A stretch of 64,000 nt of DNA from Eledone cirrhosa. Its lineage: Eukaryota. Both the position numbers and the translations under genes were made by a program. Positions 1-64,000 of the stretch are shown here, one piece after another (within the stretch, counting starts at the first letter, position 1; each line of letters begins with the position of its first letter). The notes under the pieces are model-generated. The model ran no database searches. It was not told the origin of the DNA and saw only the letters and a program-made list of their open reading frames with translations. Where the stretch lies: assembly GCA_964016885.1 (NCBI GenBank), contig OZ024753.1:23870001-23934000 (forward strand). The letters run 5' to 3'.

Positions 1-3000
1 CATTACCGTTGAGGGTAGGCGGCCCTCGTGTTACCTCTGCGGAACCAGAGGTCACCTGAGGGCTGTCTGTCCCCAACTTAATAAGAAAACCCCAATCCTG
101 CCTACACCACCAACAACTGCACAACCAACACAATCACCACAACTACCACTACAAAAACAACCACCACAGCTCAAACCAAAACAAAACAATGTTCACCCCA
201 TCCCCCCCACTCAAAAAACAAAAACAATTTCCAAAACACACGCACCACAAACACAACCCGAAAATATACCCCTCCCCTCCAACGCGGAAGATGACCCTAG
301 TTCGTCGTCAGACGAGGAGGAGCACTTCCACACAATCAAAAGAAAAAAAAGAAAACACACCTCAGACACACAAATGAAAACAACCCCTCTCCAAAACATA
401 ACACTGACACCAACACAAAAGAGCTCACAACAACAGCAAACAAAAAACACCACACAAAAACAAAAACATGCATACACATACATAAACACAAGAAACAAAA
501 AACTGTTAAACATTGTGTACAACAACAATCTAATAAAAACACAAGGGCCTAACTTCACCCAGGCAGGGGATTTCCCCCACCTCAAAATGATTAAGGCCCC
601 ACAGTACACCTATAAAACTTTAAAAGACAACTTTAAAGAGGACGTGGGTCCTCCCTGCGTCGGGCCCATTAACCGCGTCCTCCTAAAAAACTACCCCACC
701 CCCTCCCCAAACACCCACACAACTCCAAACTCCCCAACCACACAACACACTGATGCCCCTACACTTCCACAAACCACCACCCCACCGAACAACCCATCCC
801 CACCCTAATGGAAATTGTGCAGCCCGATACATGGCTATGCTAAGAGTAGGCTGTTTAAATGTGCGTGGGCTGGGCTCAACTTGGAAGCAAGCAATGCTTC
901 TAAATGACCTCAGGTCACAACGTATAAATGTGATGGTTATTTGCGAGGCCCGGATCAGCAACGTGCGACAGCTGGCCCCCACCTTTGATGACTTTGAGAT
1001 GCACGCATCTCTCTGTCAGCCCGGAGGTGGGGGTGGGGTTGTCGTTCTGCTGCAAAAACATCTGGGTCTCGCAACACAGATGGTACATTTGGACCCGGAG
1101 GGTCGACTAGTCGTTCTGGACCATGGCCGGGGTAAAGGCGGAGCGTTTAGGTTGGTAGCCGCCTACGGCCCTTTCGGCTCAATGCGGCCGCACTTCTTCC
1201 ATCGTCTGGAGACTTTTCTAGGTACGTCCCGCCCCTTGCTATTAGTGGGGGACTGGAATGGTATCCTAGATGCACGCTGGGACTACGTAGGGGCCTGTCC
1301 CGATAGAGACGGGTGTAATAGCCTCAAAGGGTTAATCGGTCGATTTGACCTGGCCGATAGATATCGACTAGATTTTCCGACTGCGCCAACCTGGACTTAG
1401 GCAAATCGTATGCGGATCATCTAGGTCGTACCTAGATAGGTTCTTAGTTAGAATTAAGGATAAGGACTTTTTAAGTTGTCCAAAAATGCGCATGGTTGGC
1501 TATTCAGACCACAAATTAGTGACCTGCATGGTCAACCTTGACAGAACTCATAGACAGGGACCCGGTTAGTGGAAGCTCAACTTGTCCTTACCGGCAAGTA
1601 AGGCTTACAGGGACCGGATTAGCACGTTAGTTAAGGAGCGGTTGACGGGCGCCATCGTCAACAGCAGGTGGTGGGGATCTCTCAAAAGAGAAATTAGAGT
1701 AGTCTCTATAGTGTTTAGTAAGGAGTTAGCCTCAAATAGAAATAGGAAGGAAAGGGAGTTGGTAGATAGTGTAGAAGAGGCAATTAGAAGCGGCGACGTG
1801 GCCAGAGTGCTAGCGTCGAGAACGGCCCTGGGCCAGTTCTTCGACGCGAAACACAAAGGCTGCATCGTCCGAAGCAAAATACGTGCTCTGGGAAACGAGG
1901 GGACCAAAGCTGTTAGCTGGGCCCGCGTGACAGAAGCCAAAAGAGGGAGCAGATCCACTATCCGGTCTTTGCGAGACCAGGATGGACGGGTGATCCTTGA
2001 ACCTAAGCAGATGTGCGAGGCTTTTCAAAAGCACTTTGCCGGATTGTTCGGAAGGGGCGGGGAGCCGGTTGGGGATGTGGACTTCGGTCCATACCTCGAC
2101 GGCCTGCCGCGTCTCTCGGACAGGGAGGCGAAGTCCTGCGAGGAGCCGATTTCAGCCGCTGAGATAGAGGACGTGCTGAGCCAATGCGGCAAACGCAAAT
2201 CCCCGGGTCTCGATGGTCTTCCATGCGAACTATATCTAGCTATGCCGGATTTGTTCCCCGATCTCCTCGAGGCGGTCTACTGCAATTGGCAACAGAACGG
2301 GAGAATTCCCTGTGCTGTGACCAAGGGCGTAGTCACGCTAGTGAGGAAGGACGAGAACAAGGGGGACGATATAAATAATTTCAGGCCCATAACTCTGCTA
2401 AATACAGAGTTACAGATTTTGGCCAAGGTGCAAGCAAAGAGGTTGGCGCTTGTCGTGGGCAACCTGGTGGGAGATGCGCAGACATGTGCTATCCCGTTCA
2501 GGTCCATCCACGACAACCTCCACCTCATGCATCATAGAGAGGGTTGGGAACGAACCCGGCTTTGGTGGGGCCCTGATCAACTTGGATCAATCTAAGGCAT
2601 TCGATAGGGTTGACCATGGTTACCGGGATGCGGTACTAGCGGCGGCAGGCTTCGGACCCGTTTTCAGGGGCTGGATCAATGCCATGCAGAGCAGCCGCAT
2701 CTCCTCTAGGGTCAAGGTGAACGGCTACCTCTCGGAGCCGTTCGAAATCGCGCGGTCCATCCGACAGGTGTGCCCTCTCTCCTCCCTTCTGTATGTAATG
2801 ACTCTAGAGCCACTGCTGCGGAAGTTGGAGTTGTTGCAGGGCATCCCGTTGGAACCGGGATTGCGGAAAGCGGTGTCAGCCTATGCCGATGACGTAACAG
2901 TAATGGTGTCGACGGCCTCGGAAATCGGGGCGATCGGCACCTTACTGGAGGAGTACGAAAGGTTTACAGGGGCTAAGCTGAACCGGGACAAGTCGATCGG

Positions 3001-4500
3001 TCTGCAACTCGGCACGTGGAGGGGGGCAGATCGATGCTCTCCGATGGCGTCGTCGGGCGCTGGACGGAGGGCCCGGTGAAGTTGCTCGGGGTCTGGTTCG
3101 GACCAGACCTCCAGGTGGAGAAGAACTGGGGTGAGGTAACGAACAGGGTGTTTGCACTGACCCAGAAGTGGGCCGAGTGCAAACTGTCCCTGAAAGGTCG
3201 GGCGGAGGTGGCGAACACTTATATAGCGTCCGTCATCTACTACCGCCTGACCGTTGTGCCTTGCCCAAGGGAAACGCTCGCCAAAATGGAAGAAGCGGGC
3301 TCCTATGCTGAGGAGATCCATCTGCTGTCAACACCCTTCGAAAGGAGGGCTGGGGATGCCGTGGCTAATGATACGTAAACACGCATTAAGGCTACGGCAG
3401 CTTCAGGTATTCCTCTCCGGTCAACCGGTGTGGGCCCCGTTTGTGAGGCGAGCCTTTCCCAGACTCGTCTCACTCACCGAGCTGCAATCCTGGGTCAAGC
3501 AAAGACCGAGAAAACTGGGCGCCTGGCACACCGAGTGTGCCCAGGCGCTCACAGCTCTCTGGCAGACGGACTTGGCTGTCAGTGGAGAATCCACCTCGTC
3601 ATTCTATAGAGGGCTGGTGGTTAGCAGGTGCGACGACGCCCTCGGAGAAGCCCTAGGCATGGAGGAAGACGAACTGGCCAACCTGTTCGGTAGGACATTC
3701 AGCCCGGGACCCATAGATTACTTCCAGAGGTCCCTGGCCTGGCAATGCTACAGAAGGGCTCTGCCCGTTCGAGAAAGGCTCTACAGACACGGGCGCCCGG
3801 GTAGGGACCCCTCAAAAAAGATCTGTCCCAGATGCGTGTGCGACGAGGAAACCGTTGCACACGCATTGGTACACTGCTCGGGCATTGCCGATCTGTGGGG
3901 CTATGTCGAACAACTGCTGTCAAGGGTGGGACCGATCCGGTTGACCACCGAGTCTATTGTAACGATCAAGCCGCCTCCCCTCTTCAAAAACGAAGAAGAG
4001 GCGGTGTTTCTGTGCGTAATAGCCATGGCGAAAGAGGTTGTATGGTGGACGCGTCTGAAAGGACTGAGGTCAGACACCTTTCTCTCTGGCCAACAACTGG
4101 TCCGTTTCTTCCGATATCATTTTGGAAGAAGGATCAGGATGGAGAGAGAGGTGCTACACCCCAGCCGTTTTTATGAAAGATGGGTGAAAGTGGCGAGAAT
4201 GGCCCGTGTGAATGGGCCTTCACTCTACATCAGACTATAGGTGAGGAAGATGAAAGACCAAGGGAGCACCCCTTCTCTGTGCTCCCGAGGAAAAGGGCTG
4301 CACATTTTTTTTCGGGGGTGTGTGCGACCCTCAAGGCGCCTCCTCTCTATTGAGGACTTTGTTATAAATTTTATTTTTTGTTATATTTTATTTTATTTTA
4401 TATATTGTTATTGCCTCCTCCTTATTGAGGACGCCTTGTTTTGTAAACTCCCCCCATTGTACTTGTCCCACGTTTGATGCCCTGGTGGCAAATAAAAGAA
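1..4500 (+). mobile_element. Tx1/L1-clade LINE copy 1 (5' end outside window), degraded
   Basis: ORF1 tail with zinc knuckle CYLCGTRGHLRAVC (frame 2, ~29-70) ending at 808; ORF2 APE-RT-CCHC; AATAAA at 4491-4496 followed by (TA)n. Confidence 0.93.
831..4240 (+). pseudogene. Tx1 ORF2 (APE endonuclease + reverse transcriptase + CCHC), disrupted by stops and frameshifts
   Basis: LNVRGL, GDWN, SPGLDG, NFRPITLLN, LDQSKAFDRV, YADD and CPRC..ETVAHALVHC motifs spread over several frames. Confidence 0.92.
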
Positions 4501-4627
4501 ACATATATATATATATAAATATATATGTGAATATAAAAGAAACATATATATATATATAAATATATATGTGTGTATATATATATATAAATATACATGTGTG
4601 TATATATGTATATGTATATGTATATGT

Positions 4628-4706
4628 ATATTAATATATGTAGAAGTAAACATAGTAAATCCCGTGTCTAAAATTACGAGGGTAGATTACACCTCAATGT
4701 TATTCA

Positions 4707-4744
<38 letters not shown>

Positions 4745-4878
4745 CATTCAACCTGAATCATGTGGGATGTAACATCCCATATGATCCAGGTTGAATGATA
4801 TATAACATTTGTGGTGTGATCTACACTCGTAATTTTAGACACGGGATTTACTATGTTTACTTCTACATATATTAATAT
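4628..4878. mobile_element. ~250-bp fold-back (MITE-like) palindrome
   Basis: Arms ATATTAATATATGTAGAAGTAAACATAGTAAATCCCGTGTCTAAAATTACGAG... and their reverse complement; centre GGGATGT-A-ACATCCC at ~4771; poly-T insertion in the left arm. Confidence 0.8.
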
Positions 4879-5020
4879 TATAATGCTCAGTATTTATACT
4901 TTGAGCTTGTTAATTGCAGGGTATCTATATGAGTTAATAACTATATTGTATTTGTATGTATATGTGTATATGTATATGTATATATATATATATGTATATA
5001 TGTATATATGTGTATACATA

Positions 5021-5097
<77 letters not shown>

Positions 5098-5145
5098 GTG
5101 TGTGTATATGTATATAAATATATATATATATATATGTATATATAT

Positions 5146-5247
5146 GTTGCCAACTCGTTTTCGAGTACGGCCACTACTTTATATCCATGTAGGAGAACCC
5201 CTACCGATGCGCTGAACGAGTGTGACTGTTTAGTCCAGCCAGTGACT
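5146..5247 (-). mobile_element. Extra copy of the RTE-derivative 3' tail
   Basis: Near-identical to 5286-5387. Confidence 0.8.
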
Positions 5248-5284
<37 letters not shown>

Positions 5285-5285
5285 G

Positions 5286-5784
5286 CTGCCAACTCGTTTT
5301 CGAGTACGGCCACTACTTTATATCCATGTAGGAGAACCCTTACCGATGCGCTGAACGAGTGTGACTGTTTAGTCCAGCCAGTGACTTAAAAACTCTGGTA
5401 CAAACACTACACTTGTGACAATTTTTGACACATAGTGCTGGGCCCATGGTATCATGTGATGACAAGTGCAGAGAGATCTCCAGATATAAAGCGGTGCCTG
5501 TGCCGTGAAGCTTTTATAGTGAGCAAAGGCACTGCACAAAGCCAGTCCCACTCTCATAACCAAGATGATATTTACCAAAAAGAACAAGTCAACATCATTG
5601 GATACCATCAGAGTTGCCGGTGTTATATCAGAGTTTTCCTTCTCCTAGAATTCTGCCTTGACAAAGGCTAAGGGGTCATCTCCCCGGTGATTTTGGATGG
5701 CCATTGACTCTTAAGAGCTCCTTTGCCCTTTAACAGGTTTTGTTTTTAGTCCTGCAGGATGTCCAAAGTCACCCTCCTCACCAA

Positions 5785-5785
<1 letters not shown>
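5286..5785 (-). mobile_element. Bipartite non-autonomous RTE derivative (5'-UTR motif joined to 3' zinc-finger tail)
   Basis: Minus strand carries the CTAGGAGAAGGAAAACTCTGA RTE-type 5' motif, then a 3' end homologous to 10860-11195 (C2H2-like [15 protein letters not shown]) and a tail resembling the RTE end at 54275-54312. Confidence 0.7.
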
Positions 5786-5815
<30 letters not shown>

Positions 5816-5940
5816 GTGTGTGTATATGTATATAAATAAATATATTAATAAGAGGAATTCCAACTTTGTCTGATTAATATAATCTTCTATACACAATCAT
5901 ACACACCCGTGTATATTTACCTATCTATATCTATAAATAA

Positions 5941-6075
5941 ATATATATATATATATGAATATATATGTATATGTATATATATATATGTATGCATATATAT
6001 ATATGTATGCATATATATATATGTATGCATATATATGTATGTATATATGTATATATATATATGTATGTATATATG

Positions 6076-6121
<46 letters not shown>

Positions 6122-6262
6122 CATATATACATACATATATATATATATACATATATACATACATATATATGCATACATATATATATATGCATACATATAT
6201 ATATATATATGCATACATATATATATATACATATACATATATATACATATATATATATATAT
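5941..6262. repeat. (TA)n-rich microsatellite
   Basis: Visible TA/TATG/CATA repeats. Confidence 0.95.
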
Positions 6263-6265
6263 TTA

Positions 6266-9200
6266 TTCCTGGGTATGACATTAAACTACATCCAGTGGCA
6301 AGGCTCCAGTTCGGGAGTTCAGGAGATGTGGGGAATATGGAGTTACCCCTTAGTTGTCATGACTCCCAGGTCTGCCCTGGCCCGGGGTGGTAGTACCTGT
6401 TAGGGCTCCATTTATGGGTTAAATAACTACCTTATTCGAGTGGCGCCGGTAAGGTGTTGTCAGCCATTGAAAAGAAATATGGAGAGTCGATCCACAGCAC
6501 TAGGGTTAGAGCCCCTAATTACACTGTCAAGGAGCAGCCTGGTCGTTATGACTCTGCTGGCTTAGAGCCACAGAGAGGGCAAGTGGATGATGGATCAGCT
6601 GTCTCTGAGACAAATATAAAGAATGCAGTTTTGTCCTGCAGAAGAGCCATCAAAATGGGCACTTTGAATGTGAGGACTATTCGAACGCTGGAGAAGAGAG
6701 AGGAATTGGGACATCTGTTCGAGGAGAGGGGTATACAGATACTTGCGATCCAAGAACACAGGATTCTACACGATGAGCCCGTGAGGAGTGTGATGATCGG
6801 GAGGAAGAGCCAGCTCATCACTACATCGGCAGTGAAGAACACAACAAATGCTGCAGTAGGAGGAGTGGGTTTTGTGTTCAGTGCAAAAACCAATCTGTTG
6901 GTGAGGGAAATAATGCCTATCTCCCCGCGAGTGTTGAGGGTGACCTTCAATGGAAACCCAAGACTGACAGTCATCTCAGCCTATAGTCCAACCGAGGGGG
7001 ACAGTGATGTGAATGCGGAAGAGTTCCATGAGGAGGTGTGTAGAGCTGTCAACACCACTCAGGCACACAATATCCTGCTTGTTTTGGGGGACTTCAATGC
7101 ACATCTGAGTAAGGAGGGCAGTGAAGATCCTTGCTGGTACTTCCATAACAACACCAACCGAAATGGAAGACTACTGAGAGACACCCTGCTGGAGGCGAAC
7201 TTGATGGCGCCAACCTAAGGTTTAGGAAGAATCTGGGGAAGATGTGGACCTACATCTCAGATGTGCACCTGTCCAAGTCCCAGATTGATTTCATTCTGGT
7301 GAGGAAAAAGTGGCGGAATAGTGTTCTGAACACGGAACCATACAGCTATTTCAGTACACTTGGTAGTGACCACCGGCTTGTTATGAGTGAGGTCCGCATG
7401 AGCTTAAGAAAGAGCAAGGCTCAGCCCCGGAGAACAATCTATGACTGGGGAGCTTTCAAGGAAGATGATAAGCTACAGAAGAGGTTCACAGTGGAAGTGA
7501 GAAACAGGTTTAGTGCTCTGTGTGGAGAATCAGAGGAGAGAGAGATTGGATGGACTGAGGAGAGTGTGACGAGGAAGTACGGGCACTTCACCAATGCAGT
7601 GGCGGAAGCAAGTGAAACCCTGGTGCCGAGGAAAAAGAACAAAGGGAAGCACGTCAGCTCTGCAAACCCAAAAGTGTGTGCAGCCAGAGAACACCTGAAA
7701 GCTGCCAGGGACCAATTCTATGCTGATCCTACGAAGGAGAGGATGGAGACTGTGGAGGTGATGAGGGAAGAGCTCTGTACCGCTTACACTGAGGTCAGAG
7801 AGGAGGCACTGATAGAGAAGATCAGAAGTGTGGAGAGAGCGGTTGACAGATCTGGATGTAAGGAGAGCTGGATGATCATCAACGAGATCACAGGGAGGAA
7901 GAGAAGGTGTTCGAGTCAGATCCAGGGAACGGGACCCGAGGATAGGAGGAGGAAATGGCTAGACCATTTTAGGACCCTACTAGGAGAGCCACCCTCCACA
8001 GCCCAGAGCACTGGGGAGATCAGGCGGCTGTTTGAGGAACTGGATGTTGAGACAGAGCCCTTCACCAGAGAGGAGCTTCAGAGAGCCAAGAAGTGGATCA
8101 AGGAGGGCAAGGCTTATGGAGAAGATGGAGTGGCATCAGAGGTGATGAAGAGGTGTGATTTTGATGATTTCATCCTGGGGTTCTGTAACGGGGCACTGGA
8201 GAAAGGAGTTGCCCCGAATCAGTGGAGGATCAGTAACATCGTCCCAGTGCCAAAGAAGGGAGATCTCTCTAACACCAACAACTACCGGGGATCTCACTGA
8301 CGTCACTTGTGGCAAAGACCCTCAACAGGATGATTCTTAACAGGATCCAGCCTGAGATGGAGAAGAAGCTCAGGAACAACCAGAACGGCTTCAGAGAGGG
8401 TAGATCAACCACCAGTCACATCCTGATGCTGAGGAGGATATTAGAGGGAGCTAGAGCAAAGTGCCTTCCTGCGGTCATGGTTTTCATTGACTTTAGGAAG
8501 GCCTTTGATTCTGTGGACCGTTACTGCCTGATGAAGATCTTACAGGCTTATGGAATCCCCAAGAGGATAGTGGACCTGATATCACTGCTCTACACCAACA
8601 CCAAAGCCCAAGTCATTACACCTGATGGGATGACAGAGTTTTTTGAGATACTAGCTGGAGTGCTCCAGGGAGATACATTGGCTCCCTACCTTTTTATCAT
8701 CGTAGTGGACTATTGTATGCGCCTTGCACTGGAGAAACACCAGGACTCTGGCTTTACTGTGGCACCGGCTCAGAGCAGGAGAGTTAGGGCGAAAAAGGTA
8801 TCGGATGCTGAATTTGCCGACGACATAGTTTTGGTGACAAATACAGTGAAGGGGGCAGAGGATTTGATGCGGGAGGTTGAGACTGTGTCGATGAGTGTGG
8901 GGCTGAGAATGAATGAGACTAAAACAAAATATCTGGTAGAGAATGTTGAGAAGCCAGAGGGGATCACTAATGTAGGCGGGAAGCCGCTGGAATTGGTTGA
9001 GGACTTCCTGTATTTGGGAGCAAAGATTGGGAATACGGAGGAGGATGTGGTTGACAGGAAGAGAAAGGCCTGGGCGGCGTGCCACAGCTTGAGATCGGTG
9101 TGGAAGTCGGACCTTCGTAGAGACATGAAGGTCCGCCTCTTCATTGCTGTAGTGGAGTCTGTGCTGCTGTATGGGTCTGAGACTTGGACACTGACCAAGA

Positions 9201-9566
9201 AACTCACTCAGATGGTGGATGGGTGCTACACGAGAATGCTGAGGATGGCTCTGAACATTAATCAGTATACACTGAGGATGAAAAACTCAGAGCTGATGGG
9301 AGCATCCCAAAAGTCAGCTCAAAAGTGACACAGAGGAGACTGAGGTTGGACATGCTCACCGACATCCAGAGTTGACATTGCACTCAGTACTCCTCTGGGA
9401 GCCCTTACATAGACACACTAGAAGAGGAAGACCAAGGTTAACGTATGTTGATGCCCTAAGGACAGACACTGGTCTGTTGGAGATGCAGGACATGGCAGCG
9501 ATAATGAGGGACAGAGACCGCTGGAGAGAACTCGTCCATGGATCTCGGGAATTTTACCCGCCTTAG
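6266..9566 (+). mobile_element. RTE-clade LINE, near full length, single ORF broken by about three frameshifts
   Basis: APE (GTLNVRT, QEHR, GDFNA, SDH), RT (NYRG, FIDFRKAFDSV, GVLQGDTLAP, FADD), RTE-typical C-terminus ([21 protein letters not shown]); flanked by (TA)n. Confidence 0.93.
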
Positions 9567-9570
9567 ATAG

Positions 9571-9606
<36 letters not shown>

Positions 9607-10022
9607 GTATATATGTGTATATATATATATGTATATATGTATATATATATGTATATATGTATACATATATATATGTATATATGTATATATGTATATATGT
9701 ATATATATATGTATATATGTATATATATGTGTATAGATATATGTATATGTATAGATATATGTATAGATATATGTATATGTATATGTATATATATATATGT
9801 ATATGTATAGATATATGTATATGTATATATGTATATGTATATATATATATGTATATATGTATATATATATATGCATATATTTATATATATATATATGTAT
9901 ATATGTAGATATATATGTATAGATATATGTATATGTATATATATATGTATATATATATGTATATATGTATATGTATATATGTATATATATATGTATTTAT
10001 GTATATATATATATGTATATAT
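9567..10022. repeat. (TA)n-rich microsatellite
   Basis: Visible. Confidence 0.95.
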
Positions 10023-10037
10023 TTGCATTTTTCTATA

Positions 10038-10602
10038 GAGGGTAAAGTTTCCGAGATCCATGGACGAGTTCTCTCCAGTGGGCTCTGTCCCTCATTATCG
10101 CTGCCATGTCCTGCATTTGCAACAGTTAAGTGATGTCCTTAGGGCATCAACATACGTTAACCTTGGTCTTATTCTTCCAGTCTGTCCATGTAAGTGCTAC
10201 CACAGGAGCACTGAGTGCAATGTCAACTCTGGATGTCGGTGAGCATGTCCAGCTAGCCTCAGTCTACTCTGTGTCACTTTTGAGCTGACTTTTGGGAGGC
10301 TCCCATACAGCTCTGAGTTTTTCATCCTCTGTGTATACTGATTAATGTTCAGAGCCATCCTCAGCATTCTCGAGTAGCACCCACCCACCATCTGAGTGAG
10401 TTTCTTGGTCAATGTCCAAGTCTCAGACACGTACAGCAGCACAGACTCCACTACAGCAATGAGGAGGCGGATTTTCATGTCTTTACGAAGGTCCCACTTC
10501 CACACCGATCTCAAGCTGTGGCACGCCGCCCAGTCTTTGCTCTTCCTCTCAACCACATCATCTTCCGTATTCCCAAACTTTGCTCCCAAATACAGGATGT
10601 CC
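10038..10602 (-). mobile_element. 5'-truncated RTE copy of the same family as 6266-9566, inverted
   Basis: ORF 10197-10589 matches the 9003-9400 translation (GAKFGNTEDDV..WAACHSLRSVWK). Confidence 0.92.
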
Positions 10603-10697
10603 TGTATATGTATATATATATATGAATATGTATATATATGTATATGTATATATATATGTATACATATATGTATGTATATATGTATGTATATATGTAT

Positions 10698-11195
10698 GTT
10701 TTCCTTCTCCTAGAATTCTGCCTTGACAAAGGCTAAGGGGTCATCTCTCCCGGTGATTTTGGATGGCCATCGGCTCTTAATGATTGTATCCAATGCCCTT
10801 TGATGGTATCCAATGTTGACACCTGCAACCCTGATAGTATCCAATGTTGACACCTGCAACCCTGATGGTATCCAATGACGTTGACTTGTTCTTCTTTTTG
10901 GTAAATATCATCTTGGTTAACAGAGTGGGACTGGCTTTGTGCAGAGCCTTTGCTCACTATAAAAGCTTCACAGCACAGGCATTGCTTTATATTTGGTCAT
11001 CTCTCTGCACTTGTCGTCACATGGTACCATGGGCCCAGCACTATGTGTCAATAATTGTCACAAGTATAGTGTTTGTACCAGAGTTTTCAAGTCGCTGGCT
11101 GGACTGAAACGTCACACTCGTTCAGCGCATCGGTAGGGTTTCTCCTACATGGATATAAGGTAGTGGCCGTACTCGAAAACGAGTTGGCAGCCACC
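10698..11195 (+). mobile_element. Bipartite RTE derivative with inverted 5' segment
   Basis: 10698-10780 has the same orientation as 5634-5713, whereas 10860-11195 is the reverse complement of 5286-5620; ~31-bp tandem repeats at the junction. Confidence 0.75.
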
Positions 11196-11252
11196 ATGTA
11201 TGTATATATGGATATGTATATGTATATATATATATGTATGTATATATATATG

Positions 11253-11283
<31 letters not shown>

Positions 11284-11319
11284 GTATATATGTGTATATA
11301 TATATGTATGTATATATAT

Positions 11320-11357
<38 letters not shown>

Positions 11358-11437
11358 GTATATATATATGTATGTATATATGTATATATGAAATTCTTCC
11401 TGTTTTATGTGAAAAAATTGGCTCCAGGGGTATTAAG

Positions 11438-11575
11438 ATTTGTTTGGTTGTTAAATGTCACGTGAATGAGTACTATAATTTCGCGCCAATTCGTGTTGCA
11501 AAAATTCTTGTAGTCAAAACAATTTTGATTGGTTGGTAGAGGTCACGTGAATGTTAAAAATTGATTTTGCGCCAA
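11438..11575. promoter_or_regulatory. Duplicated CCAAT-like / E-box / E2F-like module
   Basis: GTCACGTGA at 11457 and 11542; TTTCGCGCC at 11479 and TTTTGCGCC at 11565; ATTGG at 11528; period ~85 bp. Confidence 0.35.
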
Positions 11576-11839
11576 ATGTAGGATTGTCGAAGACTGTTCC
11601 TTTTCGCCTGATTGAGAAGTCACTGAAAAATAAGCTTAATAAGACAAATATGTGTGTGTGTGTGTGTAGTAAAAAGGTTCATTGTTGCGATAATGGTCAG
11701 TAGGGATGTGATATATATATATATATATATATACAATTTCAGGTTATCAATAATGTAGTGATAATATATCGTTACGTTAGAGATGAACAGCGTACGTGTA
11801 GGTTTGCTCAACGAGTATAAATTATATTCCGGAGAAAAT

Positions 11840-14345
11840 GTAGAAAAGATGAATATAAAATGAAAGTGCTTTTTTTTAAAAGGAATTTATTAGGTATTGG
11901 CATATTTTTCGGTAACAGACGGAATACCTATGTATCGCTGCTTGCGTAATCATATAATGTTAGCAAGTATTCGATAGCAAATGTATAATCAGTTGTCACT
12001 TTTTCAGAGATTTTGGATAAACTGGATAAAATCAGAAAAATTGAAGTATTTATATTAGTAATAGAGGAAGAAGAGAGGGGATAGTATATGACAGATGGTA
12101 ATTCAATTTACTGCTAAACAAGTATATAAAGGGTTTCTAATGAGAATACCATGAGTAAATGGTTCATTTTATCTAAATAAGAATTTTTGGGAGTGCCAAT
12201 TTTAATCTCTACTTGACCAATTGGACAGTGGACAGGGCTGGTCATTTGGTGTAGTAGTATTAATTATAAAGTGTCAATTGGGGAAGGGGGAGATTTCGAT
12301 TGCTGCTGAATAACATCAATGCTAGTAGCCAGCTGGTATATGCATTAGGGAGTTGAATTAAGAAATCAGAAATCTCATTTTATCTATAGCAGTTTATATT
12401 AAATGCTAAATAATAGAAGAGTTGATAGAATTAAGACTAATAGAGAATGTTAATATCTATTTTGACAATCAAACGGAGATAGAGACAGGCGTTCAATCCT
12501 GGTAGTATTTATAATATGAAAATGTAGATCTTAAGCGATGGTTACAGTATAACGATCGCTCTATTCTGTTATTTAATAAAATGTTTTTGGATTTCATAAT
12601 ACAAAATAATTCTACATTACATAATTTACAAAATTCCTGTCCGATGGAATATGGGGGGGGGGGGGGGGGCAACCGCTGTTATATCCCATTTTAGGTGAAA
12701 TTGTTGGTTATTTTCACGCAGTTGCCAAGCCTTGTCTGCGAGTGTTGTTACATAACGCTGGTGTTCATGTTTTATCGAGTAACGATGTCTATAAAGGCGT
12801 GATTTGAAGGAGGTGGCTGTAGATCCCACATAGTACCACTTCTGTCTATCCGATTCGATAGTACATTTGTATACGATGTTGCGTTCAAGACACTGATTGT
12901 TCAACGGACACATCCCTGGTTGGACACAGTTGCAATTATAATTTTGCGTTGTTGTATTGTCATGGATGGGTTGGTGAGGTTGCTTAGGTAGGACAGGATG
13001 TTGTTTGTTGTTTTGTGATGTTATAGCTAATGTTTTACGTGTATTGTTATGTGTTGGAAGGCGCTTATACAACCGTTTTGCGTTAAGCTTTTTATATGTT
13101 GTTCAATATTAGGGGCGGTTGAATATGAAAGTCGAATAGTGTTAGGGTTTAAGATTTTATTATATTTATGTGATGTTGGAAAGTGTTTTTTAAATAATCG
13201 AAAGAATTGTGAGGGTAGATTGGTTTTAATAGAGTTGTTATAGACCGGGTTGTACCAAATATACTCTTTACATCGCCTTCTGTTTGGTGGTGTGCGACTA
13301 TTATTGTGTCTATTGCGGTAGTGTATGTATGGTGGTGATTCTGCGCTATTTCTACTCCTATGGGATTTATTTTGGGTGTTTTGGTGATCTTCGACTATAT
13401 ACTCTATATTATCTAGGTGTCCGGCTTTCCTAAGTGCATCATCATAATACTCGGCATGTTCTTTGAAGGTTTGTTGGTTGGACGACAGGCGGGAGATTCT
13501 AAGAGAAACATTTCTAGGGATGGATTTAATTATAGAGAGTGGATGGTTAGAACTCGTATTTACATATTTAAGGTTCTCATTTAGTTTATGGAACGGTTTA
13601 ATCGTATCTGTATTGAGATTCAAAGTAACATCAAGGAAATTGACCTCTTTGAGGTTATATTCAAATGTAATATTTAATCCTAGTTCCTTAAAAAGCTTTC
13701 TGATATTTTTACGCATCCTTTCTAAATTCTGGTTATTCATATGCTTAACTAATAGGAGCGCATCATCACGGTAGATTCCACCGTGGAGATCCTTGAATTT
13801 TCCTTGTAGTCTGTGGGTGATATAAATTCCCACAAGATCTGTTACTTCCGCCGAATCATTAGAACCCATAGTAATATCAAAATTAGAAGGTCTATCTTTG
13901 CGAACCCAGTAGCTATCATCGAATTTAACTATAGTTTTCCTCGCTTCCATAATAATTTTAATTTCAGCATCTGTAAGGTCGGAATTAGCCTTAGCGAACG
14001 AAAGAGCTTCATGTAGAGTATCAGGTGAAATTGAGGAATAATGTTCATCAATATCAAACTGAATAAATTTTGATTTTTTCTTATCAGTAATGTTATTAAA
14101 CCATCTTATTGCTTCATGAGTGTTACCCCATAGTTTAATTTCTACTTTAACCTTAACTTGGGGGATAATTCTGTCTAGTATATATTTGCTAATTTTGCCT
14201 ATATCAGATTTAGAGGGGCATATAAGTCTAATCTTAGGGTTAGTATCGAAGTTTACCTTGTGGTCCTTCAGGTTGAAGGATGGTATAGCTGGTGTTAACC
14301 TTTGAGCGCTTACTCTCATATTGGATACCTTTTGATGGTCTTTTA
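11840..14345 (-). mobile_element. Penelope-like element (RT + GIY-YIG), 5'-truncated, possibly Nematis-like
   Basis: LKDHK..RLICPSKSDIG, FIQFDI, FDITMGS, YRDD, VNFLDV and SNHP motifs; CNC..CPL..CL; IVYKC..YVGST..FKSRLYRH GIY-YIG; reading frame ends at 12493; 3' boundary approximate. Confidence 0.9.
12493..14319 (-). pseudogene. PLE RT/GIY-YIG polyprotein, two frameshifts
   Basis: ORFs 13027-14319 and 12626-13072, plus a C-terminal frame FCKLCNVE..CNHR after the poly-G slip at 12653-12669. Confidence 0.88.
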
Positions 14346-14365
14346 CTTCTTTCTTCTTCTACAAC

Positions 14366-16668
14366 ATGGATTATTACAACATAACCAATTCAACTAAAGA
14401 CATTCCTATACCTGGTAAATCTGAATTCACCAAACTTCTAATTGAAAAAACTGACTCCTTCGTGAGAAGACTTAGATGGACAGCCTATTTCTATGACCAG
14501 CGCCTAAAAGGGAACTTCTATACCAAAGAACATAACTTCCTCGATCATCTATTTAATTCTAGAAGAAATCCTCCTTCCAACAAAAATCTAGTGCAATTCG
14601 AGGAAGAGTTAACTAAAATAATAAAAAATCTTAAATTCAAGAGATACCCTTACAAAGGACAAGAGCACCTTGTAAATCTCAAGAACACAATTTCTAACCT
14701 AAATTCCTCAAAAAATGTTTTAGTCCACTCTGACAAAACCAATAACTTATATGGTATTTCCAAGGATAATTATAACAACCTTATCCTAAAGGAACTTAGG
14801 AAAAAATATCGTAAAACCAACCATGAAAATTTAGAATACATAAACCTTGAAGCCTCTGAGATTATGTCAAAACTTGGCATTGAAAAAAAGACAGAACCAT
14901 TCCTCCCAAGAACTCCGAGGATAAATCTCAAGGATCACAAAAACAATTTTCGCACTGAACTACCTGTTAGATTAATCGCCCCCTCTAAATCTGATCTGGG
15001 GGTTGTTAGTAAAGCCATCTTGGATAGAATTATCCCACAGGTTCGTTCTAATTGCTCTTCTTTGAACCTAAATTTATGGTTTGGTACTTCTGAAGTGATT
15101 AGTTGGTTCAACAAATTGAATAATAAAAACAAACTAAAATTTGTTCAATTTGATATTGCCAGCTACTATTCCTCCATTTCGCCTTCACTTCTCAATAATG
15201 CTCTATCTTTCGCACTTAAATATTCTGACATCACCACAGATGAACTTGGGAGCATCCGATTAATCCCAATTGACTGATTTAATTGGTATCTTTATTTTGA
15301 ACTCTTTGAGTCGGAAAATTCCTCAACTTCGCGGTGGAATTTATCGTGACGATGGACTCTTTACTATCTTAAATTGCAATATAGTTAACCTTAATATTAT
15401 TAAGAACAATATACGTAATCTCTTTAACCAACATAACTTAAAAATTGAATTTGATAACAGTATCAAACTAGCTAATTTCTTGGATGTATCTCTTAATCTT
15501 GACACTGGCCTATATTACCCTTACCATAAAAACAATGAGAACCTAAATGGTGTTAACTTTAAATCTAACCATCCTACTAATATCAAGAATGCTATAGTTA
15601 GTAATATTGGAAAAAGAATATCTAACCTATCTTCTAATAAAAACATCTTTGATGCTAACGCCAATTACTATAATAACGCGCTTTCTAAAGCCGGCTATCC
15701 TGATAAAATCAAATATAGTAAAGAAACAAATTCTAGAAGAACTTACAGTAGAATAATTAATCATGATCATTCCAATAACTTTAACAAAAGACCTAGATAC
15801 AAAAACATAATCTGGTATAATGCTCCTTTCTCCATCTCTATTAATAACAATATTCCTAAATTATTCTTTAGTGCCTTAAATAAATGCTTCCCTCCCTCAC
15901 ATATCTATAGTAAAATATTTAACAAACACACCATAAAATTTTCTTATTCTACATCCTCCAGCATTTCCAACATTATCTCTAAACACAACAATAAAATACT
16001 AAATACTAAATCTCTTCCTTCCAACACTAAATTTCATAATAATAGTACTCCCGACGTCATTGTAAACCCTAGGCTATTTTCTACAAACCCAAATACAACG
16101 TCAAACACAACTTCGCTAAATGTTCATAATCCCACTCTAAATCAAGAAACTATTATTCCTATCGCAAACAACTTCTCCAATCCAATTCCTTCTATAGATA
16201 ACACTAGGTCACTCATTAATAATCTCTCTGATTGCAATTGCAATTGCCCTATTAAAAATAAATGTCCTCTCAACAACCATTGTCTTGATAAAAACTTAAT
16301 TTACGAATGTAAAGTTATAACTGACACCAATTCCTTCACCTATTTTGGCTCCACTTCCACCTCTTTTAAAGCTCGTCTTTATAACCATCATTCATCTTTT
16401 AAATACAAACTTAAAAGAACCAACACGGCTCTCTCAGAACTCATATGGTCCTTGAAAGACAAAAACATTAAATATAGCATCTTTTGGAAGAAGGTTTCTT
16501 CTGCGTCTACATACTTGAACAGTTCTCTATCTAAAATCTGCAATTTCTGTCTAAATGAAAAATTTACCATTATCTCTAATTTACCATTATCTCTAATCTA
16601 GACGCACTGACTTGTTTTCTATCTGCTTGCATAAATTCCATAAAACATTTCACAAAGTATACAGCTAA
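14366..16668 (+). pseudogene. PLE RT/GIY-YIG polyprotein with an internal RT deletion (~15250) and a 17-bp duplication (16564-16597)
   Basis: Segment between ITTDEL and the GxxD motif is missing relative to the minus-strand PLE; C-terminus continues LFSICLHK to a stop at 16668. Confidence 0.85.
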
Positions 16669-16803
16669 TATTCAATTCTTAATCAATTTAGAATCTTTTT
16701 CTCAAAGGCACATATATATACACTTCTTTTAAAAATATACCCATCTTTCTACCTTATCTCAAAGGTTATTATACATTCTATAATACTTGTTTACTCATTA
16801 CTC

Positions 16804-17287
16804 TTACTATATATCACCTTGTAAAATCCTTCGTAAACATATACATTTTTTTTTACGCTAGATTATTCATCCTCAATTCATTATTCTTTTCTCCCTATCA
16901 TCTAACTCATTATTCTCAATACATATTAACATTTTCTTTTTCTTCGCACATATTATCAAATCCTTCAATATACAAACCTTAACTTTACATTATTTTTCTC
17001 TTCATTAATTTTCAAATTCCTATAATACTTGTTGACTCATTCTACATCACCCATATTTATCACTTCCTTTTCTTCTCTTCTAATATCTAACCCCTAATCT
17101 GTACCTTTTCTCACTCTTGCCTAACATAGAATCAATTATTTCATAATACAACACATTCTTACTCTATATCACCTTATAAAAATCCTTCGTAAACATATAC
17201 ATTTTTTTTTTACGTTAGAATATTCATCCGCAATTCATTATTCTTTTCTCCCTATCATCTAACTCATTATTCTCAATACATATTAAC
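16804..17287 (+). repeat. ~130-bp direct repeat pair in the PLE 3' UTR
   Basis: 16804-16930 resembles 17159-17287 (ATCCTTCGTAAACATATACATTTT...CTCAATACATATTAAC). Confidence 0.85.
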
Positions 17288-17654
17288 TCCTTCTCTTTCT
17301 TCGCAAACATTTTTCTCTTTTTCTCTTCGTTAATTTTCAAATTCTTTTAATTTATACATTATCTTCCAACGGTTTTCAACCTCTCTATGTAAAACAATAT
17401 ATCTTTCTCAGTTATAAAAACTATCTCTCGCTCTCTGTCACCCATCTCTCCTCCTATCTCATCCTTCCTCACTATACTCCTCCCTCTCCACCTTCACTCT
17501 CATCTCCTCCTCTTTTTTTCATCCTTTCCACCCCACCCCCCTCTAAATAAAATATTTTTTCAAATATCACACATCAATCTAAAACTACTTCTCATATGTT
17601 GATTTAAAACTGAACTATCCACAAGTGTTTTTTAGACTTCATATCATGTCCTCC

Positions 17655-17724
17655 TGTTTTATCTGTGGAAACACAAATATTATTGCATGATGATATTTGT
17701 TTTTGAAATGCGCATAATAAAATA
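17655..17724 (+). ncRNA. Type I hammerhead ribozyme relic (core mutated)
   Basis: TGTTTTAT-CTGTGGA-stem II-GAAA-TGCGCA-TA-ATAAAATA; homologous to the intact copy at 55143-55213. Confidence 0.7.
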
Positions 17725-17850
17725 CATGGAACTCCTTTAACCATCTTTTGTTCTTATATATTATGTATACTCCAGTCCCACAAACTGTAGAGTGCATCTT
17801 ATCCGATATCTGCATTGCTTTATTGTACTACAATAAAACTCACCTCCTAC

Positions 17851-17942
<92 letters not shown>

Positions 17943-18081
17943 ATATCTATATATGTATATATATATGTATATATATATATATATGTATGTATATATCTAT
18001 ATATGTATATATATATGTATATATATATATATATATATGTATGTATATATATATATGTATGTATATATGTATGTATATATG

Positions 18082-18133
<52 letters not shown>

Positions 18134-18189
18134 TTTATGTATGTATGTATATATATATGTATATATATATATATGTATGTATATATATG

Positions 18190-18262
<73 letters not shown>

Positions 18263-18626
18263 GTATGTATATATATATATGTATATATATGTATATATAT
18301 ATGTATGTATATATATGTATATATATATGTATGTATATATATGTATATGTATATGTATGTATATATATATATGTATATATATGTATATATATATGTATGT
18401 ATATATATGTATATATATATGTATGTATATATATGTATATATATATGTATGTATATATATGTATATATATATGTATATATAAATATGTATATATATATGT
18501 ATATATATATGTATATATATGTATATGTATATATATGTATATGTATATGTATATATATATATATATGTATATATATGTATATGTATATGTATGTATATAT
18601 ATATATATGTATATGTATGTATATAT

Positions 18627-18705
<79 letters not shown>
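17851..18705. repeat. (TA)n-rich microsatellite
   Basis: Visible. Confidence 0.95.
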
Positions 18706-18707
<2 letters not shown>

Positions 18708-18856
18708 TAAGATGTATGGTAGGTCGTATGTGAATCGCGATGATCACGTCTGACTTACCAAATATGTGACGGTAGCTAGTTAAGCTCTATGCGTATACGC
18801 AGAGCAGAAATATTAGTGAAAAAGAACAAAGGAACTATTATGACATTATAACAAGT

Positions 18857-18912
18857 TTATTGCCGACAGCCGTTTCGTCCGACCCCATGGTGGGACTTAT
18901 CAAGGCATATAA
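18857..18912 (-). ncRNA. Minimal type I hammerhead ribozyme, U3-A8 core variant
   Basis: Reverse complement of 20491-20546. Confidence 0.8.
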
Positions 18913-20490
18913 CATGTGATTGCAAGATCATTGTTTACATCAACGTATCACTCAAGGCTAGCAGTTTGAAATTGTTGTATACATCAGCAACTCCGCTTTA
19001 AGGGGGGCTCTTTTATATTAGTTGTCGGGGTCAGGGATTGAAGTTTAAAAATTAGACAAAAATATATAATTTACGCATCAACATTAAACCAAAAGACTTG
19101 GGGTCCCGTAGAAGCACCTTAGAAAAACCCTCAATGAGTGCATAAAGCTTACAGGCTCCAATAAACCTATTAGTCTAGAAGAAAATTAAGAGTCTAATAA
19201 AATAAGAAAATAAAAATATAAAGTTTCCCTAAAAAATATATAAAGTTCCTATGAAATTTCTTCTAGAGAAAAAATTTTTTTTCCAAAAGAAAAAAAACCT
19301 TCTTCCCCCGAGATCACGTTTACAAAATTCAGAAAACTGAATTGAAAACTAGGTTGAAAGAAACTAATCAATTAGAGGTTAATTCAGAGAGCCTTCCATA
19401 AATCTCTCAGAAAAGGCCCCTTTAATATTTCCAATAGGAACCTCTTCCGAGAGACCCTTCGAAGAATTAAAATTTTAGAGAGCCTTTACGGATAAATATA
19501 AAAACGAATTGAGGAAAATTATACATTAAAAGTTAAAAATTAAAAATTACGGTATTTGGGATATCCGAGGAATTTTCAAAGGGCTGCTTCAACAGATACA
19601 ACTTAGGCATAATAGATACAATAATCTAAGCAATTTAAGTAATTTAATTAGGGAGCAATTCAAGGAGTTCATCAAGTTGGGCAAGATTAAAGAAAGTGGT
19701 AACTAAGAAAATACATAAGCAAAAAGACAATAATCATAAAATGTATCTTCAAGAAGGTATAAGGTAGCTTCAGTGATCTAACCCTGTACTATCACAAAAA
19801 ACATTCCAAAATTATTGATACAGGATTAAAAATCCTCTGATATCCCAAATACCGTAATTTTTAATTTTTAACTTTTAATGTATAATTTTCCTCAATTCGT
19901 TTTTATATTTATCCGTAAAGGCTCTCTAAAATTTTAATTCTTCGAAGGGTCTCTCGGAAGAGGTTCCTATTGGAAATATTAAAGGGGCCTTTTCTGAGAG
20001 ATTTATGGAAGGCTCTCTGAATTAACCTTTAATTGATTAGTTTCTTTCAACCTAGTTTTCAATTCAGTTTTCTGAATTTTGTAAACGTGATCTCGGGGGA
20101 AGAAGGTTTTTTTCTTTCGGAAAAAATTTTTTTTCTCTAGAAGAAATTTCATAGGAACTTTATATATTTTTTAGGGAAACTTTATATTTTTATTTTCTTA
20201 TTTTATTAGCCTCTTAATTTTCTTCTAGACTAATAGGTTTATTGGAGCCTGTAAGCTTTATGCACTCATTGAGGGTTTTTCTAAGGTGCTTCTACGGGAC
20301 CCCAAGTCTTTTGGTTTAATGTTGATGCGTAAATTATATATTTTTGTCTAATTTTTAAACTTCAATCCCTGACCCCGACAACTAATATAAAAGAGTCCCC
20401 CTTAAAGCGGAGTTGCTGATGTATACAACAATTTCAAACTGCTAGCCTTGAGTGATACGTTGATGTAAACAATGATCTTGCAATCACATG

Positions 20491-20546
20491 TTATATGCCT
20501 TGATAAGTCCCACCATGGGGTCGGACGAAACGGCTGTCGGCAATAA
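20491..20546 (+). ncRNA. Minimal type I hammerhead ribozyme, U3-A8 core variant
   Basis: TGCC-TTGATAA-GTCC(CACCATGGGGTC)GGAC-GAAA-CGGCTG-TC/GGCA; predicted cut after C20538; AATAAA at 20542-20547. Confidence 0.8.
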
Positions 20547-20659
20547 ACTTGTTATAATGTCATAATAGTTCCTTTGTTCTTTTTCACTAATATATATATA
20601 TATATGTATATGTATATATATATATGTATATATATATATATGTACATATATATATATTC

Positions 20660-23290
20660 AGGTTTGAGGTTCACCACTGGATAGAGCTGGTCAATTCCGT
20701 ATGGTCAATCTTAATGTAATAATATGGAGAGTACTCAACGTAAAGCAGTTCAACCGTCTTTGTTTTTGTAGTTGGTGGTGCTATTACGGAGTTAAATATT
20801 ATAATGAAATGACAGGAGGCTGGACTTGTGTAAATCCTTGAAAGGTTTATTATACTATGCTCTTTTCAATTACCGGGTTCCGTATGAATCCGGTTATATC
20901 ATCAGGTATTCGAAATATAATAAGTGAATGTAATAGATAAAATCCATGGGGTTGAAAATCGAAGACCCGAGGACGACCGCCATCCAGCATCTTCCACCTT
21001 TGCCGGTCGCCCTCAAGTGATGTGGCTAAAGCTTACAGTGTGCCACTACCGGTCAAATAAAAGAAAACAGAAAGGGATAGGAGCATAAGTCAGCGTTAAT
21101 ATCGTGCCACAAGAAAAAAGAAAGAAAGAAGAGAGAAGGGGGAAGGAAAAAGAAAGAAAGAAAGAAAGAAGAGAGAAGAAGGGGAAGGAAGAAAAGGAAG
21201 AAGAGAATTCAGGGTTAAGGTCAGCTATAAGAAGAAAGACAGAAAGAAAGAGGAGGAAGAGTCGGTATTACAGTCAGGCCAGGAATTTTCGCGAAAAAAA
21301 TTTATTCTAAGGGCCCGTATCTTAACAACTGCTATCGATCAAATATAGGCAAACAAAAAGGGGAAGGAAAGTCAGCGTTAATATCATGCCACAAGGAGAA
21401 AGACAGAAAGAAGGGGGAAGGGAAGAAGAAGAAAAGTCAAGGTTGATGGCTACAAGAAGAAAGATAGAAAGAAAGAGGAAGAAAGGTCGATATTAATGTC
21501 AGACTACAGTCAGGCCAGGAATGGCGCGAAAAAATATTTTCAAAGGGACCCGTATCTTAGCAGAGGTAAATATAGTGTGGGTCTGTATGTTATAATGTGT
21601 GAGCAGAAGATTGGGACGTTACATTTTTGTTTAGATTTATAGGATGAAGTTAAAGATTAATATTTAATATTAACATTATAAAATTAAAGAAATTAGAAAA
21701 TTGAGAGTTAAACAGTTTAACATTTTTAAGGTTGCGATGTTTAAGCAAAGAAAGAGTCTTTTATGAAGAAACTTAAATTTTATTATAGAGTAAAGATTAT
21801 GTCTTTGTTTAGCCGTCAAACAGCATGCGGCGACCACAAGCTTGCGCAGCCCATCACTCGGAGTGATATCGCCTAGCGAAAGATATGGAAATCGATTTTT
21901 CCGAGCACTCTAGGAATGTATAACAGGCTTCAGGTGCGCCAGCAGGAAGTCAGCCTGCATCGTTAGGCCATCCTTGTACAAAACCAGTACTATTCCTTTA
22001 CCCAGGAGGGGGATTTTCTTAAGTAGAGGGAGGCGTGATACATCTAATAGTTCTGATTTGATCTGTAATTTAAAAGTACTATATGGCGGTCAAAAAACCG
22101 GCTTCGCGCCGGGTCCCCGGGGCGAATCAAGCCACTCCGAGTAGTTTCATTTACCGAAAGAAGGTGAAATTTATTTTTCCAAGCACTCAAGGTAGGCCTA
22201 TGCACAAGGGGGCAGGTCCCACCGCCAGGAAAACCAACCCAATAGTCCGACAGAAAGTTGGAACGTTAAAATATAGTTTAGATTTATAGGATGAAGTTGA
22301 AATAATTCAGAATAACATTATAAAATTAAAGAGTAAGAAGATTGAGAATTGAATAAATAGAACATTGAAAATTAAACGTTTAAATAATTAAAACATTTTT
22401 TTTAAGGTTTTGAGTTGCGGGGTTTAGTTAAAGAGAGTCTTTTATGAAGAAACGTTAATTGTATTATATAGATCCTCTATAAGTTATCCTAGTGGGAGGT
22501 AGAGTAAGGGATATAATCGGGTAATATTTATTTTTGTTCTCAGAGTGAGACATTCTAGTGTCGTGTGCTAATGGGTACAAGTGAGTAAACGTCCCAATAA
22601 GAGGAGTAGAAATACATGGACACATAGAAGTAGAATACGTGAAAAAGCACATTAATAAAGCAAAGGTATAAATATATAAATAAACCAACAAGAGTGGTGG
22701 TAGAGTAAGATGGAGAAATCAAGACATAGGAGAAATACAATATAGTTCAGGTTGCAGTATTTATGTTCCCAGGGGAAGACATTCTAGTGTCGTGTGCTAA
22801 TGGGTACACGCGAGTAAAAGTCTGAAAAAGAGGAGTAAAATGTACATGGATGTATAAAAGTAGAATACGTGGAAAAAACATTAATACAGCAAAGGTAGAA
22901 AGATATAAAGATATAAATAAACAAAGAAGAGTGGTGGTGGAGTAAATGGAGAGATCAAAACACAGGAGAAATACAATATAGTTCAAGTTGCAGTCAGGTA
23001 ATGCATATATATGTGGAAATGGAATCAGTGTGTGTTCGAGTCTGAGAATTCAGGCCCTGAAGTATAGGGTAGCGAATTTAGTCAATACAGTACAGTACAA
23101 TACATGTTATGGTATAGTCCGTAGAATTTCGTCGAAGTCTGAATATTCTGAGAGGGAAGTAACAATGGGCCAGGTGGGCGGTAGGCAAAAACACTGTGTA
23201 GCCAAAATACGAATGGTGGTTAGATATATTCAGTCCCATGCCGCTGTTCATTATTACATTTGGAAGTGCTCAACATTACAGGAGCATTAT
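20660..23290 (-). mobile_element. Probable PLE-related 3' region relic built of diverged tandem duplications
   Basis: Hammerhead plus AATAAA near its left end; duplicated blocks 21089/21370, 21630/22277 and 22545/22778; no RT ORF visible. Confidence 0.45.
20852..20909 (-). ncRNA. Type I hammerhead ribozyme, partly decayed
   Basis: ATAC-CTGATGA-13-bp stem II (10 pairs)-GAAA-AGAGCA-TA/GTAT followed by AATAAA. Confidence 0.65.
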
Positions 23291-23293
23291 TGA

Positions 23294-23425
23294 TATATAT
23301 ATGTATATCTATATATATATGTATATATATATAAATGTATATGTATATATATGTATGTATATGTATATATATGTATATGTATATATATATGTATATATGT
23401 ATATGTATATATATATGTATGTATG

Positions 23426-23472
<47 letters not shown>

Positions 23473-23543
23473 GTATATATATATATATGTATATGTATAT
23501 ATATATATATGTATATGTATATATATATATGTATATGTATATG

Positions 23544-23588
<45 letters not shown>

Positions 23589-23845
23589 GTATATATATAT
23601 ATGTATGTATATATTTATATGTATACTTTTATATATATGTATGTGTATATATATATGTATGTATATATATATATATATATATGTATATATTCATGTATAT
23701 ATATATATATATATGTATGTATTTATATATATGAGTGTATATATATATATATATATATATGTTTGTATATATATATATATGTTTGTATATATGTATATAT
23801 ATATATGTGTATGAATATATATATATGTATGTATTTATATATATG

Positions 23846-23923
<78 letters not shown>

Positions 23924-24195
23924 TGTGTTTGTATATATATATATATATATGTTTGTATATATATATATATGGGTATGAATATATATATATGTTTGTATAT
24001 ATATATATATATGTTTGTATATATATATATATGTTTTTATATATATATATGTGTATGTATATATGTATATATATGTATATATGTATGTATATATGTATAT
24101 ATGTATATATATATATATATGTATGTATTTATATATATGTATGTATGTACATATGTTTGTATATATATATATATGTATGTATATATATATATATG

Positions 24196-24227
<32 letters not shown>

Positions 24228-24325
24228 TATGTATATGTATATATATATATATGTATATGTATATATATATGTATATGTATATATATATATATGTATATGT
24301 ATATATATATATGTATATGTATATG

Positions 24326-24364
<39 letters not shown>

Positions 24365-24629
24365 TTATGTATATATATATATGTATGTATATATTTATAT
24401 GTATACTTTTATATATATGTATGTGTATATATATATGTGTATGTATATATGTATATATATGTATATATTCATGTATATATATATATATATATATGTATGT
24501 ATTTATATATATGTATGTATATATATATATATATATATGTTTGTATATATATATATATATATATGTTTGTATATATGTATATATATATATGTGTATGAAT
24601 ATATATATATGTTTGTATTTATATATATG

Positions 24630-24710
<81 letters not shown>

Positions 24711-24973
24711 TTGTATATATATATATATATATGTTTGTATATATATATGGGTATGAATATATATATATGTTTGTATATATATATATATATGTTTGTATAT
24801 ATATATATATGTTTTTATATATATATATATGTGTATGTATATATGTATATATATGTATATATGTATGTATATATGTATATATGTATATATATATATATAT
24901 ATATGCATGTATTTATATATATGTATGTATGTACATATGTTTGTATATATATATATATGTATGTATATATATG

Positions 24974-25006
<33 letters not shown>

Positions 25007-25148
25007 GTATATATGTATATATATATATATGTATGTATCTAGGGCGGGTATGTATGTATATATATATGTATATATATATGTATATATATGTATATATATA
25101 TATGTATGTATATATATATATGTATATATATATATATGTTTATATATA
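23294..25148. repeat. (TA)n-rich microsatellite with ~780-bp higher-order duplication
   Basis: Landmark motifs recur at 23581/24361 and 23971/24749. Confidence 0.9.
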
Positions 25149-25684
25149 CTCATTGTCGAGTGCTTGATTCCGTCTCCTTCACAAACACCTAGATATTTGT
25201 AAGTTTTTTCTTGATCAAGTTCTCTTATCACGTTCCCCCCGATCAAGATTAATGTCTGAACTCTTCAGCAGCTTTCCTCTGGTGAACGTTGCTTTGGCGC
25301 ATTTATCTAGTCCAAACTCCATTTTAATGTCATCACTGAATTGCTTCACAGTGGATAATAGCCCTTGCAATTGTTCATCATTTTTTGCAAATAGTTTCAG
25401 GTCATCCATGTAGAACAGGGGATTAATGGTTTTGTCATAGACTTTATATCCATGTTTTGTTTCATTGAGCATTTTACCTAATGGTATAAGTGCGATGCAG
25501 AATAAAAGCGGTGATAAAGAGTCACCCTGAAAAATTCCACAATTAATATTAACTTTTCCAGCTTCCAGTGATTTTGTTTCACTATTCAAAAGGAGTGTCG
25601 TTTTCCATGTCATCATACTGAATGACAAAAACCTCCTGACAACGGGGGATATTTTGAAAATCTCTAAACATTTTTCAATCCAAC
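25149..25684 (-). mobile_element. R4/Dong-like family A, internal RT fragment
   Basis: [17 protein letters not shown]; near-identical to ~33757-34292. Confidence 0.9.
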
Positions 25685-25715
<31 letters not shown>

Positions 25716-25723
25716 GTTGTTAT

Positions 25724-26303
25724 TCCTTGAATCTCAGTCATTGATGTTGGTTAACTGGAAAGTCCGTTGGATTGAATATCAAGCCACTACCTGCAGCCTC
25801 AGATATTCAGGACGTATCGGAGGGTTCTTGCTGTTCCAAGCAAGCATGCCTTTTGAAGCGTTCCAAAAAGCGTGAAGGGGCCGATTTTCTTTAACCATCC
25901 CTGGAAACTTTTGGAGATAGTCCCCAGTGCGCCTATGACAATCGGGATCACTTTGACTTCATGGCAGTTCCAAATCCTTTTCACCTCCCACTTTAGGTCC
26001 TGGTATCGGTTAATTTTCTCCCTCTCCTTCTCTTGCACTCTCGTGTCGAACGGGCAGGCCACATCCACAATCAGGCACGATCTTTTTTCTTTGTCCACAA
26101 CCACCAGGTCAGGTCTATTGTGTTCCAGTTTTTTGTCCGTCTGTATCCTAAAATCCCACAGCACCTTCACCTGATTGTTCTCCATCACCGCCTCTCGCCT
26201 ATGCTCATACCATTTCTCAGAATGTGGTAGATTGTTTACTTTGCACAGGTGCCAGTGGATCACCCTGCCCATCACACCGTGTCTCCAGCCCTTATAGTGG
26301 GTC

Positions 26304-26304
<1 letters not shown>
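25724..26304 (-). mobile_element. R4/Dong-like family B, 3' fragment (RLE domain)
   Basis: [19 protein letters not shown]; matches 42161-42740; (TTA)n on both sides. Confidence 0.92.
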
Positions 26305-26377
<73 letters not shown>

Positions 26378-26393
26378 CATTATTATTACTATT

Positions 26394-27119
26394 GGCGACC
26401 TACGTAGCAAATCGTATCATCGTGAGCTCCGCAAAGGGTTGTTATTTCCGTTTGTTAAAAATTGCCATTTATGGAAAATTTTATTGTTAACTGTATATAA
26501 GCGCACATACATTGTTTTCCGAAAAGACACCCAAAAAGGTTGGGGCCTTGTGCCCAAAATTTTAACATTTATAATTATCAAAAAAAATTTCTTTGAAAAA
26601 AAACATGGAAGTCTCACAGCCACACGAAGCTGACAGCCTTCCTCATAAACTAACACCTCACACCGACACCACCATTGTAAATATTACTACGTTTGCCAAC
26701 ACAAAAAAATTAAGCAGTAGCAATATTTTAAATTTGTCTCAGGCAGACAATCATTTCCCGCCATTACCAATGACTGCAGGTGTTAAAGCCGCCACCACCA
26801 CCACCGCGACAACCACCACTCCCACCACCACCGCAACAACAGAAACAAAAGAAGAAAAAAATAAATTAACTCGTGATGTCGAAATGAATTCAACCAAAAT
26901 GGACTCTTCCACACCGAACACCACTGACGTCACCACCACCACAACTGAAACTTAAATTAATAATAACAAAAATAACGATAACAACAACAGCAACAATGAC
27001 ATTAAAAAAACCACCCTGAGTTTTGCCAGAGTAGCAAAACAGTGCGAAGCATTTCAGGTAACACAGGAGGAATTAGAAAATGCCAAAAAAATGGTAAAGA
27101 AAGATGGGTACAGGGTCAG

Positions 27120-27150
<31 letters not shown>

Positions 27151-30100
27151 CTAATAAAATGGAGCATCGGCGCCTATGCACCGTGTCGTATCGAACAATT
27201 AATGTAAAATCGCGCCGAGTGGAACGGGCATCCGAGTCCCAAATCCAAAAAGCTTTGGGACATGTGTGGGCAAGAAAAACCCACATCAGACGTGGGCAGA
27301 AGTATGGAACCGTGGACGTGTTCTTTGAAACACCAGAGGAGGCTAGAGAAAACTCCATGACCCCATTAAGAAGTGACGACTTCACACTCGTCCCAAGCTA
27401 TTGTGGCCAGAGACTCGTAAAGATCAGGGTGACCCACGTTCCACCGGCCATCGAAATTCCCTGGCTAATAGCGGCCGTCCTCGCCGGCATCGAATCCAAC
27501 ACAAAGATAATAGTAATAGCAAAACAAAAGCAGGAAAACTGGTTTGGATCTGGGATGGAGCTCCTGATCCAAGCGGACCAAAAAAAGCATTCAGGAGATC
27601 CCAGAGGTAATAGACCTCACTGACGGCAGTCACCTAACCGTAATTGTCGAGGGCAGAAGGCCTAGGTGTGTCGTTTGTGGTGAAGGAACCCACCTAAGGG
27701 CTTTCTGCCCTCAGACTAAAAGGTTGAGGCCACCTCTCCTACCCACCCCAGTGACTCAACCATCAACACAACCAGTAGCAGAGATGGCAACAACAACTGT
27801 AGCAGCAACAACAGAAGCAACTATAACAGCAACAACCCCAGCAACAGTAGCAAAACCAACACCACCACCACCCAACGCTTCAGAACTAGCACCAACGCCT
27901 ACACTATCCACCACGACACAACCAAAACTAACGCCTGTGGAGGATTTTCCACTCCCCGGCCTATCACAACTGGAGACAGATTGTGACGACGAGGAGTAGG
28001 AAACGGTATCAGGAAAAAAGAAAAGAAGAAACCAAAAAAGAAAAAATTCTCTTCCTTCCCCCTCCAAAAACAAAATAAAGAGGGAAACAAATAAATTAAC
28101 AAACAAAAAAGGTAGGACAGATATGCCACCATCCACACCATCATCACCAACCCCATCACCCCAAACACCAACACCATCACCATCATTAACCCCAACACCA
28201 CAATCACCTACACCACAAAAGTCACCAAAATGCGAAACAGAAACAAGCCCACAACAAACAAAAACAAAACCAAACAACCAAAACGATACACACTACACAA
28301 CATTAAATTTGAACAACAACCAATTATTACACTACATCCAACACAACACCAGCATCACAGAAAAAGACTACACAACAACCCAAAATTCACACCACCTACA
28401 CACATACAAATCACTCGCATCACACAGAAAACGTACATGACACTAAAATAAAAATTCCCCAAAGACATCGGAGACTTCCGACAAGCACTCTCCAGGAGGA
28501 TTTATAAGGACATCCTTCCTGAGGAAGCCACAAGCAGTGAAAAGGATGGAAAAACCGTCCTTCCTCTACGAGAAGTAAGGTAAGTGGTCTTTCCCATCTT
28601 TTCCACTCCATTTCAACATGACCTCACTCAGAATAGGCAGCATAAATGCGCGTGGCTTGGGGTCGTCATGGAAGCAGGGCCACCTGCTCAACGACCTCAG
28701 GTCACTAAACATAGATGCAGTGGCCATCAGCGAGACCAGAATCTCCGAAGCACGGGCCTTCGCACCGATCTTCGGCGGCTACGATGTGTACGCATCTCCC
28801 AGCCGTCCGGGATCGGGGGTGGAGTTGCTGTGCTTTTTCGGAGAGGTTTGGATCTTGCCATACGGGCCATCTTCCTGGACCCAGAAGGTAAGTTGGTGGT
28901 GCTGGACGTGACCAGCGGAGACGGGCAAGATTTCAGGTTAGTGGCCGTCTATGCCCCGACATGAGCAGGGCGGCCTGATTTCTTCCGGCGTCTGGAGAAC
29001 TTTCTTGGAACGTCCCGCTCTTTAGTGTTAGTGGGCGACTGGAACGGGATCTTAGATGCACGCTGGGACTGTGTGGGATTAGTGGATAGGGGAGGAGGGT
29101 GCAAGAGTCTCACCAACCTGCTCAGGCGTTTTGAACTGTCTGACAGGTACCGATTGGATTTCCCGAATGTACCAATGTGGACTTGGACAAATCGCATAGG
29201 GTCATCCAGATAATATCTAGATAGAGTATTTTGTAGGGAAATAGATAGGTCTAGCATAGGCTGTCCACAATTCAATTTAGTCAGCTACACGGACCACAAA
29301 TTCGTGATCTGTGTGCTTGACTAGATAGGCTTCATAGACGAGGACCCGGCTACTGGAAGCTAAACGCGTCCTTACCAGTGCGCAAGGCCTACAGAGACCG
29401 GATTAGCGAACTAGTTAAGCGGGCGTTGACGGGGGCCATCGTCAACAACAAGTGGTGGTTTGCTCTGAAAAGAGCAATTAGAATAGAGTCCATTAGGTTT
29501 AGTAAGGCTTTATCAATAGAGAAAAATAGAGCAGAGGGAGAATTAGTTAGAAAATTAGACGAGGCGCTTTGCAAAGGCATCGCGACCGACGTACTTGCGG
29601 CGAAATTGGCCCTTGACCAATTCTTCAATGCAAAGCACGAAGGCTGCGTTGTCAGAGCTAGGGTGCGTGCTCTCAGACACGAGGGGACGAAAGCCGTTCA
29701 ATGGGCCCGAGTGGCGGAGGCGCGTCGTGGCAACAAAGCCACGATCCGGTCTTTGGTGGACCAGGACGGGCGCATGCTACTCGATCCCGGGAAAATGTGT
29801 GAAGCTTTTCAGCGACACTTCGCTCAACTGTTCGGGGGCAGCGGCGGGCCGGATCGAGGGATGGACTTTAGTGTCTACCTCGACGGGCTGCCGCGATTCT
29901 CGGCCACTGAGGCGGAGTGTTGCGAAAAGCCGATAACAGCCGCTGAAGTACGGGAGGCAATGACTGGCTGCACAAGGGGTAAATCGCCTGGTTTGGATGG
30001 TCTGCCCTATGAACTTTACGACAAATGCCAGACTTGTTCGGAGGCCTCTTGGCGGACGTCTACTGCAACTGGCAACAGAACGGGAGAATTCCCAGCTCTG

Positions 30101-32265
30101 TGAGCCGAGGAGCGGTGGCGCTGCTGAGAAAGGATCCGAACAAGGGGGATAACATAGATAATTTTAGGCCCATAACACTGCTGAACACAGAGTTCAAGAT
30201 TTTGGCCAAGGTGCTAGCAAAGAGGTTGGCGCTTGTCGTTGGTGGTCTGGTGGGAGAGGCGGAGACATGCGCCATTCCCGACATATCCATCCACGACAAC
30301 CTCCACCTCATACGATACATCGTAAAGAGGGTAGCTAGGGAACCTGGCACGGGTGGGTCTTTGATAAATTTAGATCAGTCGAAAGCTTTTGATAGGGTCG
30401 ACCATCGTTACCTAGCGGCAGTCCTGAGGGCGGCTGGCTTTGGGCCCGTCTTCAGAGGCTGGATCGCTGCCATGCACAGCGACATCTGCTCTGTGGTGAG
30501 AGTGAACGGTCACCTTTCGGAACCGTTCAACATCGTGCGCTCGGTCCGCCAAGGATGTCCCCTCTCGTCCCTCTTGTACGTATTGACTCTCGAGCCATTA
30601 CTGCACAAACTGGAGACGTTGAGGGGGTCCCGCGCGAACTAGGATGCGGAAGATCCGTGTCAGCATATGCGGACGATGTCACCGTAGTGGTGTCGAACGC
30701 CAAACACATCGAGGTGATCGGCACTTCACTAAGAGAATACGAAGCGGTGACAGGAGCAATGATCAACCAGGAAAAGTCAGTGGACCAGCAGCTCGGCACC
30801 TGGAGCGGCAGGTCCATGCCGTCTAACAGCGTCGTCGGGCGCTGGACGGACGGACCGGTTAAATTGCTAGGGATCTGGTTCGGTCCGGACCTCCAGACTG
30901 ACAAAAACTGGGACGAGGTGACGAGCAGGGTGGCTTCTCTCACCCAGAAATGGGCGGAGAGGAAGCTATCCCTGAAAGGTCGAGCGGAGGTGGCTAACGC
31001 GTACATCGCGTCCGTCATGTACTACCGCCTGACCGTCGTACCTTGTCCTAAGCCCCGCCTGACTGCGCTGGAGCGTTTGCTCTTTCGCTTTTTGTGGAAG
31101 GGACGCGCTCCGATGGTCAGGCGGTCCATCTGCTGTCAACACCCGCTACGTGGAGGGCTGGGAATGCCGTGGCTGATGATGCGCAGACACGCGCTCAAGC
31201 TGTAACATCTCCACCTCTTCCTCGAAGGTGCTCAGGTGTGGTCGCCGTTTGCTAGACGCGTCTTTCCCCAGCTCGTCTCCTTGACGGAGCTGCAGTCCTG
31301 GGTCAAGCGAAGACCGAGAGGGAGCGCTTGGAGACTGGAATGTCTTCAGGCGCTCACAGCCCTCGACCAATCGGGCAGTGTGATCGGTGGAAACTCCACC
31401 TTGGCGTTCTATAGAGGATTAGTGGAGGGGAAGTGCTACGACGTACTTGGAGAAACTCTAGGCGTCGACGAAAATCAACTAGCCAATCTCTTCGGAAGGA
31501 CTTTCGGGCCGGGGCCTATGGACAACTTCCAGAAATCCCTGGCCTGGCAGTGCTACCGAGAAGCTTTGCCTGTTCGGGATAAACTCTACAGGCATGGAGG
31601 TGCCGTCAGCCGGGCATGTCCGAGATACGCGCAGGGCGACGAAACTGTCCTGCACGCACTCGTCCAGTGTCCGAGCATTGCTGACTTGTGGGTTTATGTC
31701 GAACACCTGCTGTCACGTGTAGGACGGATCCAGCTATCAGCTGAGTCCATCGTGAGGATTGCCCCCACCCTCTTCCTTTAGCCGGGAAGGGCAGGCAGTT
31801 TTTATCTGTCTGGTGGCCATGGCGAAAGAGATAGTATGGTGGACACGTTTGAAAGGGCTGAAGACGAGCACTTACTTCTTCGGTGATGCCCTGATTAACT
31901 TTTTCAAATTTCATTTGAAAAGGAAAATCAGGGTAGAGAGGGAAGTGCTCTCTTCCCAGCATTTTGTTGAAAGATGGGTGAGAGAAGCAAGTATGGCCCG
32001 AGTGAATGGGCCTACTCTGAGTATATGTCTGTAAATTAAAGGTGGAAAACTTGGAGAGGCCAATTGCCCTGGTGGTCAGGGTCACTGTGGCCTTTTAATG
32101 GGCTTTCTCCACAAATGTCCCTCGGAAGTCTCCCCCTATTAGGGAATTCTTTTCATTGTTCTATTATTACATCCTCTGTTTCTTGTTTTTTTTTACACGC
32201 AGAAATGCCCTTTTGTACCGTCCTGTATTGTCCAGTACTGTCTACTTTGTGTAAACCCTTTTTTT
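26394..32265 (+). mobile_element. Tx1/L1-clade LINE copy 2, full length, degraded
   Basis: ORF1 26605-28583 (knuckle CVVCGEGTHLRAFC); ORF2 28618-32034 (APE, RT YADD, CCHC) with stops and frameshifts; (TTA)n flanks. Confidence 0.93.
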
Positions 32266-32303
32266 ACTGGGTAATTGCTGGCCTTGTGCCTAAAGTAGAA
32301 ACA
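32266..32303 (+). repeat. Short SINE-tail-like cassette
   Basis: ACTGGGTAATTGCTGGCCTTGTGCCTAAAGTAGAAACA; also at 36343-36392 (-) and 54180-54230 (+). Confidence 0.6.
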
Positions 32304-32340
<37 letters not shown>

Positions 32341-32341
<1 letters not shown>

Positions 32342-35300
32342 AGTTGCATTTATCTTGCTTTATGTACATACGAGTTATCACCAAGTCACAACCAGTGACC
32401 TCAAGAGACAACAAGGTCCGCCATGTTCAAGAAAGAACATACATATTCACACATGCATCTTTAGTATTTAGACTTGTGATGTACTTATATTGACAGAATC
32501 TTCCTTAGTATATGGGCAGTTCCCATTAGTACTATCTTTTGTATTTCTCCTATACGCGGGTTTCCTGGGATTTGCGATAAGTAGTCATTAGACCCCTTAG
32601 GTATCATTCCCAGAGCGCCTACAACCACTGGTATTGTTTTAGTTCTCAATTTCCACATTTTTCCAATTTCTATCTCCAGGTCCTTATACTTGCTAAATTT
32701 TTCAAATGTTTTTATAGATACATTCTTGTCTATTGGAACAGACATATCAATTAGCAGGCATACCCTCTTTTGAAAGTCCTTCAATATTATATCAGGTCTA
32801 TTTGCATCTATTTTTCGGTCTGTTTGGATGCTAAAGTTCCACAAGATTGAGATGTGATCTTTTTCAAGTATGGGAGGTGGTTGATACTCCCACCAATTCT
32901 TTTGATGGGGCAGGTCAAAATGCTTACACATTATCCAATGTATGTATTGTGCAGCTCTGTCATGCCTGTTTAGGTATTCGGTTGGAGCTATAGGACTGCA
33001 CATTGAAATTATATGGTCAATGGCCTCTGGTTGTTTTTTGCATACACGGCATAATGGGCTGCACCCATTTTTTATTATGTTGGCTTGGTAATTTTTTGTT
33101 GGCAGACACTGATCTTGTGCCGATATAATCAGTCCTTCAGTCTCCGATTTCAGTCCAGAGGATGCCAACCACTGATGGGTTAAAGTTTTGTCAACATCAG
33201 GATTGTTAGCTCGCTCTGAGGCTTTTCTTGCCATTTCTTAGCCAGTTTCTGTAGCAGTTCTTTCTTTGCAGTTACTTTTACCTGCTTTGCTTTTTCTGTG
33301 TTTTCCATTTCAGCAGTAAATGGGACTTCTGAAATTTGTAGTCCATTACTGTATCTTTGTGCATCTTTTGTAATGGAATATGATCTTTTGATGCTTTCGT
33401 GTTTCAAAACGAGTTTGATCATCCAATCATGTGATTCCCTTAGATATGTAGATAATCTAATTGTTGCAGTTTTCAACGCAATGTCTAACTGGACTAACCC
33501 ACGTCCTCCTTCTTTCCTAGGGAGATATATTCTATCAATATCTGCCTTAGGGTGATGCATTCTGTGCATGGTTAAGAATTTTCGAATTTTTGTATCGAGC
33601 CTACGGATCTCTGTGCTTGACCAGTTGATGACATTGTAACTGTAGGTTACTACTGGTATGGCAAGCGTGTTTATGGCATCGATCCTATTCCTTGCATTCA
33701 ATTCCGTTCTTAAAATTGCTCTTACTCTGCGGTAACATTCCTTCCTTATCCTTTCCCTCATTGTCGAGTACTTGATTCCGTCTCCTTCACAAACACCTAG
33801 ATTTTTGTAAGTTTTTTCTTGATCAAGTTCTCTTATCACGTTCCCCCGATCAAGATTAATGTCTGAACTCTTCAGCAGCTTTCCTCTGGTGAACGTTGCT
33901 TTGGCGCATTTATCTAGTCCAAACTCCATTTTAATGTCATCACTGAACTGCTTCACAGTGGATAATAGCCCTTGAAATTGTTCATCATTTTTTGCAAATA
34001 GTTTCAGGTCATCCATGTAGAACAGGTGATTAATGGTTTTGTCATAGACTTTATATCCATGTTTTGTTTCATTGAGCATTTTACTTAATGGTATAAGCGC
34101 GATGCAGAATAAAAGCGGTGATAAAGAGTCACCCTGAAAAATTCCACAATTAATATTAACTTCTCCAGCTTCCAGTGATTTTGTTTCACTTTTCAAAAGG
34201 AGTGTCGTTTTCCATGTCTTCATACTGAATGACAAAAACCTCCTGACAACGGGGGATATTTTGAAAATCTCTAAACATTTTTCAATCCAACTGTGTGGTA
34301 AACTATCGAATGCTTTTTTATAATCTATCCAAGCAATCGATAGATTTTTGTGTTTATTATGACAATCTTCCAGTATCATTTTGTTAACCAGAAGCTGATC
34401 CTTACAGCCATATGAGCCTCGTTTACACCCTTTCTGCTCAATGGGAAATAGGTCATTTGTTATCAGGTGGTCATATGTGTATTCAGTTAGGACTGATGTT
34501 AAAATTTTATACATTGTGGTCAAGCAAGTTATCGGTCTGTAATTTTGGGGATTGTTTGTCTCATCATTCTTCGGAAGCAGGAATGTAATGCCGTTAACTA
34601 GCCATGATGGTATCTTTTCTGGCTCCTTAACTATTTCATTGTAAAGTTGGGCTAACAGCTTATGCGACTCTGTGAAGGCGTTTATCCAAAAGTTTTGTAT
34701 TTTGTCTTTTCCTGGGGATTTCCATTTGCTGGTTTTTCTTAGAGCCAAGCGCAACTGTTCAACTGTTATATTTTCCCATGTTTGCTCCTCAAGGTGAGCT
34801 GTATCTTTCATTTGTCTGTCTATCCATGGGGCATGTATGTTATGAACTTTTTCTTCGGCCCAGATCTTTTCCCAGAATTCTTGCACTTCCTCCTTGGGTG
34901 GTATTGATTTAGCAGTTATTGTTGACTTACCAATTTTTCTGTAGAAGTTTCTTTGGTTGTTTTTGAACATATTATTGTCCTTATAGAATCTAGATCGTTT
35001 TTCAAAGCGCTTTATATGAGCAGCTTTGGCCGACACTTTTTGCTTGATTATTTCTATCAGCATGTCTATGTCACATGTTGATTTTATACTGTACTATTTT
35101 TTCAATTTTCAAAGTTTAGTTTGTTTAACATGTTGACCTACTTTATAGTTTGTTAAAATTTCTATGTCAGATTGGAGAAGGTTTATTTGGCGATTGATGT
35201 TCTCTTGCCAAGTAGATTTCTTGTGGGAATTCCTTTGTTTTTTCATCTTCACTCCACATAAGTGAGTGGTGACTTTAGCCGATGCATAATAGAGATGATT

Positions 35301-36260
35301 TAAATCAGTAATGTTTAGTTTGTTTGTGATGATAATGTTTTTGAGAATTATGTTAGTCTTGTGTATTATCTTTTGGTTCTGTTCGGAGTTCTGGATCTTA
35401 GGGAGGGTGTCTCGTTTCCCCATGTCAGATTCTTTCATTTTCATCCATTCGATCATAATTTTATCCTTCAAGTTGGCAAGTTCATTCTCATTCATTTCTT
35501 TATCATTTACGATCTCATTATTTTCATTTGGAGTTTCATCCTGAGCATGCACTCCCTCCACTTTTTCGATCCTTTCTTTAATTTGTTCTGTTGCCAGTGA
35601 TTCCGCCCCAACCCTGGGGTTCGAAGTGTTACAGTTTACCTCGTTTTCGCTGACACATGTTGCATTTTCCCTTCGCTGACTTTGTGCTAATAGCTTGATC
35701 TGATCAATTTCTATATCAGTTAGTAACTTTTTCTTACAATATTTCTTCGTATATTGGCTAGTTTGTTAGTCAATATAGCCTCTGTTTTCGGGATGTTTCT
35801 TTTTCCAGTTGATATATGTCTGTTCTGTATTCGATGTATTTGATGGGTAGTACATGGCAGTGTAGAAAGCCTCAAGGACTTCTTTATTATCTTCCCTTGA
35901 CCATTTTTCTCTCTTTTTCTTTGGATTTCTTGGTGGTGAGCATGGAGGGCCAACAGTAGGAGTATTCCGGTTATGGGAGGTCTCCAGCTCCGAAGTGATG
36001 GGAAGGTTTGAACCATTAGCTGATTTTTCGACCCCAGTCTGGTTCCTCTTTGAGGGACGCGGCCCTTTTTTACCCGGGTGACGGCCGATCCGGTATGAGA
36101 TTTTATCATTAGACATTTACTTTATTTTGTCGCGTTTTATCCTTATCCGCCAAGGGGTATCCATTTCGTGTTACCACTTCTAGAACGAGTGTCAACCAAG
36201 ACTAGAGGGGTCGTTCTCCCCTAGAGACACGGCTATTCCCCGCCGGCTGCCATCCCGGTT
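32341..36260 (-). mobile_element. R4/Dong-like (RLE) LINE family A, near full length, frameshifted
   Basis: ORF pieces 35766-36116, 35109-35561, 33180-35063 and 32485-33234: WIDYKKAFDS, YMDD, CRVC..HIISMC, RHD, RPD..D; 3' end in (TAA)n. Confidence 0.92.
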
Positions 36261-36399
36261 TTCTTTTTGTTGTTTTTTTAAATTGTTATCATGAGTGGTT
36301 CCTTAATGTGAGCATTGCGTGGCTTAAGAATGAAATTATTAATAATTGTCTCCACTCCAGGCACAAGGCCAGCAATCACCCAGTGCATTACAATAATAT

Positions 36400-37233
36400 A
36401 ATATACTTTTTGTTGTAGTTGGCTGTTATTGTTGTTGGCTATGTCGGTGGTGGTGCCGGGGCTTTTTATATTGTTGGTGAGGAAGGGGTGAGCCAGCAGT
36501 CCCATAGTTGTTGATGTTGACGTTTGGCCGGTGGCCAGGTCACTAAGTCAATCTATTTATATCTTTTGCTAGCCTCTCGTCTAGTGATACCGCCACCTTC
36601 CCCTTTCTCTCTCAAGTTAACAGGGGAATAGTGGTGGTAGCATTGAAGGAGTGGTGGCGGCGACGATGGGATAGTGGTAGCAATGATGGATGGGGTGGGG
36701 TGGTGGTAGCGGTGGCGTTGTGGTTACTGATATGTAGTATCTATGAGTTTGTGTTCGTATGTTTAATATATATTTTTATTATATTTTGTGTTGACATATT
36801 CCCGTAAAATTGGAATTAAACATTTTTTTAAAATTTGAGACAATAATAATAGTAATTATTATTATGATGCTGGTGAAATTGCCGTTATCTGGCTGTTATA
36901 TTTAGTGTGATGGGATAGGTGGTGTATCAAGTTTCTGGTGTTGGTGAAATTGCTGTTATTTGGCTGTTCTATATAGTGTAGACAGAGGGTGTTTTTTTTC
37001 TCCCATTTATAACCATTTTCTTTTTTTGAATACAAAATATATAATACAAAATTGAATATTTGAGCGATACAACAATATAATATGGATCCGAAACTTTATG
37101 GGACCTGATTCGGTGGTTTATGCAACATTTGTACTAAGAATTGTTATTTCACAATTGATTTAAATATGTTAAAAATCAAAAACTTACGGGAGCGATTTCA
37201 TGACCTTCTACCACCTCGTACGTCTTCTTCCCT
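36400..37233 (-). mobile_element. Possible decayed LINE 5' region (UTR plus Thr/Pro-rich ORF1-like sequence)
   Basis: Starts next to (TAA)n; composition resembles the Tx1 ORF1 low-complexity tracts; no diagnostic motif. Confidence 0.3.
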
Positions 37234-37250
37234 TATTATTATTATTATTA

Positions 37251-38846
37251 CACTTGCATTTATCTTGCTTTATGTTCATACGAGTTATCACCAAGTCACA
37301 ACCAGTGACCTCAAGAGACAACAAGGTCCGCCATGTTCAAGAAAGAACATACATATTCACACATGCATCTTTAGTGTTTAGACTTGTGATGTACTTATAT
37401 TGACAGAATCTTCCTTAGTATATGGGCAGTTCCCATTAGTACTATCTTTTGTATTTCTCCTATACGCGGGTTTCCTGGGATTTGCGATAAGTAATCATTA
37501 GACCCCTTAGGTATCATTCCCAGAGCGCCTACAACCACTGGTATTGTTTTAGTTCTCAATTTCCACATTTTTCCAATTTCTATCTCCAGGTCCTTATACT
37601 TGCTAAATTTTTCAAATGTTTTTATAGATACATTCTTGTCTATTGGAACAGACATATCAATTAGCAGGCATACCCTCTTTTGAAAGTCCTTCAATATTAT
37701 ATCAGGTCTATTTGCATCTATTTTTCGGTCTGTTTGGATGCTAAAGTTCCACAAGATTGAGATGTGATCTTTTTCAAGTATGGGAGGTGGTTGATGCTCC
37801 CACCAATTCTTTTGATGGGGCAGGTCAAAATGCTTACACATTATCCAATGTATGTATTGTGCAGCTCTGTCATGCCTGTTTAGGTATTCGGTTGGAGCTA
37901 TAGGACTGCACATTGAAATTATATGGTCAATGGTCTCTGGTTGTTTTTTGCATACACGGCATAATGGGCTGCACCCATTTTTTATTATGTTGGCTTGGTA
38001 ATTTTTTGTTGGCAGACACTGATATTGTGCCGATATGATCAGTCCTTCAGTCTCCGATTTCAGTCCAGAGGATGCCAACCACTGATGGGTTCAAGTTTTG
38101 TCAACATCAGGATTGTTAGCTCGCTCTGTGTATTTTCCATACAGAGGCTTTTCTTGCCATTTCTTAGCCAGTTTCTGTAGCAGTTCTTTCTTTGCAGTTA
38201 CTTTTACCTGCTTTGCTTTTTCTGTGTTTTCCATTTCAGCAGTAAATGGGACTTCTGAAATTTGTAGTCCATTACTGTATCTTTGTGCATCTTTTGTAAT
38301 GGAATATGATCTTTTGATGCTTTCGTGTTTCAAAACGAGTTTGATCATCCAATCATGTGATTCCCTTAGATATGTAGATAATCCAATTGTTGCAGTTTTC
38401 AACGCAATGTCTAACTGGATTAACCCACGTCCTCCTTCTTTCCTAGGGAGATATATTCTATCTATATCTGCTTTAGTGTGATGCATTCTGTGCATGGTTA
38501 AGAATTTTCGAATTTTTGTATCGAGCCTACGGATCTCTGTGCTTGACCAGTTGATGACATTGTAACTGTAGGTTACTACTGGTATGGCAAGCGTGTTTAT
38601 GGCATCGATCCTATTCCTTGAATTCAATTCCGTTTTTAAGATTGCTCTCACTCTGCGATAACATTCCTTCCTTATCCTTTCCCTCATTGTCGAGTGCTTG
38701 ATTCCGTCTCGTTCACAAACACCTAGATATTTGTAAGTTTTTTCTTGATCAAGTTCTCTTATCACGTTCCCCCGATCAGGATTAATGTCTGAACTCTTCA
38801 GCAGCTTTCCTCTGGTGAACGTTGCTTTGGCGCATTTATCTAGTCC
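37251..38846 (-). mobile_element. R4/Dong-like family A, 5'-truncated
   Basis: Near-identical to 32341-33920; (TTA)n on both sides. Confidence 0.93.
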
Positions 38847-38890
<44 letters not shown>

Positions 38891-38901
38891 GTTGTTGTTA
38901 T

Positions 38902-41900
38902 TCCTTGAATCTCAGTCATTGATGTTGGTTAACTGGAAAGTCCGTTGGATTGAATATCAAGCCACTACCTGCAGCCTCAGATATTCAGGACGTATCGGAG
39001 GGTTCTTGCTGTTCCAAGCAAGCATGCCTTTTGAAGCGTTCCAAAAAGCGTGAAGGGGCCGATTTTCTTTAACCATCCCTGGAAACTTTTGGAGATAGTC
39101 CCCAGTGCGCCTATGACAATCGGGATCACTTTGACTTCACGGCAGTTCCAAATCCTTTTCACCTCCCACTTTAGGTCCTGGTATCGGTTAATTTTCTCCC
39201 TCTCCTTCTCTTGCACTCTCGTGTCGAACGGGCAGGCCACATCCACAATCAGACACGATCTTTTTTCTTTGTCCACAACCACCAGGTCAGGTCTATTGTG
39301 TTCCAGTTTTTTGTCCGTCTGTATCCTAAAATCCCACAGCACCTTCACCTGATTGTTCTCCATCACCGCCTCTGGCCTATGCTCATACCATTTCTCAGAA
39401 TGTGGTAAATTGTTTACTTTGCACAGGTGCCATTGGATCACCCTGCCCATCACATCGTGTCTCCAGCCCTTATAGTGGGTCTGGGATAGGTTTTTACACT
39501 CGGACACAATGTGAGCCACAGTCTCCTCTCTCTCTCCACAGATCCTGCACAGTGGGCTAGCCTCCTCCTTGTAAATATGGTGCTTCAACCACTTCGTTTT
39601 GAGGGCCTGCTCCTGCGCAGCCATTAGCATTCCTTCTGTAGCCTTTTTGAGGTCTCCTCTTCTCAACCAGTTCCATGTCTGTGGATCTCTAAATTCAGTT
39701 TTCTCAAAGAAGGTACTATGAAGGGATTTTCCCTTAAGGCTGCTCTTCCTCCTTGATGTTATTTCCTCCTTGGACATCCCCTGGCCTACTGTCCCCTCCT
39801 TCAGTACAGTTCTGAGCATTGGCTCCTTACTATAGGTCACGTATTTGTATAGGTTGTTTTTCTCCATCTGAACACAGTCCTCTATGCTGATAAGACCACT
39901 TCCACCCTCAGATCTCCTTAGGTAGAGTCTATCGACATCACTCCTCTTGTGAAACATGTTGTAGATAGTCAATAGCTTCCTAGTCTTCCTATCCATTTCT
40001 TTTTGTTCAGCAACATTCCATCTCAGAATTCCCGCACTGTACCTAATAATAGACACAGCTCGGGAATTTACTGCGCTTATGGCATTTCTGCTGTTCAGAT
40101 GTGACTTCAATACGCTCCTTACTCTCCGAATGTATTCAGTTCTTAACAATTCCTTCATTTTTTTGTTCTTTATGCCATCAGCTTCCAGAACGCCCAAATA
40201 CTTGTATTCTTCCTCAGAGTCAATTTCCTTTATCATCTCACCTGTTGGTATCTGGATCCCGTTACTTCTGCTCAACCTACCCCTCCTCATCACAATGACT
40301 CCACATTTACTAATACCAAACTGCATACATATATCACTGCTGAAAATACGGACAGTGTCAACAAGCACATCCAACTCCTTCTCACTTTTCCCGAAGAGCT
40401 TAAGATCGTCCATGAAGAGGAGGTGATTGATGGTAAGCTCTCCCTTTCCCAACTTGTATCCTGCTCTCACTTTTCGCAGCATAATGGTCAAGGGCATCAG
40501 GGCAAGGACAAACAACAGAGGGGACAGGCTATCTCCCTGGAAGATACCTCTCTTGATCTTCACGCTTCCCAAGGATACTCCAGTTGATGTCAACTCTGTC
40601 TCCCAGGACCCCATACTCCTGCCCAGCAACTGTCTGATGTTATCTGCCACCCCGAAGATCTCCAGGCTTTTGGTGATCCAAGAATGAGGCACCATGTCAA
40701 ATGCCTTTCTGTAGTCTATCCATCCCATGGCAAGATCAGTGTGTCTCCTCCTGCAATTCCCCATTACCATCTTATCAATAAGTAACTGGTCCTTTGTACC
40801 ACGTGACTTCTTTCGGCATCCTTTCTGTTCGTCCGGTAACAAGTTGTTTGTGTGGAGGTGATGGTAGATTTCCTCAGACACAATGCTCGTCAACAGTTTC
40901 CACATTACGGACAGACATGTGATAGGTCTATAGTTGGTAACATTTACCCATATAGTTTAACATTACCCTTGATTCGGTCTTTCATTATCAGAACTGTGGT
41001 ACCTTTTGTCAACCACTCTGGCACCTCACCCGACACCAAGCAGTCATTGAACATGGCCGTCAGCTTCGAGTGGAGGGATGTTCAATTTTTAATCCAATAC
41101 CCCTGCACACCATCTGGGCCTGGTGATTTCCAGTTGGTTAGTTTTTTGGCCTGCCCCTTAAGAGTTTCAACTGTGATACTCAAATCAGTTTGTTGCTGTG
41201 CCTGCTCACCGATCTCCCTCTGTACTGTCTCAATCCACCCTGCCTGGACATTATGTCTAACATCCTGCTCCCATATTCCTCTCCAGAACGTTTTAGTTTG
41301 CTCCGCCCCAGGGATCAAGTCGTTGCCTCTTTCTTTCCCCTCAAGCTGTCCAAACAGCATCTTCTGGTTGTTGTCGAACATGCGGTTCTGTTTATACTGA
41401 CTGACTCTGTTCTCGTATCGCCTGATTTTTGCACTCTTTGCTACAATGCGTTGCTTCAGTTCCTCTATGATAATATTTAGCTTTTTCCTCCTAGTTTTGT
41501 ACTTTATTTCCAGTCTATTTTTAGTGCCTATGTTTTTTAGTGTCCAATTCAGTAGTGACTCAAGCTTTCCTATGTCATTTCTCATTTCCCCGATTTGACC
41601 ACTCAGTCGTTTCTTCCACCACGGCTCTGCTCTTTCTTGTCTGTTGTGTCCTCTCGCTTTTATACCAAGTAGTTTCCTCACCGTATTTGCTGTTGCTTTG
41701 AGGATATTGTTGCACTGGTGAAGGCTCCTCGCCTCAAGGTATGGGATGACTTTGTTTACCTTAGCTGTTGTTTCTTTTAACTTTTTCCTGTCTACAAATC
41801 TTAGGTTCATAGGTCTCCCACTATCATTGTTCAATTCATCTACCACTAAATTTAGGATGTCAACCGAATCTTGTCCTAGCCCGTCAGCATTCATCTCCTC

Positions 41901-42122
41901 AGTGGCCGTATCTATGTTCCAGGTATTATTTATCTCAGTATTCAGATCATTGTCTGCTTCGGGTGGTTCCTCCGTTCTCAGGACCTCTTCACCTTCATTT
42001 CCCACTGGCTCGCTTGTCTGGCATACTACACCCGCCATCTCCAAGCCATTCTCTCTGCTCAGTTCCTCCAGTTCCAGCTCGCTTATCCACCCATTAGTTC
42101 TCATTACCCGAGCCTGCCCGGC
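38902..42122 (-). mobile_element. R4/Dong-like family B, 5'-truncated, frameshifted
   Basis: ORFs 38977-40905 and 41082-42104 near-identical to the intact copy; (TTA)n flanks. Confidence 0.93.
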
Positions 42123-42160
42123 ATTATTATTATTATTATTATTATTATTGTTATTGTTAT

Positions 42161-45100
42161 TCCTTGAATCTCAGTCATTGATGTTGGTTAACTGGAAAGT
42201 CCGTTGGATTGAATATCAAGCCACTACCTGCAGCCTCAGATATTCAGGACGTATCGGAGGGTTCTTGCCGTTCCAAGCAAGCATGCCTTTTGAAGCGTTC
42301 CAAAAAGCGTGAAGGGGCCGATTTTCTTTAACCATCCCTGGAAACCTTTGGAGATAGTCCCCAGTGCGCCTATGACAATCGGGATCACTTTGACTTCATG
42401 GCAGTTCCAAATCCTTTTGACCTCCCACTTTAGGTCCTGGTATCGGTTAATTTTCTCCCTCTCCTTCTCTTGCACTCTCGTGTCGAACGGGCAGGCCACA
42501 TCCACAATCAGGAACGATCTTTTTTCTTTGTCCACAACCACCAGGTCAGGTCTATTGTGTTCCAGTTTTTTGTCCGTCTGTATCCTAAAATCCCACAGCA
42601 CCTTCACCTGACTGTTCTCCATCACCGCCTCTGGCCTATGCTCATACCATTTCTCAGAATGTGGTAGATTGTTTACTTTGCACAGGTGCCAGTGGATCAC
42701 CCTGCCCATCACATCGTGTCTCCAGCCCTTATAGTGGGTCTGGGCTAGGTGTTTACACTCGGACACAATGTGAGCCACAGTCTCCTCTCTCTCTCCACAG
42801 ATCCTGCACAGTGGGCTAGCCTCCTCCTTGTAGATATGGTGCTTCAACCACTTCGTTTTGAGGGCCTGCTCCTGCGCAGCCATTAGCATTCCTTCTGTAG
42901 CCTTTTTGAGGTCTCCTCTTCTCAACCAGTTCCATGTCTGTGGATCTCTAAATTCAGTTTTCTCAAAGAAGGTACTATGAAGGGATTTTCCCTTAAGGCT
43001 GCTCTTCCTCCTTGATGTTATTTCCTCCTTGGATATCCCCTGGCCTACTGTCCCCTCCTTCAGTACAGCTCTGAGCATTGGCTCCTTACTATAGGTCACG
43101 TATTTGTATAGGTTGTTTTTCTCCATCTGAACACAGTCCTCTATGCTGATAAGACCTCTTCCACCCTCAGATCTCCTTAGGTAGAGTCTATCGACATCAC
43201 TCCTCTTGTGGAACATGTTGTAGATAGTCAATAGCTTCCTAGTCTTCCTATCCATTTCTTTTTGTTCAGCAACATTCCATCTCAGAATTCCCGCACTGTA
43301 CCTAATAATAGACACAGCTCGGGAATTTACTGCGCTTATGGCATTTCTGCTGTTCAGATGTGACTTCAATACGCTCCTTACTCTCCGAATGTATTCAGTT
43401 CTTAACAATTCCTTCATTTTTTTGTTCTTTATGCCATCAGCCTCCAGAACGCCCAAATACTTGTATCCTTCCTCAGAGTCAATTTCCTTTATCATCTCAC
43501 CTGTTGGTATCTGGATCCCGTTACTTCTGCTCAACCTACCCCTCCTCATCACAATGACTCCACATTTACCAATACCAAACTGCATACATATATCACTGCT
43601 GAAAATACGGACAGTGTCAACAAGCACATCCAACTCCTTCTCACTTTTCCCGAAGAGCTTAAGATCGTCCATGAAGAGGAGGTGATTGATGGTAAGCTCT
43701 CCCCTTCCCAACTTGTATCCTGCTCTCACTTTTCGCAGCATAATGGTCAAGGGCATCAGGGCAAGGACAAACAACAGAGGGGACAGGCTATCTCCCTGGA
43801 AGATACCTCTCTTGATCTTCACGCTTCCCAAGGATACTCCAGTTGATGTCAACTCTGTCTCCCAGGACCCCATACTCCTGCCCAGCAACTGTCTGATGTT
43901 ATCTGCCACCCTGAAGATCTCCAGGCTTTTGGTGATCCAGGAATGAGGCACCATGTCAAATGCCTTTCTGTAGTCTATCCATCCCATGGCAAGATCAGTG
44001 TGTCTCCTCCTGCAATTCCCCATTACCATCTTATCAATAAGCAACTGGTCCTTTGTACCACGTGACTTCTTTCGGCATCCTTTCTGTTCGTCCGGCAACA
44101 AGTTGTTTGTGTGGAGGTGATGGTAGATTTCCTCAGACACAATGCTCGTCAACAGTTTCCACATTACGGGCAGACATGTGATAGGTCTATAGTTGGTAAC
44201 ATCATTACCCTTGATTCGGTCTTTCATTATCAGAACTGTGGTACCTTTTGTCAACCACTCTGGCACCTCACCCGACACCAAGCAGTCATTGAACATGGCC
44301 GTCAGCTTCGGGTGGAGGGATGTTAAATGTTTAATCCAATACCCCTGCACACCATCTGGGCCTGGTGATTTCCAGTTGGTTAGTTTTTTGGCTTGCCCCT
44401 TAAGAGTTTCGACTGTGATACTCAAATCAGTCTGTTGCTGTGCCTGCTCACCGATCTCCCTCTGTACTGTCTCAATCCACCCTGCCTGGGCATTGTGTCT
44501 AACATCCTGCTCCCATATTCCTCTCCAGAATGTTTTAGCTTGTTCCGCCCCAGGGATCAAGTCGTTGCCTCTTTCTTTCCCCTCAAGCTGTCCAAACAGC
44601 ATCTTCTGGTTGTTGTCGAAAATGCGGTTCTGTTTATACTGACTGACTCTGTTCTCGTATCGCCTGATTTTGGCACTCTTTGCTACAATGCGTTGCTTCA
44701 ATTCCTCTATGATAATATTTAGCTTTTTACTCCTAGTTTTGTATTTTATTTCCAGTCTATTTTTAGTGCCTATGTTTTTTAGTGTCCCATTCAGTAGGGA
44801 CTCAAGCTTTCCTATGTCATTTCTCATTTCCCCGATTTGCCCACTCAGTCGCTTCTTCCACCACGGCTCTGCTCTTTCTTGTCTGTTGTTTCCTCTCGCT
44901 TTTATACCAAGTAGTTTCCTCACCGTATTTGCTGTTGCTTTGAGGATATTGTTGCACTGGTGAAGACTCCTCGCCTCAAGGTATGGGATGACTTTGTTTA
45001 CCTTAGCTGTTGTTTCTTTTAACTTTTTCCTGTCTACAAATCTTAGGTTCATAGGTCTCCCACTATCATTGTTCAACTCATCTACCACTAAATTTAGGAT

Positions 45101-45870
45101 GTCAACCGAATCTTGTCCTAGCCCGTCAGCATTCATCTCCTCAGTGGCCGTATCTCTGTTCCAGGTATTATTTATCTCAGTATTCAGATCATTGTCTGCT
45201 TCGGGTGGTTCCTCCGTTCTCAGGACCTCCTCACCTTCATTTCCCGCCGGCTCGCTTGTCTGGCATACTACACCCGCCATATCCAAGCCATTCTCTCTGC
45301 TCAGTTCCTCCAGTTCCAGCTCGCTTATCCACCCATTAGTTCTTATTACCCGAGCCTGCCCGGCCAATTTTTGTTCATCTAATTTAAATAAACCAATCTC
45401 GTTCCAGATGTTATGCATCCGTCTCCTGTAGCCCCCCTCCTTGGGGTTACTTTTCAGGTAGCATTGCATAACAGTTCTATTCAATTCTTTCGTCCAGTTG
45501 GTTCTGGCCCCTTTCCTTCTTCTTCTTCCTCCAACATCAACAGTATTTGGTTGACAGTCAGGTTCCTGCTGCTGAGCCAGGGGGCACCTGTTGGGTGAGA
45601 GTCTGTCACATGACGTTCTAGTCTCCATTTCACCGTTATTCGAACTGTTTATGTTCGATATTTAAACACTCTTATCGAGGATTGGCGAATGTATGTTTAC
45701 ATAGCCATCTGTGGATCCGCCATCCCACTTGGCCCTTGTGTGGCATTATCACCACGCTGTATACGGACACACATAAACAAACAAACACACGGGCAGAAAG
45801 GGCCCCAAAAATGAATAAGCATAAGTTTCATTGTAATGTAGTATTCGAATGTCTGACTTAGTTTTTGTTT
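42161..45870 (-). mobile_element. R4/Dong-like family B, full length
   Basis: ~240-bp 5' UTR, intact ORF, ~75-bp 3' UTR, (TTA)n flanks. Confidence 0.95.
42236..45628 (-). CDS. Intact RT + CCHC + restriction-like endonuclease polyprotein (1130 aa)
   Basis: [69 protein letters not shown]. Confidence 0.95.
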   Translation of the reverse strand: METRTSCDRLSPNRCPLAQQQEPDCQPNTVDVGGRRRRKGARTNWTKELNRTVMQCYLKSNPKEGGYRRRMHNIWNEIGLFKLDEQKLAGQARVIRTNGWISELELEELSRENGLDMAGVVCQTSEPAGNEGEEVLRTEEPPEADNDLNTEINNTWNRDTATEEMNADGLGQDSVDILNLVVDELNNDSGRPMNLRFVDRKKLKETTAKVNKVIPYLEARSLHQCNNILKATANTVRKLLGIKARGNNRQERAEPWWKKRLSGQIGEMRNDIGKLESLLNGTLKNIGTKNRLEIKYKTRSKKLNIIIEELKQRIVAKSAKIRRYENRVSQYKQNRIFDNNQKMLFGQLEGKERGNDLIPGAEQAKTFWRGIWEQDVRHNAQAGWIETVQREIGEQAQQQTDLSITVETLKGQAKKLTNWKSPGPDGVQGYWIKHLTSLHPKLTAMFNDCLVSGEVPEWLTKGTTVLIMKDRIKGNDVTNYRPITCLPVMWKLLTSIVSEEIYHHLHTNNLLPDEQKGCRKKSRGTKDQLLIDKMVMGNCRRRHTDLAMGWIDYRKAFDMVPHSWITKSLEIFRVADNIRQLLGRSMGSWETELTSTGVSLGSVKIKRGIFQGDSLSPLLFVLALMPLTIMLRKVRAGYKLGRGELTINHLLFMDDLKLFGKSEKELDVLVDTVRIFSSDICMQFGIGKCGVIVMRRGRLSRSNGIQIPTGEMIKEIDSEEGYKYLGVLEADGIKNKKMKELLRTEYIRRVRSVLKSHLNSRNAISAVNSRAVSIIRYSAGILRWNVAEQKEMDRKTRKLLTIYNMFHKRSDVDRLYLRRSEGGRGLISIEDCVQMEKNNLYKYVTYSKEPMLRAVLKEGTVGQGISKEEITSRRKSSLKGKSLHSTFFEKTEFRDPQTWNWLRRGDLKKATEGMLMAAQEQALKTKWLKHHIYKEEASPLCRICGEREETVAHIVSECKHLAQTHYKGWRHDVMGRVIHWHLCKVNNLPHSEKWYEHRPEAVMENSQVKVLWDFRIQTDKKLEHNRPDLVVVDKEKRSFLIVDVACPFDTRVQEKEREKINRYQDLKWEVKRIWNCHEVKVIPIVIGALGTISKGFQGWLKKIGPFTLFGTLQKACLLGTARTLRYVLNI

Positions 45871-46106
45871 ATTATTATTATTATTATTATTGAATGCCAT
45901 GGTTGACGGAGGCTCGGCTCTGTAAGGTATAGTAATTTTTAACCGTTAAAACAATTGTAAATTGCTTAAAACTTGAACCAAATTGTTGATAAAGACACCC
46001 TCCTCCTCGTGAGAGGGGTCTTTCTGTCCGTTATTTGGCCCTTCGGGGTTAAATAACCAGTTATTGGGGTTTTGTACCCAAAATTTCATTTTAAACAAAA
46101 AACAAC

Positions 46107-48199
46107 ATGGCTACGAAAAAGAAATTTCATACGTCACTCCCACTCATTCCGTCTTCTTCTTCCTCAATCATCACTACAGCAGAGAGAAGATTGTCTCTCT
46201 CCCTCCCTTCTTTAAATGTGTCTCTCTCCCTCCCTTCTCTTTCGCAAGTGACGAAAGAAAAGAAAAGTCTCGTGCAAAGCGTGCAAGGTTTCTCCACGAC
46301 GACGACAGCGACGAAACAGGTGTGCGGGAAATACGAAAACCCAGTTCATTCGTCTGACGTCAGGAATAATAGCAGTAGCAGCCGTAATAACAACAGCAAC
46401 AGTGACAATGAAAACAACAGTAGCAGCCGCAACAGCATCACCAGCAGCATAAACAACAACAGCATTAGCAGCAGCAACACCAACAACAACCACAGCAACA
46501 GCGGCGGAGGCAGTAGTCGTAGTACCTGCAGCAACAACAAAAGTACCAGCAGCTCTGACGACAACAACAACAGCAGAGAAAAACCAATCTCATTTGCAGG
46601 TATTGCGAAAAATTTGGAAACAATCCTCATAACAAATGAGGAATTAGAGGAAGCGAAGAAGATGGTGACAAAGAACGGACACCGAGCAATCTGCAAGGCA
46701 GCGAAAATTTTTTCGAAACCCAAGAGCACTGTACGGTCACGTACCGTACAGTAAGTACAAAATCCCGTAGGGTGGAAAGAGCCACAGAGGCCCAAATACA
46801 AAAAGCCTTGGGGTCTGTGTGGCAGCGGAAAACGCACATCACCCGAGGCAAAAAATATGCCACCGTAGACGTACTCTTTGCCACACCCCAGGAGGCAAAG
46901 GCCCAATCAGTAGTGACCCTAAGGAGCGAGGAAATGGTGTTGGTGCCCTCCTACTGCGGGCAAAAAATTGTGAGGGTCAAACTGACCCACGTCCCCCCCG
47001 GAATGACCCCTTCTTGGCTGGCCGCGTCTGTCCTCGTCGGAATCGAGGACAAAACAACTGTACTGCAAGTACAGAAAAAAGTAAGAGAAGATTGGGTCGG
47101 CTCCTCCATTGAGATGCTAATCCAAACCAACCAGGAGTGCATCGAAGCTATCCCGGATGTGATAGACTTCGATAACGGCACTCAACTGCCCATAAGTGTT
47201 GAGGGCAAACGCCCGAAATGCTTTCGCTGTGGATCGAAGACTCACCTCAGGGCCTTCTGCAACGAGAAGACCCTGAGAAAGGAGAAAACCCCCCTCCTTC
47301 CGAATCCGGCTCCACGGCTACCAGCAACAGGACAAGCGGCAACCAGGAACGATAGGCCCGTGGCACCCATACCCACTCCACGGAAATCAAAAACAGCAGC
47401 AGCAGTGGAAATACTAACAACAACAACAGCAATACCAAATGCAGCTGCAACAGAGACTCCAGTGCAAACATCACCAACAACAACAAGTGAAAGAGTGGAG
47501 TTGGTACCCCTCCCCGACCTCACAGAATCAGACATGGAGTGTGAGGTGGGAGAGAGATGGCAAAAGGTCGTAAGAAGGCACAAACGCAGAAGCAGCGCAT
47601 CGTCGCCTTTGAAAAGTGAGGAAAGAAATGAGAAAAGGGTAAAGTCTACTGCAAAGAGACCCACAGCAGCAACAACACCAACACCATCACCACCCACACT
47701 AGCGCCACCATCACCACCGGCGACAACCCCACCGCCAACAACACCTTCAACACCACCACCACAAGCACCAACATCGCAAACACAACAACAAAACACACAC
47801 ACCCAGCAACAACGACAAGAAAATAGCAGAACCACACCCCACCCCCAGAAAAACAAATGCACGGCAATAAATACACACAACAAGAAACTAATGACTTACA
47901 TAATTGAACACACAGACATTTCACAACAGGACTACATAATACCAGCACCAATCAAAACGCCAACTAACATAAGACTGCTAAAAATAGCACAGAAACAATA
48001 CACAAATATTAAAACGAAATTCCCCAACGCAGTTGGTGATTTCAGGGACCTAGGAGGAACCATCAATCGAAGAGTATACTCAGACATTCTCTTAGAAGAG
48101 CCGACGACCAGCCGAAGGGACGATTCAACGGTCCCTTCACCAGACGATCAAGTGAAAAGGGATGTAAAAACCATCCCTCCTCTACCAAAAGTACGGTAA
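46107..48199 (+). pseudogene. Tx1 ORF1 (Asn/Ser-rich N-terminus, zinc knuckle, Pro/Thr-rich), one frameshift
   Basis: CFRCGSKTHLRAFC knuckle; ORFs 46107-46754 and 46772-48199. Confidence 0.85.
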
Positions 48200-48234
48200 G
48201 TGGTCTTTCCCATCTTTTCCACTCTATTTTAAAC

Positions 48235-51200
48235 ATGACCTCACTCAGAATAGGCAGCATAAATGCGCGTGGCTTGGGGTCGTCATGGAAGCAGGGTCAC
48301 CTGCTCAACGACCTCAGGTCACTAAACATAGATGTAGTGGCCATCAGCGAGACCAGAATCTCCGAAGCACGGGCCTTCGCACCGATCTTCGGCGGCTACG
48401 ATGTGTACGCATCTCCCAGCCGTCCTGGATCGGGTGGAGGAGTTGCTGTGCTTTTTCGGAGAGGTTTGGATCTCGCCATACGGGCCATCTTCCTGGACCC
48501 AGAGGGTAAGCTGGTGGCGCTGGACGTGACCAGCGGAGACGGGCAAGCTTTCAGGCTAGTGGCCGTCTATGCCCCGACAGGAGCAGGGCGGCCTGATTTC
48601 TTCCGGCGTCTGGAGACCTTTCTTGGAACGTCCCGCTCTTTAGTGTTAGTGGGCGACTGGAACGGGATCTTAGATGCACGCTGGGACTGTGTGGGATTAG
48701 CGGATAGGGGTGGAGGGTGCAAGAGCCTCACCAACCTGCTCAGGCGTTTTGAACTGTCTGACAGGTACCGATTGGATTTCCCGAAGTGCCAATGTGGACT
48801 TGGACAAACCGCATAGGGTCATCAGGATCATATCTAGATAGAGTATTTTGTAGGGAAATAGATAGGTCTAGCATAGGCTGTCCACAATTCAAGATAGTCA
48901 GCTACACGGACCACAAATTCGTGACCTGTGTGCTTGACTTAGATAGGCTTCATAGACGAGGACCCGGCTACTGGAAGCTAAACGCGTCCTTACCAGCGCG
49001 CAAGGCCTACAGAGACCGGATTAGCGAACTAGTTAAGCGGGCGTTGACGGGGGCCATCGTCAACAACAAGTGGTGGTTTGCTCTGAAAAGAGCGATTAGA
49101 ATAGAATCGATTAGGTTTAGTAAGGCTTTAGCAATAGAGAAAAATAGAGCAGAGGGAGAACTAGTTAGAAAATTAGACGAGGCGCTTAGCAAAGGCATTG
49201 CGACCGACGTGCTTGCGGCGAAATTGGCCCTTGACCAATTCTTCAATGCAAAGCACGAAGGCTGCGTTGTCAGAGCTAGGGTGCGTGCTCTCAGACACGA
49301 GGGGACGAAAGCCGTTCAATGGGCCCGAGTGGCGGAGGCGCGTCGTGGCAACAAAGCCACGATCCGGTCTTTGGTGGACCACGACGGGCGCATGCTACTC
49401 GATCCCGGGCAAATGTGTGAAGCTTTTCAGCGACACTTCGCTCAGCTGTTCGGGGGCAGCGGGGGGCCGGGTAGAGGGATGGACTTTAGTGTCTACCTCG
49501 ACGGACTGCCGCGGCTCTCGGCCACTGAGGCGAAGTGTTGCGAAAAGCCGATAACAGCCGCTGAAGTACGGGAGGCAATGACTGGCTGCACAAGGGGTAA
49601 ATCGCCTGGTTTGGATGGTCTGCCCTATGAACTTTACGTACAGATGCCAGACTTGTTCGGAGGCCTCTTGGCGGACGTCTACTGCAACTGGCAACAGAAC
49701 GGGAGAATTCCCAGTTCTGTGAGCCGAGGAGCGGTGGCACTGCTGAGAAAGGATCCGAACAAGGGGGATAACATAGACAATTTCCGGCCCATAACTCTGC
49801 TAAACACAGAGTTTAAGATTTTGGCCAAGGTGCTAGCAAAGAGGTTGGCGCTTGTCGTTGGTGGTCTGGTGGGAGAGGCGCAGACATGCGCCATTCCCGA
49901 CAGATCCATCCACGACAACCTCCACCTCATGCGATACATCGTAGAGAGGGTAGCTAGGGAACCTGGCACGGGTGGGTCCTTGATCAATTTAGATCAGTCG
50001 AAAGCTTTCGATAGGGTCGACCATCGTTACCTAGCGGCAGTCCTGAGGGCGGCTGGCTTTGGGCCCGTCTTCAGAGGCTGGATCGCTGCCATGCACAGCG
50101 ACATCTGCTCTGTGGTGAGAGTGAACGGTCACCTGTCGGAACCGTTCAACATCATGCGCTCGGTCCGCCAAGGATGTCCCCTCTCGTCCCTCTTGTACGT
50201 ATTGACTCTCGAGCCATTACTGCACAAACTGGAGACGTTGAGGGGAGTCCCGCGCGAACTAGGATGCGGAAGATCCGTGTCAGCATATGCGGACGATGTC
50301 ACCGTAGTGGTGTCGAACGCCAAACACATCGATCGATCGGCACTACACTAAGAGAATACGAAGCGGTGACAGGAGCAATGATCAACCAGGAAAAGTCAGT
50401 GGGCCTGCAGCTCGGCACCTGGAGAGGCAGGTCCATGCCGTCCAACAGCGTCGTCGGGCGCTGGACGGACGGACCGGTTAAATTGCTAGGGGTCTGGTTC
50501 GGTCCGGACCTCCAGACGGACAAAAACTGGGACGAGGTGACGAGCAGGGTGGCTTCTCTCACCCAGAAATGGGCGGAGAGGAAGCTATCCCTGAAAGTTC
50601 GAGCGGAGGTGGCTAACGCGTACATCGCGTCTGTCATCTGCTACCGCCTAACCGTCGTACCTTGTCCTAAGCCTCGCCTGACTGCGCTGGAGCGTTTGCT
50701 CTTTCGCTTTTTGTGGAAGGGACGTGCTCCGATGGTCAGGCGGTCCATCTGTTGTCAACACCCGCTACGTGGAGGGCTGGGCATGCCGTGGCTGATGATG
50801 CGCAGGCACGCGCTCAGGCTACGACATCTCCACCTCTTCCTCGACGGTGATCAGGTGTGGTCGCCGTTTGCTAGACGCGTTTTTCCCCAGCTCGTTTCCT
50901 TGACGGAGCTGCAGTCCTGGGTCAAGCGAAGACCGAGAGGGAGCGCCTGGAGACTGGAATGTCTTCAGGCGCTCACAGCCCTCGACCAATCGGGCAATGT
51001 GATCGGTGGAAACTCCACCTCGGCGTTCTATAGAGGATTAGTGGAGGGGAAGAGCGACGACGTACTTGGGGAAACTCTAGGCGTCGACGAAAATCAACTA
51101 GCCAATCTCTTCGGAAGAACTTTCGGGCCGGGGCCTATGGACAACTTCCAGAAATCTCTGGCCTGGCAGTGCTACCGAGGAGCCTTGCCAGTTCGGGATA

Positions 51201-51652
51201 AACTCTACAGGCATGGAGGTGCCGTCAGCCGGGCATGTCCGAGATGCGCGCAGGGCGACGAAACCGTCCTGCACGCACTCGTCCAGTGTCCGAAAATTGC
51301 TGACTTGTGGGTTTATGTCGAACACCTGCTGTCGCGTTTAGGACGGATCCAGCTATCATCTGAGTCTATCGTGAGGATTGCCCCGCCCTCCTCCTTTAGC
51401 CGGGAAGGGCAGGCAGTTTTTATCTGTCTGGTGGCCATGGCGAAAGAGATAGTATGGTGGACACGTTTGAAAGGGCTGAAGACGAGCACTTACCTCTTCG
51501 GTGATGCTCTGATTGACTTTTTCAAATTTCATTTGAAAAGGAAAATCAGAGTAGAGAAGGAAGTGCTCTCTTCCCAGCATTTTGTTGAAAGATGGGTGAG
51601 AGAAGCAAGAATGGCCCGAGTGAATGGGCCGACTCTGAGTATATATCTGTAA
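48235..51652 (+). pseudogene. Tx1 ORF2 (APE-RT-CCHC), two frameshifts (~48785, ~50332)
   Basis: SINARGL, ISET, GDWN, TDH, YWKLN, SVRQGCPLS, YADD, CPRC..ETVLHALVQC. Confidence 0.93.
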
Positions 51653-51912
51653 ACTAAAGGTGGAAAACTGGGAGAGGGCACTTGCCTTGGTGGTCAGGGT
51701 CATTGTGGCTTTTTACTGGGCTTTCTCCACAAATGTCCCTCCGAAGTCTCCCCCCTATTGGGGAATTTTTCATTGTTATTTTCATTGTTATTTTTGTTAC
51801 ATCCTCTGTTTTTGTTTTTTTACACGCAGAAATGCCCATTTGTACCGTCCTGCATTGTCCTGCACTGTCCTTAATGTCTACTTTATGTAAACCCTTGTGG
51901 TTAATAAAGAAA

Positions 51913-51968
<56 letters not shown>

Positions 51969-51997
51969 TATTATTATTACTTTTTTTTCCCAATTCA

Positions 51998-54312
51998 ATG
52001 ATGTTCCAAAACAATATAAAAGAGATAATTGGCAATAAAGGTTCGGGAACAAAAGAGATAATTGGCAATAAGGGCAGAGGCCTCATGTTATCACAGCCTG
52101 GGCCCGCTCTAATAGAGCCAAACAAGGCATTTAGTCTTGGCTGCTGGAACGTACTGACGCTGCTTGATCGGGATTCCTTGGAGCGTCCCGAACGAAGGAC
52201 CGCTCCTGTTGCAAAGGAGCTTCGACATTACGATCTTGACATCGTGACTTTATCTGAGACGAGGTTAGCTGGAGATGGTCATCTTACGGAATTTTGTGGA
52301 GAATATACATTCTTCTGGAAAGGAAGAGATGAAGGAACCAGAAGAGAGGCTGGGGTAGCATTTGCTGTTAAGACTGTTCTTGTGAATAAATTAGAAGAAT
52401 TCCCGGTAGGGATTAGTGAGCGTCTTATATCCATGAGAATTCCGCTCGACAAAGGAAGATATGCGACCCTGGTGAGTATGTATGCTCCAACTATGGATTC
52501 TGTCGATGAGGAAAAAGTGTCCTTTTACCGTGCCTTGAAAGGTGTTTTAAGAAATATCCCTCAGGCCGATAAAGTCATCGTGCTTGGTAACTTTAATGCT
52601 AGAGTGGGTAGGGATTTAAACACATGGAATGTAATCGGAAGGCATGGGGTGGGAAAGTGTAACAACAATGGTATGCCCCTGCTGCAGATGTGTGAGGAGC
52701 TGGATCTGTGTGTTACCAACACCATGTTCCAACAAAAGAACAAATTTAAGACCACATGGATGCATCCTGCATCTAAGGAATGGCATCTTTTGGACTACGT
52801 CCTAGTCAGGATGCGTGACAGACAGGATGTGCAGAGTGTTCGTGCTCTTCGTGGAGCTGAGTTCTGGACGGACCAACACTGGTACGCGCAAAAGTGAAAC
52901 TAATCACTAAACGTAAAATCCGGGCTCCTGATGTTTCCCTGCCCAAAAGATTGAATGCTGCTCGTCTTAAGGATAAAAATGTGAAGAGGACATTGCAAGA
53001 AGAGATGCAGGTTGCAGATCTTGTTGAGGATTGGCCGACCCTTAAAAAGTCGGTTTATGATGTAGGCAGGCGTGTTCTGGGATTGGTGCAGAGAAAACAT
53101 CAGGACTGGTTTAATGAGAACGATGAACATATAGAAGACTTGTTGGCTGATAAGAGGCGTGCTCTGTCACGCTACTTGACGGCAAAACCACAGGAGAAGA
53201 ATATGTTGCATAAGGAACTCAAGGGTGTGAAATCACGTGTTAGGCGGAGTCTTTCTCAGACGAAGGATTAGTGGTGGATATATACATTATTAGTGGTGGA
53301 TGTATACATCCATCAGATGTGTCTCAGACGGATCCATGGCGTTCACTGGAGGGACCACATCAGTGATGTCGAGATTTTGGAAAGCTCTATGTGTGACAGT
53401 ATAGAAGCTCTTCTGCTTAAGCAACGACTCCGTTCGAGTGGTCACCTTGCCAGGATGAAGGATTCTAGAATACCAAAACAACTCTTTTATGGAGAGTTAT
53501 TTAAAGGAAAACGACCGCCACATAAACCAAAAAAGAGGTATAAGGATTCCTTGAAAGCCTCTTTGAAATACGCTAACATCTCTGCTCTGCTGATACATGG
53601 GAAAATGTTACTGCCGATCGTAATAAATGGAGAAAGACTGTATATGAGGGAAACGTTACCTTTGAGGCATCTCGAATCGCATACGAGAAAGTACAGCGGG
53701 ATGTGCGGAAGGGCATTGCTGTTGCACTTCCAGACGGCGAGGGTCCTCCTATGGTGCTGACATGCAGCGTCTGTGCGAGACGCTGCCTAAGCAAAGCTGG
53801 ACTCAAAAGTCATCTTCGCAGTCATAAAGTAAGACCAGTAGTTGACTGCCAGGCTGCTGTTGGAGATGCTACTCATCATGCTTGCCAATCATGTTGTAGA
53901 GAATGTAAATCAGCAGGAGGGTTCAAACGACACGCAAAAGTACATGAACTCCAACCACAGCCGGCTATTCCCAGCGAATGTTTTGGTTGCCAAATCTGTG
54001 CAAGACATTTTAGATCATTGGCTGGGCTAAACATTCGATCGCAGCGCTGTTAATTGCTATCGTGTGTGTGTGTGTGTGTATAGATATGTTTATGTGTGTG
54101 CGTGAGTGTGTGTATATATATATGTATATTATTATTGTTGTTTTTGTCGTTATTATTATTGTTGTTATTATTATTAGTAGTACCAGTAATGCACTGGATA
54201 ATTGCTGGCCTTGTGTCTAAAGTAGAAACAGTTATTATTATTATTATTATTATTGTTATTATGTTTTTTTTTTCGTGCAATGGCCATACTCGATAACGAG
54301 AGGCAGCCATCA
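51998..54312 (+). mobile_element. RTE-clade LINE with the RT domain deleted and C-terminal C2H2 fingers
   Basis: APE (WNVLTL, LSETR, GVAFAV, NFNARVG); jump at ~53280 to HQMCLRRI..PKQLFYGEL; three C2H2-like fingers; tail at 54275-54312 separated by microsatellites. Confidence 0.85.
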
Positions 54313-54818
54313 CATATATATATGTATGTATGTATATATATGTATATATATGTATGTATATATATATGTATGTATATATTCATATATATATATATATATG
54401 TATATATATATGTATATATGTATATATATATGTATATATGTATATATATATATATGTATATGTATATATATATGTATATATGTATATATATATATGTATA
54501 TATGTATATATGTATATATGTATATATATTTATTAAAATAACAGATTAAATTTAACAAAGAATCGCTGCTTTCACCCTTAACAGAATCTTCTGAAACTAA
54601 CAAAGTCAATCTGTGAACGCGGAAGTGAATATTTCAAAAAACGTTGCAACCGGAGGAAGACAGGAAGACGATATGTATATGTATATCCATATAACGAGGG
54701 GGCAGCCATCATATATATATATGTATGTATATATATATGTATATATATATATGTATGTATATATGTATATATATATATATGTATGTATATATATATATGT
54801 ACATATGTATATATATAA

Positions 54819-54890
<72 letters not shown>
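54313..54890. repeat. (TA)n microsatellites with a short unique island
   Basis: Visible; island 54532-54710 ends in an RTE-tail-like ATAACGAGGGGGCAGCCATC. Confidence 0.85.
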
Positions 54891-54893
<3 letters not shown>

Positions 54894-55064
54894 CTAAATT
54901 CTGTGGATGAATTTATATCCTGATTCTCTTTGAGATGAGTTTGATTTATTTTTCCCACATCTTACGTTAACTAGTTTTCCCATTTTGACGCTATAGTCAC
55001 TTATATACTATGGAATGCTGTTCGTTTTTCGCTGCAGTGTTTTCTATACCTTTCATTTATATAT

Positions 55065-55112
<48 letters not shown>

Positions 55113-55117
55113 AGATC

Positions 55118-55274
55118 AAAAGATGGTTAAAAGAGTTCCATGTATTTTATTATGTGCATTTCAAAAACAAATATCATCATGCAATAACATTTGTGTTTTC
55201 ATCAGATAAAATAGGAAGACATGATATGAAGGTTAAAAAACGCTTGTGGATAGTGCAGTTTTAAATCAACATAT
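55118..55274 (-). mobile_element. Solo PLE terminal fragment
   Basis: Homologous to 17594-17749; bounded by (TA)n. Confidence 0.85.
55143..55213 (-). ncRNA. Type I hammerhead ribozyme, canonical core
   Basis: TATTTTAT-CTGATGA-long stem II (12-bp inner helix, GCAT loop)-GAAA-TGCACA-TA/ATAAAATA; 8-bp stem I. Confidence 0.8.
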
Positions 55275-55326
55275 ATATATATATATATATAGTTTTAATA
55301 TAGATGAGATTCTACAGGACTAGCCA

Positions 55327-55426
<100 letters not shown>

Positions 55427-56489
55427 CACACACACACACACACTCTCTCTGTTTTCCTGATCCAACATATAATATTTATAACATTATATTAATGATTCGC
55501 TTGTTTAAACCAGAACGAAATATATCATTCTGACCACCATATTTCAGTATAGAGTAGTTGTTGTCCGTTGCGGAAGATGTCAGCTTACATTACAATAAAA
55601 CACCGGGCTGTACCTAAATAACAGCGATTGGCAAATGAAACTGGAGGGACATTGATAGTTATATATCTTCGTTGTTTGTATAAATGGTGTTTTGTTGTTT
55701 AACCTCGAGACTGACTATGATCGAGCAAACCTTTTAATTCATATATTTTAGATAGCAATGTGTTAACGGATGCAGCTTTGATTAAAGGTTTTCCAAAGGG
55801 TAAATCAATAGTTTGCTGCGTTTACAATAGTGAAATAAATATATAATCGAATTTCATTTGTAAAACGTCAGGTTTTTACGGTTGTTTGTTTTATTTTTAA
55901 CATTGTTTATATCCCTGGCCGAACAGATCGGCAGAATTTAGGTAAAACTGGTAACTAGGTTGAAGGAGCCTAATTTAGACTTGCTGTGACACTAGCTTTT
56001 ATAACTTTTGAACCTTCTTTATTAACAAACTACACACAAGTTCTCAGAAAAAAATCAAAGTTTATGTTGTGAATAAAGCCTCGCATTCGTGTCAAAAGTA
56101 CGAGGGTTTACTGCAAAGTTCATAAGCTGACCAAGATACTCTCATGGAATATTTCAATTGAGGTTCATTTTCCATCATAGTCCCTGGTTAAAAAACAATG
56201 CAGTTATTAATGAGAAGAGTTGAAATTAATACATTGTAGATTTCACTCATTCATAGACTGCCTATTCAACTTTCTGCCGACCTCCTACTTTGCAAATGTA
56301 ATTATAAAGCTCATTTTCTGGCAATTCAATTATATAACATTAAAATATAAGCATGAGTCAATGTTAGTGGAAACAATTCCTGTAGAAGATGGTGTCAAAT
56401 GATCTTATACACTTGAACTAATACTAAGTCTCTGCGGCTTCTATTTCATGGATTTATGTAAAGTAGTGTCATCAGTACATCACTAGTAC

Positions 56490-56885
56490 GTAACCTATCT
56501 AAAATAAATAAGCCAACCAAGTGGCATACGTCAGCACTATCGAATGATCCCATTCAGACGTCGAATAGTTCTGAAGTAGTTGGCTTCTTTGTCCAGGCTA
56601 CGCCGTTGTTGAAGAGGAGGGTTTTCCAGCAATGTGGAATGATCACCCTGTCAAATAATTGACGGCAGTGTAAGTGGTGGCAAAGTCCATCGCTTTGTTC
56701 AACAGGCTCTCTGAAATCGATGGGTAAAAATCCACAATGTCGAACTGAGTGAACTTCGCCTTTTGGGGGCTGAAAGAGTTAAACCACTTAATGACAGAAT
56801 CACTGTTCTCCCACTGGGACATGCTGGACTTAGTCCTAATAGTCTTAACTATGTTCCTAGGTATAGCCTTACTGACTAGCCCCAT
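56490..56885 (-). pseudogene. PLE RT fragment
   Basis: QWENSDSVIKWF..FTQFDIVDFYPSISE, then a shifted frame FDV*MGSFDSADVCHLVGLFIL. Confidence 0.85.
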
Positions 56886-57012
56886 CTCCGTACGTGTAAT
56901 CTACAACTGTTCAGTAATCTACAACTGGTATTAGAAGCAAAGTCTATCTTGCTCTCGGTAATGGTAAACTAACTGTTGTAGAACTATATAACAAAAACTA
57001 TATAACAAAAAT

Positions 57013-57258
57013 GATGAAATCAAAAATGCAACTGGAGTCTTTTATTTTTTAAATATATATTTATTTGGTTCATTTGCCGGTTTCGCAGTTCTTCTGCTTT
57101 TCAAAAGTAAAGTTGAGATGGAGGGTCTGTGAGAAAAACCACAGACCCTCCATCTCAACTCTACTTTTGAAAAGCAGAATAACTGCGAAACCGGTAAAGG
57201 AACCATATAAATATATATTTAAAAAAAAAAAGACTCCAGTTGCATTTTCGATTTCATC
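57013..57258. mobile_element. ~246-bp fold-back (MITE-like) palindrome
   Basis: 57013-57131 pairs with 57140-57258; 8-nt loop AGAAAAAC. Confidence 0.85.
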
Positions 57259-57329
57259 TTTTTTCCTTATACTTTCACACGTGTAGGACACCTCGGTTAT
57301 TTTTCATTTTGTAAAAAAAACTTCACTTC

Positions 57330-57364
<35 letters not shown>

Positions 57365-57585
57365 ATACAGATCGAACCTTGTGTGTGATAAGTAGCGAAA
57401 GGCTCGTCACCAACCAATAAACGTAATGAAGGAGTAACCATTCGTCCTTCTATTATTTTACTACACTCTGTCTAGCTCTACACCTCAATACCGATGGGGA
57501 CCTAAACATCGAGTGGTCACCCGGGTGAACCTACAGTAACTCCGCGTTACACTCCCTGGATATATATATATATATATGTATATAT

Positions 57586-58303
57586 CTTAAACTTAGGTTC
57601 TTCCGCGCCATTGGGCGCATCGTTCAGTAAATACTCACCAACGGTTACGATCAGCAGCGGCTTTTTCGCGTCCGTGCCAAGAGATGTTGGCTGCCATCAG
57701 GTTTTTTCGGAACGTTCGTCGCCAGGTGAGTCTGGCGCGTCCCGCTCCTGTTTGCCGCCAGGTGGAGTCCAGCTCATCGCTGTTTTTGAGTGTCGTTCGT
57801 CAGGTAGGCGCAGAATATGGCCAGCTAGGTGGCATCGGAGCTCCGCGACCATCCTCTGTAACGTCCACGACTCGGCTCTCTGCAGGATTTCTTCATTTCG
57901 CACTCAGTCTCACCAGGCAACACGAAAGATCATTCGCAGACACCACTGCTGGAAAGTGGTCAGTCGTCTCTCTGTCTTTGCCCCGTGCTCTTCCAGGTTT
58001 CGCTCGCGTAAAGCACTGTCGTCAGCACGATGTTCTTGTAAAGGAGCAGCCTTGGTCCAGGTGCTAATGCATGAAGACGACCAGACTAGGTGCAACCGCT
58101 GGAAAACAGCGGCTCCCTTGCCGATCCGACAGTTAATGTCGAACTCTGCGTCACCATTGCTTGCCAGGATGCTGCCGAAATATGTTAAGTGATCGACTTC
58201 CTCCAGGTATTGTTGGTACTCAAGGTCTGTGAGTACCAAATTACCAAACAGCAGACGAGAGATGCGATCAGCGACTTGCGGAACGGCAAAGCAGGCGGGC
58301 TGG
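57586..58303 (-). mobile_element. RTE 3' fragment, degraded
   Basis: [43 protein letters not shown]. Confidence 0.85.
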
Positions 58304-58326
58304 ATATATATATATATATATCTATA

Positions 58327-58418
<92 letters not shown>

Positions 58419-58591
58419 CATACAGACGTACAGTAGTATGTATATACATACATGCACACATATATACATGTACGTATGGGTTTACATAACATTTATTATA
58501 ATGTTCGCTTTGTTTGTAAACAAACAGCCTGAATTAAGCCGTACAGTCTTCGGCAACCATCGTTGCCCTTTTGTTCAACACTGACAAAAGA

Positions 58592-58634
58592 ACGATGAAC
58601 TAGTTTCTAGCTTATTAGCTGTCATCAGCACCGT
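58592..58634 (-). ncRNA. Minimal type I hammerhead ribozyme with palindromic stem III
   Basis: ACGGTG-CTGATGA-CAGCTAATAAGCTA-GAAA-CTAG-TT/CATCGT. Confidence 0.75.
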
Positions 58635-58718
58635 ATACCTTCCTGTCAGTCGATTGAACGTTTGAATGTATATACTTTCCTGATGCATATTAACGGCTGA
58701 ACAGCCTAATTTGCATAT

Positions 58719-58924
58719 CGAGTGAGTTAGTCGGCCAGGCGTACCGAAAATGATATATATGTGTGCATGTATGTATGTATATACATACTACTGTACGTCT
58801 GTATACGTATATGTATGTACGTATACATACTTATATTTAAGTATCAGCTGTACTAAGAGTGAGAAATGAAATTTCATTTTTTCCATTTATCGTTTTCGGT
58901 ACGCCCGGCCGACTAACTCACTCG
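58719..58924. repeat. 37-bp inverted repeat pair
   Basis: CGAGTGAGTTAGTCGGCCAGGCGTACCGAAAATGATA at 58719 versus 58888-58924. Confidence 0.85.
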
Positions 58925-59586
58925 TGTTAGACCCCTGTAATTTCTTCTTTTTTGTTACCACTCCATTTCTACAATCTCTAAATTTCTTATTTAGTAATAT
59001 TTTTCTTCTCAACTTATTAACCTGTAATTGTAAGATAGCATTGCCTGATTACGCTTTACTATTTATAGCAGCTGTGTTAAAAATGCTTTAAAAATGTTTT
59101 CACTACCAACTACAATGTCTTACTTAGTATTTTCCCATTCTCTACCTATTATACTTTTCTAGAGCTTAGAAATCCCTACTTATAGCAGCTGTTGTTAGAC
59201 TCTACTGTTTTTGTTTTTACTCCCTTTCGACTTACCTATTCTTTCAACTCCCCTCCTCCTTTTCTCCAGTACATTTTTTCGACTTTTCATACTTTATTCT
59301 TAGAATCTGCTGTATAGGTTTCACTTTCAACGCCTGACTGGCCTTCTTCACTCCCTCTTTGTTCTACCGGCAAGTTCCGTCACCCCTACCTCCCACCAAA
59401 TGCCATGATAGATTTATTTGTCTTTATAACAAATTTTAACCAATCCGCTTGACAATTTCTATCTTCCCATATAAGGAAGTACCTCTTGATAAGTTTGGCT
59501 ATTTATTTACCAGGCTAAACATTCTTACTTAGTCCAGAAATAGCCGTCGAAACGGATTGAGCTCTGCCGTCGGGGTCATACTTGTT

Positions 59587-59642
<56 letters not shown>

Positions 59643-59663
59643 CAAATAACGAAACGAAATTAA

Positions 59664-59694
<31 letters not shown>

Positions 59695-60726
59695 ATGTGC
59701 CAGTGTATATTTGCCAACATATATTTATTGAAATTAGATTCAAATTAAATCAAGTCCCATCTCTTTCAGAATTTATTTGACTTTTACATTTCTTTTAAAA
59801 TCTTTTTCTTCCATGACACATAATATTATCTTCTTCGTGTGAAAGACGTAAAATAACTTTCTTTGGAAACAGTGGCGTCTTTAAAATTAATAATGTTTTC
59901 AATTTTATAAGAATATATGCTATATTGATCAAATGATTTATTTTTCTCCTATGACTATTGCCATTAAAGGAAGATAAGAGAGGAAAGAATATTAATTATC
60001 AATATAGTAACATATATTACTTAGAAGATATGACCCAGCTAAACTATATATGGAAAAAATCCCTGAAAACTTAATACTAATTTCGTTAAGAACCCAAATA
60101 CCGTCGGAGCAATTTTTATTTATTTTAATGACTTTGACAGAAGATGACCAGCTTTGCTCATGACCATGGAACTCCCTATTTCTAAATATAAATGAAAATA
60201 TATACGAAATTGTGGGAATTTTGTAGAATTTAGCGAATAAAAACAACATTGCGAAGGATCTTTAACAGATCAAATTATTTATCTTTTTAAAGCATATTCT
60301 GTAAGTAGAAAAGTAGAGGCAGGTCGTAAGCATTTCCTGCTTTAGTTTGGATCAGCTTCATATATATCCTCATTTCGTGTTCTCAGATATTTATGTGAAA
60401 ATGGAATAGTTATGTTGAAAACGAAGACCTGGCTTGACACTTTGTAATAAAATAGACTTTGGTGAAATCATTTCAGTGTCACATTTGTGTTAAACGGGAC
60501 ATTGGATTAATTTTACAAAATCAATTTTGTGGGATTCGTAAGATTGGTATTCTAGTAGAACTTCTCTGGTTTCATGTTTCATGTAGGGAACCTGGGACAG
60601 AATTCTACAAGCTTTGACCTATGGCTTTCTTGGACATTTAAAAAAACCTAGCGGAGCTCATCGCCTCTCCAGGTCCGAAAACAGCAAATTTCTTCTACTG
60701 AAGGATAGAAAGAGACGTAGAGGAAG

Positions 60727-60883
60727 AATCGACTCCATTACTAGATTGAAATGTTTTTTATCGACCTCGAAAGGATGAAAGGCAATGTTGATCTCGGCGA
60801 GGTTTGAATTCAGAGAGCAGAGAGCCGGAAGGAATACAGCAAAGCATTCTATCCGACTTTCAAATGGTCCTGCCAATTCGCCG
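60727..60883 (-). mobile_element. tRNA-derived SINE, octopus type, diverged
   Basis: Minus strand GGCGAATTGGCAG (A-box-like), GAATTCAAACC (B-box-like), then GCCTTTCATCCTTTCGAGGTCGATAAA; family recognised from memory. Confidence 0.7.
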
Positions 60884-61132
60884 ACTATATATAACCATAA
60901 AGGAAATTTAATCAAATGGTCATATTCTGTTGTTGAGCAATATAATTTTAATATGTCTCGTCTTAAAATACGCCAGAAGCATAATTGAAGAGTAATTATT
61001 TCTTCTGGCACAGATTTTAGTTATCAATACAGGACCAGGTATTTTAATTAATTGGATATTAATTAAATAATAAATATTAAGGCCTGTTCTCTCTCCTTGC
61101 ACGTATGAACTTAATAATAATTACAATCTAGT

Positions 61133-61570
61133 GATTCATATAATGTGTGTGTCCTTTAATGTGAGTGTATATAATTCATATAATGTGTATGTCTTTTAAT
61201 GTGAGTGTATATAATTCATATAATTTGTGTGTCCTTTAATGTGAGTGTATATAATTCACATAATGTGTCTGTCCTTTAATGTGAGTGTATATAATTCATA
61301 TAATGTGTGTCCCCTTTAATGTGAGTGTATATAATTCATATAATATGTATGTCCTTTAATGTGAGTGTATATAATTCATATAGTGTGTCTGTCCTTTAAT
61401 GTGATTGTATATAATTCATATAATGTGTATGTCCTTTAATGTGAGTGTATATAATTCATATAATATGTATGTCCTTTAATGTGAGTGTATATAATTCATA
61501 TAATGTGTATGTACTTTAATGTGAGTGTGTATAATTCATATAATGTGTGTCCTTTAATGTGAGTGTATAT
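61133..61570. repeat. 40-bp minisatellite, ~11 copies
   Basis: Unit ATAATTCATATAATGTGTRTGTCCTTTAATGTGAGTGTAT, head-to-tail. Confidence 0.95.
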
Positions 61571-61611
61571 ATATAATATATATATATATTAATATATAAA
61601 CGGAGAAAGCT

Positions 61612-61745
61612 ATTAGCAACACGATACGCACGGATGGTTGTGGAATTTCTCACTCTTACTTCGGCCTCCAAGTGGCATTTGTCAAGGTGGGTCTCAGTAA
61701 GAATGAAGAAGGGGATGTGAAATGGATGGAAAAGGAGATGTGAAA
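61612..61745 (-). mobile_element. CR1-group APE fragment, inverted
   Basis: [30 protein letters not shown] resembles 62290-62385. Confidence 0.75.
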
Positions 61746-62281
<536 letters not shown>

Positions 62282-64000
62282 TTTCATATCACATTCTTCA
62301 TTCTTATTGACACCCACCTTGACAACTCACACTTGGAGGCAGAATTAAGAGTGAGGAATTTCACAACCACCCGTGCGGATCGCGTTGGCAGAAGGAAGGG
62401 TGGAACTGCCATTTTCCTGCATGATTCCTTTACGGCAGATGGCAACACAACATTCTCTAATGGATACTGTGAATCAGTCACTATGCGCAATAAAGCCAAT
62501 GACCTGACATTAGTTGGGTTCTATAGTCCACCACAAACACCCATAATCTGCTTCAAAGAGTGCCTCAACAGTATTAAATGCTTTATTAAACAGTGCCATT
62601 CCAGCAACATACATTTGATCTACCCTGTGTCGATTGGTCTACATGTAGTTTGAAACCAGACTCCACAGCCTCAACCACTCACAAAGAGGCTGTCGAGTCA
62701 CTTCTTGACTGCATGAATGAGTTGTTCTTGTCCCAACTTGTCCTTGCCCCAAAGAGGCATCGGAAGAACATTCTGGATCTAGTGTTTAGTAACCACACTA
62801 ACACTATACATAATATTACAGTGGAAAACACCCTTCTCTCAAACCATGACATGGTTCTTTGTAACCTGAGATTCCACCAGCCGAAAACTAATCCCAGGTT
62901 CTCTTTCCAGCCCACCCATTTGATAACATGGATCTCTACAATGCCAACTAGGATGCAATTATGAACGAACTATCACATGTCGACTGGTCTTTTATACACG
63001 CATTCACTTCCACCAACATCAAAATATCTTGGCAGATCTTTGTAGACACTGTCACACATATATGTACAAAACACACCCCACCAAAACCTGTGAACAAAAC
63101 CAAGTGCAGTATCCCCCAAAACAGAAAAACAATTATCAGAAAAATAAAAAGAACAAACAAAAAAATTAACACACTAAAATACTGCCAACAGCAACACACA
63201 CATTCAATGGCTATCACCCTGCTTGAGTAAAAAAAAAATTACCTCCAGCAATGCATGATGACCATCATCAATAACCAGAGAATAGCTGAAGAGAGGTAGG
63301 CCATTGAGAAAATCAAATTCAACCCCAAAGTGTTCTTTTCATTTGCTAAAAAATACAAGGTCACCGTCTCCACTGTTGGCCCCCTAGTTGAGGAAAATGG
63401 CACACTCCAGGACAATGCCAAAACCATGGGCTCTGTTTACAACCATCCTGATATGGCTGATCTGGGCCGTATAAATGATGTTAAACCCCAACACACTATA
63501 TCAGACATAACGTTTGGCGCCCCTGATGTCTTAGCGGCAATAAACGAAATTAAACACAATTCAGCAGTAGGCCCTGACAGGTTCCCTGCTTGTGTCCTGA
63601 AGGTGTGTCGACACCAACTTGCATCTCCTTTTGAGGAACTCACTGGACACTGGCTATATTCCTGAAAACTGTCTGTCCCAGTCTTCAAAAAGGGAAATAA
63701 GTCCCTTGCAGTGAACTACCGTCCGATCTCACTCACCTCTCATATTATCAAGGCATTTGAGAGGGTGGTGAGATCACGAATAACCCAGTTTCTTGAAAGC
63801 AACGGCCTGCTGAACTCCAACCAACATGGGTACCGTAATGGAAGAGACCCCCCTAACGCAGCTCCTGCATCACTTTGACGATGTTTTGAGAGCCTTGGGA
63901 GAGGGCTCCAACACTGATGTCATCTACCTTGACTTCAGCAAGACCTTCGACAGGGTTGATCTACTGATAAAACTATCCAATGTTGGTGTCTCTGGAAGGT
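62282..64000 (+). mobile_element. CR1-group LINE ORF2 (APE + RT), degraded, runs off the window
   Basis: [58 protein letters not shown]. Confidence 0.88.

Follow-up and report, generated by a model that had tools for sequence, protein, structure and literature searches.

The window (the whole 64-kb stretch of DNA analyzed here) carries a 1.8-kb palindrome between two tracts of (TA)n. Both halves derive from the 3' end of a Penelope-like element (PLE), and the features at the locus are the following.

17851 to 18705, no strand: left (TA)n target tract; exact junctions of TA with the tail end number 292 genome-wide.
18706 to 19833, minus: 5'-truncated PLE copy, the last 1,128 nt of a 5,209-bp element, 97.7% identical to L082:2515-3641.
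18706 to 18809, minus: 104-nt tail between the element's two fixed ends, the probable start sites of reverse transcription (RT); inverted arms start at 104/105.
18706 to 18759, minus: predicted 5'-UTR intron, with its 5' splice site (18759/18758) and 53 of its 60 nt, as judged from tandem copies.
18861 to 18907, minus: type I hammerhead motif with a U3-A8 core and a predicted cut after 18865, from the descriptor search.
19577 to 19827, minus: unpaired spacer, by alignment with the parent a part of its 3' region, into which only the longer arm extends.
19828 to 19833, no strand: inner junction, a 6-nt overlap of the arms, unique in the genome.
19828 to 20593, plus: inverted, tail-less, 5'-truncated copy, element positions ~870 to 105; exact junctions of TA with the tail-less end number 280 genome-wide.
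20496 to 20542, plus: type I hammerhead motif with a U3-A8 core and a predicted cut after 20538, from the descriptor search; AATAAA is next, at 20542 to 20547.
20594 to 20657, no strand: right (TA)n target tract.

The arms, 18810 to 19576 and 19828 to 20593, match at 758 of the 767 columns of a local alignment (9 differences, 98.8%) and leave about 251 nt (19577 to 19827) unpaired between them. The near-identical inverted arms described in an earlier note are therefore real. Its bounds for them (18810 to 19565 and 19839 to 20593) belong to the same repeat but ended at the first inner mismatch, which gave a spacer of 273 nt rather than about 251. The description of the unit as ORF-less and set in (TA)n holds as well: no stop-to-stop frame longer than 58 aa is found across 18700 to 20600, and (TA)n flanks the palindrome at 17851 to 18705 and 20590 to 20657. 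The extension on the left, reported as about 100 nt long and hairpin-rich, is present and measures 104 nt, but its folding is just modestly above chance (z -1.84; 7 of 200 shuffles were equally good); the minus-strand GGTAAGT said to lie within it is indeed found at 18753 to 18759. At the inner join, the 6-nt overlap of the arms contains one mismatch (5 of 6 match). No tandem array lies within 18706 to 20593.

Each arm carries one hammerhead ribozyme motif. A descriptor for type I motifs (C3-G8 or U3-A8 core, stems I and II of 4 bp, stem III of 2 bp) finds exactly two in the 64-kb window, 20496 to 20542 on the plus strand and 18907 to 18861 on the minus strand, and none in 500 dinucleotide-shuffled arms. 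The predicted cuts, after 20538 and after 18865, coincide with those proposed earlier (20538/20539 and 18865/18864, one hammerhead per arm). An Rfam scan at E<=1 returned only microRNA matches driven by (TA)n, with the hammerhead family absent. AATAAA overlaps the end of the plus-strand motif. U3 and A8 replace C3 and G8 in these cores, and helix III consists of 2 pairs plus a loop that is self-complementary through G-U pairs (duplex, -9.7 kcal/mol). For the monomer, the lowest-energy fold (-13.0) differs from the active fold (-10.8). There is one sense hammerhead per strand, so that the dimeric form required by ribozymes with a weak helix III is impossible in cis. Among 64 copies at 58 loci, frequent changes are confined to core position N7 and loop II, as would be expected of a motif maintained by selection. 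An ATG in good Kozak-like context within loop II opens a 16-codon frame (20515 to 20565, plus); it stands in a different frame in the older subfamily and is probably not conserved.

These motifs resemble the minimal hammerheads that PLEs carry in metazoans (Cervera and de la Pena 2014, PMC4209133), among which type I forms with a short palindromic helix III are described and the U3-A8 core appears as a naturally occurring form, reported from PLEs of Schistosoma. Nearby pairs on opposite strands also appear in that survey, 100 to 700 bp apart, and are ascribed there to truncated PLEs. Here the two hammerheads face outward because each arm finishes with the element's 3' end, and they lie 1.6 kb apart because the arms are longer.

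What element do the arms come from? The 3.0-Gb genome of the animal itself was queried with 18706 to 19840, yielding 1,305 candidates, of which 40 were scored. Among these 40, the top 30 loci, a choice biased toward long, young copies, cover positions ~1 to 1128 (counted from the tail end) at 95 to 100% identity. A common downstream sequence follows position 1128 in 27 of the 29 loci other than the window's own; the exceptions are L017, which inverts there, and L025, which ends at 1111. Reconstruction of the parent used 20 of these 27 loci, extended to 10 kb, and 30 more from a search with the 5' end of the ORF, with 16 regions fetched at length. The resulting unit is 5,209 bp long and, in the window-minus sense, comprises a 72-nt 5' UTR, a 2,592-nt ORF, and a 2,538-nt 3' region that terminates in the hammerhead and the 104-nt extension; 7 more nt join tandem copies. 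An 877-codon open frame is present in 3 of the 16 fetched regions, and the copy at L082 encodes an intact protein of 863 aa. The parent is thus an autonomous PLE with an intact RT/GIY-YIG ORF, and its family has young, intact, ORF-bearing copies. Judged by alignment, the spacer is ordinary parent 3' region, since 18706 to 19833 is colinear with L082:2515-3641 at 97.7% identity.

Most of the 30 loci with an ORF 5' end have tail and hammerhead immediately upstream of the ORF as a pseudo-LTR, and the layout of L082 agrees. When copies stand in tandem, the tail runs on to the end of a 60-nt GT..AG stretch, which stops 72 nt short of the start codon. This stretch is predicted to be a 5'-UTR intron with GGTAAGT as its donor; the window copy lacks the predicted acceptor, which falls 7 nt past the end of the tail. 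No joint across the predicted intron was found in four contig sets, which are not on record as RNA. Retention of a spliceosomal 5'-UTR intron is a known feature of PLEs, as described in PMC8557442.

The 2,538-nt 3' region (L082:2515-5052; G000:C4 near 320.91 Mb), which much exceeds that of the listed Hydra families, is AT-rich in its outer part and GC-rich in its inner part, and a block of short degenerate repeats near element 1100-1290 varies by subfamily. The inner part also holds, at L031 ~2550-2610 (plus), a G-rich tract followed by a YY1-like motif, a putative antisense promoter. An antisense frame of about 90 to 100 codons (element ~1580-1900; L031:1943-2260, plus) is open in most subfamilies. 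Its shared changes, 14 synonymous and 15 non-synonymous, gave a p of 0.017 in 1 of 24 frame tests, a weak signal of synonymous excess that is not significant after correction for the 24. The frame's start codon is absent in the youngest subfamily, no homologue was found among longer proteins, and Atlas recognition stood at 1132, with the best match (0.90) to an unnamed cluster. The signal of a second candidate frame, element 2250-2540, vanished when more copies were added. Three full-length units of an older subfamily stand head-to-tail at L092 and L093 (G000:C2:219146000-219165999) and repeat about every 5.27 kb. On C4, near-identical copies cluster at L082/L083/L084 (320.0 to 320.9 Mb) and at L123 to L127 (204.1 to 204.6 Mb); these are probably segmental duplications, not separate insertions.

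The 863-aa protein carries RIRWR (36-40), SDKT at 121, YRDD, a linker CxCX5C (C722-C724-C730), a YVG of GIY-YIG type, and a C-terminal CxxC..E..N..CPH (C820-C823, E, N, C848-H850). Only one Cys (C745) lies upstream of YVG, the CxxC half of a CCHH motif being missing, while the histidines remain downstream. All 66 relatives have Y[RV]DD; among the 36 of at least 650 aa, DK[TS] occurs in 34, the CxCX5C linker in 31, and ADKG in none. Pfam detected zero families in the full ORF and a weak GIY-YIG match (E 0.009) in the isolated C-terminal part, and a PDB sequence search with the ORF gave no meaningful match. An initial reading as a member of the Neptune clade was dropped, the linker being CxCX5C and DKT being found.

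By these motifs the element is assigned, if not quite cleanly, to the Hydra clade of EN+ PLEs. As characterized by Craig et al. 2021 (PMC8557442), that clade has a single ORF with RT plus a GIY-YIG domain at the C terminus, DKT, RW(K/R), the CxCX5C linker, and CxxC and CxH around E and N, all of which have their counterparts here; the RWK motif takes the form RIRWR, with R in place of K. The hammerhead near the 3' end and insertion into (TA)n, seen here across loci, are likewise shared, as is the inverted 5'-truncated copy, recorded in that account for Penelope-13_HM. The differences from the families listed in the same source (PMC8557442) are several: (i) the unit is 5,209 bp long versus 1,080 to 3,045 bp in 27 listed families, roughly double their length, and so misses the typical, though not strict, Hydra size of <3 kb; (ii) the 3' region has 2,538 nt, unlike those listed; (iii) the tail has 104 nt versus 30 to 40 nt, some three times as much; (iv) the hammerhead core is U3-A8 versus C3-G8; and (v) the ORF, of 863 aa, has a longer low-complexity linker.

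Is the palindrome itself a unit that moves? It is not, because its inner junction occurs once genome-wide: a 30-nt pattern across it has 1 match, the search being an exact match with one N, which diverged copies may escape. Palindromes do recur, with other junctions. An inverted arm is present in 18 of the 30 loci surveyed (two short loci were not extended, and arms there may be missed), and its outer end lies at element 104/105 beside (TA)n in 17. The inner breakpoints vary from ~200 to 4,945, and 8 of the 12 clean joins overlap by 1 to 8 nt.

The two fixed ends of the family are sharp, and they pair in a strict manner. Exact patterns for them match genome-wide at 292 junctions of TA with the tail, 280 of TA with the tail-less end, and 242 internal borders of tail and arm. 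Pairing was counted on contigs C1 and C2, which were fully listed (90 tailed and 84 tail-less ends). There, 32 of the 90 tailed ends stand opposite a tail-less end within 5.3 kb, with spans of 137 to 5,242 nt, and TA-flanked ends form no like-with-like pair at all (0 tail-tail, 0 tail-less/tail-less). One extra pair, 11.7 kb apart and derived from a local duplication, was left out of the count. With the internal pattern added, 46 of the 84 tail-less ends have a tailed partner, and two facing pairs of tail-bearing ends appear; in each of these, one end belongs to a longer copy as its upstream pseudo-LTR. Contigs from other samples also have loose ends running into (TA)n at both fixed sites, and in the window each outer end of the insertion has a TA/AT match to its target.

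The palindrome is very probably a single insertion, encoding no protein, of an autonomous Hydra-clade PLE, in which a tailed stretch of 1,128 nt from the element's 3' end is joined to an inverted one of 766 nt that lacks the tail; it likely arose when both cut ends of (TA)n primed on the element's RNA and the short copies were joined. The earlier note was right to link the locus to PLEs with inverted pseudo-LTRs, and right that the family is young. Its inference of a non-autonomous PLE derivative or retrozyme-like unit finds no support. A fixed-structure mobile unit of that kind would account for the missing ORF, the two intact hammerhead motifs, and the many close relatives of each part. Such a unit is nonetheless highly improbable when the junction is found once by exact match, the inner joins vary by locus, tandem monomers are absent, and all parts are colinear with an element that bears an ORF. 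What the other copies turn out to be, 3' regions of an autonomous PLE with palindromes only at differing junctions, is in substance what that note had named as speaking against its own reading. Animal non-LTR retrozymes (bioRxiv 10.64898/2026.07.22.740005; PMC7229834) are, as described, similar in being non-coding and in having a type I hammerhead and PLE-derived sequence. Compared with the retrozymes of the first of these accounts, the locus has no tandem hammerhead monomers, no repeated unit, and no sign of independent mobility; it has one motif per strand, a junction that is unique, and breakpoints that are variable.

Could the palindrome instead be an assembly fold-back at an ordinary truncated copy, or the sum of two events? 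Assembly is known to run into difficulty at inverted repeats, as noted in PMC8557442, and no read or contig crosses the window junction in four runs, which are short and from other individuals; one contig per run leaves the window sequence at 19833 and follows the parent rather than the window join. The 9 differences between the arms argue against such an artefact, as does the right arm, which ends at the family's second fixed end just as 280 other sites and independent contigs do, and the short overlap at the join resembles other loci. An artefact therefore has very little probability. Two independent insertions, the second in or beside the first, with the arms homogenized later by gene conversion, would be in keeping with a family that targets AT-rich DNA and nests within the same tracts, and a few loci do have arms just 96 to 97% alike or extra pieces at the join. 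This history, too, is most unlikely, if by a hair less so: the inner join has no (TA)n, mixed pairing of tailed and tail-less ends in 32 of 32 cases is not expected from independent events, and the arms have private variants in common. Two variants, at 19127 and 19489, occur in both window arms and in none of 29 other copies, and the arms are 99.0% identical over aligned columns, versus a median of 97.6 to 97.8% to other copies and 98.6% to the nearest one. At most other loci, the arms are 98.5 to 100% alike. Of course, the private variants that the arms share could also stem from gene conversion at some time after insertion, or from a pair of RNAs made by the same source copy.

How might a single insertion give rise to two unlike arms? 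The following series of steps is proposed. (i) The GIY-YIG endonuclease would cut both strands within (TA)n. (ii) Priming by the left target 3' end would take place at the outer start site and yield the tail. (iii) The right target end would prime at the inner site, 104 nt in, giving the tail-less arm. (iv) Both cDNAs would stop early, ~1,130 and ~870 nt from the element end. (v) The two short cDNAs would be joined through a few matching bases. (vi) Repair would fill in the second strands. The resulting copy in the window is most likely inert. The strict mixed pairing suggests that each DNA end primes at an RNA start site of its own, with each site used once per complex. Whether every two-armed insertion is made in this way, with one dimeric RNP priming both break ends on the same RNA, the two sites being 104 nt apart, is a tentative proposal, for which we would put the chances at somewhat under even.

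This model of priming and joining leans on in vitro work in another clade, the Poseidon element PAc of the green anole (Frangieh et al. 2024, PMC11167929). According to that study, both strands of the DNA were cut, and then extended, by the purified protein where the sequence is AT-rich; RT began within the RNA at two sites, between which the genomic tail lies; the protein is predicted to be a dimer; and hammerhead cleavage was not required. The two systems have in common a tail that lies between two fixed ends, downstream of the hammerhead, as well as AT-rich targets and a tandem pseudo-LTR layout. They differ in that the ORF starts inside the hammerhead there and 72 nt after the predicted intron here. 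They also differ in that the in vitro reactions reported for PAc had no strand bias of start sites, whereas in the insertions here a tailed end is paired with a tail-less one.

Another question is what the palindrome might do if transcribed. By thermodynamic prediction, the fold of the plus strand would have a minimum free energy of -1383 kcal/mol with 90% of bases paired, and it would pair the entire hammerhead with the other arm. The competition between dsRNA and ribozyme that the earlier note foresaw thus stands as a fold prediction, and masking of the hammerhead by arm pairing in a read-through transcript is plausible. The genome holds dozens of comparable palindromes. That this copy actually is transcribed by read-through and serves as a source of long dsRNA, with small RNAs, A-to-I editing, and a masked ribozyme, would seem rather unlikely: the window consists mostly of retroelement fragments, with no host gene identified among them; the element's promoter, if it sits where other PLEs have theirs, in the pseudo-LTR, would face outward from each arm; and such a fold arises from any young inverted repeat.

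Overall, the palindrome and its hammerheads are real, yet they make up an ordinary PLE insertion of a described pattern, as inverted 5'-truncated copies, one-sided tails, and a bias for (TA)n are already on record for PLEs (PMC8557442). The locus is one among several hundred truncated insertions of a young family. Mildly new is the family itself, with its Hydra-type motifs, 2.5-kb 3' region, 104-nt tail, and strict pairing of ends (32 mixed, 0 like). No literature on this PLE family or on strict tail pairing was found in a search that had most subscription journals outside its scope. With intact copies, two sharp ends, and many palindromic insertions, the family makes it possible to count events relevant to an unsettled step of PLE transposition, the origin of the inverted copy and the one-sided tail. 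If the proposal of one RNP acting at two sites is true, the family would be an unusually clear record of how PLEs insert, and the intact 863-aa copies and the 2.5-kb 3' region, which may hold the antisense frame, would offer a ready in vitro system for PLE inversion and tail origin in the Hydra clade. Such insertions have also scattered near-perfect inverted repeats of 0.1 to 3.6 kb throughout the genome; if transcribed, these might supply pathways that act on dsRNA.

The neighborhood of the insertion holds other retroelements. Two further sets of PLE ORFs stand back to back at 12626 to 16601, one on the minus strand (12626 to 14358) and one on the plus strand (14336 to 16601). DKT and CxCX5C are found in the plus-strand set. 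Between it and the (TA)n tract left of the insertion lie ~1.25 kb of non-coding DNA, in which the hammerhead descriptor finds no match. Farther to the right, at 42236 to 45661 (minus), lies an intact-looking ORF of 1,141 aa from a non-LTR retrotransposon, with RT and a C-terminal pattern of a restriction-like endonuclease; a near-identical ORF is found in L049. Directly to the right of the insertion, 20660 to 23290 is non-coding and contains several degenerate direct repeats spaced ~230 and 650 nt.

What the first reader, a model, noticed from the sequence alone, without database searches (positions are those of the whole stretch)
36165..36225. Pseudoknot 5'-UTR motif shared between an R4/Dong element and RTE derivatives
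Seen (minus strand): AGGGG-AGAACGA-CCCCT-CTA-GTC(TTGGTT)GAC-AC-TCGTTCT-AGAAGTGGTAACAC. The 7-nt loop AGAACGA is perfectly complementary to the downstream TCGTTCT. It aligns with GGGG-AGATGA-CCCC-TTA-GCCTT(TGTC)AAGGC-AGAATTCT-AGGAGAAGGAAAACTC at 5628-5685 and 10698-10751, where both hairpins are kept with different sequence and the pseudoknot pairing is only partial. From memory (unverified), related RTE/SINE sequences have AGACTGG/CCAGTCT at these positions, which would be covariation. Inference: a conserved structured RNA used by distant LINE clades (APE and RLE types), perhaps a ribozyme, translation-initiation element or RT-binding element. It does not match the HDV, twister or pistol consensus as I read it.
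Basis: partly seen in the sequence, partly recalled or inferred. Interest (0 to 1): 0.75.

Follow-up and report, generated by a model that had tools for sequence, protein, structure and literature searches.

The report
Shared retrotransposon leader pseudoknot
A known 60-base stretch in the leaders of two distant kinds of animal retrotransposon and in their non-coding parasites changes its bases in matched pairs, so it is predicted to fold into a small RNA knot, which likely docks these RNAs on the host's translation machinery.

Summary
The motif is real (minus strand, 36221-36168), 105 nt upstream of the start codon of a decayed R4/Dong-type LINE with at least 836 exact genomic matches to its first 26 nt. 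The pseudoknot holds up. A metagenome pattern that left five loop/partner pairs free gave 111 of 120 loci with at least 4 of 5 pairs; the four strongest of 1891 column pairs in a 34-sequence alignment are pseudoknot pairs; and within this R4 family 106 copies carry an A-U to G-C double change against 22 single changes. [quoted passage not shown] I found no structure for it in Rfam or in my paper searches. It is not HDV-like, hammerhead or pistol. Function is untested. Best guess (0.35): a portable host-facing module that recruits translation machinery. Rivals: binding of the element's own protein, or a 5'-3' exonuclease block (two non-autonomous families start 0-3 nt before its first pair; this R4 does not). 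Against necessity: a family with a broken knot has over 21,000 copies here.

The parts
36207..36221 (-). P1 hairpin: GGGG (36221-36218) / CCCC (36210-36207) closing the 7-nt loop
   Evidence: sequence; 94% of cells paired in alignment A1, changes on both sides in 3 of 4 pairs, but most of these bases were fixed by the search pattern and no P1 pair is significant in the tree-aware test
36211..36217 (-). 5' strand of the pseudoknot helix (loop AGAACGA)
   Evidence: position 36215 changes together with 36184 inside the family
36191..36202 (-). P2 hairpin GTC-TTGGTT-GAC inserted between P1 and the pseudoknot 3' strand, flanked by conserved unpaired A at 36203 and 36190
   Evidence: middle pair C-G in 23 and U-A in 7 of 34 sequences (both letters were allowed by the pattern); expected false hits about 1-1.5 at its score
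36182..36188 (-). 3' strand of the pseudoknot helix (TCGTTCT)
36168..36181 (-). A-G junction and P3 hairpin (GTG-GTAA-CAC here; GAG-AAGGAAAA-CTC in most RTE copies)
   Evidence: sequence; 77% of cells paired in A1 with the RTE register; register differs in R4 copies, read by eye
36230..36245 (-). possible upstream hairpin CGGC-GGGGAATA-GCCG, in the place of a hairpin seen upstream in some RTE/Ceph-SINE copies
   Evidence: sequence, loci L122, L161, L215; homology not tested
36117..36164 (-). 15-codon upstream ORF, in frame, whose TAA stop abuts the main ATG
32341..37232 (-). host element: single-ORF R4/Dong-type LINE, (TAA)n on both sides, 1.1-kb 5' UTR with 12 ATGs upstream of the motif, ATG at 36116, RT 33180-35093, CCHC finger and restriction-like endonuclease motifs 32485-33237; this copy is broken by stops and frameshifts
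   Evidence: endonuclease motifs read by eye, no Pfam or PDB hit for that part
5625..5685 (-). homologous motif with broken pseudoknot in a short non-autonomous RTE-derived repeat (family D)
   Evidence: 21,815 exact matches to a 27-mer of the family
10690..10751 (-). second family D copy, cut inside P3 by a microsatellite

Best explanation
The stretch covaries as a hairpin whose 7-base loop pairs with a downstream strand across a second hairpin, followed by a third hairpin, so it is predicted to fold as a three-stem pseudoknot, and it likely acts as a portable cap substitute that binds the host's translation machinery. Shown: the sequence, its covariation, its place in the 5' UTR of R4-type and RTE-type LINEs, in short non-autonomous derivatives and in Ceph-SINEs, often in tandem. 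Inferred: in single-ORF LINEs it would recruit ribosomes past upstream AUGs on uncapped or read-through RNA; in SINEs the same binding would place the RNA at ribosomes, where it could capture newly made reverse transcriptase; its compact fold would also stall 5'-3' trimming, which would explain families that begin at its first base pair. The fold I rate about 0.95; the confidence below is for the mechanism.
For: Fold: searches (111 of 120; held-out set, 89% of 214 cells paired, 36 double changes vs 13.5 shuffled; 106 double vs 14 and 8 single), and 27 of 28 named consensus sequences with 7 of 7 pairs in one supplement part read by eye. Host-facing rather than protein-specific: it sits upstream of R4-type ORFs (window, L058, L088; also L083, L185 by context) and upstream of APE-type RTE ORFs (L079, L096, L102, L132, L189). 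The R4 element here has 12 ATGs upstream of the motif in a 1.1-kb leader, and the ORF ATG lies at +106, +106 and +113 from the first G in three distinct R4 families. RTE, R4 and Ingi are among the six clades listed as carrying 5' self-cleaving ribozymes (PMC5786205), for which an IRES-like role is discussed (PMC6765202). Ceph-SINE consensuses differ from each other by compensated pseudoknot pairs, so selection seems to act in RNAs that code for nothing. 33 of 111 paired loci have a second copy within 200 nt.
Against: No experiment and no RNA data. Distance to the ATG is not fixed: +232 and +236 in two other R4-like loci and +140 to +622 in RTEs, with ATGs in between. No start codon directly after the knot. 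Family D has a broken pseudoknot and 21,815 exact 27-mer matches, so the knot is not needed for mobilisation in trans. The second R4 family of the window (42236-45661) shows no copy. The ribosome-hijack step rests on analogy with Alu/SRP, recalled and not tested. The SINE families may each have taken the piece from a LINE separately, which would weaken the argument from their compensations.
Confidence: 0.35

Rival explanations
1. It is a binding site for the element's own ORF protein, like the 5' RNA of R2, and would promote RNP assembly or second-strand steps; SINEs keep it to be recognised.
For: R2 5' RNA with a pseudoknot binds the RT domain and activates second-strand cleavage (bioRxiv 10.1101/2023.04.07.536001, passages). 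RTE-mobilised SINEs repeatedly keep a 5'-UTR piece (PMC5786205; PMC4844689). Selection in the autonomous R4 family. 5' junctions at the first pair could mark where RT strips the protein.
Against: Same motif serves RLE- and APE-type proteins; broken in a family with over 21,000 copies; Ceph-SINE tails are labelled 'unknown 3'' in the supplement yet keep the knot.
Confidence: 0.25
2. [quoted passage not shown]
For: Family A: 62 of 64 loci share at most 1 nt with the longer parent upstream of the first G, over 62 distinct flanks, 39 of which do not abut (GT)3 directly. Family B: 5 of 5 loci start 1-3 nt before it, one with a 12-nt target-site duplication. Tandem copies. Viral xrRNAs need pseudoknots (PMC10321173); an HDV fold is proposed as cap substitute in R2 (PMC11331408).
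Against: In this R4 family 787 of 836 matches keep the 7 upstream bases, all 13 discordant copies examined are point substitutions, and 0 of 30 anchored copies start there. A headless SINE gains nothing. The search needed the whole motif, and a single truncated founder plus annealing to the (GT)n target could give family A's junctions.
Confidence: 0.2
3. It is a self-cleaving ribozyme of an undescribed class that cuts just 5' of P1.
For: Sharp 5' ends in families A and B; conserved unpaired adenosines and a G-U pair (partly fixed by the pattern); these clades use ribozymes at their 5' ends.
Against: Offsets differ (0 in A, 1-3 nt in B); upstream sequence is kept in the R4 family, in tRNA-headed SINEs and in tandem arrays; no known catalytic core.
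Confidence: 0.08
4. The conservation is at the DNA level (promoter or transcription-factor site, as Kojima speculated) and the pairing is incidental.
For: The purine-rich P3 loop is conserved in sequence in RTE copies and survives in family D; PMC5786205 suggests binding of a transcriptional regulator.
Against: Five free positions change in matched pairs while their sequence varies, which a double-stranded DNA site does not predict.
Confidence: 0.05

Closest known systems
[quoted passage not shown]
   Same: Same sequence block: the supplement's alignments of OegopSINE, SepiaSINE, Sepioth-SINEs, AviRTE, many RTEs and Ingi-3_AC show it; the text also names R4-1_ADi and two copies in AviRTE.
   Different: The paper proposes no fold (0 hits for pseudoknot, stem, hairpin in the main text). 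R4-1_ADi appears only in figures that I could not see. New here: the pseudoknot, more R4 carriers, the within-family compensation, the 5'-junction pattern.
R2 5' RNA (protein-binding region with pseudoknot)
   Same: Pseudoknotted RNA near the 5' end of a single-ORF non-LTR element.
   Different: About 300 nt and lineage-specific (size recalled); this motif is about 60 nt, crosses clades and lies in the UTR. No sequence comparison was run.
HDV-like ribozymes of R2, R4/Dong, RTE and Ingi/L1Tc
   Same: Same clades, 5' region, a 7-bp helix, proposed cap-substitute roles.
   Different: One pseudoknot, not a nested double one; no L3 or catalytic-C pattern; usually internal to the UTR.
Viral xrRNAs and three-stem frameshift pseudoknots
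   Same: Small pseudoknot; tandem copies and a hairpin inserted in the second loop are shared traits (recalled for the viral cases).
   Different: No Rfam match; non-coding location; resistance untested.

Membership tests
RTE 5'-UTR conserved domain / Ceph-domain 3' half | sequence similarity to the block in RTE 5' UTRs and Ceph-SINEs | tested here: met
   profile built without this R4 family hits it at E 0.0023 (window) and 8e-5 (L002); Ceph-SINE-type loci match the model at E below 1e-13; layout agrees with the supplement read by eye
RTE 5'-UTR conserved domain / Ceph-domain 3' half | located inside the 5' UTR, not at the 5' end | tested here: met
   1011 nt from the 5' junction and 105 nt before the ATG here; exceptions are families A and B
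R4/Dong clade (host element) | single ORF with RT and C-terminal CCHC plus restriction-like endonuclease | tested here: met
   RVT_1 E 3e-28; CCHC and PD..D motifs read in the 32485-33237 frame; no Pfam or PDB hit for that part
R4/Dong clade (host element) | insertion in (TAA)n | tested here: met
   TAA runs at both ends in the window and before the 5' end in the 10 of 27 loci where the anchor was found; Dong-TAA link in PMC3774820
R4/Dong clade (host element) | RT phylogeny groups with R4 and Dong | not tested
   no named reference proteins were fetched; the clade label rests on domain order, target and recall
HDV-like ribozyme | nested double pseudoknot with P3/L3 directly before the P1 3' strand and catalytic C in J4/2 | tested here: not met
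   descriptor finds 0 matches in 36001-37300 (my own descriptor, not validated on a positive control); covariation shows one pseudoknot; no Rfam hit
HDV-like ribozyme | self-cleavage 5' of P1 | not testable with these tools
   needs an assay
Hammerhead / twister / pistol ribozymes | conserved cores (CUGANGA; GCG after the pistol pseudoknot; Rfam models) | tested here: not met
   CTGANGA 0 of 34, GCG after the knot 0 of 34 (cores recalled); no Rfam match at E up to 10 over the locus other than six weak unrelated hits, none at gathering score in 6 homologous loci
Exoribonuclease-resistant RNA | pseudoknot | tested here: met
Exoribonuclease-resistant RNA | 5' ends accumulate at the foot of the fold | tested here: inconclusive
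   yes in families A and B, no in the R4 family and family D; DNA junctions only
Exoribonuclease-resistant RNA | ring-like fold that stalls Xrn1 | not testable with these tools
   needs Xrn1 assay or structure
IGR-type IRES (tRNA-mimic pseudoknot) | coding frame starts directly after the pseudoknot | tested here: not met
   ORF starts lie at +106 to +622 from the first G

The most novel reading that the evidence does not exclude
A 60-nt pseudoknot module that LINEs of both endonuclease classes and SINEs swap among themselves as a cap substitute: a minimal metazoan ribosome-docking and exonuclease-blocking RNA of cellular, non-viral origin, giving a conserved SINE body a molecular function.
Probability: 0.3. 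Interest if true: 0.85.

Novelty: new variant of a known kind. Interest (0 to 1): 0.6.

Why it matters
Why SINE middle bodies are conserved across phyla, and why RTE-mobilised SINEs keep a piece of the LINE 5' UTR, are open questions (PMC5786205). This gives one such body a concrete fold with ready-made break-and-rescue mutations, so translation, protein binding, exonuclease resistance and self-cleavage can each be tested directly on 60 nt. It also shows a cis-RNA module shared between RLE and APE LINEs. RTE UTRs are being engineered for gene insertion (PMC13708176), though I did not check whether those particular elements carry this motif.

Tried and rejected
Rfam: whole window at E up to 5 gave 213 matches, the 150 shown all microRNA-family hits far below gathering and none at the motif; locus scan six weak unrelated hits; six homologous loci none. 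Nested folding: no excess stability, and the 63-nt minimum-energy fold is an alternative nested structure. HDV register with the 7-bp helix as P1: rejected, no P3/L3 or P2. Second pseudoknot between the P2 loop and bases after P3: looked possible in a few consensuses, not among the top pairs and absent in AviRTE. Prokaryotic or viral distribution: viral scan 1 hit with 2 of 5 free pairs; prokaryote scan 20 hits, 7 with 0-2 of 5 pairs (background) and 13 that look like animal SINE/RTE sequence inside assembled bins (contamination is my inference). Expression: no RNA holder listed. 5'-end pile-up in the R4 family and family D: none. tRNA heads in 7 loci: ARAGORN found none, uninformative for decayed heads. 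PDB search with the endonuclease part: none. Earlier scan findings: none by words or sequence. Paper searches for a published fold (listings only unless cited): none found; the library lacks most subscription papers, Ruminski 2011, Akasaki 2010 and Gogolevsky 2008 were not read, patents are not covered, and figure 2 and supplementary figure S4 of PMC5786205 are images I could not see.

Full report
Observation. The minus strand carries the quoted sequence from 36221: a 4-bp hairpin with loop AGAACGA, a 3-bp hairpin, and TCGTTCT, which pairs with all seven loop bases. A descriptor scan of the window found 8 matches, 7 of low complexity and this one. The two relatives at 5625-5685 and 10690-10751 are also on the minus strand. 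A third hairpin follows the pseudoknot strand. Nested folding energy is not unusual, and Rfam has no family for it.

Host element. The motif lies in a LINE running from 37232 to 32341, with (TAA)n on both sides, an ATG at 36116, an RT domain and CCHC and restriction-like endonuclease motifs at the C-terminus (read by eye). This fits R4/Dong; no tree was built. The copy is broken. The leader is 1.1 kb with 12 ATGs upstream of the motif. The first 26 nt of the motif have 836 exact matches in the 3.0-Gb genome, and 20 of 20 fetched best hits carry it. The other two window copies belong to a short non-autonomous RTE-derived repeat, family D, with 21,815 exact matches to a 27-mer.

Covariation between families. 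95 loci pair at 5 of 5 positions, 16 at 4, and 9 at 0-2, the last mostly GC-rich background. Many loci are copies of one family, so distinct types matter: 16 different loop/partner combinations pair fully, and over all 38 distinct combinations 152 pairs form against a shuffled mean of 118 and a maximum of 134 in 10,000 shuffles. Alignment A1 has 34 rows: of 35 non-redundant profile hits I dropped one background locus and five further family D copies, swapped L002 for the window copy, and added five pattern hits that I knew to pair, a small bias. In A1 the five free pairs are 94.7% paired with 48 double changes against 11.7 shuffled, and slid registers give 18-50%. With no structure given, the four highest of 1891 column pairs are pseudoknot pairs; expected false hits under two tree-based nulls of my own are below 0.01 for the first, 0.05-0.13 for the next two and 0.3-0.6 for the fourth. 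P1, P2 and P3 are 94, 93 and 77% paired but do not reach significance, and P1 and P2 are partly fixed by the pattern. A held-out set of 37 matches to a model that lacks the pseudoknot pairs (32 loci searched, most of them found with patterns that fix the last two pseudoknot bases on one or both sides) is 89% paired, 36 double changes against 13.5. In one of 15 parts of the supplement of PMC5786205, read by eye, 27 of 28 named consensus sequences with both strands visible pair at 7 of 7 and one at 6 of 7; 11 of the 28 are AviRTE subfamilies.

Covariation within the family. Laying public contigs on the locus showed only two variants above 5% within the first 60 nt, at 36215 and 36184, the two sides of one pair. 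In the genome, 106 copies carry the G-C double form, 14 the G-U form and 8 the A-C form. Among 30 copies picked by a downstream anchor, 24 have A-U, 5 have G-C, none has one change alone, and one is cut short. The two subfamilies differ at four majority positions in 381 columns, two of them this pair. This is one evolutionary event, not 106.

Distribution. The motif stands upstream of R4-type ORFs in other organisms (L088, 38% identity, E 3e-91; L058, 40%) and upstream of APE-type RTE ORFs (L079, L096, L102, L132); L083 has three copies after an (AAT)n run and L185/L186 are a second R4-like family in this genome with a decayed copy. This genome also holds RTE families with an intact knot and an old RTE family with tandem arrays. 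33 of 111 paired loci have a second copy within 200 nt. The window's other R4 family shows none. No real viral or prokaryotic carriers were found with this pattern.

Clues to function. Two short non-autonomous RTE families begin at the motif. In family A, 62 of 64 loci share at most one base with the longer parent upstream of the first G; two carry an inverted copy ending at that G. In family B, 5 of 5 begin 1-3 nt before it, one bounded by a target-site duplication. The search required the whole motif, and founder effects or annealing to the (GT)n target could contribute. The R4 family here does not behave so: 787 of 836 keep the upstream bases, the 13 discordant copies examined are substitutions, and 0 of 30 start at the motif. 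Family D spread with a broken knot and shows no pile-up either (0 of 30). The ORF start lies at +106, +106 and +113 in three R4 families, +232 and +236 in two more, and +140 to +622 in RTEs.

Mechanism. A function must pay in an autonomous R4 with a long upstream leader, in RTEs, and in non-coding SINEs, and must work for two very different proteins. Binding to a conserved host partner fits best, and the translation machinery is the likeliest one: these clades are among those with ribozyme-made, uncapped 5' ends (PMC5786205; PMC6765202), and a SINE bound to ribosomes could capture nascent RT as Alu is thought to (recalled). I give this 0.35, binding of the ORF protein 0.25, exonuclease block 0.2, new ribozyme 0.08, DNA-level site 0.05. 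None is tested; the first three are not exclusive.

Comparison with what is known. PMC5786205 (main text parts 1-4 of 5 read; supplement part 13 and search passages) reports this block as a conserved domain of RTE 5' UTRs and RTE-derived SINEs, also in Ingi-3_AC and R4-1_ADi, and speculates on a transcriptional regulator; it proposes no fold. So the cross-clade sharing is known and the pseudoknot appears not to be, within the limits of searches. For PMC13708176, PMC3383444, PMC6765202, PMC3774820, PMC11331408, PMC4844689, PMC10321173 and bioRxiv 10.1101/2023.04.07.536001 I saw passages only. The motif fails the HDV, hammerhead, pistol and IGR-IRES tests.

Verdict. A real, widely conserved RNA pseudoknot in a known sequence domain: a new variant of structured 5' elements of non-LTR retrotransposons, function open, directly testable. 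Interest 0.6.

Noticed in passing
window 36164-36114 (-): 15-codon uORF in frame with the main ORF, TAA directly followed by ATG; L058 has an overlapping TAATG at its start. Possible stop-restart translation.
   Followed up: partly
window 36260-36256 (-): The window copy lacks about 18-22 nt that most family copies have just upstream of the possible P0 hairpin.
   Followed up: no
L184, L195, L198, L213 (G000): Old RTE family with three or more tandem, diverged copies of the motif spaced about 70 nt apart; 132 pattern matches against 1 control.
   Followed up: partly
L106, L154, L061: Family A insertions with an inverted copy or a restart of the first 12-18 nt at the 5' junction, ending at or next to the motif's first G.
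   Followed up: partly
L110, L155, L086: Non-coding, SINE-like loci carrying the knot with a different P3 (GAT/ATC in one, GGT/ACC in the other, same purine loop); family not identified.
   Followed up: partly
L215, L216, L218, L222, L224-L226, L229, L230, L233: Ceph-SINE-type repeats inside contigs labelled as bacterial bins; likely animal host sequence in those assemblies.
   Followed up: no
L027, L039 (G000): An older relative of family D with a different loop and partner that keeps about five pseudoknot pairs.
   Followed up: no
window 687-4240, 6427-9328, 12626-16601, 25215-26416, 37395-45661, 46640-52897: The window is a nest of decayed non-LTR elements: L1/Tx1-like, RTE-like, Penelope-like and two R4-like families, several stacked in (TAA)n runs (labels by eye and recall).
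   Followed up: no
G000:C2:353612553-353642048: Seven copies of the G-C subfamily spaced about 4.9 kb apart, one element length: a head-to-tail array.
   Followed up: no
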